64,000 nt of DNA from Hyaloraphidium curvatum SAG 235-1. Its lineage: Eukaryota > Fungi > Monoblepharomycota. Position numbers and translations under genes: made by a program. The stretch lies in the NCBI GenBank assembly GCA_025558095.1, contig JAIVFI010000028.1, positions 124,001 to 188,000 on the forward strand. The letters run 5' to 3'. The notes under the pieces are model-generated. The model searched no databases. It was not told the origin of the DNA and saw nothing but the letters and a program-made list of their open reading frames with translations. Below, one piece after another: positions 1 through 64,000 of this stretch (position 1 is its first letter; every line of letters starts with the position of its first letter).

Positions 1-1
1 G

Positions 2-958
2 GCAAAGAGCCTCGTGCGCACCATTGAACGGTACGGCGGGCGGGTCCTCGTCAAGGCCGACGTGGCCGAGATCCTGGTCGAGCCCGAAGGCTCGGGCTTC
101 CGCGCGGCGGGAGTCAAGCTGCGCGACGGCACCGAGATCCGCGCGCCCAACGTCGTTTCCTCGGTCGGCTACGCCAACACCTGGTCCAAGCTCGTCCCCG
201 AGCGCGTCACCTCCAAGCTCGGCATCCCCCGCACCCTCTCGGACCGGGTCGGCCCCTCTGCCGGCTTCGTCATGGCCAACATCGGCCTCCGCGCCTCGCG
301 CGAGGAGATGGGCCTGCAGTGCTACAACACGTGGTACCTCCCCGTCGACGGGTCGGGCGACACCTTCCCCGCCATCCGGGCCAACTTTGCCGACCCCCTC
401 GGGTGCGACGTGCCCTGCATGATCACCTTCCCGTCCATCAAGGACCGCGCGTGGGCCGAGAAGGACCGCGAGACGTGCCAGATCCTGGTCATGGTGGACG
501 GCGAGCCGCACTTTTCCAAGTGGCTGGGCAAGGACAGCGGCAAGCCCGGGGAGGACAACGAAGCCTACGAGGCGCTCAAGAAGCGCTGGGGGGACGTGCT
601 CACGGAGCGGCTGCTCTCGCTGTTCCCCAAGATGAAACGGGAGCATGTGGCCCTGGTCGACATCTCCACCCCGGCGACGATCCAGTACTACCTCCGCGAG
701 CCCGAGGGCGGCGCGGTGGGGCTGGACCAGACCCCGCGCAGGTTCACGGATCCGGCGGTGCAGGAGCTGCTCGATATGAGCACCCCCGTCAGGGGGCTGT
801 GGCAGACGGGGCAGGACACCCTGATCTGCGGGCAGCCGCTGGTGCAGCTGGCGGGGGCCATCACGGCATTCAGGATGATGGGCTTCTGGAAGGCGGCGGG
901 GCTGCTGCTTCAGACTTCGCTGTGGGAGTTGGAGGGCGACGGGGAGGAGAAGAAGTGA
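2..958 (+). CDS. FAD-dependent oxidoreductase, retinol saturase/phytoene desaturase-like (5'-truncated by window edge)
   Basis: Open frame from the window start. Motifs GGRVLVKADVAEILVE, GVKLRDG, STPATIQYYL..GGAVGL and TPVRGLWQTGQD match the C-terminal half of RetSat/CrtI-like enzymes. Confidence 0.75.
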   Translation, partial: AKSLVRTIERYGGRVLVKADVAEILVEPEGSGFRAAGVKLRDGTEIRAPNVVSSVGYANTWSKLVPERVTSKLGIPRTLSDRVGPSAGFVMANIGLRASREEMGLQCYNTWYLPVDGSGDTFPAIRANFADPLGCDVPCMITFPSIKDRAWAEKDRETCQILVMVDGEPHFSKWLGKDSGKPGEDNEAYEALKKRWGDVLTERLLSLFPKMKREHVALVDISTPATIQYYLREPEGGAVGLDQTPRRFTDPAVQELLDMSTPVRGLWQTGQDTLICGQPLVQLAGAITAFRMMGFWKAAGLLLQTSLWELEGDGEEKK

Positions 959-1268
959 AACAGCGGACCGGTTGGAGCGAGTAAGGGGGCACCACGAGTC
1001 GGGAAGGGGAGGAGGCAGGAACCATGTAGAGAATGTCGACATCGACGTGCAGTTCACACGATTGCCTTTCAAATTGTTCTCCTGAGCACAAGCTTGTAGA
1101 CATCGTAAAGCGCTTCGAGTTAGGATCTTTGAGGATAGGATTGCGGCGATGCTTGAGCGCTGTTCACGTGTGAATAGCCGCCCGCCCTCCTTCCCACCCT
1201 TTGTCCCTGAAGGACCCCGGCGGCGAACCAGGGGAGCAAAAGGCGGCCTCCCGCCAGCTGACGTCGAT

Positions 1269-2776
1269 ATGCCCGTCGTGCTCTTCGCCTGCGTCGGCTC
1301 CCGCGGCGACGTCCAGGTGCGTCGGCCCTCCGGCGCCGCGCCGCTCTTCTGACGCCCGGGGCCGCCCCGCAGCCGTACATCGCCGCGGGCCTCGCGCTCA
1401 AGACCGCGGGATGGCGGCCCGTCCTGCTCGTCCACGAGCCGTTCCAGAAGATGGTTACTTCCGCCGGGCTCGAGGTCGCGCCGTTCCCCATGCGCGGCAA
1501 TCTCGTCGAGCTGTTTGCGACAACCGAGGCAGGCCGCGCCGTAAAGCAAGCCAGCCTCTTTACGGCCATGAGCGCGCTGAAGAACTTCTACCGGCCGGTG
1601 CTCAAGCAATACTTCGAGGACACTTTGAAGGCTACAGAAGCGCTGAACGTCGACCTCCTCGTGCTCACGACGTTCCCGATGGCGGCGGGCGGCCTTGCCA
1701 TCCCGGAGATCGTCAAGAAGAAGGACGGACGGGTCGTCTACACGGTCATTGCCCACACGGTCCCGTTCTCTCCGACATCTGAACTCGCCGTGCCCCTGCT
1801 GGGCGCCGGGCAGACTTCCATGTTCGGATGGATCAACAGCTTGAACTGGAGCGTGACGGACAAGGCCAGCTACAACAACCTGTACGGACCGATGGTATCT
1901 GAGTACCTAGGAACGTACGGGGTAACCAAGCCTCCCAAGGACCTCATCTCGTACACGGCGAATCGGCTCACGGTACCGCCGACGCCCGTCTGCTTCATCT
2001 ACTCCCCCGCCCTCGTCCCCAAACCCAAGGATTGGACCAAGGACGAGATCGTCACGGGCTTCCTCTCTCTACCCCCTCCTGCCTCCTACTCTCCGCCCGC
2101 CGCGCTCGAGGAGTTTATATCTTCTTCCGACGAGCCTTTGGTCTACATCGGGCTCGGCTCCGCCCTGGGCGCCTTCTTCGACACCGACGCCGAGCGCATC
2201 GCCATGCTCGACAAGTTCGTGGAAGGCTTCAACCTCTACTCCTCCAAACCCGGTGCCAAGCCCATCCGTGCCATTCTGCAGACTACCACCTCGGAATCCG
2301 GCGGCTCGCTGGTCCCAAAGGCCGCGCCGAACCCCGCGGCGAGGTTCTACGTGCAGCGAGAGGACGTGCGCCACGACTGGCTGTTCCCCAAGTGCGCGCT
2401 GCTGGTCACGCACGGGGGCGCGGGGAGCGTGCAGACGTGCTGCCTCGCGGGCAAGCCGATCATCGTGCTGCCGACGGCCAAGGCGGACGACAAGTACTTC
2501 TGGTGCGTTACTCCCCTGGATGCTGCTCTTCTGGGCAACTGACCCACTGCAACCCCCCGCAGGGCCGATGTTCTTCGCCGCAAGGGGGTCGGGCCGGCCG
2601 GCGTTCTGGCGCCGGCGCTGACGCCCGCCAAGTTCGCCTCCCTGATCGAGGACGCGCTCTTCGGCCCCGGGGCGGCCGGCTACCGCTCCAAGGCTGCAGA
2701 GCTGGCGGCGCAGATGGCCAAGGAGGACGGGGTGGGCGAGTTTGTCAAGGTCTGCAGGCAGCTGGTACAGATCTGA
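1269..2776 (+). CDS. GT1/GT28-family glycosyltransferase (sterol glucosyltransferase-like); introns 1317-1372 and 2503-2562
   Basis: Spliced N-terminus MPVVLFACVGSRGDVQ/PYIA (GSRGD..P motif), VYIGLGS, HDWLFPKC..THGGAG..GKP UDP-sugar signature, and DKYFW/AD..EDG C-terminus. GT-AG introns restore the frame. Confidence 0.85.
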
Positions 2777-2837
2777 GCTATTGGGTGAACGTTACGTATG
2801 ATAGATGTCGTTCATGGGCTGTTCATAATAGATTGAT

Positions 2838-4439
2838 TCAGAAAGTAGGACACACTACATCACCGACGATCCGGACTCCGACTCCCCTGAGGATGGTGTA
2901 CAGGCCGACGCAAACGGTCAGCCCCGTGACGACCAGCGTTCTCGCCCCGCCGTATGTCACGGCGAAACCAAGGAAGCGCGACCTGTAGTCGTCCACCTCG
3001 GCAAAGGCAGAAAGCAGGCGGTCGTGGTCGAGAACCTTTGCGTACCATGCCGCCCGCTGTGGATCCAGCGGCGAGGGCACCCGCGCCAGGAGCTTCCTCA
3101 GATCGGTCCGCGCGGCGAGGTACAGCTTCCTCGCGTCGTCAATGCCAGCATTGGCCACCGAGAAATGGACTATGTCGGAGGAAACGTTGAAGATGCAGAG
3201 GGCAAACCAAACGACGGCATAGGCCGGGATGCAGGACCCTGCGGCGATGTTGGCGACGGCGCAGATGGTGCTGCCGCCGAGGTACAGGCCGAGGACGGCG
3301 CTGCCCGAGGTCAAGCTGGGGATGCGCGACCGCCAGACGTGCACGAGGAGCGAATGGAGGCGCACATATAGCTCGTCCGAGAAGCCCGCCGGGGGCGGCG
3401 GCGGGGATTCGGTGCCGGGATCCACGGCAGAGTGCAGCCGCGATAGAAGGGAGCGAAGCGCCGCAGCGATCGCGCGACGCGACAGGCGGGAACTGAGCGA
3501 GAGAGCGCCGACGTTGGCTGAGAGTCTGACGTTAGCCATGAAGAAGTAGGCTTCCAGGTTGAATGCGCAGTACACTGCTGCAATGGTCGCCGACCACGCC
3601 GTAGTCCACACCGAAGAGCGAAGCGTGACGAGCGGGGTGAAGGCGAGAAAGAGGAAGAAGGTGTAGTTGAGTAGGCATAGCACGACTACCCACGCCAGAC
3701 GCCAGTAGCCGGCCTGAGTGGGAAGTTTTCCGGCGCAGGAGGCGCTGGCACATGAGCACATGTCATCCGCTGGGTCGTGCTCCAGCAGAACACAGCTGCC
3801 TGTCCACGGACCTTCCGCAACTCCGTCTTCAATCGACCGCCCGGCAGAAGTTCCACGGGCCTGCCTGAGCTCCAAGTACCGCACAAAGACCGCAAAGGCG
3901 TGATTACTGACTTCCGGTTCCGCCCTCGCCGCCTTTGGCGGGCTTGCCAATCCGCCAGTTCTTCCTATCGCGTTGGAAAATCGTTCGCTGAAACCGGCGT
4001 TAAGTAGCATTGTCATCAAGGCAGCCAGCCACAGTGCGGCCACGGCCGCAGTTCCCACGGCCAGCTGAACGGTCCCGAATGCACCGGGGTCCGGAAACAG
4101 CCACATTGTCGCCCACAGCGGCACCAGCAGCGAAACATTCGCGGCGGTGAAAGAAAAGATGTGCTTCCCATAGGGTTGCGCGGCAAACTGCAGCCACGCG
4201 AGACGACGCAGGAGAGGGGACGTGTCGCCCACTGCCGCGAGCAGCTGGGACCGCGTCAGAGGCTGCTTGGCGCGCAAGGACGCGGCCGGGTCGGCCACCG
4301 CCGCGTCGGGCGCGAGCCGCGGCCCGGATTCGCGTGGAGGAGACACGAGGAGCGCGAGCCATTCCTCGGGCAGGAAGTCGGCGCCGGCTACCGGCTGGCC
4401 CGATGGAGGGTCCTTTCCGAGCGGTTCTGCGGCCACCAT
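2838..4439 (-). CDS. Seven-transmembrane protein, candidate 7TM ion channel (gustatory receptor/DUF3537-like), paralog A
   Basis: Intronless ORF (likely start MVAAEP at 4439) with 7 hydrophobic segments, a HDP..CxC...C loop and C-terminal RFLGFAVTYGGARTLVVTGLTVCVGLYTILR. Clearly paralogous to 17930-19479. Confidence 0.65.
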   Translation of the reverse strand: MVAAEPLGKDPPSGQPVAGADFLPEEWLALLVSPPRESGPRLAPDAAVADPAASLRAKQPLTRSQLLAAVGDTSPLLRRLAWLQFAAQPYGKHIFSFTAANVSLLVPLWATMWLFPDPGAFGTVQLAVGTAAVAALWLAALMTMLLNAGFSERFSNAIGRTGGLASPPKAARAEPEVSNHAFAVFVRYLELRQARGTSAGRSIEDGVAEGPWTGSCVLLEHDPADDMCSCASASCAGKLPTQAGYWRLAWVVVLCLLNYTFFLFLAFTPLVTLRSSVWTTAWSATIAAVYCAFNLEAYFFMANVRLSANVGALSLSSRLSRRAIAAALRSLLSRLHSAVDPGTESPPPPPAGFSDELYVRLHSLLVHVWRSRIPSLTSGSAVLGLYLGGSTICAVANIAAGSCIPAYAVVWFALCIFNVSSDIVHFSVANAGIDDARKLYLAARTDLRKLLARVPSPLDPQRAAWYAKVLDHDRLLSAFAEVDDYRSRFLGFAVTYGGARTLVVTGLTVCVGLYTILRGVGVRIVGDVVCPTF

Positions 4440-5318
4440 TCTCGTGGGCTTCGGGTTCTGGCAAAGCTGGTCGTAATCGCGGCGCGTTCGGGAGGAGTAC
4501 GGGTCAAGGAACGGCTCTGCCGGGTCGCGGAACGGTTGTCGGGCCGGGTGGCAAGGAGAAGCAAGGGCGAACGGATCCCCGGCGCTAGCGTCTCTCCACG
4601 TCCGCGAGCAAGCAGCAGGATGATTTTGCACTCTACAATCGACAACCCTAGTGTTAAGCCTGTCCGCCAATGGCTCCCGTGCCGTGCCGCGCTGGTGACG
4701 CCGTCGCCAGTCACGCTGGATCCGCTCCACGATCCGAATGATGGCAACGGGCTCGAGAGGCATGACGAGGCTCCTACGACAGGCCGTGCGGCAGGAATCT
4801 ACGATGAGTCAGCTCATCAGTTGGTTCTGCACGCGGATGTGGACGACGGAACCTGAGGACGACGAGGGAACACCGGGGATTGGTCGAGGGCATTCGATTG
4901 CGAGTCGTTGGCGTTCGTTCGGTCCGTCCGAGATTCGGGGCGGCAGCTGCGGCAAACCGCCGCCAACGGCGTCCCCGAATCCGGGTTGCGGTCGCTGCGG
5001 CAGTTGGGGGATCGCGAGTTAAGACGACTTTGGGCCTGCGGAGCGCATAGCTGGTCCGGAGTGCTCAATGATCTCATAGAAAATGACCCTTGGCCTCACC
5101 CTCTTGCCTTGCAATATGCTTCCATTTCTAGTGGTTTCCGACTCAGCGGCGGGGAGGCGGAGGGGCGGATTGAGGCGGAGCCTCGAGGCGTGGCTGACGG
5201 CACCCGAATCTCCGTCTGTTTATTGACAGCGCCCGAGGCTCTTCCTCATCGCCAACTCCTCCACCGACTCCGCAGCCGCCGCGCACTTCGCAACCGAACA
5301 GATCTGCCCCAGATCACG

Positions 5319-5654
5319 ATGCATGCCCTGCGCTTCGCCCTTCTGCTGCTCGCCGCCCTCGCCGCGCTCCTCGCGCTGGCCGCCGCCGCCCCCACCGGCA
5401 ACTCCGCGTCCGCCAAGGGGCTCCTCAAGACCGCGCCCGCCGGCAAGCCGACCGCGCTGCCCGCCTGGGCCAAAGGCCAGGCCAAGGGCCTCGGCACCGC
5501 CAAGGGCAAGCCGACGGCGCTGCCCACGCAGGCCAAGGGCGTGGCCAAGGGCCTGGCGAGCAAGACCGCCAAGAGCTCCAAGACGGCCAAGGGCACCAAG
5601 ACGGCGAGCGCCACCGGCACCGGATCCGTGGCGACCGGCACCGCGACCGCCTGA
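5319..5654 (+). CDS. Small secreted Lys/Ala/Thr-rich protein with internal repeat
   Basis: Signal peptide MHALRFALLLLAALAALLALAAA-AP, strong GC3 codon bias, duplicated GKPTALPxxAKGxAKGL. Confidence 0.75.
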   Translation: MHALRFALLLLAALAALLALAAAAPTGNSASAKGLLKTAPAGKPTALPAWAKGQAKGLGTAKGKPTALPTQAKGVAKGLASKTAKSSKTAKGTKTASATGTGSVATGTATA

Positions 5655-5928
5655 ACCAGATCTGCCTGAGGAGAAGAGGTGCGTCGTCCAGGCCTGTCTC
5701 TCCTTGTATTACCTTGCTAACTCACTGTCTTCCTTCCAGGACAACGTGATACGATGGGTGCCACCCGATACCTATAGCCAGGCACCTTGGCACGGCTGCG
5801 CAGCTGCTGGAACCTGGACTCGAACTCTTTTACCCCTTTGTCGATCCCATTATATCCTACTGTAGCCACATATCACCTATACTAGAGCGTTGACAGAATT
5901 GATTGAGATCTGTGGTCGTAGCCGTCCC

Positions 5929-7130
5929 TCAGCAGTCCCCCGTGACACCCAAGCACACGGCATGCTGCCGCCAGCTCTTGCAGCCGTGCCAGGTCCAGCC
6001 CGGGTCCTCCGGCCCGCTTTCGAGCGTCGCGTTGGCGCAGTCGCACCGAGGTTTGGTGCCGACGGGAAACGGGGCGTAGTCCTCGTCGCGCTTGAGGCCC
6101 AGCGTGCGGTGCATCCAAACGCCGACCTGTAATGAGACGATGGTCAAGAGCGGCCCTTTTGGGAGGCGAAACGTGGCGCTCCTACCCACCATTCCGTCCT
6201 CAATCGCGTAGGTTTTCAGCCGCTCCGCGTTCTCCTCGAACCGGGCGACCAGCTCCCGGCCGTAGAGCTGCATGAATCCCGAGAAGAACATTCCCGGATA
6301 CGCGGGCGACGGGTCGCCCTTCTTCCAGCCGACCTCGTCCAAATACACCTTGTCGTACCTCAACGGAGCAGTCAGCGACGCGGAAGCATTTCAGCGAAGG
6401 TAAACTCTCACCAGGGGTGCATGTCATAGATCATCGCCGACGCCGTCGCAGGAGACCCGCCCCAGACGCTCGCGGCCTTCCGCTTGCCCTTTTCCTCCCT
6501 CCCGCGGAACGATACTTTGGCCTCCAGTTCGGAAAAGACGGTGCGGAAGCACGGGAAGGCGTCGTCGTCCAGCTTCATCAGCAATTCGTGCTTCGGGAGC
6601 CCCAGCCTGCGCCCGGAGAGGAGCATCGCCCGCGTACGGTGCGAGAGCATGCGGTAAGTGCCAGGGACGGGCGCAACGAGGATCCTACGGTGCTCGTCGA
6701 ATGTAGGGGGGAGTGAGGGGTCGGGTCCCACGAGCGAGTCGTTGCCGAGCAAGTAGAGGTAGGAAAAGGTCAGGTTGCGCGAGGGATCCGATTCGTGGGC
6801 CCAGAGGCGCACGCCCGGCGCGGTGGTGGGGAACCGCGATAGCCGGAGGTCCGAAAGAGCGCGGGTCGCGCTGTTGTTCGAGTGGGAGAAGATGACGACG
6901 AGGATGTCCACCGGGGGTCCGAGCTCAGGCGTAGAGCTCTCAATCTTTGCCGCAAAATGGGCAGCGTGCGATGCCAGGAAAGTGCAGATGTTCGCGAGTC
7001 CGACGAGGGCGAGGCAGAGCCTGGCGATCCCGAGGACGGCGCCGAGGGGCCCGTTACGCCTGGTCTTCCGCGCGGTGGTCACTGGAAGAAGCGCGGTCCA
7101 TTCGGTTTCCTTCTTTCCGAAGGCCTTCAT
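5929..7130 (-). CDS. GT31-like galactosyltransferase, type II membrane; introns 6359-6411 and probably 6127-6189
   Basis: N-terminal TM segment, LMKLDDDAF DxD motif, YPGMFFSG, and a spliced EDGM/VGVW matching the GT31 ED..GxW motif. Confidence 0.65.
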
Positions 7131-7549
7131 CGCGCCTCAATAATGCGGAGCAAATGAGAACACGGCGCGGTTGCTCGGTTGCTCGAACCGCGTCGCGCGG
7201 GGTCCCGAAGGTCGCACCAACGGGGCGCTCGGGCCGGCGCGTCCCGAATCGCGCCACGTGCGCTGCACAACATTCGCGCCATGTCCGCGCGGTGAACGCG
7301 GCGTTGGCAGAGCCTGACGAGGGAGCGACGCAACGGCAAGCCAACGCAGGACCGCGCACGCGGACGGACCCAAATACCCAAACAAGCGACGACGGCCGGA
7401 ATTGGCCCAGCACGCACAACGCAGTCCGGCTGGTCTGGCTACGTGGTGTTTCTGCATTGTTTGGTCCTTCAGAGAGGGAGGCAATGGAAAACGCCGGCGC
7501 TGCGTGCGGTCTGCGGTGGACAAACAACGTCGCGGCGAAGACGAGCGCG

Positions 7550-9485
7550 ATGAGGCCACGCGCTGTCCTGCTCGCCCTCGGGCTGGCCGCGACTCTGCTG
7601 CTCGGGAGCGTTCTCCACGTCGATGCAGTAATCCGCAACGGATACAGTAGGTGTCTGCTTCGAATTCTGAGCGAGAAGCGGAGCTGATTAGCACCCTGCC
7701 CGACAGACTGCAACCCGACTGCGTGCAAGCTCCCGTCGTGCCTCTGCGCCTCCGATAGCCCGCCGCTGCCGGTAGCAGACACGCCGCAGTTCGTCACGAT
7801 AACCTTCGATGACGGCATCTCCGAGTTCCACAACGCCGAGGCCCGCCAGTTCCTCTACGCGAGCCGCAACCCGAACGGCTGTCCGATCGCCGCCACCCAC
7901 TTCCTCTCAAGGCAATGGACCGACTTCCACACCGTCAACGCGCTCTACGACCAGGGCCACGAGATTGCCGACCACACGGTGGACCACCTGGGCACCCCTT
8001 CGCTGGAGCAGATTACGGTCGCCCGCGACATCTACGAGCGCTGGGGTCGTGTGCCTAAGAAGGACATTGTCGGCTTCCGCGCGCCCTTCCTGGCCTACTC
8101 CCTCGACACCTTCCGCAACCTGCAGACCGCCGGTGGCTTCGTCTACGACTCGTCCATGTCGACCAACGGCCGGAACCCGCATTGGCCTTACACGATGGAC
8201 TACGGTCTGGCGGACGAGTGCTTCACGGGCGTCTGCGACAACCTGGACACGCGGTTCCCGGGCCTGTGGGAGATCCCGATGTACCAGCTCCACTATCCCG
8301 CGGACGGCTCCATCCTCGGCCTCATGGACCCGCAGTTTGCCGGCACGGAGGAGATCCTGGACATGTTCAAGTACAACTTCAGGAACCACTGGCAGACTTC
8401 GAGGGCTCCTTTCGGCATCTACCTGCACACGGCATGGTCGGTCCTGGTTGTCTGCGCTTCGCCCGTCGTGCGGCTGACATTCCGCTCGAAACAGGATCCT
8501 GAACGACCCCACGAACCGCCTCAGCATCCTCACCCGGTTCTTCGAGTGGACCCAGACCGAGTTCCCCTCCAACTCGGTGTGGTGGGTCTCGAACCAGCAG
8601 CTCCTCTCGTGGCTCCGCTCCCCCGTCCCCATCTCGACCCTCGCCTCTTCGCCTCCTTCCTACCTGTCCTGCGGTGCCGCCGAGGTCGGCCCTGGGATGA
8701 GGCTCAGGACCATGCAGATGGACCGCGACTACTCCCCGTGCCCGAAGGACCGCCTACAGACCTGCATGTTCCCTGACTACAGCTGGAAGTACTGCCTTGC
8801 CCCCGGGGAGAAGGGCTGCCCCTCCTCGCAGCCCTCGGTTGTGGACCCCATCCCGGCGGGCGTCACCACCGGCGGCAACTCGAGCAGTCCCAGCTCGGGG
8901 GGGTGCGCGATGCCCGGCGACGGATGCGCGTTCGGAAGGTGGCAGCAGGCTTCGTGCGCTTGCGCCTGCGCGGGCAGCGAGAACGCCACGGCGGATGCCA
9001 GTGGGCGGCAGGGGTACTGCTTGGACGAGGGGGGGAGGTGCACCCTGGAGAAGGTCGTGGATCCCAGGAACAACCGGTTCCTGAGCTGCGCCGAGAGTGC
9101 AAAGGCCAGGGGCGACGAGCACTACTTCGACGGGGCCAAGACAACGGCGGCATCGAGCACCACGGCCACGACCGCTTCAAGCACCGCCGCCGCACCCACG
9201 TCGACGGGTTTGCCCCCGCCCACATCCGCCCCGGCTTCCTCTTCCTCGGTGCCCGTAGCGGCAATCGTGGCTCCGATCGTCATCCTGGTGGCCCTCGGCG
9301 GCGCAGGCGTCGCCTTCTTCCTCTTGCGCCGCTCGCGGAGGTCCAAGGTGGCCAAGGTCGGCGTGGAGCCTCCGGCCAGCGGCGACACCGAAAAGGCCGT
9401 GGTGATGCGGACGACCGACATTGAGCGCACCGCGAGCGGGCTGTCGCCGGCGGACATGGTGCGGCGGAGCAGCTCGGCTCTTTGA
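7550..9485 (+). CDS. Membrane-anchored CE4 polysaccharide (chitin) deacetylase; introns 7647-7706 and 8437-8494
   Basis: Signal peptide, CxLPxCxC, PQFVTITFDD, NPNGCP, HEIADHTVDH, GFRAPFL, YDSS, WPYTMD, GLWEIPM, RAPFGIYLH, then a Cys-rich region, Ser/Thr stalk, TM helix and basic tail. Confidence 0.88.
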
Positions 9486-10693
9486 CCGTTCGCGATCTTC
9501 TTTCCATAGTAAAGCAACGAGAATAGACAAAAGAAAGCAACATAATGCAGCTCTTTATCGTCGGAGGTGACCACTGGAGCGACATTCCCGGCTCGAACTG
9601 CTTCCACCCATTCCGGGGCACACCTCCAAACGCCCCTTTTCTCCCACGCTCTCTTCGCGCTGGCACATTCTTGGGTGGCTTCCTCATCCACCCGAGCCAG
9701 CTGTTCTGGGGTCTTTCGCTGGTCAAGCGTCCCGGAACCCCGCTGCGTCTTCTCTTCGTTCTCCTGCAAGCTCCTGCTCTTGTAGTGATTCATCCAGATC
9801 CTGGTCGTCGATCGATTGTGCTCGCGGTATCCTGGCGACTCGAATCTGGTTCCGTGCTCGTCCTCGGACAGCCATCCGGGCTTCAAGACCGTCGAGTGGA
9901 CCCCAAACGATCTCGCACCACGTGGCCGCACCGCAGTTTTGAAGTGCGTCCCCGGGCTCGGCGCACAGCGATCAAAGGCCTCAATGGTACCTTCCCGCGG
10001 GCGATCCCTAATGCGGCGAGGGTTTCCAAAGTTGCGGCGGAACATGCAGAGCTGGCCCGTTCCCGGATTCTCGTACCGCCTCAGGCTGTCCGCGAGCGAC
10101 ACCGAGCCCTCGCCGATCCCATCGAACTCGACGAACTCGTCGGTATCAAGAACAACAATCCATTCGTGTCGCAAGCCGAAAGAGCCCATGCAGATGTCGT
10201 AAGCCATTGCCTGGTTGTGGGCATAGCGCGCGGCGAGCTCCCCGGTCCACGAATAGGGGAGATAGTCAACAATTCCGGATTCCATGTAGCTCCTCAAAAG
10301 CTTCTCCGTCAATGCGCGGCTGGCTGGATCGAAATCGTGGTCCGCGTCGTTGCCCCGGTAGTCGAAAATGTACATCTTGTCCAAACGAGCCAAATGATGG
10401 TGCCAGGCGACCCACTCGAGAAGATCTCTCGATTGGTTCCGCGTCGCGAGACACAGAGCGACCCGTTCCGTGACCGGGCCATGTGGTTGGAAATCGGGGC
10501 GGGGGAAAGCGCCGGGCGGCGAACGGGGAAAGTACCCGTCATGTTCGCGTCCGTGCTCGCGCGACAGCCCCGGTCCGACGCACAGCGTGTAGGTGACCGC
10601 TAGCGCCATGAGCAACGTAGCAAAGACGGTAGGGATTCGAGCTCCGGCCTCCAGCATCTGGCACCCGGGCCATTTGTTTGGATCCCGGGTCAA
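9122..10693 (-). CDS. GT92/GT2-like glycosyltransferase (true 3' end uncertain; ORF runs into the neighbouring gene)
   Basis: TM anchor, VALCLATRNQSRDLLEWVAWH, MYIFD, QAMAYDIC, WIVVLDTDEF (DxD), NHYKSRS..E..EK. Confidence 0.7.
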   Translation of the reverse strand: MTRDPNKWPGCQMLEAGARIPTVFATLLMALAVTYTLCVGPGLSREHGREHDGYFPRSPPGAFPRPDFQPHGPVTERVALCLATRNQSRDLLEWVAWHHHLARLDKMYIFDYRGNDADHDFDPASRALTEKLLRSYMESGIVDYLPYSWTGELAARYAHNQAMAYDICMGSFGLRHEWIVVLDTDEFVEFDGIGEGSVSLADSLRRYENPGTGQLCMFRRNFGNPRRIRDRPREGTIEAFDRCAPSPGTHFKTAVRPRGARSFGVHSTVLKPGWLSEDEHGTRFESPGYREHNRSTTRIWMNHYKSRSLQENEEKTQRGSGTLDQRKTPEQLARVDEEATQECASAKRAWEKRGVWRCAPEWVEAVRAGNVAPVVTSDDKELHYVAFFCLFSLLYYGKKIANGQRAELLRRTMSAGDSPLAVRSMSVVRITTAFSVSPLAGGSTPTLATLDLRERRKRKKATPAPPRATRMTIGATIAATGTEEEEAGADVGGGKPVDVGAAAVLEAVVAVVLDAAVVLAPSK

Positions 10694-10730
10694 CCTGCTT
10701 TGCCACCTGGCCGGCCCCAGCCCATCGCCG

Positions 10731-10802
10731 CGGGCGGGGAATGTAATCCAACACGGAAAATGGACTCGGGCGGGGAATGAAATCCAACACGGAAAATGGA
10801 CT
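10731..10802. repeat. 36-bp direct tandem repeat, 2 copies
   Basis: cgggcggggaatg(t/a)aatccaacacggaaaatggact at 10731-10766 and 10767-10802, one mismatch. Confidence 0.9.
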
Positions 10803-10867
10803 CATCCGTCAGAAATGCTTGACAAATGGCCATTGTATTGCTACCGATGTCGGGAACCGACAGCAGT

Positions 10868-11762
10868 CTACAGCTTGGGCGCCGGCGGGAGAGGGATCGG
10901 AGGAAGAGGTTTGGCAGTCACTGAAGGGAGATCAGCATTCCGACAAGGTAAGGCGGATAACGGAGCCTACCTGGAATGCCGACCCTGTCCACGTTGAGCA
11001 CCGTGGACACGATGGAGTACTGCATGGTCGCCCCGATGAGGTCCATCACGCCCCTTGTTCCCCAGCGTTTCCGGATCCCCTCGAAGGCCTCGTCCGAGAT
11101 CTTGCCGCGGTAGTGCAGGAGCTCCGAGACGAACTTGAAAACCGCGAGCTCCTCGGCGTCCTTCATGGACTTGGGGGGCCCGAGCGAGGGGTGAAGCGAC
11201 ATGCCGCGGAGCTCTTCCAGGATCTCCTTCGGAAGCCCTGCATTCTCCGCCATGATCGCGTGAGCGTACCACTCGAAATCCGCTGAGTAGTAGCGGCCTG
11301 CCATGCAGATCGCGAGCTCGTTCAGGCGACCCGGGATGATGGTCCGGGAAAGAATGTAGTCGTTCATGGAGCTCAGGTGGCGGAAAAGCTCCGGAGAGTG
11401 ACTACGACAAAGCTCAGTATCGATCAGAAAGGACATTACTGCGCGGCATGCTCACAGGTAGGCATTCGTAGGGCCGATGAACCTCCCTCCCTGGTTCTTC
11501 CAAACTTTCTCGGCCAGGCGCTTCGTGTCGTCGAGCGTCTTTCCGGTATGGACGGATTCCTCTCCGATGCCGTCGTGGTTCGCCTTTCCGGTGTCCTTGA
11601 CCACCATCGGCGGGAACCGCTGCCCGAAGGACGGCTCGACCGCGGGGTTGAACAGGTTCCTGTCCACAGTGCTCCTGCGCCGGGAGACACGTCAAAGACG
11701 CGAACAACCGCGCGACCTGCTCAAACTTTGAGCTCCTACCCTGTCTCCTTGCGTTTCGACAT
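10868..11762 (-). CDS. Carboxymuconolactone decarboxylase/AhpD-like protein; introns 11675-11739, 11402-11455, 10921-10970
   Basis: Spliced GPTNAYL/HSPELF..RLNELAI..FEWYAH..AENAGL motif typical of the CMD family. Spliced C-terminus ends ...PAPKL. Confidence 0.78.
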
Positions 11763-11880
11763 GGCTGCGTGATGCCTTGGGAGACGTTTGCTCGAATTCC
11801 CTTGCGCCGCGCGGGAAGACGCGTCTGCAGTCCTCTTCGACGCGTCCTCTTCCTCCTCCTCGTCGCGAGCACGTGTCACA

Positions 11881-12799
11881 ATGGGCTCGGCATCTGCCAA
11901 TGCTCTGGAGCTCTACCACGCGAGCTTTTCCTACTTCTCCACCGTCGCGCGGCTGGCGCTCGCCGAAGCCGGACTCTCCTACCAGTCCCACCTCATCGAC
12001 CTCGTCAAGAACGAGCAGATGGCGCTGGATTATCTGAAGATGAATCCGAACGGCACCGTTCCCACCCTGATTTTCCGTCCGCCGGACGCCGAGGAACGCG
12101 TCTTTGTCGAGAGCCGCGACATCTTGGACTGGTGCGCCGGGCTGAAGCCGATGCTGAACAGCGGCAAGGACGTCGAGGCCTTCGTCGAGCGGTGGTATAA
12201 AGGAGACTTGGCCTACGACGAAGCGACAGGCCCCGCCGCACCGGAAGCCAAGCGGTCCGACCTGGTGAAGAAGTGGGAGGGGCGGGCACAGGAGCTGGAA
12301 AGCGCCTTGGAAAAGGCCAAGGCAGAGGGAGATCTCCATCTCATCGGAGTTCTCGAAGCGAAACGCGACTCGGTGGGCTCGATGCGCAAGGCGTCCGCGA
12401 CGCCAGTTGAGCCCTGCCCCGCAGAACTTCGAGAAGGCGCGCAAGTTCCCCAGCAGGGGTCCGCCGTGGGGCCCGGACAGGGCCGACGCGATGGTCTCGG
12501 AGATCGAGAAGTTCCTGCTCGCGGACGGCAAGGATCCCGCGAAGGACTGGATCTGCGGGCCCGAGTTCAGCAAGGCCGACATCTGCGCCGTGGTCCTCCT
12601 CGATCGGCTCGCCTCGTATGGCTACGAGGGGGTCGTTTGGGGCAACGGTGAGTCTGGCGGTGTTGTTTGACCGGAGATGGGTGCTGGACGCGGCTTTCCA
12701 CCAGGGAAGCACGAACCCGTCGTGCAGTACCTCCGCCGGGTCCGCGCACGGCCGTCCTACCACGAGGGCTTCACGAAATGGGCCAAGAAGGATCATTGA
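11881..12799 (+). CDS. Glutathione S-transferase (GDAP1-like); introns 12373-12424 and 12648-12704
   Basis: LYHASFSYFS.VARLALAE, YLKMNPNGTVPTL, ESRDI, WICGPEFSKADI, YLRRVRARPSY. Confidence 0.85.
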
Positions 12800-12820
12800 T
12801 GCCGTGTCTTCTGCATTACT

Positions 12821-14932
12821 TCAATCGACATGGCCTTCCTGCTTCTTCGCGTCGGCGGCCGTTTCTGCGTCTGCGCCGGCCGCGCTCCTGGCCTTGCGCT
12901 GGGCCTCCAGCGCGATCTCCTTCAGCTTGTCGTAGACGGGATCCGGGGAAATGGTGTACTTGGCCGACGCCATGCCCACCATCCCCGACAGCAGCACCGG
13001 CAGGATCCACGTCCCGTCCAGGCTCATGGACTCAAGCAGGATGACCGACGCGGTCAGGGGCGACTGCGTGACGCCGCTGAAGTACGCGTTCCCAGTGCAT
13101 ATCACGACGGGCAGCGCGAGGTTGGCCGGCCAGGTCGGGAGGAAGTACCTGCACGCGAGAGTGGCGAAAAGCGCGCCTAGACCGATGCCGGCAGCCATCG
13201 ACGGGGCGAAAATGCCCGAGGGGGCGGTGGAGATGAAGGTGAGGAAGCAGCCCACGAACTTGAGGGGGAAGAGGCTCCAGATCAGGTTCGGGGGCAGGGC
13301 TTGGAAGGGGTCGGGGACGGCCGTCGTGGCGTTGGCGGCCGTCTGCAGGATCTCCCTAGCAAAGACGTAGCCCGGGCCGTAGGCGTACTGCCCGGGGATC
13401 AGACCCAGGAGGGCAATCGCCAGCCCGCACAGGAAGGCGATGGCGTACGGCCGGCGCCGCTGGAACTGCGCGAGGCGGGTGTCCGAGATGGCGAAGAAGC
13501 GGGTCACGGTAAGGGTGAGACGAGCCCAGGCGCCGCCGAGGAAGCCGGCGAGGCAGGAGAAGAAGATGAGGGTGAAGAATAGGTCTGGGTATAAACCGGC
13601 TGCGCCGTTGTTGTATGATTGACTGTGCGCAAGCGACTTTGATTAGGACGGTTCCCCCAGGCAAAGTCATACCAGGCGAGGGGAACCCACTAAACACGGC
13701 CATAGTACAGCCCGTCGGAGTCAAAGGCTTTGGCAACCAGGCCGGATAAGGTGACGGTGATCGGGATGATGGCCTTGTCAACATCGTTGTAGACCTTGCC
13801 GAGCTCCTCTATGGAGAACGTGATCCCGCCAACTGAAGCAACGAGGTGGTTAGCTATCAACGAGGCCGGCAACTTCCACCGACGAATCTCACTCGGAGTC
13901 GTGAAGGCCGCGGCAATGCCCGCCGCCGTGCCCGACATGATGGCGGATCTGTGAGCGAGGGCCGAGAATCCACCCACTGTCGCGACGATGTGCGAGACGG
14001 AGGCGGCGATCTGCGCGGTGGGCCCTTCCCGACCGGCCACGCCTGGCGAACCGACCCATGAGCCCGAGGGCAACGAATCACGGCACCGCCAAAGAGTTCC
14101 CACCTCCTCCGCCGATGATGGCGATCGTGCCGACGAACTTCCACAGCAGGATCCTCGGCGAGACCAGCTTCTCCAACAGCGGCCGCCCCGAGAACCAGTC
14201 CCCCCAGGTGCGCGCCCTCGGCGGGATCACCACGGCCTCGTCCAGCTCGTTCGGCTCCTCCAGCTCCGCCTCGACGAGGACCAGGTGCGCCCTCTGCCGC
14301 GCGTCGAGCTTGTCCAGGTTCACCAGCGCCAGCATGCACTGCGGGATGCCGCTGGCGTGGGACCCCTTGGCGTACTCGGCCGTGATAAATGCGACGCCGC
14401 CAAAGACGCAGGGGGTGATGATGAGCCCGAGGAAGCGGTTGTACCCCGTCGTGACAAAGTCCATGAAGGCGTTGCCGGCGGCTTCGGCGCCGCGGGCCAG
14501 GGCGATGGACCAGAGGGAGATGAGCGGGCCGGCGAGGAGGAACAGGAGGGGCTGGACGGCGGCGAGGATCCGGGAGCGGAGGGAGGCGCGGTGCGGCTCG
14601 GCCGGCTGCGGCACCGTCGCGGGTTTCTCGGCGTCGCCCGTCTTCGGCGTCGAGTTCATGGCGTCGAGCACGTTGGCGTCGAAGAGGGAGCGCATCCCGA
14701 CCGACGTGATTGTTGGCGTGCGCTTCACCAGCACCTGCCCGTTCTCTGGCGGCGCTGCCTCCGGCGGCAGTTCGGCAGGATGTCCATTTGCATCCGGCGC
14801 TAGCGGCGGCGGCGGAGGCTGCTGCACGGCGGCATCCGGTCCGTTCCCGTCCCGAACCGCCGCACCGGCCTGGTCGGCGAGTTCGGGGACCCCGACGCCG
14901 CCATCTGGCACCGGATCGCCGTCCATGGGCAT
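12821..14932 (-). CDS. ClC chloride channel/antiporter, EriC-like, no CBS domains; several introns
   Basis: ASGIPQ, GREGPTAQI, GIAAAFTTP..GGITFSIEE, GIFAPS and YFSGVTQSPLT motifs spread over ORFs joined by GT-AG introns. Confidence 0.85.
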
Positions 14933-15078
14933 GTAGGATTAAAATGCACTGCTCATCGTTCCTCTCCGCGGCCCGGGTGCGCGGGACAACGGCGATCTTG
15001 CCGCCGTGTTTATCACGGCGCTCGGCGATCAGCCGCGGAACGCGTCGCAAATTATCACCGCCGCCTCCACCGCGCCCG

Positions 15079-15630
15079 ATGGCTTCCAAGCACGCCAAGA
15101 ACATCCTCGTCACCGGCCCGCCCGGCTGCGGCAAGACCACCGCCGTCCGCCGCGCCGCGTCTCTCCTCACGTCGCGGGGCAAGCGCGTCGCGGGGCTCTA
15201 CACCGCGGAGGTGCGCGAGCGCGGGGAACGCGTGGGGTTCGAGATCGTCGGGCTGGGCGGGGGGAGGGCGATGCTGGCCCACGTGAACTGGGAGGGGAAG
15301 GCGCGGGTGGGGAGGTACGGCGTGGATCCGGGGAGCCTTGACGGGGTGCTGGCCGAGGAGCTGGGTCCGCGTCCCGACGGGCACGCGAAGATCGATGCGT
15401 ACGTCGTGGACGAGATCGGAAAGATGGAGGTGCTCTCGCCGCGGTTCGTGGAGGCGGTGGGGCGCGTGCTGGACGGGCCGGTGCCGGTGCTCGCGACGGT
15501 CGGGCAGAAGGGCGGCGGGTTCATCGCCGAGGCGAAGCGACGGCCAGACGTGGCCGTCCTCGAGGTGGACGCGAGGAACAGGGACGGGTTGCCGCAGATC
15601 CTGGCGGACCGCTTGCTGGCTGGAGCGTGA
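15079..15630 (+). CDS. Nucleoside-triphosphatase (THEP1/NTPase_1 family)
   Basis: Walker A GPPGCGKTT, TAEVRE.G.RVGF, RVGRYGVD, Walker B YVVDEIGKME. Intronless. Confidence 0.88.
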   Translation: MASKHAKNILVTGPPGCGKTTAVRRAASLLTSRGKRVAGLYTAEVRERGERVGFEIVGLGGGRAMLAHVNWEGKARVGRYGVDPGSLDGVLAEELGPRPDGHAKIDAYVVDEIGKMEVLSPRFVEAVGRVLDGPVPVLATVGQKGGGFIAEAKRRPDVAVLEVDARNRDGLPQILADRLLAGA

Positions 15631-16004
15631 ACCCCGGCGACTGGCATCGTGGGAATGTAGAGCTGCTGCAGGACTGCTCTTTGTCTCTATCTGATTGTTC
15701 TTGAACAAGTTCGAGACCCAGATCTAGCGAAAGCGGGGAAAGACTGCCTTTGAATTGGCAATGAACGTTCTTTCTCTCCTGCCCGTCCAGCTCGCGCAGC
15801 CGGAGCCCGGATGCGTGTTGCTTCGAAGAATCAAAAGCAGAAACCATGCTCGCTTCCCATTTTCATTTGTGCAGTGGAGTGTGAGCCCGTGGGAAACAAA
15901 GGGGGCGTCCTCGCAGGCTTGCGACGCGGGTCCCACTGCGTTTCGGAGTTTTCTCACTCCCCTTCCCCCGGGTCTCGGTCCACCTCCAGCCGCGAAACTC
16001 CGCC

Positions 16005-17666
16005 ATGGCGACGGTGCGCGACTGCCTCGTTGCCTTGGGCGCCACGCCCGAGACGTGGGCCGGCGCGGCGACGGTCGCGGACGAGTTCTCTGCGCTCAAG
16101 CGGCTCTACTTCGCGCGAGTCCTCAAGGCGCACCCCGACAAGGGCGGCGACCCGGCGGCGTTCCGGACGCTGCAGGAGGCGTGGGAGTCGCTGCGCGCGC
16201 TGTACGACGGCGGCGGCGTGAACCCGGCCGGCTTCGGGCACTACTGGGGCGCGGGGGCGCGGGAGGCCGCGGGACCCGGCACAGGCACCCGCGCCGCCGG
16301 CGAGCGCCCGTCGTGGGAGTGGTACGCAGAGGCGGCGGCCGAGGAGATGCCGGGGTACAAGGTCGAGCCGGCAAAGAGCGGGCGGAGCAGGTGCCAGGCC
16401 GGCAAGGGCGCCGTGCGGCACGACGACCCCGGCATCGGGAAGGGCGAGGTGCGCTGCGGCTGGCTCGACAAGGTGTCGGGCGGCTACGGCAGGTGGACGC
16501 ACCTGGGCTGCTGGCGCGTGCCGGCCACGGTGTGGCTCGGCCTGCCCAAGCCGGGAACCCCCGGCGCGACGCCCCAGGCCTTCGAGCAAGCGCTGCTTTC
16601 GATGGGCAGCGTCACCCTCACCGGCTTCGCCCAGCTCGACGCCGAGCAGCGGGCCGAGGTCGTCGCGCACTGCTCGAACCCGGACAACTGGGCGCAGAGG
16701 GGAAAGGTCATGGACGCGCTGGGCATCGAGAAGCCGGCCAAGAAGGGCAAGGGCAAGCCGCGCGCCGCCAAGAAGGCCAAGGTCGAGCCCGAGCCCGAAG
16801 ACGAGCAGGACGAGGACGAGGCGTACGAGGAAGCTCCCAAGCCCGTGCCGAAGGCCAAGGCTGCCCGCGGGAGGGCCAAGCCTGCGCGCGGCAGGGCCAA
16901 GCCCGCGCCTGCCGACGACGCCGAGTTCGAGCCGACGCCGATGAAGCAGGAGCCGACGTTCGTCAAGGCCGAGTTCGTCAAGACCGAGGCGTTCCTCGAG
17001 ACCGAGACCTTTGTCAAATCTGAGCCCGCCGCCCCCGCCGAAACCGCCTGGACCGCCTCCTGGGAATCCACCTCCCTCGTCACCGCCCCGCAGTCGCACT
17101 CGGCCGCCCTCGTCCGCACCGCCGGCTTCGCCTCTGGCTCCTCGGGCGGCGCTGGCACCCAGTTGGTGCTCCCCCGCCCGGGCGTCGGCAACGCAATCGC
17201 GGGCGCCTTTGCCGGGCAGACCTTCGTGCTCACGGGCATCTTCCCCGAGGTCGGCGGCGGCGCCGGGCTGGACCTCGGCAAGGGCCGCACGCGCGCCTTC
17301 ATCGAGAGCTTCGGCGGCCGCGTCACGGGATCCGTCTCGGGCAAGACGACCTACCTCGTCGTCGGCAAGGAACCCGGGTACTCCAAGGTGTCTCAGGCCG
17401 AGGGCAAGGGCGTGGCGACGGTCGACCTGGCGGCGCTGCTCAAGGCGGTGGAGGAGCCCAAGCACCTGGCCGTCGCGCCGGCCCCGGCGATCGGGGCGTG
17501 GAGCAGCGGGTACAGGGGCAACGGGCTGGGGAACCTGATCGCCGGGCCGGGGTACAGGGCGCAGATCGAGTACGGCGCGAGGGCCGTGAACGAGCCGGCG
17601 CCGAGGAAGAAGGCGGCGCCCAAGCGCAAGCGCCGGGCGGGGGAGGACGGGGAGGACTACGAGTGA
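16005..17666 (+). CDS. J-domain + PARP-type zinc finger + BRCT protein
   Basis: LKRLYF..LKAHPDKGGD..FRTLQEAWE (J domain); YKVEPAKSGRSRC..IGKGEVR..WTHLGC (zf-PARP); GQTFVLTG..IESFGGRVTGSVSGKTTYLVVGKEPG.SK (RFC1/ligase-type BRCT). Confidence 0.82.
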   Translation: MATVRDCLVALGATPETWAGAATVADEFSALKRLYFARVLKAHPDKGGDPAAFRTLQEAWESLRALYDGGGVNPAGFGHYWGAGAREAAGPGTGTRAAGERPSWEWYAEAAAEEMPGYKVEPAKSGRSRCQAGKGAVRHDDPGIGKGEVRCGWLDKVSGGYGRWTHLGCWRVPATVWLGLPKPGTPGATPQAFEQALLSMGSVTLTGFAQLDAEQRAEVVAHCSNPDNWAQRGKVMDALGIEKPAKKGKGKPRAAKKAKVEPEPEDEQDEDEAYEEAPKPVPKAKAARGRAKPARGRAKPAPADDAEFEPTPMKQEPTFVKAEFVKTEAFLETETFVKSEPAAPAETAWTASWESTSLVTAPQSHSAALVRTAGFASGSSGGAGTQLVLPRPGVGNAIAGAFAGQTFVLTGIFPEVGGGAGLDLGKGRTRAFIESFGGRVTGSVSGKTTYLVVGKEPGYSKVSQAEGKGVATVDLAALLKAVEEPKHLAVAPAPAIGAWSSGYRGNGLGNLIAGPGYRAQIEYGARAVNEPAPRKKAAPKRKRRAGEDGEDYE

Positions 17667-17929
17667 GGCAGGGGCTGCTGGTGCACGGACTGCTGGATCA
17701 CGGACGTGGGTGCGGAGGATGATTGCGCGGTTTGGCGCGGAGGTGGAGATCGGTTGAGGGGAGGGTGTCTTCGGACTTGGGAGGAGGATGGACATTCGAC
17801 TGTCTCGCAGGACAATTGCAGCTTCTGGCTGGCAGAGGATTACGGAGTTTAGATCTTAGTCACGACGATTTCGAGCTTGCATCACATCTTTGATTCTCTG
17901 AAAACGCTGCCTGGCTCCAGGTGCGCACG

Positions 17930-19479
17930 TCACCCCTTGCACGCCATGTCGAGCACCACGGCCACCCCCGCCGACTTGAGCAGCGTCCACAGCCCCACGA
18001 GCACCGTGAACACGCTGATGAGCAGCGTCCTCACGACGGCAAAGTCCGCCGGGATCCCCGCGACCCTCGGCCTGGAATTCCGCGCGCGCGCAAAGGCCGC
18101 CAAGCCCGCCGCGCGCTCCGCCAGCTCCCTCCGCACGGATGCGTCGGCGCAGCGCGGGAGCATGAGCTGCAGCTCGGCTTCGGCGCGGGCGTACAGCTCC
18201 GAGACGGCGAATATCTCCTCGTTGGTCGAGGCGGCCTTCGGCGACGGGGTGCGGGTGAGCCTCGGGACCGGGCCGCGGGACGGGCGCGGTTGCTCACGTT
18301 GACCATGTCCACCGTGACCGTGAGGATCATCTGCAGGACGATGGCGAAGCACCAGGCGGGCACGCACGATCCGACCGAGGCGTTGATGATGCCGGCTCCG
18401 AAGCCAGTAACCACGTAGGCGACGATGTAGCCGCCAGAAGTCATGGGCGTGGTGCGGTGGTCCCAGGCGACGCCGAGTGCCGCATGCAGTGCGAGGTAGG
18501 AGTCGTCGCTCGGGATATCCTCGGACGGTGTCGCGCCGGAATGTTGGCGGAAGCGGTCCAGCATTGCCCGAAGGCACAGCACAGCCGCGCGATGCCGAAG
18601 CCGGAATAGCAGCCGGCGCGCGGGAGGGTTGCCAGCGAACCGCAGGGCGATGGCAAAGGCGCCGAAGAAGGCGGAGTTGGCCAGCGCGAAGACGTTGGCG
18701 GCGACGCCCCACCACGCGGTCCACGTCACAGGTGCAAGCGTGACCAGGGACGTGTAGAGCATGAAAAATGCGGCGGTGTAGAGTGCGGCGGTCCTCACAC
18801 AAAAGTCGGCCCAGCGCCAGTAGCCCGCGGCCGCCGGCAGACGGCCTGCGCAGGAGCGATCGGGGCACGGGCACAGCGTGTCCCGCGGATCGTGGACCAG
18901 CAGGCGCGACTCCGTGACGGCGCGCACCAGCTGCGCCCACCGCGCGACGGGTGCATATGGATGTGCGCTGGCGTCGGCTTCACGCGGGCGCTGTGCGGCA
19001 CGCGCAAAGCGCGTCAGGGAGGTCGCGAGCAGCGCCGTGGTGAACGTCGAGGTAAACAGCGCGGCGTACAAGGCGATGGCGGCGACACCGGCGGCCATCT
19101 GTGGCTTGCCAAAGACGAGCAGCTCGGCGTTGCCGAACCACGCGGCAACGGCGCCCAGCACCAGGCTCGCCTGTAGAACGACGACCAGGGGGATGAAAAG
19201 CGCCGAAGCCGGGACGACCAAAGTCTGCAGCGCCACGGCGGCCGCCGCAGACGCCGATATCGGGCGCAGCTCGCGCACCAGCGAGCCCCGGGTTAGCGGA
19301 TCGGCGTCGCGGAGCTCGGCAGCGGGATCGGGCGGCGGCGGCGCGTCCAGCGGCCCCGTGTCGGCGTTGCATTCGGGGAACAGGGCAAGCCACTCCCTGT
19401 CGCTGAAGAGCGCCGCAGGGTGCTTCTCGGGCAGCGCGTCCGGCGTCTCCATCGGCTCGCCGTGCACCGACGTCGGCAT
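17930..19479 (-). CDS. Seven-transmembrane protein, candidate 7TM ion channel, paralog B; intron 18236-18297
   Basis: Shares WLAL..DPAA.LR..PLTR, HDP..CPC..SCAG.LP..AGYWR, GSC(I/V)PA and the TM7 pattern with 2838-4439. The GT-AG intron joins DMVN/AASTNEE. Confidence 0.7.
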
Positions 19480-19621
19480 CTTGCCCGTCTGAATGAGCAG
19501 TTGGTCTGGCGCTTTTCGACGCACCGTGCGGAGCGATCCGCGACCGAGGTGGCCCGACCCAGCGGCGGCGTTTCCCAGCCTTCATCGTCTCGCCGAACGG
19601 CCGGCTGCCCGGACTGTCAGA

Positions 19622-20236
19622 ATGGCGCCGCGCCCGGCGTCCGCCGCCCCGAACGGCTCGCCGGCGAGCGGCTCGCGGAAGCTGCCCGCCGAGAAGGACG
19701 CGTCGGCATCCGCCAAACCGCGGTACGCCGAACCCCGCAGCCCGCCGGCCCGCGCCGCCCTCGACCTCCTCCGGCGTGTCGCGGAGGACGCCCGCGTGTC
19801 GCTGCTCCTCCTCGCGGCCGCAGGGTTCGCCGCCCTCTCCGCGGCCTTGATCGCCGAACACGTATTCGGACTCCTTCCTTGCGCCCTCTGCCTCATGCAG
19901 CGCTACCCTTACGCCATGGTTGCCGCGCTCGGCCTCCCCGCGCTCCTGCGCCTCCCGCCGTGGCTCGCCACCCTCCTCCTCTCCTTCGACGCCCTCGCCA
20001 TGCTCTCCAACGCCGTCATCGCCTCGTACCACGTCGGGGTGGAGCAGCACTGGTGGACGGACGAACTGACCTGCGGCGCGGCGGCGGACGGGCTGTCGCT
20101 GATGGAACCGACGGCGATCAGGTGCGACGAGGTGCCGTGGGAGCTGTTCGGGATCTCCATGGCGGGGTACAACGTGCCGGCGTCGCTGGCGATGGCGGGG
20201 TTTGCGGGGGCGGCGGCGTGGTATTCCAGGAGCTAA
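19622..20236 (+). CDS. dsbB: Disulfide bond formation protein DsbB-like
   Basis: EHVFGLLPCALCLMQRYPY (CxxC + QR), YHVGVEQHWW, TCG...IRCDEVPWELFGISMAGYN, 4 TM segments. Start could also be 19493. Confidence 0.85.
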   Translation: MAPRPASAAPNGSPASGSRKLPAEKDASASAKPRYAEPRSPPARAALDLLRRVAEDARVSLLLLAAAGFAALSAALIAEHVFGLLPCALCLMQRYPYAMVAALGLPALLRLPPWLATLLLSFDALAMLSNAVIASYHVGVEQHWWTDELTCGAAADGLSLMEPTAIRCDEVPWELFGISMAGYNVPASLAMAGFAGAAAWYSRS

Positions 20237-20545
20237 CTGCCGGTGGTATTGAGGTGGATGCGTGGAGACGGGCGGCTAGCTCAAGCAGATCGAGCCGCGG
20301 GCATGCGGACTAGGCGGAGGACGCGTTTCCGACTGCGATGTGACTTGAGTTCTACCGCAAACACTTTCCTGGTGAGAGATAATGGTCAATCGGCAGTTTT
20401 CGGTGCGTTGTGGCGTCCACCCGACCTCGTATCGGGGCGTGACCCGTGGGAGACAATCGGACAAACACCGTCGCAACCTCCACCTTCGAAGCGGCGCCGC
20501 TGCTGTCCTAAGCTCCGGCTCTCCATCTCAAAAAGTACAGCAACC

Positions 20546-21006
20546 ATGGACGCGGCCGCCACCCGCGCCCTCGTCCAGAAGTTCCTCGACGCGCGCGGCG
20601 CCAACGACCCCGCGGCCTTCGGCCCCCTCCTCGCCGCGGACTGCGTGTGGCACCCGCCCCCGAGCATGCTCCCCGAGCTCACGGGGCGCGAGAAGATCGT
20701 CGCGGCGCTCTCGGGCGGCGCCGTGGGCAAGTTCCTCGACGTGTCGACGATCAAGAGGGACGTCAAAAAGGTCATCGTGGAAGGGGACACGGCGGTGGTG
20801 CTGCAGACCCTGACGGGCACCACGCATTCGGGGGAGACGTACGTGAACGACTACTGCTGGGTCTACAAGTGCGCCGGCGGCGAGATCGTGAGGATGGACG
20901 AGTTTGCGGACTCGTTCAAGGTGCGCGGGCGTTGCGTTGATCGCGCGCCGGGTCGCCCATTCACGCTCCCGTCCAGGCCGCCAAGCTGTTCGGGATCGCC
21001 AAGTAA
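20546..21006 (+). CDS. SnoaL-like/NTF2-fold (ketosteroid isomerase-like) protein; intron 20921-20976
   Basis: TRALVQKFLDA..D....LLAADCVW, GREKI, IVEGDTAVV, GETYVNDYCWVY..GGEI..MDEFADS. Confidence 0.82.
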
Positions 21007-21580
21007 CGTTCTCGGCGTGTCTGTAGGGGGGGGGGGGGCGGTGTCGGGCGGACGGGTTTGGTGGGTGCCTTCCGCTTTGGAGGCAGCAAATGCGGAGGTG
21101 CTGTATTGCAGGCGGCGGTGTGTGCCCATCACGGCTTCGGGAATCAATAGTAGTCGAACTTCGTGAGAGGAAAGGCCGCTTGGGTCGTCCGCAGGCGAGA
21201 ACCCACGCCCCTTTGGCCCCGCCCGGCCTGCCGCCAACGCCGATACCGTGCTTTCCTGAAGCCCAGCAATGCTTTGTTTGAATCTGTCTGTCCCCGACGC
21301 CACTGGATGCAGCGCGATGGCGAGGGACGTGGACCGCGGCGCTCGTTTGCCGTTCCGCCCCTGCTGGATCGCACTACACCGCCGACTGCGTGCTCTGGGA
21401 GCCATGAATCGAGGAAGGAGAGAGGCGGAAGAGCTCGGCACTGGCACCAACCCCGAGCTCATCGCCTCGGAGCTCGGAGAGGGCGGCCACACCAGCCAAC
21501 GACCAAGCCCCGACTGACAGCCACGCACCGTCCCCCGCCGCAGACCGGCCAGTTTTGCCAAGGACCGGCGAGGCCCCGCG

Positions 21581-23961
21581 ATGGACAGCGCGCGGACCGA
21601 TGCGACGGCCGGGCACGATGCGCCGCCGCCGCACTTCACCGTCGACCCCGCGGGCCGCCCCGCGCGCTACGTCTTCAGACGCATCGACCCGACCATCCCG
21701 CGCGAACCCCCGCCGCCCGGCGACGCGCCGCCGCTGCTCGCGCGCGATCCCGCGCTGAAGCTCGCGGCAGCCGATCCCGGCGTGCCTCTGAACATCGCCC
21801 GGACGCTGCGGCACATGGCCCTGAGGCGCATCATAAGGAGGCGCAACGGGGAGTTCGCGCCGCCCTCGCGGCTCGCCCATCTCGCGTGGACGGCAATCTT
21901 TGCCGTGCTGGCCGTTGTGTTCATCGCTGCCGGCGTGTACCACATCGTCACCCACTCGCGGGGCGACCCAAACTCGCCCGGACTGACGTTGGATCAGTGG
22001 TTCCTCTTCTTCATTCTGATCGTGCTCGTTCCGCGGCTCTTCCTGGGGCCGCAGACGCGCCAGCTTACGCGGAGCGTGTTCCTCGTCGCCGACGCCTGGT
22101 GCGTGGGCATCTTCCTGCTCGACATCTTTATCAAGGTCCAGTACGAGGCCGAGAAACCCTCGGGCCAGCCGTACGATCAGGACCCGTACTGGCGGAGCGT
22201 CTTCATCGGCCTCACCGTCGCCGCCGTGGCCATCATCACGCTGCTGATCGCGCGGGACCTGTGGCACCTCCAGGTGCTCCCCTGGCTCCTTGCCACGGGC
22301 CGGGTCTCGGACGAAAGGACGGTCCCATACTTTGATCTTCGCCCCGTCGAGGACCGCCCATGGACCTTCTCGTTCAAGCCCGAGGGCTCCTTCCGCCGCT
22401 CCACGCTGACATACCGCGGCTCCGTCGACGCCGACGGGCGGCCCGACGGGTACGGCGAGTACCTGGACGACAGCACGGGCGGGGAGTCGCTCTCGGGCTT
22501 CTTCCGCAACGGGATCCCAGTGGCTCCCTTCACCTCGGCCATCCCCACGACCGGGTCGACGTTTTCCGCCGCGCGGATCGCCATCCTGCGCAACTGCGCG
22601 TCGCCCTGGGACACGGGGAGCCTGACGCTGAAGCGCAGCGAGGGGCTGACCGTGGGCGTGGCCGCGGTCGAGTGCTGCCTGGCAGGACGGTTCCTGCGGC
22701 ACCTCCCCGAGGCGACGCTCCTCATGCCCCCCGAGCGAGTCTCCCCCGAATCCACGGCCAAGATGCTGAAGCTGATCGCTGAGCCACCCGAATCCGACCC
22801 GGGGCTGGACGCGGCGGTGCTCTACGTCCACGGCCTGTTCAACACCGCGCGCGTGGCCGCCGCCGAGATCTCGCAGGTCCGCGCGCTGGGCGCCTACCCC
22901 GCGGGCCTCAAGTTCTTCGTCTTCGACTGGCCTGCAGGGAGGTTCCCGATCTCGACCTTCTACGGCGTGCGCAAGGTGAGCAAGAGCCAGGGAGTCAAGG
23001 AGGATCTGTGGGCCGCGGTGCGGTACATCTCCTCGCTCGGATTCAAGACCCTGCACGTCGTGGGACACTCGTAAGTTGTGTCCGGCGGTGGATCATATCG
23101 CTTGACTGATCCTGACCCGCCGTCAAGCATGGGCTGCCGTGTCTCCTGCCACCTCACCGAGCGCGCCTCGGAGCTCTTCCTCCCCCGCGGCGCGGAGCGC
23201 TCGGGCCCGGACGACCCCCGCATGCGGCTGGCCACTGTCACCCTGATCCACGGCGAGATGGACCTCGTCGACTTCGTCTCGGTCAAGTACCCCGTGCTGC
23301 GCGCCTACGCGGGCGTGGTCACGTGCTACACCGACCCCACGGACAAGGCCCTGGAGCTCGCCGAGTTCCTCACGGGCCGGCTGGCCATGGGCCGCAACCC
23401 CGACGGTTTCTTCCTGACCCCGGGCGACCCGGCGTGCGGGGAGGAGTTCGCGGGGCTGATGGAGCGCGAGCCGGGGTGGCTCAAGGCCCGGACGGGGTCG
23501 GACCACGATCTGGCGGGGAAGCTGGGGGCGGCGGTGGGTATCGCGGCGGGGGCGGTCGGGGAGCTGGGGATCGAGATCGCCGAGGCGGTGCCGGTGCCGG
23601 CCGACGCCACGGAAGTGCGGTTCCGGAGGAACGTGGACGCGAGGGGCCCGATCATGGTGCGGGAGCCGGTGGTCAAGGGGTGGCTGGACCTGGACGTGGT
23701 GGATTCGTCGTTCCTGGACACAAACACGGATAAGGCGCGGCATTCCCTGTTCGTGAGTGGCGTTCGGTGGCCGATATGGGCCCGGAGACTCTTACGCGCG
23801 ACACCTTTGCGCCCCAGATCTTCAACCGCACCCTCCTGGACGATGTGTACGAGGTAGTCACCACCGGACGCCGGGCGGCAGAACGCACCTCGCGCCTGCT
23901 CAGGCGGGGCGGCAACGTGTTCGTGTACCTGGTCGCGCCGAGCTTCGTCGCCGCCCTCTAG
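21581..23961 (+). CDS. Multi-TM protein with C-terminal DUF900-type alpha/beta hydrolase; 2 introns (~23072 and ~23753)
   Basis: Four N-terminal TM helices, VLYVHGLFN, FVFDWP, spliced VVGHS/MG nucleophile elbow, and LDLDVVDSSFLDTN..RHS. Confidence 0.72.
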
Positions 23962-24645
23962 GAACGCGGCAGTGGAGCCGCCTTTAGCTCGCGGGTTGGC
24001 GGAGCCTCACGATCCGCTGGTCTGCCGGCGCGGACCCGCTGGGCGCGACGACGGCGTGGCTGCGACCTGTGCACAGACCGACCTGCTCCAGTGGCTCCCG
24101 CGGATCACCATCCCCGTCGGGAGGCAACGGCTCGCGGTGAGGATCGGGTGCCTTGAGAAGTAGTATTTCTTGGTCGTATTCGTTTAGTTATTGCAGTTTG
24201 TGATTTCTTCGATCGGATTTCACTTTCCGTGTCCGACCCACCGGTTCGTAGAGGGGTCCGAGTATACTGCTCCAACTCGGCGCACCGACACGCCGAATGA
24301 CGGCGGATCTGACTTGGCGGCCATTTTCGGGATGCGAAAGGATGTTTCACGTAGGCTTACCTCCCAGCTTGTGCCCAAGAACTGTGCGAACGAATGTGGC
24401 AAATCGCAGGGCCGGATGCTGATGGTCGCCGCGACTCCCAAGGCCCGAGCATCGCTTCCGGCCAGCCGGATCGCGATCGGACCACCTTCGATCCGCTCAG
24501 ACCGACCCATATCCACCCGCTTGTGCCCTTGCTGATGCTGCGCGGATCCGTCCTGGCCGGCGGAAAACGCTGACCAGGGCCTGGACCCGCGCTCCGCCGC
24601 CGCTTACCCGTCAGCAACGTCCCCGGGACACTGCCCCCGCCCGCC

Positions 24646-27024
24646 ATGGCCGACGCCGGCGCCCCCGACCCGCGGCTGAGCGCACAGGGCGCAGCGGCGC
24701 TCGAGGCGGCGTTCCTCGCGGCGGTGCCGCCCGACAGCGCCAACTTCCTGCTGGGCCCCTTTGCGGACGTGCGGGCGGGCCGCGAATGCGATCTGCGGTG
24801 GAAAGCGCTGTACGGCGGCGCGCTGCACGATGCGCTGGTCAATTGGATCGGTGCCCGAGCGCTGCGGCGGGCGGGGGTGACCGCGGAGGGCGGGCTCCGC
24901 CTCTCCGACGTGCTGGACAACGAGGAGGCCGAGGAGGCGATCGACGCCCGGTTCGAGCAGCTGCTGAGCTCGGAGATGGACAGGCTGAAGGAGAGGGCGG
25001 CGAGGGCCGGGCCGGAGGAGCTGCAGGCGCTGTCGTGGGACCCGGCGACCGTCGCCCTCGTGCAGGCGCTCCTCGGGGGCGAGTTCTACACCGATCTCAA
25101 GGAAGGCGGTCGGCCGACATCCAGCTACGCGGAGGACTTGCACGCCGTCTGGATGGCCGTCGGCGTGCCCGGGTCGCGGGGTCCCCTCCCCGAGGCGGAC
25201 GGCCTGGACTCTCTGCTCCTCCAGCAGCTTGCCGTCTCGGCGCTCTGGGTGCAGGTCTTTTTCGAAATCTGGCTGGCCAACAACTCGGGCACCCCGCCTG
25301 CGCACGACTACGCTTCGACTTTCTTCAATGTGCCGGCCATGCTCCCGCCCGTGCTCGTCGCCTCCATCCCGCCGCCCTCGCAGCGGGAACCGAACGGCCC
25401 CATCCCCTCGGACCTCCCCTTACGCCGCCCGGCATTCACCCTGGGCGAATGGTCCGCCTTCCTGGACCCCTCTTCCGCCGCCCCCCTGGCCCCCGCGACG
25501 CGCCGCGCCATCCTCTCGGGCTGCATCACCGACCTCGCCGCCGCCGGCGACGCGCAGCTCGTCGGCACCCTCGTCCTCGCCGCCCTCCGGGTGGGCGAAT
25601 TCGCCGCGTGGCTCAAGGCGAGGGGGATGTCGGTGCTGGGCGTGGTCGTGGCGGAGGAGCTGCTCTCCCGCGGAGGGGATCCGCTGGCCGCGGTTGCGGC
25701 CGACCGGTCGGGGTGCGGGGCCGAGGTCGCGAGGACGCTGGGGAACTCGGAGCTGCCGGAGGCGGTGCGCAGGAGGGCGGCGTTCCGCGACGCGCTGCTC
25801 GAGATCGAGGCGGCGTTGCCGCCGCAGATCGCCGCCGCGTACGCGTCGGGGGACTTCGACGCTTTCAGCGCCGCGGTGGCGCCGCTGGGGCTCAAGGAGG
25901 TGCAGGTGCAGAACCTGCTGAGCTACCTGACGATGCTGCGGCTGGTGATGATGCTGGTGGGGAGTCCGGAGCCGTTTTCGGACCTTGCTCCCAAGGATGC
26001 GACCGAGCAAGCACAGGGCGAGAAGGGAGCGGGCCTAGAACGGCCCCCTTCGGAGCTCTCTTCCGACGCTTCCGATGGTGTGGACGCCTCCGACGGCTCG
26101 GACGCCTCGGACAGCGATCCCGCCGACGCCCTCGTCCGCCTGTGGATCTCCACCCCGCCCTTTTCCCAGGCCTCCCGCGACGCCGTCCTCATCTCCCGCG
26201 CCGTGCGCACCCTCCTCTCCCGCTTCTCCGCCGACGCCCTCCGCGCCAACATCCTCGCCCCCGTCGCGTGCTTCTCCGCCACCCACGCCGCGTGGTTCAA
26301 CCTGTTGGTGCTGAAGCAGTTCCGGTGGATGCTCGCCCGTGCGAGCCCGGCGGCGCAGGCGGGGGCATTGGACGTGTTCAACGGCCTCGTGTCGGACGTC
26401 GAGGCGTGCATGGACCTGCTGGAGGCCAGCGGGTGGCGGCAGCACGCGGACGTGCGCCTCCTCCTGCGCGGGATCCTGGAGGGCGAAGGGACGGCGCTGA
26501 CCCGGGCGGACGTGCAGATGCTCCGCAGCGCGAGCGTGGTCGCGTCGTACTGCCCGCATGCCGGCGGGGGTGCGGAGGGGCGGTGCTGGGTGTGCGCGGC
26601 GGACGCGTCGAGGAGGAGGTCATCCCTGGTGGAGGCCGGGCCGGCGAGCCCCGTGAGCCCCGTGACTCCCGTCAACGACTTCAGGCAGGACGAAGGGGAG
26701 GACGACGGGGAGGATGCGGAGACGGCGCTGGCGGTGGTCGAGCTGTCGCTGTCGGGGCTGGCGCGCACGGGGAGCGACAGCACCGACGGGGGCCGGACGG
26801 GGAAGAGGGTGCGGTTCGTGCCGCTTGTGCGGGTGCACGAGACGTACTCCAAGGAGGAAGGGTACCCGTCGCGGACGATGCATGCGCCTGACGTCGGCGA
26901 GGGTGGGGCCGAGGGGAAGGGCGGCATCACGGCGTACGTGGATGCGGGCATGGCGTCGCTGGAGGTGTTGCTGAAGCAGAGGGGCTCGGCGGGGCTGCCG
27001 AACTTGAAGGCGTACTGGTCGTGA
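24646..27024 (+). CDS. Hypothetical helical protein with C-terminal PP1-docking motif
   Basis: 792-aa intronless ORF with GC3 bias; KRVRFVPLVRVHETYSKEEGYPSR near the C-terminus. Confidence 0.65.
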   Translation: MADAGAPDPRLSAQGAAALEAAFLAAVPPDSANFLLGPFADVRAGRECDLRWKALYGGALHDALVNWIGARALRRAGVTAEGGLRLSDVLDNEEAEEAIDARFEQLLSSEMDRLKERAARAGPEELQALSWDPATVALVQALLGGEFYTDLKEGGRPTSSYAEDLHAVWMAVGVPGSRGPLPEADGLDSLLLQQLAVSALWVQVFFEIWLANNSGTPPAHDYASTFFNVPAMLPPVLVASIPPPSQREPNGPIPSDLPLRRPAFTLGEWSAFLDPSSAAPLAPATRRAILSGCITDLAAAGDAQLVGTLVLAALRVGEFAAWLKARGMSVLGVVVAEELLSRGGDPLAAVAADRSGCGAEVARTLGNSELPEAVRRRAAFRDALLEIEAALPPQIAAAYASGDFDAFSAAVAPLGLKEVQVQNLLSYLTMLRLVMMLVGSPEPFSDLAPKDATEQAQGEKGAGLERPPSELSSDASDGVDASDGSDASDSDPADALVRLWISTPPFSQASRDAVLISRAVRTLLSRFSADALRANILAPVACFSATHAAWFNLLVLKQFRWMLARASPAAQAGALDVFNGLVSDVEACMDLLEASGWRQHADVRLLLRGILEGEGTALTRADVQMLRSASVVASYCPHAGGGAEGRCWVCAADASRRRSSLVEAGPASPVSPVTPVNDFRQDEGEDDGEDAETALAVVELSLSGLARTGSDSTDGGRTGKRVRFVPLVRVHETYSKEEGYPSRTMHAPDVGEGGAEGKGGITAYVDAGMASLEVLLKQRGSAGLPNLKAYWS

Positions 27025-27157
27025 TGCGAATGCAACGTTGGTTTGATCCGCTGCTTGATGGAATGCTTGAGATTTGGAAGAGCGCCCCGCCCCGGACCCC
27101 GAAAATCCGGAGCGGGGTGCCCTTGTGACTCAGGCCGACGCCACCCCTCTCCCCGCA

Positions 27158-28165
27158 ATGCGCCGCGCCGTCCTGGCCGTTTCGCGCCTCCCGCGCGCTC
27201 TCTCAGCGCCTGCGCTGCCGCCCGCCGTGGTTCCGCGCGCGGCGGCTGTCGCGGTGCCGCGCCGCGCGTTCCGCCCCTCGCCCGCCGCCCGCTCCGTATC
27301 CCACGAGCCGCCCGTCGCCGCGGAGAACAAAACCATCGTCGACCTGCTGAGGCAGGAAAGGAAGCGGGTCGCCGACGGTGGGCCGTCCCCGAACCCCCCG
27401 ACAACAGAAACTGACTCCCCCGGACATCCGAAACTCCGGAACCACCCCACCTGCCCCGAAACAGACCAGTTCGCCCTCTACATCCGCCACCTGCACCCCG
27501 ACCAGACCCCCCCGCCCGACTCGCGCGCCGACATCGTGGACCACGTCGTCTCGGCCCTTGCCATCGAGGCCGCCGCCACGGAGGAGGTGCTGTTCCCCGT
27601 GCTGCGCGACCTGGTGGGCGAGAACAAGACGTGGGAGGAGGACGAGGTGGTGAGCAGCAGCGGGACGAAAGGGCACCATGCCAAGAACGTGTTTGTGGGT
27701 GGCACGTTGCGAGGACCAGCTGCGTCCGCTGATCCCGTGATCCCGGAAACAGGAAAAGTGGGTCGACTACCACGTCTCCCTGCGGAAGCAGCTCGAGGAC
27801 GTGCACGCGCTGGCCCGCGGCGCCGAGACGGAGCAGCTCGACCGCGCCATGAGGGAGCTGATCAGGCACGTCGGCGAGCTGTCCGAGTACGAGAACGAGC
27901 TGCTGTTTCCGCTCGTCGAGGCCCATTTCAACCGCGGGCAGCTCGAGTACATGGCAAAGGACTACGTCGAGAGCCGCTACCGGGGTATACTTGCCTCCCT
28001 CGCCCCCTCTGCCTCGGATCGCTGACCCCGGTTTATCCGGCAGTGCCCCACGAACCCCATCCCAACGTTCCAGGCTGGATGTACAAGCACCCCACGTTGG
28101 AGCGGGCCATGAACAGGGTGCTGCGCGTGGCGGACGCGGTGAAGGAGACGGTCACGGGGAGATAG
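27158..28165 (+). CDS. Hemerythrin/HHE-domain protein with mitochondrial-type presequence; 3 introns
   Basis: Arg/Ala-rich N-terminus lacking acidic residues; IVDLL, EEVLFP, ENELLFP, and PHEPHPNVP..DAVKE.VTGR tail typical of HHE proteins. Confidence 0.65.
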   Translation: MRRAVLAVSRLPRALSAPALPPAVVPRAAAVAVPRRAFRPSPAARSVSHEPPVAAENKTIVDLLRQERKRVADGGPSPNPPTTETDSPGHPKLRNHPTCPETDQFALYIRHLHPDQTPPPDSRADIVDHVVSALAIEAAATEEVLFPVLRDLVGENKTWEEDEVVSSSGTKGHHAKNVFVGGTLRGPAASADPVIPETGKVGRLPRLPAEAARGRARAGPRRRDGAARPRHEGADQARRRAVRVRERAAVSARRGPFQPRAARVHGKGLRREPLPGYTCLPRPLCLGSLTPVYPAVPHEPHPNVPGWMYKHPTLERAMNRVLRVADAVKETVTGR

Positions 28166-28407
28166 CGTGGCGGGTAAGGGTTCGTAGAGAGGGACCGCCG
28201 GGTGCGCGATCCCGGTGGATCCGTACGTATGCCGAGCCGTTTTGCTTTCCTCCTTTTGGGGCGTCGGTCCTGTCATCGGGAGAACCGGAGTCGGAAGAAC
28301 CCGCCCAGCAAAGCCGCCCGTGAGTCCGTCCACGCAACCAAACAACCGCACACCGTCCCACGTGTCCCACGGAATCCCGCTTCATCTCCCATAGCCATCC
28401 CCTGCAG

Positions 28408-29688
28408 ATGCACGTGCTCATCGCCGGCGGCGGCCTCGGCGGCCTGCTGCTCGCGCACTCGCTCCGCGGCACGCCGCACACGTGCTCCGTGCTGGAGCGC
28501 GACGCGTCGCCGCTCGCGAGGGAACAGGGGCTGGTCATCGGGCTGGCGCAGGAGGGCGTCGACGCGCTCGTCAAGGCGGGGCTGGCCGGCGTTTGCCGCG
28601 AGTTGTTCGCGCCGGACGGGCCGGGAGACGTGTTCATCGGGGACCAGTGGGCCCGGTGCCTCATACGCGGGGCAGGGTGGCTCCGCGTCTCGCTGCCTCC
28701 TGTCGAGCCCGGCGGACTGCCGGACGTGCGAAGCGGGCTCGTGGACCGCGCTCTCCTCCGCCGGGCGCTGGCCGCCGCGCTCCCCGAGGGCACGATCAGA
28801 TGGGGTGCACGCGTGGCTGGCTTCCGCGAGGAGGGTGCGAAGATCGCCGCGGTTCTCGACGGCGGCGGAGAGGAGTGGGGCGACGTGCTCGTTGGCGCGG
28901 ACGGGGCCCGAAGCGCGGTGCGGAAGCAGCTCGCGCCGGCGCTGCTGCCAAAGGAGCTGGGGATCTACAACACCGCCGGCACCTTCCACGTGGCCCCGGG
29001 CTCGCCGGAATCGGAAGGCCCGCTGTACAAAGAATCCCTCCGCTCGCTCGTCCGCCTCGGCGGGCTGGACGGCGCTTCCCTCCTCCTATTCACCCCCGGC
29101 CGCGCGCCGGGCTCGGACCGCTCCTTCACGCTGTGGGCGCTCACCGCCCCCCTGCGGCACTTCGACCCCTCCGCCGACTCCCTCCCGCAATCCATCCGCA
29201 TCCTCGAATCGCATTTCCGCATCCCCGAGGCCGCCTCTTTGGTCTCGCTCACCCAACCCGCAGACGTCTATCCCGGGTATGAGATCACCTCCGTCGACCC
29301 CTCGGACCTCGCCGCCTTCCCCATTAAACCCCCTGGATGCAGGGCCACCCTGCTAGGCGATGCAGCGCACAAGACCACCACCCAGGCCGGCCTCGGCGCC
29401 TCGGCCGCCTTCTCGGACGCATTGGAGCTCGCTTCCGCCCTCCGCTCTTCGGGGGACGCCGCGGATCCGACGCCCCTGCTCCGCGGGTACGAAGCCGCGA
29501 TGGCCGCCCGGGCCAAGGGTGTCGTCGCGGCGTCGGCGGGCAACACGCGGCGGCTGCATGCCGAAATGGGGTGGGCGGCGAGGGCGGCGGCGCAGTGGGT
29601 CATGTGGGCGGCGGGATGGGCGATCTGGGGGGTGGGGGCGGGAAGGGTGCTGGTGATGCGGCTGGTCGGGCTGCTTTCGGGGCGGTGA
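28408..29688 (+). CDS. FAD-dependent monooxygenase (class A flavoprotein)
   Basis: GGGLGG Rossmann motif, VDRALLRRAL, DVLVGADGARSAVR, TLLGDAAH...G.GA..A.SDA. Confidence 0.88.
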   Translation: MHVLIAGGGLGGLLLAHSLRGTPHTCSVLERDASPLAREQGLVIGLAQEGVDALVKAGLAGVCRELFAPDGPGDVFIGDQWARCLIRGAGWLRVSLPPVEPGGLPDVRSGLVDRALLRRALAAALPEGTIRWGARVAGFREEGAKIAAVLDGGGEEWGDVLVGADGARSAVRKQLAPALLPKELGIYNTAGTFHVAPGSPESEGPLYKESLRSLVRLGGLDGASLLLFTPGRAPGSDRSFTLWALTAPLRHFDPSADSLPQSIRILESHFRIPEAASLVSLTQPADVYPGYEITSVDPSDLAAFPIKPPGCRATLLGDAAHKTTTQAGLGASAAFSDALELASALRSSGDAADPTPLLRGYEAAMAARAKGVVAASAGNTRRLHAEMGWAARAAAQWVMWAAGWAIWGVGAGRVLVMRLVGLLSGR

Positions 29689-29864
29689 ATGTTGCTCTCG
29701 AATCTTGATGCTTTGACGTCTCTGCGCGGAATCCGAGCCCAAGCTTCAGGACCGACTGTGGAGGCAACCGACAAGAGAATGGCCTCATCTGTATCAATCA
29801 ACAAAATCGCATGTGGATGCTAGCTTCGCCCCCGACTCGGATCGTCCAATCGCCCGCGCGGCCC

Positions 29865-31382
29865 TCAGAGGCGCGCTTCGAAACCCAGCGAGGTCTGCCG
29901 CGCGGAGGCAGGCTTCTTGGCCTCCTGCTTTTCGTAGGCCTTGGGGTCGAACATCTTGTTCTCGTGCTCGGGGTAGAGCGCGGTGGGGCCGTACTGCGAA
30001 GGAGGAAGAAGGAGGTAAGCTGAGGTGAACGGAACCGCAGGCCAGCTTCAAGCAACCCACCAGCCAATCCACGTAGTCGTACGAGTGGATGTCGCGCTCC
30101 TCGAACACCCTGTTGCGCCACTCGCGCGCCTCGCCCTCGAGGTGCCACAGGTCGCCCCAGATCCACGCGGTCGTGAGCACGCGGCGGCAGTGCTCCGGCC
30201 GCACCGCGTTGTACGCCTGGAGCACCCTCTCCCACGGGATTCCCGTCGCGGTGCCCCTGCTTGCCGACCCCTTGGGCCCGCCCGCGAGGCCCACGTGCTC
30301 CGAGAGCACCCACGCGTCCTCGATGGCCATCACCGCGCCCTGGGCGAGGTACTGCAGCGGCGGGTGCGCGGCGTCGCCCGTGAGCGCGATGCGGCCCTTG
30401 ACCCAGTCCATGATCGGCTCGCGGGTGAACATGCGCCACCACTTGTCGCGCCACATGTTGGGCAGGCACTCCCGCACCCCGGGGTGGGTCTTGGCAAACG
30501 CGCCGTCGAGCTCGTCGGGGGTGCCCCAGTCGGCCTCGCCGCGGACGGCCTTGGGCGACTCGAACACCGCGACGAGGTTGAACATCTCCCCCGCGCGGAG
30601 GGGGTACTGCACAAGGTGGCACTTGGGCCCGACGTAGACGACGACGTCCTTGAGCGAGACGCCGAGCTCGCGGACCGCCTTGTCGGCGGGGAGCGTGCCG
30701 CGGTAGGCGACGTAGCTCGACGAGACGGGCTTGTCGTCGCTTAGCAGGGGGCGGGCGACGGAGTGCATGCCGTCGGCGGCCATGACGAGCTCGGCGCGCT
30801 CGGTGCGGTCGCCGAACTTTGCGACGGCGCCGCCGTCGACGTTCTCGTAGCCGGTGCAGGCGGCGTTGGTGACGAGGTCGACGCCCACGCGCTTGCAGGC
30901 GCGCAGGAAGACGCCGTGCAGGTCCGAGCGGTGGATGACGAGGTACGGGTGGCCGTAGCGGCGCTCGCAGTCCTTGAGGTCAAGGCGAGTGAGCTGCACC
31001 GGAGGCGTGATCAGCGATGTGCACCATATGACGGTGCTAAAGGATCCACGCCTCCTTGCCTGTGATCGCATCGCGTGCGACGATGTTCTCGGGCAGCACC
31101 CCAAGGCTGACCACCTCGTCCAGCAGCCCCCAGTCGTCGAGGATGCGCGTGCAGTTGGGCGCGATCTGCAGGCCGGCGCCGGCCTCGCCGAACTCGGGCG
31201 CGCGTTCGAGCACGCGGACCTTGAGGCCCTTGCGGGTGAGCGCGAAGGCGGTCGCGAGGCCGCCAATCCCGCCGCCGACAACGACTGGCGGGGGCGGGAG
31301 TCAGTTCTGAGAGGTTTGGGAGACGGCGAGGGAGGGACACACCGACGTCGACGTCCGGCTTCTTCACGTTCAGGCTCGACAT
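29865..31382 (-). CDS. 3-hydroxybenzoate 6-hydroxylase-like FAD monooxygenase; introns 31285-31342, 30994-31051 (GC-AG), 29994-30060
   Basis: Spliced VVVGGGIGG, ERAPEFGEAGAGLQIAPN, RYGHPYLVIHRSDLH, YVGPKCHLVQYPLR.GE, WGTPDEL, GDAAHPPLQYLAQGAVMAIED, WGDLWH, DWL/YGPTAL. These match actinobacterial 3HB6H as recalled. Confidence 0.85.
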
Positions 31383-31641
31383 GGCTTCGGGCGAATGAGT
31401 GCCGAGTGCAACGAGTGGAGGTATGAGCTGGAGGATACGAGGTTTGCCGTCTGTCCGAACCGGGGGTTAAAGGTCCCTCCCGATTTGCCCCCCGTACGGA
31501 GCTTCGCCCCCATCGCCACTCCCGCTGCATGCCGGGGGCAACGCTTGAGTCATTAAAGCAGCGGGAGGCAGTCGCCGTGCTCGAAGCGATTTGCCCGAAG
31601 GAAAGGCATCTCACCACCCGGAGTACCCGACGCACACCAGC
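31383..31641. promoter_or_regulatory. Bidirectional promoter (3HB6H / gentisate dioxygenase) with C[CG]GNNGGCAA motifs
   Basis: 259-bp head-to-head gap; exact motif at 31485-31494 (reverse) and 31532-31541; near-matches at 31562 and 31444. Confidence 0.55.
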
Positions 31642-32860
31642 ATGTCCCCCGTCACCCAGGAAGTCGCCAACGGCGTGCACGCTGTCGCCCCGCAGGCCGC
31701 CGCCAAGGCAGGCGGCAAGATACAGGAGACCATTACGGACCTGCCGGCCCTCGGGCGCCTCGAAGACCTGCCTCAGGTGCGCTGCCGTCGCCGTGTCGAA
31801 GCTCCGAATCATGTGCTGACCCTCCTTCGCATTGCAGGACTACCGCGACGATCTGACCAAGCTCAACCTGGTCCCCCTGTGGCCCTCGCTCCGCGCCGTC
31901 CTCCCCCCCGGCGTGCCCTCGCGACGCACGCAGGCCACCGCGTGGGCCTACACGGACATCCGCCCCCTGCTCCTCAAGGCCGGCGAGCTCACCCCCATGG
32001 AAAAGGCCGAGCGCCGCGTGCTCGTCCTCGCCAACCCCGGCCGCGGCCTCGAGAACATGCAGGCGTCGCCGTCGATCTACCTCGGCATGCAGCTGCTCCT
32101 CCCCGGCGAGTTCGCACCGGCGCACCGGCACACCCCAAACGCCGTCCGCATGGTGGTCGAGGGCAAGGGGGCGTACACCGTCGTGGCGGGCGAGAAGTGT
32201 CCGATGGAGCGCGGCGACCTGATCCTCACCCCGACGGGGCAGTGGCACGAGCACGAGCACGCCGGCTCGGAGCCCGTGGTCTGGCTCGACGTGCTCGACC
32301 TGCCCCTCGTGTACTACGCCGAGGCGTCGTACGTCATCGAGGGCTCGAGGCAGGGGCACACGGCCAAGCGCGGCGACAAGCTCTACGCCCGCGGCGGGGT
32401 GCTCCCCACCCCGGCCTTCCGCCGCGCCGCCGATCCCTACCCCATGCTGCGCTATCCCTGGGCCGAGGCCAAGGCGGCGCTGCTGGCGCTGGCCGAGACG
32501 GGCGAGGAGCGCGTGCAGGTGTCGTACGTCAACCCCGAGACCGGAGCTCCGTGCGAGAACAACCTCCGCTTCGGCGCGATGATGCTCCGCCCGGGGCAGC
32601 AGCTCACGCTACCCGTGCGGAGCACCGCGCAGGTGTTCCACGCCATCGAGGGCGCGGCTTCGGTGCAGGTCGATGGCAGGGACTTTGCGCTCGCGACGGC
32701 TGACACGGCGTGCGCACCCGGGTACGCCGACATCGCGCTGAGCAACGCGAGCGCGACGGAGCCGGCGTTCGTGTTCGTCGCCGACGAGGAGCCGATCCAG
32801 AAGAAAATGGGCGTGTACGAGGAGAGGGGGTTCGAGGCCGGCGTGCCCAACATGCCGTGA
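31642..32860 (+). CDS. nagI: Gentisate 1,2-dioxygenase (bicupin), NagI-like; intron 31777-31837
   Basis: LGRLEDLPQ/DYRDDLTKLNLVPLWPSLRAVLPP, AERRVLVLANPG, APAHRHT and WHEH iron ligands, YVNPETG. Confidence 0.92.
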
Positions 32861-33115
32861 ATCGGGGCGAGAGGCGGTTCTGTATTGCATCCAGTAGTCA
32901 ACGCTTGGTTTTGCATCCACTCTTTCCTCGTCTGTTCCCGCCGGATGGCCGCTCCTCCCGTTCAGCGGCGGCCGCCCGGGGAAGCACCTCGTGCTCCTGG
33001 TAGCGAGCTCCATGGTAGCCGCCTTGCTGGAAGGGTCGCACGTGGAGCAGGTCGGGGGAGCAGCTGAATGCGGGCAAGCTGCCGGGCGAAAGTCATCACT
33101 AAAATCAGGTGAAGG

Positions 33116-34141
33116 CTAGGTTTCGGGATCTGGAATGTCCTCGACAATGAGTTCGGAAAGATTATATGCCGCTGCCACGATCTCTTCCTGCACGGGAATG
33201 TACTTCCGGCGCCGTTTCACGTGGAGGCGACGCAGCCCGGGCAGCCGGAAAGGCCACTTCCCGCCGAGGCCAAGGAATTCGCCCACGTCGAACTCTTTCC
33301 ACGATGCCATGAGCAGGGTGAACTGGGTAAGGCGGATGCCGCCGACGTGCAGCCACTTCCAGAGGTCCTCGGCCCATCGCGGCTCCATGCAGCGCAGCAC
33401 GACGAGTTCCTGAAGCTTTGGGCATCCCATGACGAAGGGCTCCACGGGCCAAAAGTCCCGGAAGGGATGGACCGTCAAGCGCCTGATGTTGTCGAGCCGA
33501 AGCCCGTGCGAGAGACAAAGTTCGGATAGATCGTAACGCTTCTCGGGGTGTTTGTCGTCCTAAAGGTCAAGGTGCACAGGCGCGGATAGCACCAGCTCTT
33601 CCAGATTGGGCAATCCGGCCAAGCAGTAGAGAAAGTCTCGCGGCAGCCGGTCGATTTCTACGCGCACGATTTTCCGGCTGCCCATGAGGAGGCGCTGCAG
33701 TTCCCATTCCCACATTTCGTCCTGCTCCATGGCCATGGCCTGAGGCGCCGAGATATCCAGTCGCCGGATCAGCGACGCTGGTGCAACCCCGCGTGGCCCC
33801 GAGGCAAGCAAGAAGTCGATGAAGGTCTCGAGGAGGGCGCAGAACAGGGTGTGGTCTGGCAGAGACCGACGGACGAAAGGAAACAACCGAAGACGCATGC
33901 TACCGTACAGCAGCGGCGACAAAAAGTCGTAGGTGTCAGCGGAAGCCAAGGCGAGCTCGACGAGGCTCTTCCGCGGGAGGTAGCGCGCGATGTGGCGCCA
34001 GAGCTCCACAGGAAGCGCGAACGACGACGCGGCGCCGCCCTCGTCGGGGGGGCCCGCATCGCCCACGACGACATCGGCCGCCATTTTCAGAGGGCGATCT
34101 TTCGTTTCCGTGCCAGCGTTGGTACCGCTGGTCGCGTGCAA
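33116..34141 (-). pseudogene. F-box/LRR-like gene with in-frame TAG at 33560-33562
   Basis: F-box-like LPVELWRHIARYL; LRR-like LPNLEEL, CPKLQEL, LPGLRRL. ORFs 33560-34141 and 33116-33478 are in the same frame, separated only by the stop. Confidence 0.55.
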
Positions 34142-34485
34142 GGAGTCGCTCCCCGGGGCTCCGGACCCTGAGCGTTTAGACGTTCACACGTTCGCGGCCA
34201 GAATGGACCCCGTGCCCAGCAAACAGATCCAGATCGTCTTTATACTCCCGAACTTGATATATATGTAGAGCGTCTTCACATTTTTCTGAGCTGGGCGCAT
34301 CCGCCACCTGTCCTGTCACCCGGCCGCCGGCGCACCTGGTCGCACGGCATTCCAAGACTACCTTGAGAGGATGGATCGGACGAACAAGGTAGCGCGAAGC
34401 GGATCAGATACAATGCGCATCACCATGAATTCAAAGAGGAAACCCAATAACAATGGCAGTCTACAGATGCTGCTTTTTCCATGAT

Positions 34486-36261
34486 TTAGCTCTTCTCCTC
34501 GGCGGCCTTCTCAGCGACCTCGATCGAAGCGTCCGGCGCCACCTTGCCGATCGGGATCGCGATGGCCTCGTGGTGGCCGCTCTCCATGATCTGCATGTCC
34601 TCGGCATTCTTCGCGGCCTGGTAGCGGAGGATGTAGGGGATCGCTGGACGCAGGAAGGATCAGATCCGGGCCGATGTGCAGAGGGCGTGGGAGACCCACG
34701 GATGAAGCAGAGGAGCGAAATGGCGTAGCAGCCGTACGAGGCGAACATGCCGGGCACGTAGTTGGGCGCGTCCTTGTTGGGGAACAGGAACGGCCCGACG
34801 ACGAGGGCGCCGGCGTAGGCGGTGAGGGTGAAGGCCGAGTTGACCGTGGCGCGGCCAGTGCCCTTGGAGCTGTTGGCGCGGTAGGCCCAGATGATGGGGT
34901 AGGCCGAGGTGGTGAGGCCGGCGAGGAGGACGAAGAGGAGGCGCACGCCGGCGGGGACGGCGGATGGGTTGAGGGCGGTGATGGCGAGGGGGAGGGAGCC
35001 GACGAGCGGGAAGAAGGCGATGGTGAAGATGATGTGCTTGATGCGCTCGTTGGTCCAGTCCGAGTGCCAGCTGTTGATCAGGATGGCGATGGTGTTGCAG
35101 CCGTGCGAGAGGGCGGCGATGCCGTTGGCCTGGACCGAGGTCTTGAAGCCGAGACCCTGAATGATCGAGGGAAGCAGGGCGGAGGAGCCAGCGACTGGGA
35201 GATCGAGGAAGTAAGGGCGGATCGGGTGCTGCAGACGGTAAAGACACCCACTGGGAATGGCGATCAAGAACTGGAAGAAGAAGAAGAGCCACAGGACGGG
35301 GTCTGCGAGCTCCTTCAAAATGTCGTCCTTGGTGATCTTGTCCAGAGCGGAAGGCGCATTGGGCGGCAGGCGGCGGACGGCGATGTCTTTCTCGGCGTCG
35401 GTAAGGAACTTTGCGTCTTGTGGGAAACCGGGCAGAATGAATTAGAGTACAACGCCGTAGATGATGGCCGGGATGCCCTCGAGGATAAAGAGCCACTGCC
35501 AGCTGAACAGGCCGCCGAGGCCGTTCATGTTGGAGACGCCGATGGCGATGAAGCCGCCGACCATGCCCGCGACGCCGAGGCCGGTGAACGAGACGCCCAT
35601 GCGCTTGCCGCGCTCGCGCTGTGTGTACCTGGAAGGACGAGCCGAGGTCAGTCGAAGCGCGGGAGGTAGAGAGGCCGCAACCCACCAGAACGAGAGGTAA
35701 TAGGGCACGCCGGGAAGCAGACCGGCCTCGGCGACACCGAGGAAGAAGCGTGTTGCCATCGCGCCGGCAAAGTTGTGCACCACGGCCTGGCACATGACGA
35801 TCGCGCCCCAGGTGACCATGATGCGGGAGAACCACTTGGGCGCCGACATCTTCTTGAGCAGGAAGTTGCTGAACGGCTCGCAGAGGAACAGGCCGATGCC
35901 GTAGATGGAGATGACCCAGTTGAACTGCACGCCGGTGAGGTTCCACGAGGCCTCGATGGACTCGTCGGTGCCCGAGTTCAGGACCTTGGCGTTGGCCATA
36001 TTCTGGCGGTCGAGGTAGCCAAGGAACATCATGATGAAGCACGGGAGCAGGATGCGGTTGTCCATCTTGCGGACGATGCGGCGCTCCTCCTCCGCCGACC
36101 AGTCGCCCTCGGGGATGAAGGACTCCTGCGCGACATCGATCTTCTTGTTCTTGTCGGGCCCTGAGAAGAAAAACGCGTAAGTGGCGCGTCGTTGAGCCGC
36201 GCAACGCCAGCGTCCCGAGGGACGGGCGTCGCGTTCGTCACTCACAAAGGCAGCCTGCCAT
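34486..36261 (-). CDS. MFS transporter, fungal anion:cation symporter (Dal5/Tna1-like); 4 introns
   Basis: EERRIVRKMD.RI, YLDRQNMANAK, EPFSN.LLKK, RFFLGVAEAG..PG, WQWLFILEGIP, DAPNYVPG. Spliced start MAGCLWPDK, spliced end AAEEKS. Confidence 0.88.
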
Positions 36262-36505
36262 TGCGACGGTGGTTGTCGGTGTCGGGGAGAACGTTCGAGA
36301 GGGCGACTGGCAATGAAGACGGGAGGCAATGCGGGAGGCATCCTTGCCTGCGGCCTCTTCTAGCGCGGGTGTTTGCCCTCGGAGTTGGGGGGCAAGTCCC
36401 GCCTCCCTTGCCACCCCAGTCCCCCCGAATCACAGAAAAGGTCCGCAGGCAAACCAGCTGCTGCCGCATCGTCTAGACTGTCTGCACGTTCCGCCCACAC
36501 TCACG
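36262..36505. promoter_or_regulatory. Bidirectional promoter (MFS / fumarylpyruvate hydrolase) with clustered C[CG]GNNGGCAA motifs
   Basis: Exact motif at 36320, 36344 (rev), 36373 (rev) and 36443; near-matches at 36304, 36332, 36386 and 36408. Confidence 0.6.
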
Positions 36506-37266
36506 ATGACCGCCTCGGAGTACCTGTTCGAGCCTCCGCCCGTCCGGTCGCTGCCCGTTCGCGGCGAGCAGCGAAAGTTCCCCGTCAACCGCCTCTTCTT
36601 CGTGGGCCGCAACTACCATGCTCACGCCCGGGAGATGGGCCGGCCGGTGGACAAGTCGGTGGAGAGGCCGTTCTACTTCACCAAGTCCATTGACACGCTG
36701 ACCCTGAGCGGTGCGGTGCTTACTACCAGTCGCGCTCGGACTCCAACTGATTCGCGCTTCCAGGTGCCACCACGCCCTATCCTCCCTCGACCAAGAACTA
36801 CCACTTCGAGATGGAGCTGGTGGTTGCCATCGGCAAGCCCGGCTTCCGCGTTCTTGCCGACAAGGCCGCCGAGATCGTGTATGGATACGCCGCCGGGCTC
36901 GACATGACCCGACGCGACGTGCAGCTGGAGGCCCGGGACAAGGGCCGGCCGTGGGACCTGGGCAAGGACGTGGAGCACTCGAGCGTGTGCTCCGAGATCG
37001 TGCCGATGGAGGGGCAGATCGTGTCCAAGGGGGCGATCGTGCTGAGCGTCAACGGCGCGACCAAGCAGTCCTCGGACGTTGCGAAGCTCATCTGGGACAT
37101 CCCGGAGATCATCGCCGACCTGAGCCAGTTCTACCACCTGCAGGCCGGGGACTTGATCTACACGGGTACGCCGGAGGGCGTCGCCGCGGTGCTGCCAGGC
37201 GACAAGATCGAGGGCAGCGTCGAGGGCATTGCCGAGGTGGGGCTGACGGTCGGTAATGTAGAGTAA
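36506..37266 (+). CDS. nagK: Fumarylpyruvate hydrolase (FAH family), NagK-like; intron 36711-36763
   Basis: FPVNRLFFVGRNYHAHAREMGRPVDKSVE, YHFEMELVVAIGK, GLDMTRRD.Q..ARDKGRPWD.GKD, GDLIYTGTPEGV. Confidence 0.9.
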
Positions 37267-37373
37267 ATGCGTTCATCTTCATGGGAATTGCAAAACAAAG
37301 ACCGTCCTTCCTTGCTCTGATCCCGTCCTCCCAACTCCCAAGGTCCCGTCTCGGCAAACCCCGCAACAATGTC

Positions 37374-39173
37374 CTACGGCATCAGCTCACCGGAAGCACT
37401 CATGAGATTCCAAAGCTTCAGCGACGGCAGCCAAGAAGAAACGCCGCGGTCGACCTGGTTCATCGCCTCCGAGAGCGCGGCGACGGGTGAGGTGGGTTCC
37501 GACACCCCCATCTTGGCGAACTGAGCGTGGACTTCGTCGAGCTCGGCGTCGGCGACGGATGGGCCGGCGAGCCTGTCGTCCAGGGCGCCCGCCGACCTCG
37601 CTGCGCCCATGAAGTCGGCCGCCATCTTGGCCACCAGCGGCGCCCCCGTCGCCATGGCCGCGAGGGTGCGCGCAATGTCCTCCGTGTTCTTGCGCAGCCT
37701 GTCCGCGGCCCACTCCGACGCGGGATCATCCTTGACAACGCGGAACAGGACGACGGAGAACATGCCGACCCGCACAGCGTGGGTGCTCACTATGGGGTGC
37801 AAGATCGGGAGATCTGACTGGCTGAGGTGCTCCAGGAGGTCGCACATAGTCTGCAAACGGTCAAGGATCCGCAGGAAGACCGAGGAGCCGAAGAGGGTGT
37901 CGACAGATGGCAAAGATGAGGGGCCCTCCCCCGGATCCGCAGCGGCTTCGGGCCATGTCGCCAAGACGGTGAACAGCATCCCGAAGAAGACGTGAGCGCA
38001 CGCCGAGTCGGCAAAGCAGGGGTGCGACATGAGCGGAAGGGGGTCCCCTGCGAGAAGGGACACGCCCACGGCTTCCGGCATGGCGTCGATGAAGACGCCT
38101 GTGAGGTCGTACAACTCCTCGAGCGCGTCGCAGTAGGTACGCTCGTCCGCCGTGTACTCGTCGCGCTCTTTGCCGAGGATCGTCAACGGGTATACCCTGT
38201 GTTCGCTGGAAAAGACGCGGAGTTTGCTGCGTGTGCCCCGGATGAAGGTCTGCACGGTGCACACCGAAAGGCAGCTTGCCCGCTGCTCAAAGATGGCGTC
38301 GACGATCTGTTTCATGGCAGCGGTACCGGCTTCCAGCGCCGGCAACTTGGAGCAGGCCGAAAAGTCGGCGAAGCGCACGGGACCCAAGGCTCCCGCCGCG
38401 CAAAGGGCACCGAAGGCAGCCTCGGGATCAGGGCTGAGGAAGTAGGTCTCGTGTGCCGGAAGAGGCACCGGGAAGACGGCGGCGTCGAAGAGACCCGAAC
38501 TGCCGAAGTAAGAAGCGGTTCCGTTGTCGAAGGCATTGAACATGATCCAGCAGCGCAGCGCCGAGTCCGCTCTGATCCACTCCTCGACCGTAGCGGGTTC
38601 CCGCATCTCCTGGGAGAAGCTTCCCGAGTTGTCGAGGCACAGGGTGGCGAGGGTGGCGCGACCCGTCATTATGAGCGGGCCCACGGCCGCCGACATGGTC
38701 CGGAAGACAAAGAAGTGTAGGAGGTACACCACGGTTTGTGCCGTCTCGAGCGGATCGGCCAGGCCAGCCAACACGCCCTTCAGAGCGGCGCTGGCAAACA
38801 CGCGTCCGGCATCGAGATCCGAAGCGCCAAGCGCCGCCATCGAAAGCAGCAGCATCGGGCCCGGGGCGGCCAGCGCCGAGGGGTGAACAATGCAGGGAGA
38901 GGCGCCGGATGCCACGAACGCCGCGGCGGCCTCGGCCAGCCCGGGGACGCCGCTCACCGCAACGGCCAGGGCAATGTCGGGCGGCGCCGCGGCCTCGGCG
39001 GGCGGCGCTATGGCCACCTTAGGCGGGGCGGCCGCCGCCAGCTCGCAGTCGCGGCCCAGCGCTGCGCAGCGCTGGCACGCCGCGCCCGCCTCGCCGCTGG
39101 GCTCGCATTTTTTCTTGTCCGTAAAACAGGAAGTGCAGGACTTGCGGGCAACGCCGTACTTCCTCGGGGGCAT
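37374..39173 (-). CDS. Zn(II)2Cys6 transcription factor, paralog 1
   Basis: CTSCFTDKKKC..CQRC......C binuclear cluster followed by a fungal-TF middle region (WIRADSALRCW). Intronless. Confidence 0.85.
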   Translation of the reverse strand: MPPRKYGVARKSCTSCFTDKKKCEPSGEAGAACQRCAALGRDCELAAAAPPKVAIAPPAEAAAPPDIALAVAVSGVPGLAEAAAAFVASGASPCIVHPSALAAPGPMLLLSMAALGASDLDAGRVFASAALKGVLAGLADPLETAQTVVYLLHFFVFRTMSAAVGPLIMTGRATLATLCLDNSGSFSQEMREPATVEEWIRADSALRCWIMFNAFDNGTASYFGSSGLFDAAVFPVPLPAHETYFLSPDPEAAFGALCAAGALGPVRFADFSACSKLPALEAGTAAMKQIVDAIFEQRASCLSVCTVQTFIRGTRSKLRVFSSEHRVYPLTILGKERDEYTADERTYCDALEELYDLTGVFIDAMPEAVGVSLLAGDPLPLMSHPCFADSACAHVFFGMLFTVLATWPEAAADPGEGPSSLPSVDTLFGSSVFLRILDRLQTMCDLLEHLSQSDLPILHPIVSTHAVRVGMFSVVLFRVVKDDPASEWAADRLRKNTEDIARTLAAMATGAPLVAKMAADFMGAARSAGALDDRLAGPSVADAELDEVHAQFAKMGVSEPTSPVAALSEAMNQVDRGVSSWLPSLKLWNLMSASGELMP

Positions 39174-39679
39174 CGTCGGAGTCGGTGCGCGTGAGATGGC
39201 TGGGCCGGGACCGAACCCAGCGATGGGATTAAGCGCCAAGTCGTCACATTCCAAAAACAGCGACCGGAAGCATTCAGGGCGGATCGTCTCCATGTCAGAG
39301 GTACCCTCACAGCTAGCATCCAGAATCCGATCTCGCGCGGGGCTGTTTGAATGAAATTGAATGGCCGATCGTTCGCCACACGGTCCAAACGGATCGGCAA
39401 AAGCCCCCCGTACGGCCAGTCCCTGGCCGGCGGCAAAAGCGCTCCTATCGCTGCAGCTCCAGTTTGAGCAGAATGCGCGTCGCCCTTCAAGCCCGCGTGG
39501 CCCGCTGTGAAAGGTCTCCCAAGATGGCACATCTGTGGTGCGATCCATGCACGGGTCCGCTCGCCGCCCGAAGCAGACCGGCTCCAATTTTTCGTGCCTG
39601 GCTTCATTCCAGATTGGCACAGGCCATCTGATGTTTCATCCAGGTGCATCGAACGAAGCAACGTCCGGCCAAGACATTC

Positions 39680-41479
39680 CTACTTATCTAGCTTACCCGA
39701 AATCGCTCTCCTCGTCCAATTCTCCAACGACGGCAGCCATGTCGACACGCCCCGATCGAGCTGGATCATCCCCTCCGAGAGCGCCGCCACGGGCGACTCG
39801 CGCTCCGCGATCCCCAACCTTGCAAACTCGACGTGCACCTCGCCGAGCTCGGCATCCGTCACCTCCGGTCCCGCGAACCCTTCGTCCAGGGCACCCGCTT
39901 CCCTTGCGGCGCGCGCAAAGTCTGCCGCGACCTTGGCCACCAGCGGCGCGCGGCCGAGCCCGACGGCCCCCAGCGCGCGGGCGATGAACTCCACGTTCCT
40001 TCGCAGCCGCGCCGCCACCCACTCCGAGGAAAGATCGTCCCGCACAACGCGGAAAAGTGCCACGCTGAACATGCCGACCCGCATCGCGTGGACGCTCAAG
40101 ACCGGGTGCAGCTGCGCGAGGTCTGCGTCGCCGAGGTGCTCCAGCAGGTCGCTCATGGTCTGCACGCGGTCAAGAATGCGCACGAAGGCCGGGGAGCCGA
40201 AGAGGGCGTCGGAGGGCAAAGGAGACGCAGGTGTCTCGAGCGGATCGGCGGCGGCCTCGAGCCAGGTGGCCATGACGGCAAAGGCCATCCCGAAAAAGCT
40301 GTGCGCGCACGCCTTGTTGGGGAAGCAGGGGTTCGAGAAAAGGGGGAGAGGGTCCCCGGCCAGCAGCGGTCCGCCCACGGCTTCCGGCATGGCGTCCACG
40401 AAAATGCCCACCAGCTCGTGCAACGCATCCAGCGCGTCCCAGTAGGTCCGCTCATCCGGAGTGCACTGCTCGCGGTCCTTGCCCATGATCGCAAGGGGGT
40501 TCACGCGGCGGTCGATAGCAAAGCCGCGGAGCTTACTGCGCACGCTGCGGACAAAGGCCTGCACCGAGCAGACGGCAAGGCAGCTTGCGCGCCGCGCAAA
40601 GACGGCCCCGACTATCTGGCGAATAGCAGCGCTCCCGGCTTCGAGAGCGGCCATCTGCACACACGCCGAAAAGTCCGCAAAACGGCCTGGGCCGAAGGCT
40701 CCGGTTGCGCAGAGGGCGACGAACGCGGCCCGCGGATCTGGGCTGAAGAAGTAGTCCTCGTGCGCCGGGAGTGGCACCGGGCATATGGCGGCATCGAACA
40801 GCGCATCATCGCCGAAGTAGGAAGCAGCACCGCTGTCGAAAGCGTTGAAGACGCACCAACATCGCAGGGCCGAGTCTGCTCTGATCCAGACGTCGGGCGT
40901 TGAGGGCTCACGCACTTCGCGCGAGAAGGCACCTGAGGCGTCCAGGCACAGGGTCGCCAAGGCAGCTCGACCCGTAACCAGGAGCGGGGCGACGGCGGCC
41001 GACATCGTCCTGAAAACGAAAAAGTGAAGGAGCAGGACCACGCACTGCGCGGTCTCGAGTGGATCCACCAAGCCCGCCAGCGTTCTTTCTAGGGCGGCCC
41101 CAGCAAAGAACCGCGCCTCGTCGAGATCAGATGCACCGAGGGACGCCATTGCGAGGAGAAGCGTCGGTCCCGGCGCGGCCAGCGTGGTTCGGTGGAGGAC
41201 GGGAGGCGACGTGCCGCCGGCCACGAATGCCGCCGCCGCCGCGGCCAGCCCCGGAACTGCGCTCGGGCCATCGGTCAGGGAGCCCGGTGGCGTTATTGTC
41301 GTGGCATCGGCCGGCGGCGCGGCGGGGGCACGGGCGGCCACCGCGAACTCGCAGCTGCGGCCCAGCTCGGCGCAGCGCTCGCACTCAGTTCCGCCCGGCC
41401 GGGGCTGGCATTTTTTCTTGTCCGCGAAGCATTGGGCACACGACCGGCGGGCGAAACCGGATTTCCTCCTCGGGGGCAT
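39680..41479 (-). CDS. Zn(II)2Cys6 transcription factor, paralog 2 (tandem duplicate)
   Basis: CAQCFADKKKC..CERC......C; colinear with 37374-39173 along its whole length. Start may be 41497. Confidence 0.85.
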   Translation of the reverse strand: MPPRRKSGFARRSCAQCFADKKKCQPRPGGTECERCAELGRSCEFAVAARAPAAPPADATTITPPGSLTDGPSAVPGLAAAAAAFVAGGTSPPVLHRTTLAAPGPTLLLAMASLGASDLDEARFFAGAALERTLAGLVDPLETAQCVVLLLHFFVFRTMSAAVAPLLVTGRAALATLCLDASGAFSREVREPSTPDVWIRADSALRCWCVFNAFDSGAASYFGDDALFDAAICPVPLPAHEDYFFSPDPRAAFVALCATGAFGPGRFADFSACVQMAALEAGSAAIRQIVGAVFARRASCLAVCSVQAFVRSVRSKLRGFAIDRRVNPLAIMGKDREQCTPDERTYWDALDALHELVGIFVDAMPEAVGGPLLAGDPLPLFSNPCFPNKACAHSFFGMAFAVMATWLEAAADPLETPASPLPSDALFGSPAFVRILDRVQTMSDLLEHLGDADLAQLHPVLSVHAMRVGMFSVALFRVVRDDLSSEWVAARLRRNVEFIARALGAVGLGRAPLVAKVAADFARAAREAGALDEGFAGPEVTDAELGEVHVEFARLGIAERESPVAALSEGMIQLDRGVSTWLPSLENWTRRAISGKLDK

Positions 41480-41621
41480 TTTGGAGCTGTTGGGCATTAG
41501 TGAGATAGGGAACTTGGCACTTGGCACGGTATCATCACCATGGGGCGCGCACTGGGCCCGCAGTTTCTAGCAGCGCTGGTTGTGGTATTCCATGGACACA
41601 GCATGCAGGGTGGTGACGCTT

Positions 41622-43034
41622 CTACTCGTCGTCCGCCTTTTTCGCCTCGTCCTCCTCCTGGCCCTCCATCTGGACCAACACCTTGCCCTCCCCGACCGTG
41701 TCGCCGACCTTGTACATGACCTTGGCGATTTTGCCTGCATCGGGAGCTTTGATGACGTGCTGGTGGCGGCGACTGTGAGCGATGTGCCACGGATGCGCTG
41801 CGTTGGGCCCACCTCCATCTTCATTGCCTCCAAGACGACGAGGGGCTGTCCCTTTTCCACTACCGCACCGGGTTCCACCAGGACCTGGAGGCAAACGAAC
41901 CGTGAGCTCCGATCACGCGCTTCAACGAGAGCGGCTCACCGAAATGATGCGGCACGGCATCGGCGTAATGACGCTGCCCGCCGCCTCCATCTTGTGCGCC
42001 TGCCTCGCGTATGGCGGCAGCGGCAGCTGCAGCACCTCGAGCCCCGAGGGCAGGAAAAGGTTCACCGAACCGTCCCTCTCGGCCCTGGCGTCCCGCACGA
42101 CGACCGCGTTGCATTCCACCAGAGACCGCGGCGACGCGCCGTGCGGCGGCAAGTCCAGCCGCAGCGAGACGGCGCAAGTGTCCTTGCCCGCGCGCGCGGC
42201 GCGGGAGCCGACCTCGGCGCGCAGCACCCTCACGCCCTCGAGCCTGAGCACCACCTTGGGCTCCCCCTTTGCCGGCTTCTCGGAGAGCGCGATCCCGTAG
42301 CTCCCGTCGCGTGCAAACACCACCTCCACCTCGCCCCTGACCTGCCTCCGCCCGCCCTCGGCCTTGGCGTCGGGCACCTCCCATCCCACCTCGCCCTTCC
42401 ACCCGCCGGGCCCGTTGACCGCGAATCCCCTGAACGCGGCCCACGGATCCGGCTCCCCGGGCGCCGGCAGCCCCCCCGCGCTCGCCAGCAGCGCCGCGGC
42501 CCCCGCCGCCGCCGCCTCCCTCGACGGCGTCCCCTCCTCCACCGGCAGCAGCTCCGCCTTCCTCGCGGCGATGAACCCCGTGTCCACGTCCCCCTCCGCG
42601 AACCTGGCATCCGTGCACAGCCGCTTCAAAAACTCGACGTTGGTCCCCGGCCCCACGATCTCCGTTCGCGCCAGCGCCTCGCGCATCCGCCGCAGCGCCT
42701 CGCCGCGGTCGCGGCCCCACGCGACCAGCTTGGCCACCATGGGGTCGTATAGCACGCCGACCTCGTCTCCCTCGCGGACGCCGGTCTCGATGCGGAGGGT
42801 GGGGGTGGCGGGGGGGAAGCGGAGATGCAGGAGGGGGCCGGGCGCGGGGAAGAAGTTGTTGGCCGGGTTCTCGGCGTACAGGCGGGTCTCGAAGGCCCAG
42901 CCGTTGGGTGCGCGCGGGCCGGCGGTGGCGCGGTCCGAGTTGGTGGCAAGCCAGGAGGCGGGGAGGCCGTTGCCCGAGGCGACCTCGACCTGCCACTCGA
43001 CGAGGTCGACGCCGGCGACCATCTCCGTGACGGG

Positions 43035-43071
<37 letters not shown>

Positions 43072-44343
43072 TAGTAGAGGGGTTCGGGGGTGTCGAGAGT
43101 GGCCGCGTCGAGGATGAACTCGACGGTGCCCGCGCCGCGGTACTTGACGGCGCGGGCGGCGGCGATCGCCGAGGAGTGCAGGCGCGCGCGGAGGTCCTGG
43201 GGCAGATGTGGCTGCACAGCAGGGTGGGAATGGACACAAATCAGTCATGAAGACCACGGACCGCCTGATACGCAACTCACCGCCGGGGCCTCCTCAATGA
43301 TCTTCTGGTGCCGCCGCTGGACCGAGCAGTCGCGCTCGTACAGGTGCACATACCCGTCCTCCCCATCAGCAAACACCTGCACCTCGACGTGCCGCGGCCG
43401 GGTGATGTACTTTTCCACCAGCACCCTGCCGTCGCCGAAGCTGCGCTCGGCCTCGCGCCGCGCGCTCTCGAGCTGCTCCGGGAACTCGGCCGCCGAAGTT
43501 GCGATGCGCATGCCCTTGCCGCCGCCACCCTTAACGGCCTTGATCAGCACGGGGAAGCCGATCCGCTCGGCCTCGGCGGCCAGGAGGGCGGGGGACTGGT
43601 CCTCGCCGTGATAGCCGGGCACACAGGGGACGCCGGCGGCGAGCATGAGGCGTTTCGATTCGCTGCCATGACAGAGGGACACATGAGACATCAGGAGGGA
43701 GGTAGAACGGCCAGCAACCGCGGCATTCGCACCTTTTGGAGCCCATGTCGCGGATCGAATGCCCTCGCGGACCGATGAAGGCCAGCCCCTTGGATTCGAC
43801 GAGGTCCGCAAAGTCCGCATTCTCCGACAGGAACCCGTAGCCCGGATGGATGCCCTTTGCGCCGCACGCCAGCGCGATCTCGACGATGCGGTCGCCCTTG
43901 AGGTAGCTCTCGGAGGCGGCCTGCCCGCCCAGCGCGTATGCCTCGTCGGCCATCGCGACCCACATGCCCTGGCGGTCTGCGTCCGAGTACACGGCCACGG
44001 AGGCGATGCCGAGGCGCTTGAGGGTGGCGATGACGCGCACTGCGATCTCGCCGCGGTTCGCGACGAGGACCTTTGGCAGCAGCGGGTTGCGGGGCCGGGC
44101 GGCCCCGGCGTCGGAGTCCGCGCTTCCCGCGGTCGCAAAGAGCCGTGCGGAAGCGGACGAGACGGCAGCGACGCGGCGGGCCGGGGCATTAGCGCGGCGG
44201 GGCGCGTGCGGAATTTGACGCGCGGGCGCCGACGACAGGGGGCGCGCCGGGGGGAAGCGAAGGGCCCCGCTCGTCCGCGCCGGTGGAGAGCGCGCCGCAA
44301 GGAGCGCCGCCGGCGCTGCGGGAAGCGCGCGCCGCGGGAACAT
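41622..44343 (-). CDS. mccA: Biotin carboxylase + biotinyl domain, 3-methylcrotonyl-CoA carboxylase alpha-like, mitochondrial; several introns
   Basis: Presequence [67 protein letters not shown] biotin site. Confidence 0.85.
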
Positions 44344-45403
44344 CGCGTCCGGGACTAAGGTCGGGGTGGCGTTGAGTGGGGTCGTCTGGGCTGCGATCAT
44401 GCGCGGAACAAACACTACAGCAGGCCTGCTCTGATGCCCGAGGGAACAGAGCTGCGTGAGAGCGCATGCAGACGACAGTCTGTGACGTAGATTCTTGATT
44501 TCCCGGCAAGGTCGTCCACGTGAGGCCGCCCAGGAACGGTTTCGATGCCGACAAGGGCATTGCGGGAGGTGAAAAGGACCAACTTGCTCCTTAGCTCCGA
44601 GGCCCCGGCGTCGGTAGTATGGGTGTCAATGCCTCGAACCTAATAGAGACGCAAGGTAGGGGGCGCCATTCGCCGATCGACCAGGGCCGCTAGACTACGT
44701 ACGTATTCGTACGTATGGGTCGGTCGCGGCGGGAAAACCGAAGACCACACCATCGACTGCCTTGCGGCGTTCGTACACATAGCGAACTAGAGGTGTACTC
44801 CCCCCCTCCTAGGCTGTCGTCACGAATCCGACGCCTCCTCGCGGGGTCAGCGGCTGCAACGTTTCTCAGCGTGCCACCCGCATTCGACCCGCCGCCTCCC
44901 CACACCATCACCCGCCCAGTCCTCCCTACAGTTCCTCCAGAGCCGATTCTCCATCGGGGTGTCGGCCGCAGGGAAGCCGGAGCGGGTTCCGTTGCAGAGA
45001 TTTGACGGGACGCTATCGTGGAGCGTCAAGGCTGCAGAGGTAGCTTTGGTCAGCAACGATGTCGGGGCGAAGGCCGCCAGCATGACTGACCTCCGCAGCA
45101 CCCATCATTTTCGATCTCTGTCACAGCAACGTCTTGCGTGCATAGATTAAGACCCATCAGCTCTTTCCATCAGCTGTCACCGATGCAGGTGTGAACAGGT
45201 ATCTCCTTTCGAATTCAAGCCAGGGAAAAGACGAAAGTCCAGTAACCGCGATAGGACCACGGGATACTGTCGTGTCCGGAGCTTCCCTAGCTCGGTCTGG
45301 CACCCAACCGCGCCCGATGCCAACGAGGTAATATGGCAATCTCCTCCTGCATTCACTTTAGACGGTCCTAAACAAAGACACGCTCTCGACAGCTATACGC
45401 GAA

Positions 45404-46258
45404 CTAGAACGCCTCCGCCAGGACCGCTGCGACGTGGCCCACGAAGCCCTCGAAGAACGCCTTGCTGTCGTGGATCTGGTGCAGCGCGCCGGGCGTCTCG
45501 TGCACCGAGATGTTGGGAGCATGCTTGGCGAACCTCTCGGCATGCCCGGGGAAGAACGCGGCGCCCATGTCGGCCCTGATCAGGCGACCTGGCACCTGCG
45601 TCGGGGCGTCCTCGTCGTGGTCGAGGGCCGTGCCCTCCAGCACAGCGTCCCACATCGTCAGGTCCATCAGCAGGCGAGCTTTGGCCGCAGCGTTGAGCGC
45701 ATACGGGGTGAAGACATCGCCCGCGGTCACGGTCGACCCCGGCGCGATTGGCCTCTTGGCAGCCTCGGCCGCGTACCCTTCGGGCGACTTACCGGCGGCC
45801 TGCGCGGCGCCGATGTCGCCCTTGAGGAACACGAAGGCGGCGCTGTAAGGGGTGGCGTCAAAGACCTCCTTGCTGAGCATGTACAGCGGCGGGTCCTCCA
45901 GCACGACCGCCTTGACGAGCTCGGGCCTGGCCACGGCCACGAGGAAGGCCTCCACGCCGCCCAGCGAGTGCCCGACAATGACGGCAGGCTTCTTGATCAC
46001 GGTGTCGAGGAGCGCGATGGGGTCCGACGCGTACGTTTTTGTCGTGTACATTCCAGGGGCGCGGTCGGACGCTCCGTGGCCGCGAGCGTCCACCGCGTAG
46101 CAGCGGTACTTGTCCGAGAAGCGGTCGATGACCGGTCCCCAGGTGTAGCGCGATCCGGAAATGCCGTGGAGAAAGACGACCGGCGGGCCGTCCTCCGGGC
46201 CAAAAACCGAGTAGGAGATCTTCAGGTCGCCATTCTTGAACGACTGCGGGTTCTCCAT
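45404..46258 (-). CDS. Alpha/beta-fold hydrolase
   Basis: VVFLHG, DARGHGAS, GHSLGG nucleophile motif, VLEDPP, terminal catalytic His (GALHQIH). Intronless. Confidence 0.85.
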   Translation of the reverse strand: MENPQSFKNGDLKISYSVFGPEDGPPVVFLHGISGSRYTWGPVIDRFSDKYRCYAVDARGHGASDRAPGMYTTKTYASDPIALLDTVIKKPAVIVGHSLGGVEAFLVAVARPELVKAVVLEDPPLYMLSKEVFDATPYSAAFVFLKGDIGAAQAAGKSPEGYAAEAAKRPIAPGSTVTAGDVFTPYALNAAAKARLLMDLTMWDAVLEGTALDHDEDAPTQVPGRLIRADMGAAFFPGHAERFAKHAPNISVHETPGALHQIHDSKAFFEGFVGHVAAVLAEAF

Positions 46259-46387
46259 GGCCGGCGCAGCGCAATTCGCTCGGAGGTGAAGGAGATGGGA
46301 GACAGTTGCCGGCGCCGTGCCGGTCTTACACGCAGATGTCGATGCTGACGACTGCAACGCCAATGCCTTACCAGCCCTAGCCGCGCC

Positions 46388-47563
46388 ATGTTCGCGGCTC
46401 CTGGCCCTGCAGATGGCGCTTCGAACCCGTCGGATGCCGCCCGAGCGGCGTCCGAAGACGGCGCTCCCGCGCTGCCGACCGAGATGCTCCTCGCGGTCGC
46501 GCAAGCTCTGGAAGCCGGAGGACACAAGCGCACGCTGCTCAACCTGATTTCCTCCTGCCGCGACTTGTTCTTTGCCGGCACCGGCCTGCTCGTGCGGCGC
46601 ATCGCGGTCCCCGCGCCCCGGCGCGGGAACGGCGCGCACGCCCCGCAGGACGCGTTCCGCGGCCTGTTTTCGGACGCCCTGGACACCGGGAAGATCGGCA
46701 GGATCGAGCAACTCTCGCTGGTGGTCCGGAATCGCGACCCGCTGCACGCGGATCTGCTTCTGTCCGCCGGTCCGACGCTGAGGGAGCTCGAGATCGTGGC
46801 GTCGAGCAAGTCCGGCCTTTCGTCGCTGTGGACGGTCCTCGATGCCGCACGGAACCTCCGATGCGCAAGGATTGCTGCGGAAGAGAACCCGGACGTGACC
46901 ACGTGGTGGGACGACCCCCGTGCGGCCGACTTCTCGCCGCTGCTGCGGCACCTGGACGCTCTGGATTCCCTAGAAGCCGTCCATCTCGCGTACCGGGAGG
47001 CGCCGAGGATTAACCCTGTGGAAGGTGCGCACGGCTGGCCTTCCGCCTTGTCCGAAGTGCCGCGGGCCGCCTCGCGGCTGCGGACCGTCATTGTCAGGGA
47101 CTACGCCACCCTGGAACCGATCCCGCAGGCCAGGACCGGCCTCCCACGGCCTCTCCTGACAGTCATGGTGCAGGAGAACAGCCTAGGGGACTGGATGGGC
47201 CACACCTTCGAGGGCATCGATATCGCCGGATGCCACTATCCGGACTTTCTCCTCGACGCGGACGGCCTGGAACCGATCCGCCGCGCGTTTCCCGGCGCAA
47301 AGACGTGGCTGCTGAGCATGATCAGCACCTCCGCCTTGGCCGGCTTCGATTTCCGGGGCATCGGGAGGATGGTGCTCACGGAGTGCCACCTCGGCCTATC
47401 TCCGGACTCGTTTCCCCGTGTCAGGACCGCGGTCGAGGCGTCGGGGACCCGGGTGCTCATCCGGCCCTACGCCCATGCCATGCAGTGGTCGGCGGCCCAG
47501 CGGGCGGAGGCGGAGTTTTGGCGGGCGATCGCGGGGGTGGAGGTCAGGAGGGTTGGCCACTGA
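46388..47563 (+). CDS. F-box-like hypothetical protein
   Basis: LPTEMLLAVAQAL..TLLNL..SCRDL F-box-like start, followed by LRR-like segments. Confidence 0.6.
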   Translation: MFAAPGPADGASNPSDAARAASEDGAPALPTEMLLAVAQALEAGGHKRTLLNLISSCRDLFFAGTGLLVRRIAVPAPRRGNGAHAPQDAFRGLFSDALDTGKIGRIEQLSLVVRNRDPLHADLLLSAGPTLRELEIVASSKSGLSSLWTVLDAARNLRCARIAAEENPDVTTWWDDPRAADFSPLLRHLDALDSLEAVHLAYREAPRINPVEGAHGWPSALSEVPRAASRLRTVIVRDYATLEPIPQARTGLPRPLLTVMVQENSLGDWMGHTFEGIDIAGCHYPDFLLDADGLEPIRRAFPGAKTWLLSMISTSALAGFDFRGIGRMVLTECHLGLSPDSFPRVRTAVEASGTRVLIRPYAHAMQWSAAQRAEAEFWRAIAGVEVRRVGH

Positions 47564-47844
47564 GCAGGGAGGCGGCAGAGCCGGGCGGGATGAGAGAACA
47601 GGGTATCACTTTGGCTGGTTCCATTGCTCCAAGAACCTGGCGGCTGGGGGAGTTGCGCGAGGAGGAGGGGCTTCAGGCGGCGAAGTCCAACGGCAAGGAG
47701 TGATTGAGTGCTCGTTCGCATGATCATCTGATCCGAATCGAGGGATAGTCGCTCCCGCGTTCCGGAGATCATCCGCCGGCCTTGCGCTCGATCGTCGGTC
47801 AGGTGCGTCTCGTCTCCGGCCGGCGGTGCCGGACAAACAAAGCG

Positions 47845-49098
47845 ATGGGCGAGCACGGCCGCCGCGGCGGGCGCCGCGCCCCCCCGAAACCCAGCGCCGC
47901 CGAGTTTTCGTTCGACGACGACGGCGCGGACGGCGCGCCGGGCCTCCCCGCCCCGGGGGCACGCGGGCTCGCGGGCCGCGCGTTCGACGCGGCCCGCGCG
48001 GTGTGGGACTCGCCGCTGTACTTCACGCTGCTCCTCCTCGCCATCATCCTGCTCCGGATTGCGTGGCGCATCGTCCGCCCGCCGCCCGGGCCCGATGTCG
48101 CGCGCGAGCAGATGGCCGCGCGCTACGCCCGCCTGCGCGTCGTCGCCGACCGCGGCTCGCAGGCCGCCGGCGCGCCGCGCAACTCGCGCATGGCCATCCG
48201 CGAGGCCGTGCGCGAGCTGAGCGCGGGGATCTTGCTCGACGTGGCGCTGGCCGGCGGCGAGGCGTACGTGCTGGACCGCGCCGCCCTCCCGCGGCTGGCA
48301 AGGGCCGCCGGGCTGCCCGGCCCGCTGCAGAAGAAGCCCGCGGACAAGTGGACGCCCGCCGACCTCGCGCGGCTGGATCTGGGGCAGGACGAGCGCCCGC
48401 CCACGCTCGCCGAGGCGCTGGACGTGCTCCGCGGCGCCGCCCAGGAGACGACCCTCGTGCTCCCCGCCGGCCCCGCCGAACCCCTGCTGGACCGCATCGC
48501 CTCCATCTTAAGCACCCCGCGGCACGCCTCCCTCGCCCGGCAGATCCGCCTGGGCATCCGCGACCCCGCACAGCTGGCCGCCGCGCGGACCGCGCTCCCC
48601 GCGACCCCGCTCGCGCTGCACGCCGACGCCCCGCCATCGGACTTCAAGCCCTACGCGGGGATCACTGCCCTGCACATCCCCGCCTCGTGCCTCGCATTTG
48701 CCCTCCCCGCCATCCCCTCGGGCATCGCCCTGTCCGTCGGCCCGATCAACACCGCCCCGCTCATGGACCTCGCCGTGCGGCTCAACGTCCCCACCATCTC
48801 CACTGGCATGCCCGGCGACGTCGCCCGGGCGGCGGGGATGCTCGCTCAGGCGTTTGGAGGGGCGCAGGTGCAGCAGGGGCAGCAGGAGGTGGCCAACGGG
48901 CTGGCGGCGCAGGGGGAGGGCGCGGCGCCGGCGGCCGAGGACGGGCCGGTGGATGGGATGACGGGCGGGGCAGGGGAGGGTGGGGAAGGGATGGATGCGG
49001 GGCTGGAGATGGGTGGGGGGGTGTGGGCGCAGGCGGCGACAGAGGCGGACCCGACGCCGGCGGGGCCGCCAAAGAGGAAGAAGAAAAAGGGCGGGTAG
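47845..49098 (+). CDS. Glycerophosphodiester phosphodiesterase-like membrane protein (degenerate active site)
   Basis: TM helix, then VVADRG..APRNS.MA, LLDV, LDLGQDERPPTLAEALD (GDPD fold pattern). Confidence 0.6.
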   Translation: MGEHGRRGGRRAPPKPSAAEFSFDDDGADGAPGLPAPGARGLAGRAFDAARAVWDSPLYFTLLLLAIILLRIAWRIVRPPPGPDVAREQMAARYARLRVVADRGSQAAGAPRNSRMAIREAVRELSAGILLDVALAGGEAYVLDRAALPRLARAAGLPGPLQKKPADKWTPADLARLDLGQDERPPTLAEALDVLRGAAQETTLVLPAGPAEPLLDRIASILSTPRHASLARQIRLGIRDPAQLAAARTALPATPLALHADAPPSDFKPYAGITALHIPASCLAFALPAIPSGIALSVGPINTAPLMDLAVRLNVPTISTGMPGDVARAAGMLAQAFGGAQVQQGQQEVANGLAAQGEGAAPAAEDGPVDGMTGGAGEGGEGMDAGLEMGGGVWAQAATEADPTPAGPPKRKKKKGG

Positions 49099-49619
49099 GC
49101 GGCAGCGCGGGTCGGCAAAGAGTCGGCGTCATGTATTCGGGAAAGAGAACGACACTTGATCCTGCTCGACGCGTTTCGAAGTGGATGGACGGTTTTCGGC
49201 ATGGGGAAAGAAAAGCGGTCGCGTCGCGCCCCGCCCGGCGGACGCCCTTCCACGCTCTCTCGCGACTCCTGGACCCGCCATTCGTCGCCTCTCCCGCTCT
49301 CGCGGCCGCCCTTTCGGGCTTCGTTCGCTTCGTTTTTCGCATTCAAAGAAGACCCAGGAGGGTGGTTCCAAAAAGAGCCATACGAGCCTTGGTGTGGCCC
49401 GCACACGGAGATCACTAGTAAAAGGCGAGGGATCTGTACGTTCTGCGCGGGCCACAGCTCTTGCCCCTCTATCGGGCGGGGTGGTGTGTATATGAGGGCG
49501 CGCGGGGGCAGGGGCAAGCGGGGCGGGGGGGAATTTTGGGCGGATGCGCAACGCCGCCGATCGGGGCGGAGCCGGAGCTGAGGCCGCAGCGGGCTGCTGC
49601 ACCCCGAGGGAAGGCAGGG

Positions 49620-51768
49620 ATGGACCGCGACGGCGCGCCGTCGGAGGCGAGCAGCGGCAGCGCGGGGTCGGAGCAGCCGCTGCTCGACACCGGCGCGGGC
49701 AAGGGGAAGGACGCCCCGGGCGGGACGGAGGCCGACGCCGAGCGCGGGCCGCCGGGGGACCCCGCGGCGCTGGAACTCGAGGAAGACGACGCCACCCCGG
49801 ACGCAATGGCGAAGGATGCGGAACCGCGGGGGTTCCTCGCGCGGGCGTGGGTCGGGACGCGGGACTTCTTCTACCCCCCCGCAAAGGCGGACCCTCCCGC
49901 CCTGTGGAGGCCGCTGCTGGCCCCGTACGCGGCCAAGCTGCTGGCGTACTACGGCCGCTGGCCCGCGTGGAAGCGGTACCTCCTCCTCTCCCTGTTCTAC
50001 GCCGCCTGGGCGGGCACCTTTGTCACAATCACCTACTTCTCGACGTACCACTCGCAGGTGGTGCCCAACGAAGGGGACGACTGGATCGAGCCGCAGTGGA
50101 TCGGATGCTATTCTGCGCTGATGTACCGCAACTCCGGGTGCGGGGTCGGGGGGCAGTACTGCCAGCCCTTCTCCAACGTCAGCTACGCGTTCCGGTGCGG
50201 GCCGAAATGCCTGCTGGCAAAGACGCAGGAGGACTACTGGATCGGCAACGACACCGTGTACAAGGAACCGGTGGTGGTGGGGTCGGGGCCGTACAGGGGG
50301 GATTCGTGGCTCTGCATGGCGGGGATGCACGCGGGCCTGGTGACGGACCGGAGCGGGGGTTGCATGGTGGTGGAGCTCGTCGGGGAGGCGGACAGCTACG
50401 TCGGGTCGAGCCGGTACGGCGTGGACAGCGAGAGCTTCCCGTCGCAGTTCCCAAAGTCGTTCGTGGTGCGCGCGTGCAGGGAGGCGCCGAGCTGCGCGGA
50501 CCTGGCGTGGGCGAGCCTGGTGGGTCCTCGATCCGCAAACGCCGTCCCGGGACGGTTGCTGACGGCGCGATCGGCAGCTGGCCTCGGGCATCTTCGCCTT
50601 CTTCGCCGCGACGCTGACACCCTCGGGCTCGGGCACCTTCTTCTTCTCCCTCGTCCTCTCGGGCTTCTTCTGGGTCGTCTTTGGCGACTACTCCTCCCCC
50701 CGCGCCGACAGCGACTTCCTCTCCAAGGCGTTCGCGCAGCTGCTCCCCACCGTCGGCGTGTCGTACCTCGTCTACCATTTCGTCGCCCGCACCGTCCTGC
50801 CGCAACAGGTCGCCTCGGCCGGCCTGGACGTCTTCATCTTCTACTGCCTCCCCTGGATCCTCGGCCTGGATCTGGTCGAGGTCACGACGTACATGCCCGA
50901 CCTGACGCTCAACGCCAAGGCGCTCAAGGACCCGGCGCAGGTGGCGATGCTGGTCGCGTGCGTGGTGGTCATCGGCGCGTTCGCCGGGTACTTTTTGTAC
51001 TGGCAGAGGAAGCTGCGCCGCTTGCCGCTGCTGGTGCTGTTCTACGGGGCGTTTTTCCTGTTCTTCTTCACGGTGCCGCTCATCTTTGGGCTGTACCCGC
51101 ACCTCCATCATTAGTGCGTGGTTCCGACCGGCCAGCCGGCTCACGGACTAACGCTCGCGTCCCCGAAAGCATGGTCGCGCTCCTGCTGATGCCTCTGACG
51201 ACCGACATCCAGACGCGGCCGTCGTTCATGTTCCAGGGATTCTGCCTCGGCTGGTTCCTCGAGGGCGTGGGCCGCTGGGGGTTTGGTTGGTCCTTCTTCC
51301 ACCCCGCGTCCTGCAATTGCTGATCCCCGTAATGCAGACACCCCCGCCGAGACGCGCAGGAGCTACGTCGGCGCGGGCCTGTGGAACTCGGCCCGCCCAT
51401 CGTTCGCCAACATGTCCACGAACCTGTGGGCGCTCGACGCCACCCTGACGTGGACCTTCCCCGCCGACGACGGCAACGTCTACACGGACCTGACCACCTA
51501 CGAGGCGCAGCAGGGCTCCGGGATCACCTCCTACTCGGTGCTGATGAACGACTTTCCGATATACCAGGGGCGCTACGCAAACACGTCGGCCAACACGAGC
51601 TACTTTGACCTGGCGGCGAACGGCGGCACCGTGCCGTTCTTCTTCCGCGTGGCGGGGGTGCAGGGCGACGGGACGGTGCTGGACTACAGCGACGTGCTGA
51701 CGGCGTACGGGAACGGGACGGTGGTGTTCCCGAACGGGACGTGGTGGTCACCGACCGGGGGCGGATAG
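49620..51768 (+). CDS. LCCL-domain multi-pass membrane protein; 3 introns
   Basis: GCGVGGQYCQPF..FRCGPKC, VVVGSGPYRGDSWLCMAGMHAG..GGC, YVGSSRYGVDSESFPSQFP, PHLHH/Y, FQGFCLG..GVGRWGF, YSVLMND, FFRVA..DY. Confidence 0.85.
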
Positions 51769-51811
51769 CTGCGGTGCTTCATCTCTATGTCTGCGTGAGA
51801 CAACACGGTGG

Positions 51812-52989
51812 TCACGGCTTCAGGACGACCTTGATGTTTTCCCTGCCCTCGACGACCATGTCGAACCCGCGCTTGTATTCGGCCAGCGGCAGCACGTGCG
51901 TGACGATCCTGTCCATCGGGAGCTGACCCCGCTCGATCATCCGGATGGCCGTCGGCCACGCGTTGGGACCCAGGTGCGCGCCGCGGATGTCGAGCTCCTT
52001 CGTGTCCCCTATGACGGTCCAGTCCACCGTCGTGGGCTTCGAGAATACCGAGTACTCGACGAAGCGGCCGCCCTTGCAAAGGAGCTGCAGCCCCTGCTGC
52101 ACCGCCGCCGGGGACGCCGACGCCTCGATGAAGACGTCCGCGCCGTAGCCGTCAGTCATGGCCAGGATCGCGGCCTCGACGTCGTCCTTGCCCGGGGCAA
52201 GCACCACGTCCGCACCGCAAGCCTTGGCGACCTCCAGCTTCCACGGCACCGGATCCAAGGCCACGAGCACCTTCGGGCTCTTCAGCCTCGCGGCGGCAAT
52301 CATCCCCAGCCCCAGCGGCCCGCACCCGGCGACTACCACCACGTCGTCCAGCTTCACGTCCGCCCTCTCGACCGCCCACACTGAGCACGAGAGCGGCTCC
52401 ACGAACGCCGCATGGACCGGGTCCACGCTCGCGGAGACCTTGTGCACCCTCGACCCCGGGGGCCACTTCATGTACCCCGCCATGGCACCCGGCACGGGCG
52501 TCCGGAAGCCGAAGATGTCGTGCACTTTGCACAGGTTGTACCGCCCGCGGTCGCAGTATCTGCAGTCCCGGCATGGTACGATCTGCTCCGCCACGCAGAG
52601 GTCCCCGACCTTCAGGTCCGGCCGGGAGGGGTGCGACGCCGCGACGCCGCCCGAGGAGGTGCCGAACCCGACGATGCGCGCAGAGAATTCGTGGCCCGGG
52701 GTGATGGGCGGCTGGCAGTAGCCGCCGGAGCCGTCGGTGCCCCAGAACATCGGCGCGCCGGTGAAGCATTTCGCGTCCGAGGCGCAGATCCCTGGTGCCG
52801 ATCGGTGGCGCGGTCAGCTCGGCGTCTGGCACGTTCGGCGGACGCGATCTGCTCACCGACGGCTTCGACCTTGACCAGAATATCCCCGTCGGACAGGGTG
52901 GGCAGCGGTTGCGTCTCGAGGCGGTAATCCCGCGGGCCGTGGCAGACCACGGCCTGCATCATAGTCGGGAGCTGGGCCGTGTCCGTCAT
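51812..52989 (-). CDS. eltD: Zn-dependent polyol dehydrogenase, erythritol/L-threitol dehydrogenase-like; intron 52792-52856
   Basis: MQAVVCHGPRDYRLE, G/ICASD, PGHEF, EQIVPC..C..C..G.Y..C, GCGPLG, DWTVIGDTKELDIRGAHLGP. Matches recalled mycobacterial EltD. Confidence 0.8.
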
Positions 52990-53354
52990 GGCGCGTTCCG
53001 AAGGAAAGACGCGTCGCTTGGTCGGGAAGGCGATGTCTGTTTGGTTGCCGGAGCGCCGCCGCCGCCGAGAGACCAGCGACCGGGTCTGCCGACGCGACGA
53101 CGGTACGTGGGAGTTTGCGGACCTCCTATCGGGCGCGTTGCCCGGGGCCTGCGCCTGCTTAATGGCGCGGCCTCGTTCGCCTTAGGGTGCGCTGTTCCAG
53201 CGTACGCGGACGAGCAGCGACTGCACGATGTCTACAACGTGTTTTTTTGCGACTTGGCGGGTGCCGCTGGCACCCCGTAACAACCCTCTCGACTCATCCC
53301 TATGCGATGCAGAAGACTCTATCGATTGCCCAAAGCTGGAATCATTTCTACGTC

Positions 53355-56300
53355 TCAAGCCTCCATCTGCGCGCGCTCGGGGTCCTGCACGCTCCCCCAA
53401 TCCGAAACCTCGCTCCGGACGCTGATGGCATCCCACGACTTCTCCCTCCGCTCCTTGGCCGCGCACTCAAACAGATCCCGCCCAAACTCCTTCCTGACTG
53501 CCGTCCGGCCCCGGGCCCAGAGCTCTTCGGCCTCCTCGCGCACGGCATCGGCGGTCTGGAGGCACCGCGTCTGCGTCCTCAGGTCCTCGCCGAGCAGTTC
53601 GGCCTGCCAGAGGCGCACGATCCACGGTGAGTCCCCAGCCATAGCTGTGCGCCGGTCATGGAGCTCAGCTTCCGTCTCGGCGTGGTCAAAGTCGAAGGGG
53701 CGCCCGCCAATCGCCCCGAGCTTCGTTGGGGAGGAGGCGGATTCCCCCAGGGGGTCCGCGGGGCGAACGCCCTGCGCGGACGCGGCCACGTTGGCGCGGT
53801 AGGTGTCCTTGACCTTGTCCAAGAGGGTGCCTTCGACGAGTCCCTGGGCCATGTATAACCAGTTGATGCTTACCAGAGGCGTCCTGGTCGTCGGCGGTCA
53901 GCGTCCGCACCAGAGCCGCCCGCGACCTGCGATCGCCCACCAAAACTCCTCGTTGACGCACTTCTGCGCCTGGCTCCCCATCGCGTCCCTCAGCCGCTCA
54001 TCCACGATCAGCCTCTCCATCCGAGCCGCTGCCATGTCCACGTCGCGGAACGGCACGATGAACCCGTTGCGCCCGTTGGTGACCTGGTGCGGGATGCCAC
54101 CGACCGCCGTGACGAGCACGGGCTTGCCGTGGTGCAGGGCCTCGGTGACCTTGACCTCGAACCCTTCGCGCTGCGATAGCTGGCACGCAAAGAGGGATCC
54201 GGCGACGGCGGCGTTGAGCAGCTGGTCGGATGGAGGGAGCCTGCGTCGTCCGTTGTCAGCTTGCTTTGTAGCATTGCACGCCTGCTTGGACTTACCGCGC
54301 GGTGACAATGTCCCTGGAGATCTTCTTGAAGGGCTCGCTCTTCATCTTCTCGATCACCTGGTGGAAGATGAGCATCCCGTCCGGATCATCCACGCTCCCT
54401 GCGACGACGTAGATGAATGGTAGTTCGAGCGCCGTTGGTCAAGCGACGAACCGTGCCCGCAAATGAGCAGCTGCGGCGTCTTCGCGAGAGGCCAATTGCG
54501 GGCGTACAGGCGCTCGCGAAGCACCCTGTAGCTCTCGAGCAGCTCCGGGATGCCCTTGCTCGGGTCGAACCTGGCGACCTGCACGATGTAGTTGCGGTCT
54601 CGGTCGAGGCGCCGGTGGCACTGGAAAGAGGTCAGCCGCGGTTCCACCATCCGTTCGCAAGGATATCGCACCTGGTCGTACGCGATGCGGTTGAGCATGT
54701 GGATGTAGAAGTCGATCTCGACGGCCGGAAGCGGCTTGTTGAGCCCGTCGAGCGGGTCCGTCGTTGGGCACATGACGACGCAGCGCTCCCGCGGGACTTC
54801 GGGGGGGATGAACCGGGCGACGGGGTGGAACACGAAGAGGTCCGCGTGGCGGGCAAAGGACCACAGGTACGACCAGGTCTCGGAAATGGGTGCGGTCGGG
54901 TCCAAGAGCAGGTCCGTGCGGATCTCGATGTGGCAGCGGAAGATGATCTTGGCCGACGGGACGAGCTTTTTGATGTGCGGGAGCATGCAGAGCACTGTCG
55001 AGGGCTCAGTCAGCTTCGAAATGAAAATGGCGTCAACGAGTGGAAGCGTGCCTTGCGGATCGTCGAGAACGACGACGTCGGTCTCCATGAGCTCGGTGCG
55101 GAAGTACTTCTCAAAGTTGGTGCGACCCCAGCGCTCGTAAAGTTCCTTGTCTTGCTGCGTCAGCCGCTCGTGGCTCACCCCCTGGAGCGTGTTGTGGAAG
55201 CGACGCTTCGTGATGTCGTAGACCTTGGGATCCGGTTTCATCTGGAGACAGGATTGCTCAGAGGCAGCCGATCCGGGGCGCAGAGTTGCACTAACCACAA
55301 ACCACTTGGCGTCGACACCGAGCTTCTTCAGGATCCGCATCAGCGCGTGCCGCATGAGGGCCACGCCGCCGCCCTGCGCCGTTGAGTTGAACCAGGCGAT
55401 CCTGATCTTGGCCGCACGGACCTCGTTGGCCATTCGAATGAGCGACGACCAAGTCTCGGCGGAGGATAGGTGCTCGTAGTCCTGCAGGTCCACGAGGTGG
55501 ATTCTGAAAGCGGCGAATAAGATCTTGTTCAGGTTCGTAGTCGCTCCCGCTCACCTGGAGTTCAAGTCGACTTGTACAGAGTGCGTCGGCGTGAGCTGGA
55601 TGCGCGGGATGGGTCCGATGGCCGATGCGGTGACGCTGCGAACGAGGTGATCAGCTGCAGATCTAAAGCAGAGTCTAGCTAGAGCCCACAATGTCAGCAT
55701 CTTGCGGCAGGCGCTAGCGGCCCGCTCCTCCACGGTCTCTCCCTGCGTCTGAACAACGATCGGGAGCACGTCGAGTTCCCTCCACAGCAAGCTCGGTAGC
55801 CGCATGGGGTAGTTGCGACCGCCCCGCATGTCGACGACCTGCAGATCGCTCATCCTGCCAGGCTTCGACAGCGCGAGATGGTTGGAGTGCGATGAGAGAG
55901 GATGAGCTCGGAGCGAGAAACCGCAGGCAAAGAGCTTGTGGCCGGAGGCGAGCGAGTAGTGGTGCAGCCACGACAGGATGTGCGAAGTGGTTTGTGCGAG
56001 AAGAGACGAGAACGACGGGGCCGGATGAAGCGAGCCGTCAGAGTTGTCGTACCCGACGCCGGTGAGGGGAACTCGCTCGACAAAGTAATCGATCGCAAAG
56101 AAGCCGTCGTGGACGTAGACGCAGAAGTGCGGGTACGGGTCGAACTCCACCTGCAAGGTCGTAAGGTGAGGAGCTTTCATCATCGGTGAGAGGGAGGTCA
56201 CGGTTACCTCGAGTCCAAGATAGACGCCGGAATGGAGCTCCCGCTTCGGTTTCTCGGCTTTCGGCTTCGTAATCCGCCTTCGCTCGTCCTCGGATTCCTC

Positions 56301-56911
56301 GGCCAGATCGCCGTTCGTTTCGGCATCCTTGCGCTGAATCACGACCGACGGATGAGCGAGTTCCCACATCCTCTGCTCACTCCGGATCAGATCATACAAC
56401 GTCATGGACTCGCGATGGTGCTCCGCACCTGGCCAGCTTCGATCGCATGCACAAAGGCCTTGAGAGTCGGATGGGCGGTCGACGCAGGCAGGTACGGCGG
56501 AGAGGCAGGGCCCGTCTCCCCCTTGACGTCGGATCCATCCTGTGAAGTTGTCTTGATGCCAGAAGGTCGCTGACTCGCGGTATGGTGAACTGCCGGCGGT
56601 GCAGTTCCGGGGCGCACCGGTTCCACGGGCCCCGACACGTCGACCACGAACACCTCCGGCACGGCCTGCAGCGAGCTCGCGGGGTCTTCCGCGACATCGA
56701 AGCTGGCTTGTGACTCCGTCCGACCTTGCGCAGGGGCGTCCTCTGGCGCGCCGACGTCTCCCGCGGTCGGCGTCGGAGGGAGCGCGACGCGGACCTGCGC
56801 CTCTTGGGGCGAGGCCGGCGGCGGCGACAGCGCTCTCTCTGGGTCTTTGGGACCGAGAGTGTCTATGGCATCGAGGCCGGCGCGCCGTCTGGAGCCATGT
56901 CGTTCCGCCAT
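53355..56911 (-). CDS. Trehalose phosphorylase/synthase (GT4, ccg-9-like); many introns
   Basis: LWRELDVLP, FNSTAQGGGVALMRHAL, DITKRRFHNTLQG, IFRCHIEIR, TDPLDGLNK, QVARFDPSKGIP, QLS.REGFEVKVTEAL..GKPV..GGIP.Q. Exon boundaries approximate. Confidence 0.85.
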
Positions 56912-57063
56912 TTCGAAGTGCTGTGTCTGTGCGATGGCTCGTGACCCGGCGGGCTTCTTCACCCTTGTAAATCGAGAATCACAAAAGGACGACCCAGATC
57001 TATCAGAACACTTCAGAAAGCCAAGTAAAGAAAGAATCATCGCAACGAACCGCTCCATGTTAG

Positions 57064-57924
57064 CTAGGCACCCTGCGGCGCAACACTCTTCGCCCCGCCG
57101 GTTAGCCTTCCCCAAAAGCCCACCGCCCCATCGGAGCCAACGATCCGCGTCCAGCCATCACGCGCAGACTCCATCCCGGGAATGCTGTCCAAATATGGCC
57201 GGAAGTCAGGTAGTTTCGATCGCGCGTTCGAAGCCGCCGCAGCCAGGCCCGTCTTCTCCGCAGCTGCTGCTCCCGCGTTGTAAACTCCACGCCCGGCCCA
57301 CTGTAAGCCCCGGGCGAGGAGTTTGGTGAGATGGGCTGTAGTTTTCGCCGTCCACCACGTTGTGCGTAAGAAGTCGATGAAGGTCACGAAAAACGCAATC
57401 GCAAAGATCCAGGTGGACACACGGAGGTGTACTCTCGAATAAAGGGCATCATTGACTGAAGAACGACTTCATCAGCACTCTTCCAGCCCGTATGAGCTCA
57501 ACGACGGCACGCACTCAGTGACTTGAACCCCCGAATGAAGTCAACTTCCTCCCCATCCCATTTGTCAATCAGTTGAACGCCGAAAACTCGCTTCAAGAAC
57601 ACCACGCGCTCATCGTGCTGCATGCCTTCGTCCGGGAAGACGCCATGATCTGTGTCGTGCTCATCGTCGTCTACCGGATGATCCTGGAGGAAAGGTCAGC
57701 ACAGAGCTGCGAAACTGTGTGCCCGAGAGTTTGCTCACCTGGTAGTACTGTGCAATCCTCGCTGCCCGCACCATTTCCGGCGAAATCCCGTCCGCCTTGG
57801 CATACGGCGAAGGGGCAGGATTAGCTTTTGGGTTGTACTTCGCCGTCGTCAACGCGAGAGTTCTGGGGTCCTTCGAGTCCGGCTTCGGCTTGCCGAACCA
57901 TTTCTTCGGGTTCAGAAAGCTCAT
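57064..57924 (-). CDS. Hypothetical single-pass membrane protein; 2 introns
   Basis: MSFLNPKKWF..YYQ/DHPVDDDE..FKSL/..WIFAIAFFVTF can be spliced in frame via GTGAGC and GTGCGT donors. Confidence 0.5.
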
Positions 57925-58156
57925 CGCGCTGCCGCGAACGGGCGATTGAAGACCCTGATTGACGTTGAGGGCGGGGATTGCCCGCCCGGCAGTATAGCGC
58001 CGCGGGCAACGATCGGCAGTTGGGACCCTGATGAAGAGGGTCGTCGGAAGCAGGTAACCGCCCGCCGAGATAGCGTCGCTTTGTTGACAAACCGTTCCAA
58101 CAAGCCGCGTTCGCGATTTCTGCGTGCCTCGACGCGTTTCCATCGACGCTTTCGCG

Positions 58157-59272
58157 ATGTCGGCGCAAACGCGGCCTGCCACGGCCGGACTGGCAGAGAC
58201 GATCGCTCAGACTCCGCTGATCCACCTCACCTCGCTCTCGGCCCTTGTTCCAAACGCTCGGATCCTGGGCAAGGCTGAGTTCTTGTCCCCGGGAGGCTCC
58301 GTGAAGGATCGTCCTGCGCTATCGATGGTGCTCGATGCCGAGAGAAAGGGGCTGCTGTCCTGCAAACACATCGTGGAGTCGACTGGCGGAAACACGGGGA
58401 TCGGCCTCGCTCTCGTCGCTCTGTCAAGGGGTTACTCGACAACCATCGTGATGAACAGGACCATCGCGGTCGAGAAGCAGAACCTGCTGCGGACCTTTGG
58501 CGCCGACCTCATCCTGGTCGACCCGGCCCCTTTTACGTCGCCGGATCATTACTACCATGTCGGGAAGAGAATAGCGGAGGAAAATGGCTGGTTCTTTGCC
58601 AACCAGTTCGAGAATCACGCGAACATGAAGGCTCACTACGAGACCACCGGGCCAGAGATCTGGGAACAGGCGGGTCGGAAGCTGGATGGCTTCGTCGCGG
58701 CGTCTGGCACCGGTGGAACGATCGCGGGAATCAGCAGAAGGCTGAAGGAGTATGATCCTAACGTCAAGGTCTTCCTGATGGACATGCCATCGGGCATGCT
58801 TTACTCGTACCTCACGACGGGCACATTGGAACCTCTGCCTGGCAACGGCGCCGGGCTTGAAGGCATCGGAATCGACCGCCTCACTGACAACTTCCGTCTG
58901 GCCAAGATCGACGGCGTTGTCAAGTCCCAAGCGCAGCAAGCCATCAGGATGGCTTGGTGGCTGCTCAGGAAGGAGGGCATCTTCGTCGGCGCCAGCGCCG
59001 CCTTCAACGTCCTCGCCGCGTGCAAGGTCGCCTGCCATCTGGCGACAAAAGGCGGCGCAGGGACCGAGATGAGCATCGCAACCATCCTTTGCGACTCGGG
59101 CGATAGGGCGATCTCAAAGATCTACAGCCGGGACTGGTTGGACAAAGAGTTTGGGGCGGACTTCAAGCCCGACATCGGGCCGGAAGAAATGCGGAGGATG
59201 ATCGACGAAGAGGTCGACCTGGAGGAGCTACCGGCGATGTGGACCGAGGAGGACGTGGTCAAGCTAGATTGA
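58157..59272 (+). CDS. cysK: Cysteine synthase (PLP-dependent)
   Basis: KAEFLSPGGSVKDR (PLP lysine), ESTGGNTG, NQFEN, HYETTGPEIW, GTGGT, EGIG, ILCDSG. Confidence 0.9.
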   Translation: MSAQTRPATAGLAETIAQTPLIHLTSLSALVPNARILGKAEFLSPGGSVKDRPALSMVLDAERKGLLSCKHIVESTGGNTGIGLALVALSRGYSTTIVMNRTIAVEKQNLLRTFGADLILVDPAPFTSPDHYYHVGKRIAEENGWFFANQFENHANMKAHYETTGPEIWEQAGRKLDGFVAASGTGGTIAGISRRLKEYDPNVKVFLMDMPSGMLYSYLTTGTLEPLPGNGAGLEGIGIDRLTDNFRLAKIDGVVKSQAQQAIRMAWWLLRKEGIFVGASAAFNVLAACKVACHLATKGGAGTEMSIATILCDSGDRAISKIYSRDWLDKEFGADFKPDIGPEEMRRMIDEEVDLEELPAMWTEEDVVKLD

Positions 59273-59499
59273 TTGCTTGCCATCGAATGGAACGAGTGTA
59301 GACGCTGTCCCTGCGGCTAGCCACGGGCCGGAGAATGAGGGCGGCTCCCCATCTTGCTCGAGAGCTGCGATGACTTTGGTTTGCCTCCAAACCGGCACGC
59401 GCCGAACAAGGGCCGTCCACACAAGCTCAGGGCTCCTAGGCTCCAGTCCACTAGCAGACGCGCGATAGAGTGCTTTCGCGCTACTGGCAACCTGGAGGA

Positions 59500-61183
59500 A
59501 TGCACATCTACACGTCTCCCCTGCCGGACGTCGTGCTACCGGACGTTGAGGATGTTCCGGACTTCATCCTCAACAACGGGGCGCTCGACCTCGCGCAACC
59601 AGCGCTAGCGGATGGGATCACTGGCGAGACATGGACTTTCGGAGAGCTTCGCGACAAAGTGGACGGCCTCGCGAGGGCCATGGTCGGGGAGCTCGGCGTG
59701 AAAGCGGGCGACATTGTCTGCTACCTTTCCTCGAACCACCTGGCCGTACCTTTACTCGTTTACGGCGCGATGCGGTGCTCCGCCGCGGTCTCCGGCATCT
59801 CGACTTTGGCGACCCCGGACGAAGTCGCCTTCCAGCTCACCGACACGGGCGCACGCCTTCTTTTCGTCCACGACTCGTACATGGAGAAAGCGCGCGCTGC
59901 CGTGGCTCTTGTCGGAATCGACATTCGGATCATACCGCTCGGAACCATCTCGCAGCTGGTCTCCCTCGGAGCATCTCTGCCCCTGCTCCCACCACTTGAC
60001 AGGTCCAAAGATCTCGGATCTCGGATCTGCAGCGTATTCTATAGTAGCGGGACTACCGGACGAAGCAAGGGGGTTCTCCAGTCGCACAGGAACGTCATCG
60101 CTGCTGCTCTTGCCGTTCGAGCGATGGAAGAAGGGCTCATGATTCCTGGTCGGGACCGAATGCTTCTCCAGCTTCCCATCTACCATATCTTCGGTCAAAA
60201 CAAAGTCATGCACACCTCCCTGTCGGCCGGCATCACGCTCGTGCTGCTCCCGTCTTACGATCTGAAGACCTTCCTAGCCGCGATTACGCGGTTCAAAATC
60301 ACGCGGCTGGCCGTCGTGCCCCCTCAGGCAATTCAGCTCGTCAAGGAATCCGCCGTCTTGGAGACAGACTGTTCGACCATCAGGTACATTACGTGTGGAG
60401 GCGCGGTGATGGGCCCTGAGGTCCACAGGGCGCTCAAGGAGCGCTTCGGGGTGCTCGTCAAGAACGGTTACGGCCAGACCGAAACCACCTCGTCGATCTG
60501 CGTCACTCCTGCCGACGGCGGCTACGTCCGTAGGTATCCCGCTCGTAAACTGCCGCTGCTACGAGCTCATATGGTTCGTTTGGTTCCCAGTCGGCTCCGT
60601 TGGCAAACTTATTCCCTCCTTCCGCGCGTACCTTCGCGATCCGGAAACGGGACAGCCGGTCGCGCCGGGACAACAAGGCGAGATTCTTATCAAGGGTCCG
60701 CAAGTCATGTCGGGATACCTGAACCGGCCTGATGCCGCAGCGGATGCCTTCGTGGATGGCTGGCTTGCTACTGGAGACGTCGGCTTCGTGGACAAGGACG
60801 ACAACTGGTACATTGTCGATCGGCTGAAGGAGCTCATCAAGACCAACGGCCTCCAAGTGGCCCCTGCGGAAGTGGAGGACCAGGTGCTCCGCTCTGGGCC
60901 CGAGATTGTTGAATGCGCCGTCGTGCCGCGGCCCCATCCAACTGCGGGGGAGGTGCCCGTCGCGTACGTTGTGCTGAGGGATCCGAATGATCGGAGCGTG
61001 CTCGTGCGTGCGGAGGAGCATCTTCGGCAGCACATTGCTTCTTACAAGGTGCCGCGGACTTGGCGTGTGGTGGACGCTTTGGAAAAGACCGCCAGCGGCA
61101 AAATCCGCCGGAAGGCGATGGCTGACATGGAACGCGCGAGATGGGAGCGGGAAGAGGGGCAGGCCGGGAAGGCAAAACTGTAG
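59500..61183 (+). CDS. 4-coumarate-CoA ligase-like acyl-CoA synthetase, peroxisomal (C-terminal AKL); intron 60530-60590
   Basis: YSSGTTGRSKG, GYGQTE, GEILIKGPQVM.GY, TGDVG, DRLKELIK, KTASGKI. Confidence 0.88.
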
Positions 61184-61185
61184 TT

Positions 61186-62271
61186 TCACCTTTGGCTACT
61201 TCGTTTCAATCGAATCTCGAGCAAGAATATGCTGCTGAAGACGCCGACGTTCGGCGGATCAGGAGCGTCCAGATCCAGCTCTTCTTCGCCTTCCTCGCCG
61301 TCTGGAAACCCAGCCCGCATGGCCGCCCGACATTCGTTCTGCCACGCCACCCATTTCAAACCCGGGTCCCCGAAAGACAGCGGAACGACCCGGCCTTCCA
61401 ATCCGTACAGCTCCAACAACAAGGAGATGTCTCGTTTGGAACTACGCTCCTGGTAGGCAGAGAGGCACACAGCGTCAGGATGGGAGTGATGCGCAAGAAC
61501 GTGGGATATCGTGAGGAGCAGGCCGGGGAAGTCGCGAGGCGCGAAGAACGTGTCCGACGCGATCAGCAGGCGGAACCGGCGGGCAGGTGCGGCGTCGAGC
61601 AGGCTGCCCCACTTCAACGGCATGACGCTCACGCGATCGTCGCCATCGTGGAAGCCATTCAGAGCAAGGCCTTGCCGCAAAGCGTTCAGCGTCCTCGGTG
61701 GATCGGGGTGATCGGTCAGGACGACGCTCCAAGTCCTCTCCTGGCCCCGTTGCCGCATGTAAGCCTCGACGTGTCGGTTGATAAGGGCTACCAAAATGCC
61801 GCAAGTGCCGACGCCGCTTCCGAGCTCCAGCGCGTCCAGCGCTCCTTCGCGCCAGATGTCGTACCGCTGGCTCCACAGATGGTAACAGAAGGCGAGGGCC
61901 GACGGCCAGGGATAGGCAGCATGATGCGGGTCCAGGAATGAGAGTAAGCGGAGACAAAGGTGGGGCGGGAGAGGTTCCGTCAGGTCTGGAGGCCGAACGA
62001 GGTGGGAATGAGGTCGCGGGAACTGGAAGTGCTCGACAGTCCGTGGTCCTTCGTCGCGAGGCTCGCGTGACGACTCCTCGCCATCACTATCTGAGTTCTC
62101 AGATGAAGATGCCGTCGCATCGGCAATACAAGGAACCTCGATCTCGAACTCGTCACAATCAGCGAAGAACCAGACTTCCTCGGAAGCAGCCGCGTTGGGA
62201 CCCTCAGATCGCGGCGCATTGTCCGGAAAGAGAGCGAAGAACGCGTTGATATCGTTCGTTAGTGTCTGCAC
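61186..62271 (-). CDS. Family-16 SAM-dependent methyltransferase (METTL23-like); start codon unresolved
   Basis: YPWPSA..F, LELGSGVG, LTD, LKWG, LLIASDTFF, YQERS. Confidence 0.75.
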   Translation of the reverse strand: MQTLTNDINAFFALFPDNAPRSEGPNAAASEEVWFFADCDEFEIEVPCIADATASSSENSDSDGEESSREPRDEGPRTVEHFQFPRPHSHLVRPPDLTEPLPPHLCLRLLSFLDPHHAAYPWPSALAFCYHLWSQRYDIWREGALDALELGSGVGTCGILVALINRHVEAYMRQRGQERTWSVVLTDHPDPPRTLNALRQGLALNGFHDGDDRVSVMPLKWGSLLDAAPARRFRLLIASDTFFAPRDFPGLLLTISHVLAHHSHPDAVCLSAYQERSSKRDISLLLELYGLEGRVVPLSFGDPGLKWVAWQNECRAAMRAGFPDGEEGEEELDLDAPDPPNVGVFSSIFLLEIRLKRSSQR

Positions 62272-62459
62272 GGTGGCCTCCAGCTTGGAGTGAACGTTGT
62301 GTGACGACGCGGCCGCAGCAGCAGCGCGCCGGCGCCGCGCTTCATCATAGCGAGGTGTCTCCCGGAACGCGAAACTCCCAGTCGGATCGCGGCGGCAGCT
62401 CCGCGTCTATCGAGGTTCCTTTCCGGACACATTTGAGCGGTCAGGAACCAGGGCCAGCC

Positions 62460-64000
62460 ATGCCCCAGGGAACCGCCGTCGCCACCGAAGTGGCCCCGCC
62501 CACGATTGGAAAGAAGCCTGCCAAGTACAAAGGCCATCCGTTCCCGAAGCTGCAGGCTCCCACGAGCCGGCCGCCGGAGCACGTCATCGAGGTCCGCGGG
62601 GCGCCATCGGTCCGGGCCGAGGCGCGCAAGGCCGCCGCCCTGATTCTGAAGGAGCTTGGCTTCACGGACGTTGACACCCCCGGATCCGAGACTGCGCAAT
62701 TGCTGCAGGCTGTGAAGCTGGAGGGGAACGATGTGCCGTACTTTCCGTCGGTGGTCAAGCTCACCGAGGGGATCTCTGGCGTTCACATCGCCCTCTCCGT
62801 GGTGGCCAACAAGCTCACCAAGATGAAGATGGGAAAGTGGGTTCCAGGCAGGGACACTGTCTCCATATGGAAGACCTTATGCTCTCGATTCCTTGTTCGA
62901 TTAGGTACCAAGACGTCTCTTTGAACACCGACCACGCGTTCCAGACCCTGAACTCTCAGTATGCCATCACCGTCAAAGGAATCGGCGGCATCAACCAGCT
63001 CATTACCTGCATTGAAGACGACGATGAGCTGCGCCCGCCGGACTACCACTTCAGGTGCGATTTACGACACAGCGTCTCTGATTCGAGGCTAATTTCCTCG
63101 TGCCAGGTACCTGTGGGGCAACATCTTCTCGACCAAGGACAACAATTTCATCTTCTTGAGCGCCAAGTTCGACAAGCCGGAGAAGCTGCTCGCCTCGACC
63201 GGCTTCGAGAAGGAGGAGATCAAGGAGCTCCTCCGCAGCGACGGCAAGATCATCCTGGACCCCAAGAAGCTCCTGGACGCCGTCGAGAAGAAGATTTCCA
63301 CGACGTGGAATGCGCTCGACATCGAGGATGCCATGACCAAGAAGCACCACTGCGCCGTGGTGCCCATGACCACCGAGGAATTCATGAAATCCGAGCAAGG
63401 CCGCGCTCTGTCCTCCAAGCCCGCCGTCGAGATCGACCCCATCCCGCACCCCGACATCACCCGCAACTGGCCCGCCGCCGGCCTACCCGACGTCCCCCAG
63501 ACCAGCCCGCCCCGCCTACTCCTCGGCGTCAAGATCATCGAGCTCACCCGGGTGCTCGCCGGGCCACGCGTCGGCACCTGCCTTGCCAGCTACGGGACCA
63601 CCAACACCAAGGTCTCCAGCGCCGACCTCGAGGACTTCCCGCACCTCGTTTACGACACCAACGTCGGCAAGCGCAGCATCTTCTTGGACCTCAAGAGCAA
63701 GGAGGGCAAGGCCAAGATGAGGGAGCTCGTTTCGCAGGCCGACATGATCATTTCCAAGTGGGTTCTTGTACTCGTTTTCTTTGGGGCACGCCGTGTCTGA
63801 CTTTGCGACCTGCTCGCAGCTACGCGTGGGGTGCCCTCGACCGCCTCGGTTTCGGCCCGCGCCAGTGCGCCGAGATCATCAAGGACCGCAACCGCGGCAT
63901 CATCTACGTCGAGACCAACGCCTTCGGCTTCCACGGACCCCAGGCCAAGAACCCCGGCTTCGACAAGCTGGCGCAGATGATCACCGGCGTGTGCTACGAG
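62460..64000 (+). CDS. CoA-transferase family III (CaiB/BaiF), 3'-truncated; several introns
   Basis: LLGVKIIELTRVLAGP, DTNVGKRSIFLDLK..EG..RELVSQAD, RNRGIIYV..FGFHGP...PGFDKLAQ..TG. Confidence 0.82.

Follow-up and report, generated by a model that had tools for sequence, protein, structure and literature searches.

The window analysed here is a 64,000-nucleotide stretch of contig C28 of Hyaloraphidium curvatum (Monoblepharidomycetes). Genes for a flavoprotein hydroxylase, a gentisate 1,2-dioxygenase (GDO), a fumarylpyruvate hydrolase (FPH), an MFS transporter and two Zn2Cys6-type factors are co-located within 11.6 kb of it (positions 29865–41479), and this is the gene content of the canonical fungal gentisate cluster (Table 1). 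All six genes lie where the preliminary description had placed them, and the two head-to-head pairs that it had claimed are present: the hydroxylase with GDO, across a 259-bp spacer, and the transporter (minus strand) with FPH (plus strand). TF1 and TF2 form a tandem pair of regulators. The three enzyme models in the NCBI annotation (P0001, P0121 and P0241) are 100% matches under the name Hyaloraphidium curvatum, on a 607-kb contig. The F-box-like remnants (F-box and F-box-like Pfam scores of 17 bits) gave no blastn match in the second copy of the cluster described below and are probably outside the pathway.

Table 1 Features of the cluster (positions within the window)
Feature	Position	Strand	Remarks
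Hydroxylase (3-hydroxybenzoate 6-hydroxylase-like flavoprotein monooxygenase, actinobacterial type)	29865..31382	-	4 exons, 3 introns; NCBI model P0121
Hydroxylase/GDO divergent promoter (putative)	31383..31641		two exact CSGRRGGCAA sites
Gentisate 1,2-dioxygenase (GDO), Burkholderiales type	31642..32860	+	one intron; NCBI model P0001
F-box-like ORF remnants	33116..34141	-	between GDO and MFS; Pfam below cutoff
MFS transporter, fungal origin	34461..36341 (approx.)	-	in-frame introns; MFS_1; best NCBIfam match an ACS-family model
Upstream region of FPH start codon (putative divergent MFS/FPH promoter)	36161..36505		two exact CSGRRGGCAA sites and near-matches; overlaps the MFS gene 5' end, whose first exon boundaries are approximate
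Fumarylpyruvate hydrolase (FPH), FAH family, Comamonadaceae type	36506..37266	+	one intron; model P0241
TF1, Zn2Cys6-type transcription factor, 599 aa	37374..39173	-	intronless; six-Cys motif; Zn_clus 19.9 bits
TF2, Zn2Cys6-type transcription factor, 599 aa	39680..41479	-	intronless; six-Cys motif; Zn_clus 19.1 bits

Introns and integration in a fungal chromosome

The reading frames of the three enzymes are each broken by introns, all with GT-AG ends except for one GC-AG. Splicing as read from the sequence and the deposited annotation predicts a hydroxylase of 444 aa from exons 31344–31382, 31052–31285, 30061–30993 and 29868–29993 (stop codon at 29865–29867, minus strand), separated by introns of 58, 58 and 67 nt, of which the middle one is the GC-AG intron. 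The GDO would be joined from exons 31642–31776 and 31838–32857 across a 61-nt intron (31777–31837), its open frame ending in ...VPNMP before the stop codon at 32858–32860, and FPH from exons 36506–36715 and 36769–37266 across a 53-nt GT-AG intron (36716–36768). CTGAC/CTGAT-like stretches, as found at branch sites, lie inside several of these introns.

The cluster has a second copy, in rearranged order, ~80 kb upstream on the same contig, at ~94% nucleotide identity. The dN/dS values between the two H. curvatum copies are 0–0.09, and the cluster genes are under purifying selection. Duplication and rearrangement of the whole unit took place in H. curvatum, after the cluster had come together. 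The high G+C content and the 64–80% identity to bacterial proteins could be taken as signs of contamination or of an assembly chimera, a reading to which we give virtually no credence, as it is already contradicted: introns split all three enzyme genes, fungal genes flank them on the 607-kb contig, the second copy on that contig has diverged, and in two other samples, assembled independently, these genes sit together with coatomer, V-ATPase and ELO genes of eukaryotes. Bacterial contamination had been called unlikely from the introns, and the contig, its fungal neighbors and the second copy now bear this out by placing the genes in the recipient chromosome.

Bacterial relatives of the three enzymes

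The relatives of each enzyme were read from its best 120 matches, which consist of bacterial or unnamed environmental proteins; for none of the three enzymes do these 120 include a named fungal protein other than that of H. curvatum itself. Proteins of Gonapodya are likewise absent from the best 120 of every enzyme, although Gonapodya relatives of the transporter were matched. Judged by this absence from the best 120 matches, the enzymes appear to lie outside the canonical fungal GDX1/MNX2/FPH1 clade; the trees took in no canonical fungal GDO, MNX2 or FPH1 sequences.

The best non-self matches of GDO and FPH are Burkholderiales proteins at 66–80% identity, in agreement with the betaproteobacterial likeness proposed earlier. 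GDO is 64–72% identical to Burkholderiales proteins, and 69% identical to a Polaromonas naphthalenivorans CJ2 protein that bears the UniRef name gentisate 1,2-dioxygenase and that we take to be the characterised enzyme of that strain. It has a Cupin_2 match (E 2e-23) and aligns with the E. coli GDO 2D40 (201 bits), with conservation of the HRH...H stretch whose histidines are presumably the Fe ligands. Its NCBIfam score of 245 bits is below the TIGR02272 equivalog cutoff of 442, and its close Burkholderiales relatives are likewise named just "cupin domain-containing protein" by NCBI. Gentisate ring cleavage is the predicted activity. Exon 2 of FPH is 77–80% identical to proteins of Hydrogenophaga and Limnohabitans. 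FPH contains an FAA_hydrolase domain (E 3e-33), its homologues are named fumarylpyruvate hydrolase by JGI, and it scores 204 and 196 bits against the PDB entries 6J5Y and 4MAQ, compared with 70 bits against the maleylpyruvate hydrolase 6JVV; by sequence it fits the fumarylpyruvate-hydrolase rather than the maleylpyruvate-hydrolase type.

In the GDO tree the eukaryote sequences form a clade (support 99/94) that is nested within a Burkholderiales clade (98/94). Resolution in the FPH tree is poor: its eukaryote sequences, whose monophyly is not rejected (p-AU 0.357), fall within a group mainly of Hydrogenophaga and Limnohabitans, and the two trees indicate different genera. FPH directly follows GDO in 12 of 16 Burkholderiales loci, its start lying at the end of GDO or at most ~60 bp from it, and because the two genes are adjacent in these operons, the arrangement suggests that they were transferred together.

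The hydroxylase has its best non-self matches (~72% identity) in Streptosporangium and Nonomuraea, and the tree places it inside an Actinomycetota clade, where the H. curvatum copies group with the sequence from the eukaryote contig L001 (support 99) and then with that from L037 (96). The likeness to Rhodococcus/Corynebacterium noted at the outset needs correcting. Rhodococcus jostii RHA1 3-hydroxybenzoate 6-hydroxylase (3HB6H; PDB 4BJY/4BJZ) is the nearest solved structure only; closest in sequence are proteins from Streptosporangium, Nonomuraea and related Actinomycetota. The fungal protein nevertheless aligns with it (4BJY) over its full length (412 bits) and keeps the aligned positions 213 (His) and 217 (Tyr), which we take to be substrate-site residues. 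Its gene differs by the three introns, and its product by a C-terminal tail of ~35 residues ending in -ARL. The fold is FAD_binding_3, and the best NCBIfam match is NF006021 (3-hydroxybenzoate 6-monooxygenase), at 315 bits against an equivalog cutoff of 459.

Identities and trees thus uphold the proposal of two donor phyla, Burkholderiales for GDO and FPH and Actinomycetota for the hydroxylase. A single transfer from one bacterial donor with a mosaic operon, carrying an actinobacterial-type hydroxylase beside a Burkholderiales-type GDO-FPH pair, would also account for the tight linkage of the three genes on L001, where GDO, FPH and hydroxylase follow one another within 4.5 kb. Operons for aromatic catabolism are often reshuffled among bacteria, which favors such a donor. 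Nevertheless, we think it improbable: the hydroxylase that adjoins GDO in 10 of the 16 Burkholderiales loci is just 34–39% identical to the fungal one, the named close relatives of the latter are all Actinomycetota, and no mosaic donor was found among the Burkholderiales loci examined.

The same bacterial-type enzymes occur on the eukaryote contigs L001, L002 and L037 from two public samples. A hydroxylase intron after ...DWL is common to H. curvatum, L001 and L037, the remaining introns being lineage-specific; the hydroxylase C-termini are PTS1-like in all three (-ARL, -PKL and -AKL, respectively) and may direct the enzyme to peroxisomes. The GDO end ...PNMP is common to H. curvatum and L001. 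The GDO clade, the common intron position and the PTS1-like ends suggest that a common ancestor received the genes in old transfers and that they were domesticated afterwards; the spread over these contigs could reflect vertical descent or transfer between eukaryotes, which are not separable here. That the genes are instead ancient eukaryotic ones, inherited vertically and lost nearly everywhere else, has in its favor that fungal gentisate clusters are patchy and that loss is common (PMC5144973, PMC3914699). We regard it as very improbable, since the eukaryote sequences are nested in shallow Burkholderiales and Actinomycetota diversity at 64–80% identity and the best 120 matches hold no named fungal homologue beyond H. 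curvatum for any of the three.

In the history that we favor, GDO and FPH would have been acquired, probably together, from a Burkholderiales-like bacterium and the hydroxylase from an actinobacterium, both earlier than the divergence of H. curvatum from two or more further eukaryote lineages. The enzymes would then have gained introns and PTS1-like C-termini and been joined by a transporter and regulators native to the host.

Transporter, regulators and predicted pathway

The transporter is of fungal descent, as designated earlier: its nearest relatives are an H. curvatum paralogue (58%), a Gonapodya prolifera protein (50%) and those of other fungi. It has an MFS_1 match; among NCBIfam models it scores best with the ACS-family model TIGR00893, and HpaX matches too. 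The tblastn span is 36158–34701, and the gene is approximate in its first exon and its last ~30 codons. In the Burkholderiales donor-type loci the transporter has no tblastn match, and no bacterial regulator or transporter homologue appears to have been retained in the cluster.

Both regulators carry CX2CX6CX8-9CX2CX6C at the N-terminus (residues 13–43 in TF1), which fits the Zn2Cys6 definition CX2CX6CX5-12CX2CX6-8C. The assignment as Zn2Cys6 factors stands on this motif, with Zn_clus scores of the N-terminal 60 aa just under the cutoff of 21 bits; Pfam did not find Fungal_trans in either protein. In an Atlas feature search with TF2, clusters of the Zn(2)-C6/Fungal_trans kind received 0.97 and made up 29 of 30 matches. 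TF1 and TF2 are 66% identical tandem paralogues, and the second cluster copy brings the number of paralogous regulators to three.

Exact CSGRRGGCAA sites lie in the hydroxylase/GDO spacer at 31485–31494 (minus) and 31532–31541 (plus), and upstream of FPH at 36320–36329 (plus) and 36373–36382 (minus). This motif, which was defined after inspecting the sequence, has 9 matches in the window compared with 2.7 expected for all of it, and 4 of the 9 fall within ~600 bp of promoter. The sites upstream of GDO and those of the MFS/FPH region are kept in the second copy.

The cluster most likely allows uptake of 3-hydroxybenzoate or gentisate and conversion to fumarate and pyruvate. The MFS transporter would import the substrate, the hydroxylase would convert 3-hydroxybenzoate to gentisate, and GDO would open the ring to give maleylpyruvate. 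Isomerisation to fumarylpyruvate may be spontaneous, or may be performed by an unlinked glutathione-dependent zeta-class GST, for which a maiA-like gene is found at C16:521265-522001; the FAH-family hydrolase would then cleave fumarylpyruvate. Activation of the two divergent promoters probably falls to TF1, TF2 or both, acting at CSGRRGGCAA-like sites, and the genes may be co-induced.

A different substrate, for example salicylate or another substituted hydroxybenzoate, is unlikely, if a little less so than the single mosaic donor. In its favor, the hydroxylase and GDO both score below their NCBIfam equivalog cutoffs, homologues of the hydroxylase are often named "salicylate hydroxylase" in the sources, and Greene et al. 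(PMC3914699) suggest that the GDO homologues of fungi could be less strict in their substrates. Against this, the best family match of the hydroxylase is the 3-hydroxybenzoate 6-monooxygenase, its alignment with the R. jostii enzyme retains the His 213 and Tyr 217 positions, and the relatives of GDO, the Polaromonas CJ2 protein included, are named as such. Taken as a whole—enzymes acquired horizontally from two bacterial phyla and integrated with a native transporter and regulators in a cluster that works as this pathway—our model is, we believe, probably correct.

Comparison with known clusters

The gentisate cluster of Candida parapsilosis, cited beforehand as the analogous case, consists of MNX2, HBT1, GDX1, FPH1, GTF1 and, as a further member, GFA1 (PMC8929692), and that of Aspergillus and other Pezizomycotina of sahG, gdoG, fphG, ctfG and mfsG (PMC3914699). 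Like these, the H. curvatum cluster co-locates a flavin hydroxylase, GDO, fumarylpyruvate hydrolase, MFS permease and Zn2Cys6 activator. It differs in that its enzymes are of recent bacterial type and in that it has neither GFA1 nor a stilbene dioxygenase. It also has two paralogous regulators (three with the second copy), its putative site CSGRRGGCAA is unlike the GGAN7TCC of Gtf1p, and its permease best matches an ACS-family model, while Hbt1 is assigned to the AAHS family (PMC5566891). This last difference, together with the lack of named fungal enzymes among the best 120 matches, favors the independent assembly that had been proposed for the cluster.

The hydroxylase-GDO-FPH operons of Burkholderiales (nagI/nagK-like, mhb-like) share the chemistry, and their GDO and FPH, 64–80% identical to the fungal proteins, are encoded side by side. 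The fungal GDO and FPH genes lie 3.6 kb from each other, each at its own divergent promoter and both with introns, and the hydroxylase is replaced by one of actinobacterial type. A further parallel comes from Wickerhamiella/Starmerella yeasts, which reportedly (Kominek and colleagues, 2019) acquired a bacterial operon with the enterobactin genes: in both cases bacterial pathway genes moved into a fungal lineage, stayed linked and were "eukaryotised". H. curvatum, in contrast, is a fungus of zoosporic grade, with two donor phyla, a recruited native regulator and transporter, and introns and PTS1-like ends gained. Its cluster would show in unusual detail how a eukaryote can turn genes borrowed from bacteria into a functioning pathway.

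Gene content of the cluster and its surroundings

The host is Hyaloraphidium curvatum, a chytrid-grade fungus of the monoblepharids whose assembly totals 31.9 Mb. The cluster lies on contig C28 (607 kb), of which the window covers 124001-188000. The ORFs of all three enzymes, a 3-hydroxybenzoate 6-hydroxylase (hereafter hydroxylase), a gentisate 1,2-dioxygenase (GDO) and a fumarylpyruvate hydrolase (FPH), are 100% identical to NCBI proteins of this organism. Mapping of the deposited models, and location of the MFS transporter gene and two Zn2Cys6 genes (TF1 and TF2), place the set at 29865-41479, where the preliminary description had put it. The gene cluster is real. Searches were run with single exons or with the deposited proteins.

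Coordinates of the cluster genes and associated features (window positions unless a contig is named)
Feature	Position	Strand	Remark
FAD-dependent monooxygenase ORF, 426 aa, intronless	28408-29688	+	stop 176 bp from hydroxylase stop, tail to tail
Hydroxylase	exons 31382-31344, 31285-31052, 30993-30061, 29993-29868	-	deposited model mapped onto window
GDO	exons 31642-31776, 31838-32857	+	deposited model mapped onto window
MFS	~36341 to 34461	-	in-frame introns
FPH	exons 36506-36715, 36769-37266	+	deposited model mapped onto window
TF1, 599 aa, intronless	39173-37374	-	six-cysteine Zn2Cys6 motif
TF2, 599 aa, intronless	41479-39680	-	six-cysteine Zn2Cys6 motif
Shared hydroxylase intron after ...DWL	29994-30060; L001:5641-5706; L037 ~8596-8697
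Segments repeated in copy 2	hydroxylase 29832-31325; GDO 31324-32860; MFS-FPH 34423-37271

The spliceosomal introns described earlier in each of the three enzymes are present in the deposited models and measure 53-67 nt. Their ends are GT-AG with the sole exception of the second hydroxylase intron (30994-31051), which is GC-AG; the paralogous intron in the second copy of the cluster (copy 2) begins with the canonical GT. CTGAC/CTGAT-like stretches occur inside several of the enzyme introns. In the region 32858-32960, an in-frame stop is spliced out of GDO in the deposited model, which ends in ...TSCSW, while the unspliced frame ends in ...VPNMP. As the latter matches the end of the GDO on L001, an environmental eukaryote contig, this 3' intron may be misannotated.

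The FAD-dependent monooxygenase ORF beside the hydroxylase was considered as a cluster member and rejected. It lies outside the duplicated unit, and a language-model feature search (Atlas) suggests a eukaryote-type protein, grouping it with FAD-binding families of eukaryotes, chiefly ascomycetes. Immediately past TF2 is a gene of the biotin carboxylase/carbamoyl-phosphate-synthase-L type (41860-44300, minus strand), the alpha subunit of methylcrotonyl-CoA carboxylase or of a similar enzyme. F-box-like ORF fragments (33116-34141, minus strand; Pfam scores below the cutoff) lie between GDO and MFS and have no equivalent in copy 2.

Bacterial affinities of the enzymes and fungal affinity of the transporter

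The 119 best relatives of GDO listed after the self-hit share 68-72% identity with it, and those that are named come from Burkholderiales and other Betaproteobacteria, plus one Azospirillum plasmid; identity to the GDO of Polaromonas naphthalenivorans CJ2 is 69%. For FPH exon 2, identity to proteins of Hydrogenophaga and Limnohabitans is 77-80%. The main exon of the hydroxylase is ~72% identical to proteins of Streptosporangium and Nonomuraea, and every named close relative among the best 120 listed is from Actinomycetota. For each of the three enzymes, any named fungal proteins among the best 120 listed are those of H. curvatum itself.

Trees of the H. curvatum copies, the environmental eukaryote contigs and bacterial and metagenomic relatives place GDO within Burkholderiales and the hydroxylase within Actinomycetota. 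In a careful IQ-TREE run the four eukaryote GDO sequences form one clade (99/94, ultrafast bootstrap/SH-aLRT) inside a Burkholderiales clade (98/94), and quick runs concur. In a quick run of the hydroxylase, the H. curvatum copies group with L001 (99), and addition of L037, another environmental eukaryote contig, and one metagenomic protein gives a group at 96. All eukaryote hydroxylases fall inside Actinomycetota, with the proteobacterial operon hydroxylases as an outgroup on a very long branch. The eukaryote FPH sequences fall inside a mainly Hydrogenophaga/Limnohabitans group without resolution of the branching order, and the AU test does not reject a tree constrained to unite them (p-AU 0.357). 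The proposal of two donor phyla is thus borne out, and the origin of the enzymes by horizontal transfer is well supported. Composition was tried as a transfer signal and is uninformative in H. curvatum, where GC3 is 0.8-0.97 in native and acquired genes alike. On L001, GC3 of GDO, FPH and hydroxylase is 0.82-0.86, compared with 0.60-0.68 in the flanking genes.

The organization of bacterial loci bears on how the genes might have travelled. Eighteen loci were taken from bacterial genomes, 16 of them from Burkholderiales or from unclassified Betaproteobacteria/Pseudomonadota MAGs. FPH directly follows GDO on the same strand in 12 of the 16. In 10 of the 16 a hydroxylase lies 5' of GDO, with 34-39% identity to the fungal hydroxylase. 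This structure is consistent with transfer of GDO and FPH together as one fragment, a joint move suggested by their operon adjacency, and with a different origin for the hydroxylase. No counterpart of the H. curvatum MFS was found in these bacterial loci. The transporter is most similar to an H. curvatum paralogue (58%), followed by Gonapodya prolifera (50%), Gonapodya sp. and other fungi, an order that tracks species relationships, so it is native to the fungus.

Eukaryotic relatives, regulators and duplication

The same bacterial-type genes occur next to eukaryotic genes on three Logan contigs, which come from two samples. L001 (SRR23967301) has GDO, FPH and hydroxylase inside 4.5 kb, next to genes for beta'-COP and V-ATPase c; its beta'-COP exon shares 97% identity with the H. 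curvatum exon, which lies on contig C27 and not on C28. On L037 (SRR26194948), a second cupin gene is followed by GDO and hydroxylase, and an ELO gene 62% identical to that of H. curvatum adjoins them. L002, from the same sample as L037, has FPH adjoining kinase genes. Beside GDO, L001 also carries the C-terminal portion of a CoA-ligase-like (AMP-binding) ORF, and the second cupin dioxygenase of L037 is 35% identical to GDO.

One hydroxylase intron, after ...DWL and before YGPTAL, is conserved in position among the two H. curvatum copies, L001 and L037, with donor sites GTGGGT, GTGAGT and GTGAGC. The remaining introns are lineage-specific: GDO and FPH of L001 are intronless, the GDO intron of L037 is ~5 codons away from that of H. 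curvatum, and the FPH intron of L002 is ~11 codons away. Such a pattern, one intron in common and others gained privately later, speaks for one old acquisition of the hydroxylase and divergence thereafter. The hydroxylase ends in -ARL in H. curvatum, -PKL in L001 and -AKL in L037, all unlike the end of the Streptosporangium protein used for comparison (P0123). The eukaryote C-termini are PTS1-like, and peroxisomal targeting is predicted from them.

TF1 and TF2 are 66% identical. Their N-terminal 60 residues score 19-20 bits against Pfam Zn_clus (cutoff 21), the full-length proteins give no Pfam match at E 0.01, and the Atlas feature search groups them with Zn(2)-C6/Fungal_trans clusters at 0.97. 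CSGRRGGCAA-like sites are common to both divergent promoters and are conserved in those of copy 2. Exact matches number 9 in the window (2.7 expected), and 4 of the 9 lie inside ~600 bp of promoter. The pattern was defined after inspection of the sequence, so this candidate regulatory site, and the regulation it would imply, is only a lead.

Copy 2 occupies C28:61686-76153, ~48-62 kb ahead of the window start and ~80 kb upstream of the window cluster. It has ~94% nucleotide identity to the window cluster in a rearranged order and comprises GDO, hydroxylase, one Zn2Cys6 factor, FPH and MFS. The regulator is a third paralogue (66-69% protein identity). The hydroxylase was traced without exon 1, since the breakpoint falls inside its intron 1. 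Between hydroxylase and regulator is an FMO-like/Pyr_redox flavin monooxygenase ORF (L017:5330-7246; C28:69330-71246) with no counterpart in the window cluster. Comparison of the copies gives dS 0.04-0.14 and dN/dS 0-0.09, the latter indicating that both are under purifying selection.

Predicted function, proposed assembly and known gentisate clusters

Against the 3-hydroxybenzoate 6-hydroxylase of Rhodococcus jostii, the hydroxylase gives a full-length alignment (412 bits) in which the residues opposite His 213 and Tyr 217 are conserved; the best NCBIfam model for the fungal protein is 3-hydroxybenzoate 6-monooxygenase, with a score below the cutoff. GDO can be aligned to its E. coli counterpart (2D40), and the HRH...H stretch is conserved. 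FPH scores ~200 bits to structures of the fumarylpyruvate-hydrolase type versus 70 bits to maleylpyruvate hydrolase. From these similarities we infer that the three enzymes break down 3-hydroxybenzoate and gentisate. The FPH match implies that a cis-trans isomerase is probably needed. No gene for one lies within the cluster; the best-scoring maiA-like candidate is at an unlinked site (C16:521265-522001; two exons, 149 and 38 bits). A weak GST_N-like match (11929-12138, plus strand; 33.5 bits to the maiA model) lies ~18 kb from the cluster.

We lean slightly towards the following history. Hyaloraphidium and no fewer than two other eukaryote lineages would share an ancestor that acquired part of an operon, with GDO and FPH, from a Burkholderiales bacterium, and the hydroxylase from an actinobacterium. 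The hydroxylase would early have gained the common intron and a peroxisomal-type tail, with lineage-specific introns added later. Recruitment of a native ACS-type permease and of Zn2Cys6 factors with their own promoter motif would have made the captured genes a regulated eukaryotic cluster, finally duplicated in its entirety and convergent in gene content with the unrelated ascomycete gentisate cluster. Several of these steps are still legible at the locus: a probable operon fragment from one phylum and a gene from another, an intron common to three lineages, later introns, new targeting-like C-termini, recruited native regulators and transporter, and a recent duplication under purifying selection. 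The locus offers a tractable case of how bacterial genes turn into regulated eukaryotic pathway genes, and bears on the convergent assembly of metabolic clusters. It suggests that a little-studied aquatic fungus may use plant- or lignin-derived hydroxybenzoates as food, and merits experimental follow-up.

Fungal gentisate clusters and bacteria-to-fungus transfers are each already known; the H. curvatum locus unites both. The literature searched does not name Hyaloraphidium together with gentisate or hydroxybenzoate. Pezizomycotina clusters contain hydroxylase, GDO, FPH, MFS and a C6 factor (PMC3914699), like clusters are described in Candida parapsilosis and Mucorales (PMC5144973, PMC8929692), and fungus-to-fungus transfers are reported for them (PMC3914699, PMC5144973, PMC8929692). 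Unlike these, the H. curvatum enzymes are of recent bacterial type, and its permease best matches an ACS-family model, whereas Hbt1 was assigned by its authors to the AAHS family (PMC5566891). Both differences agree with the independent assembly proposed in the preliminary description, and argue that the same parts list was reached independently.
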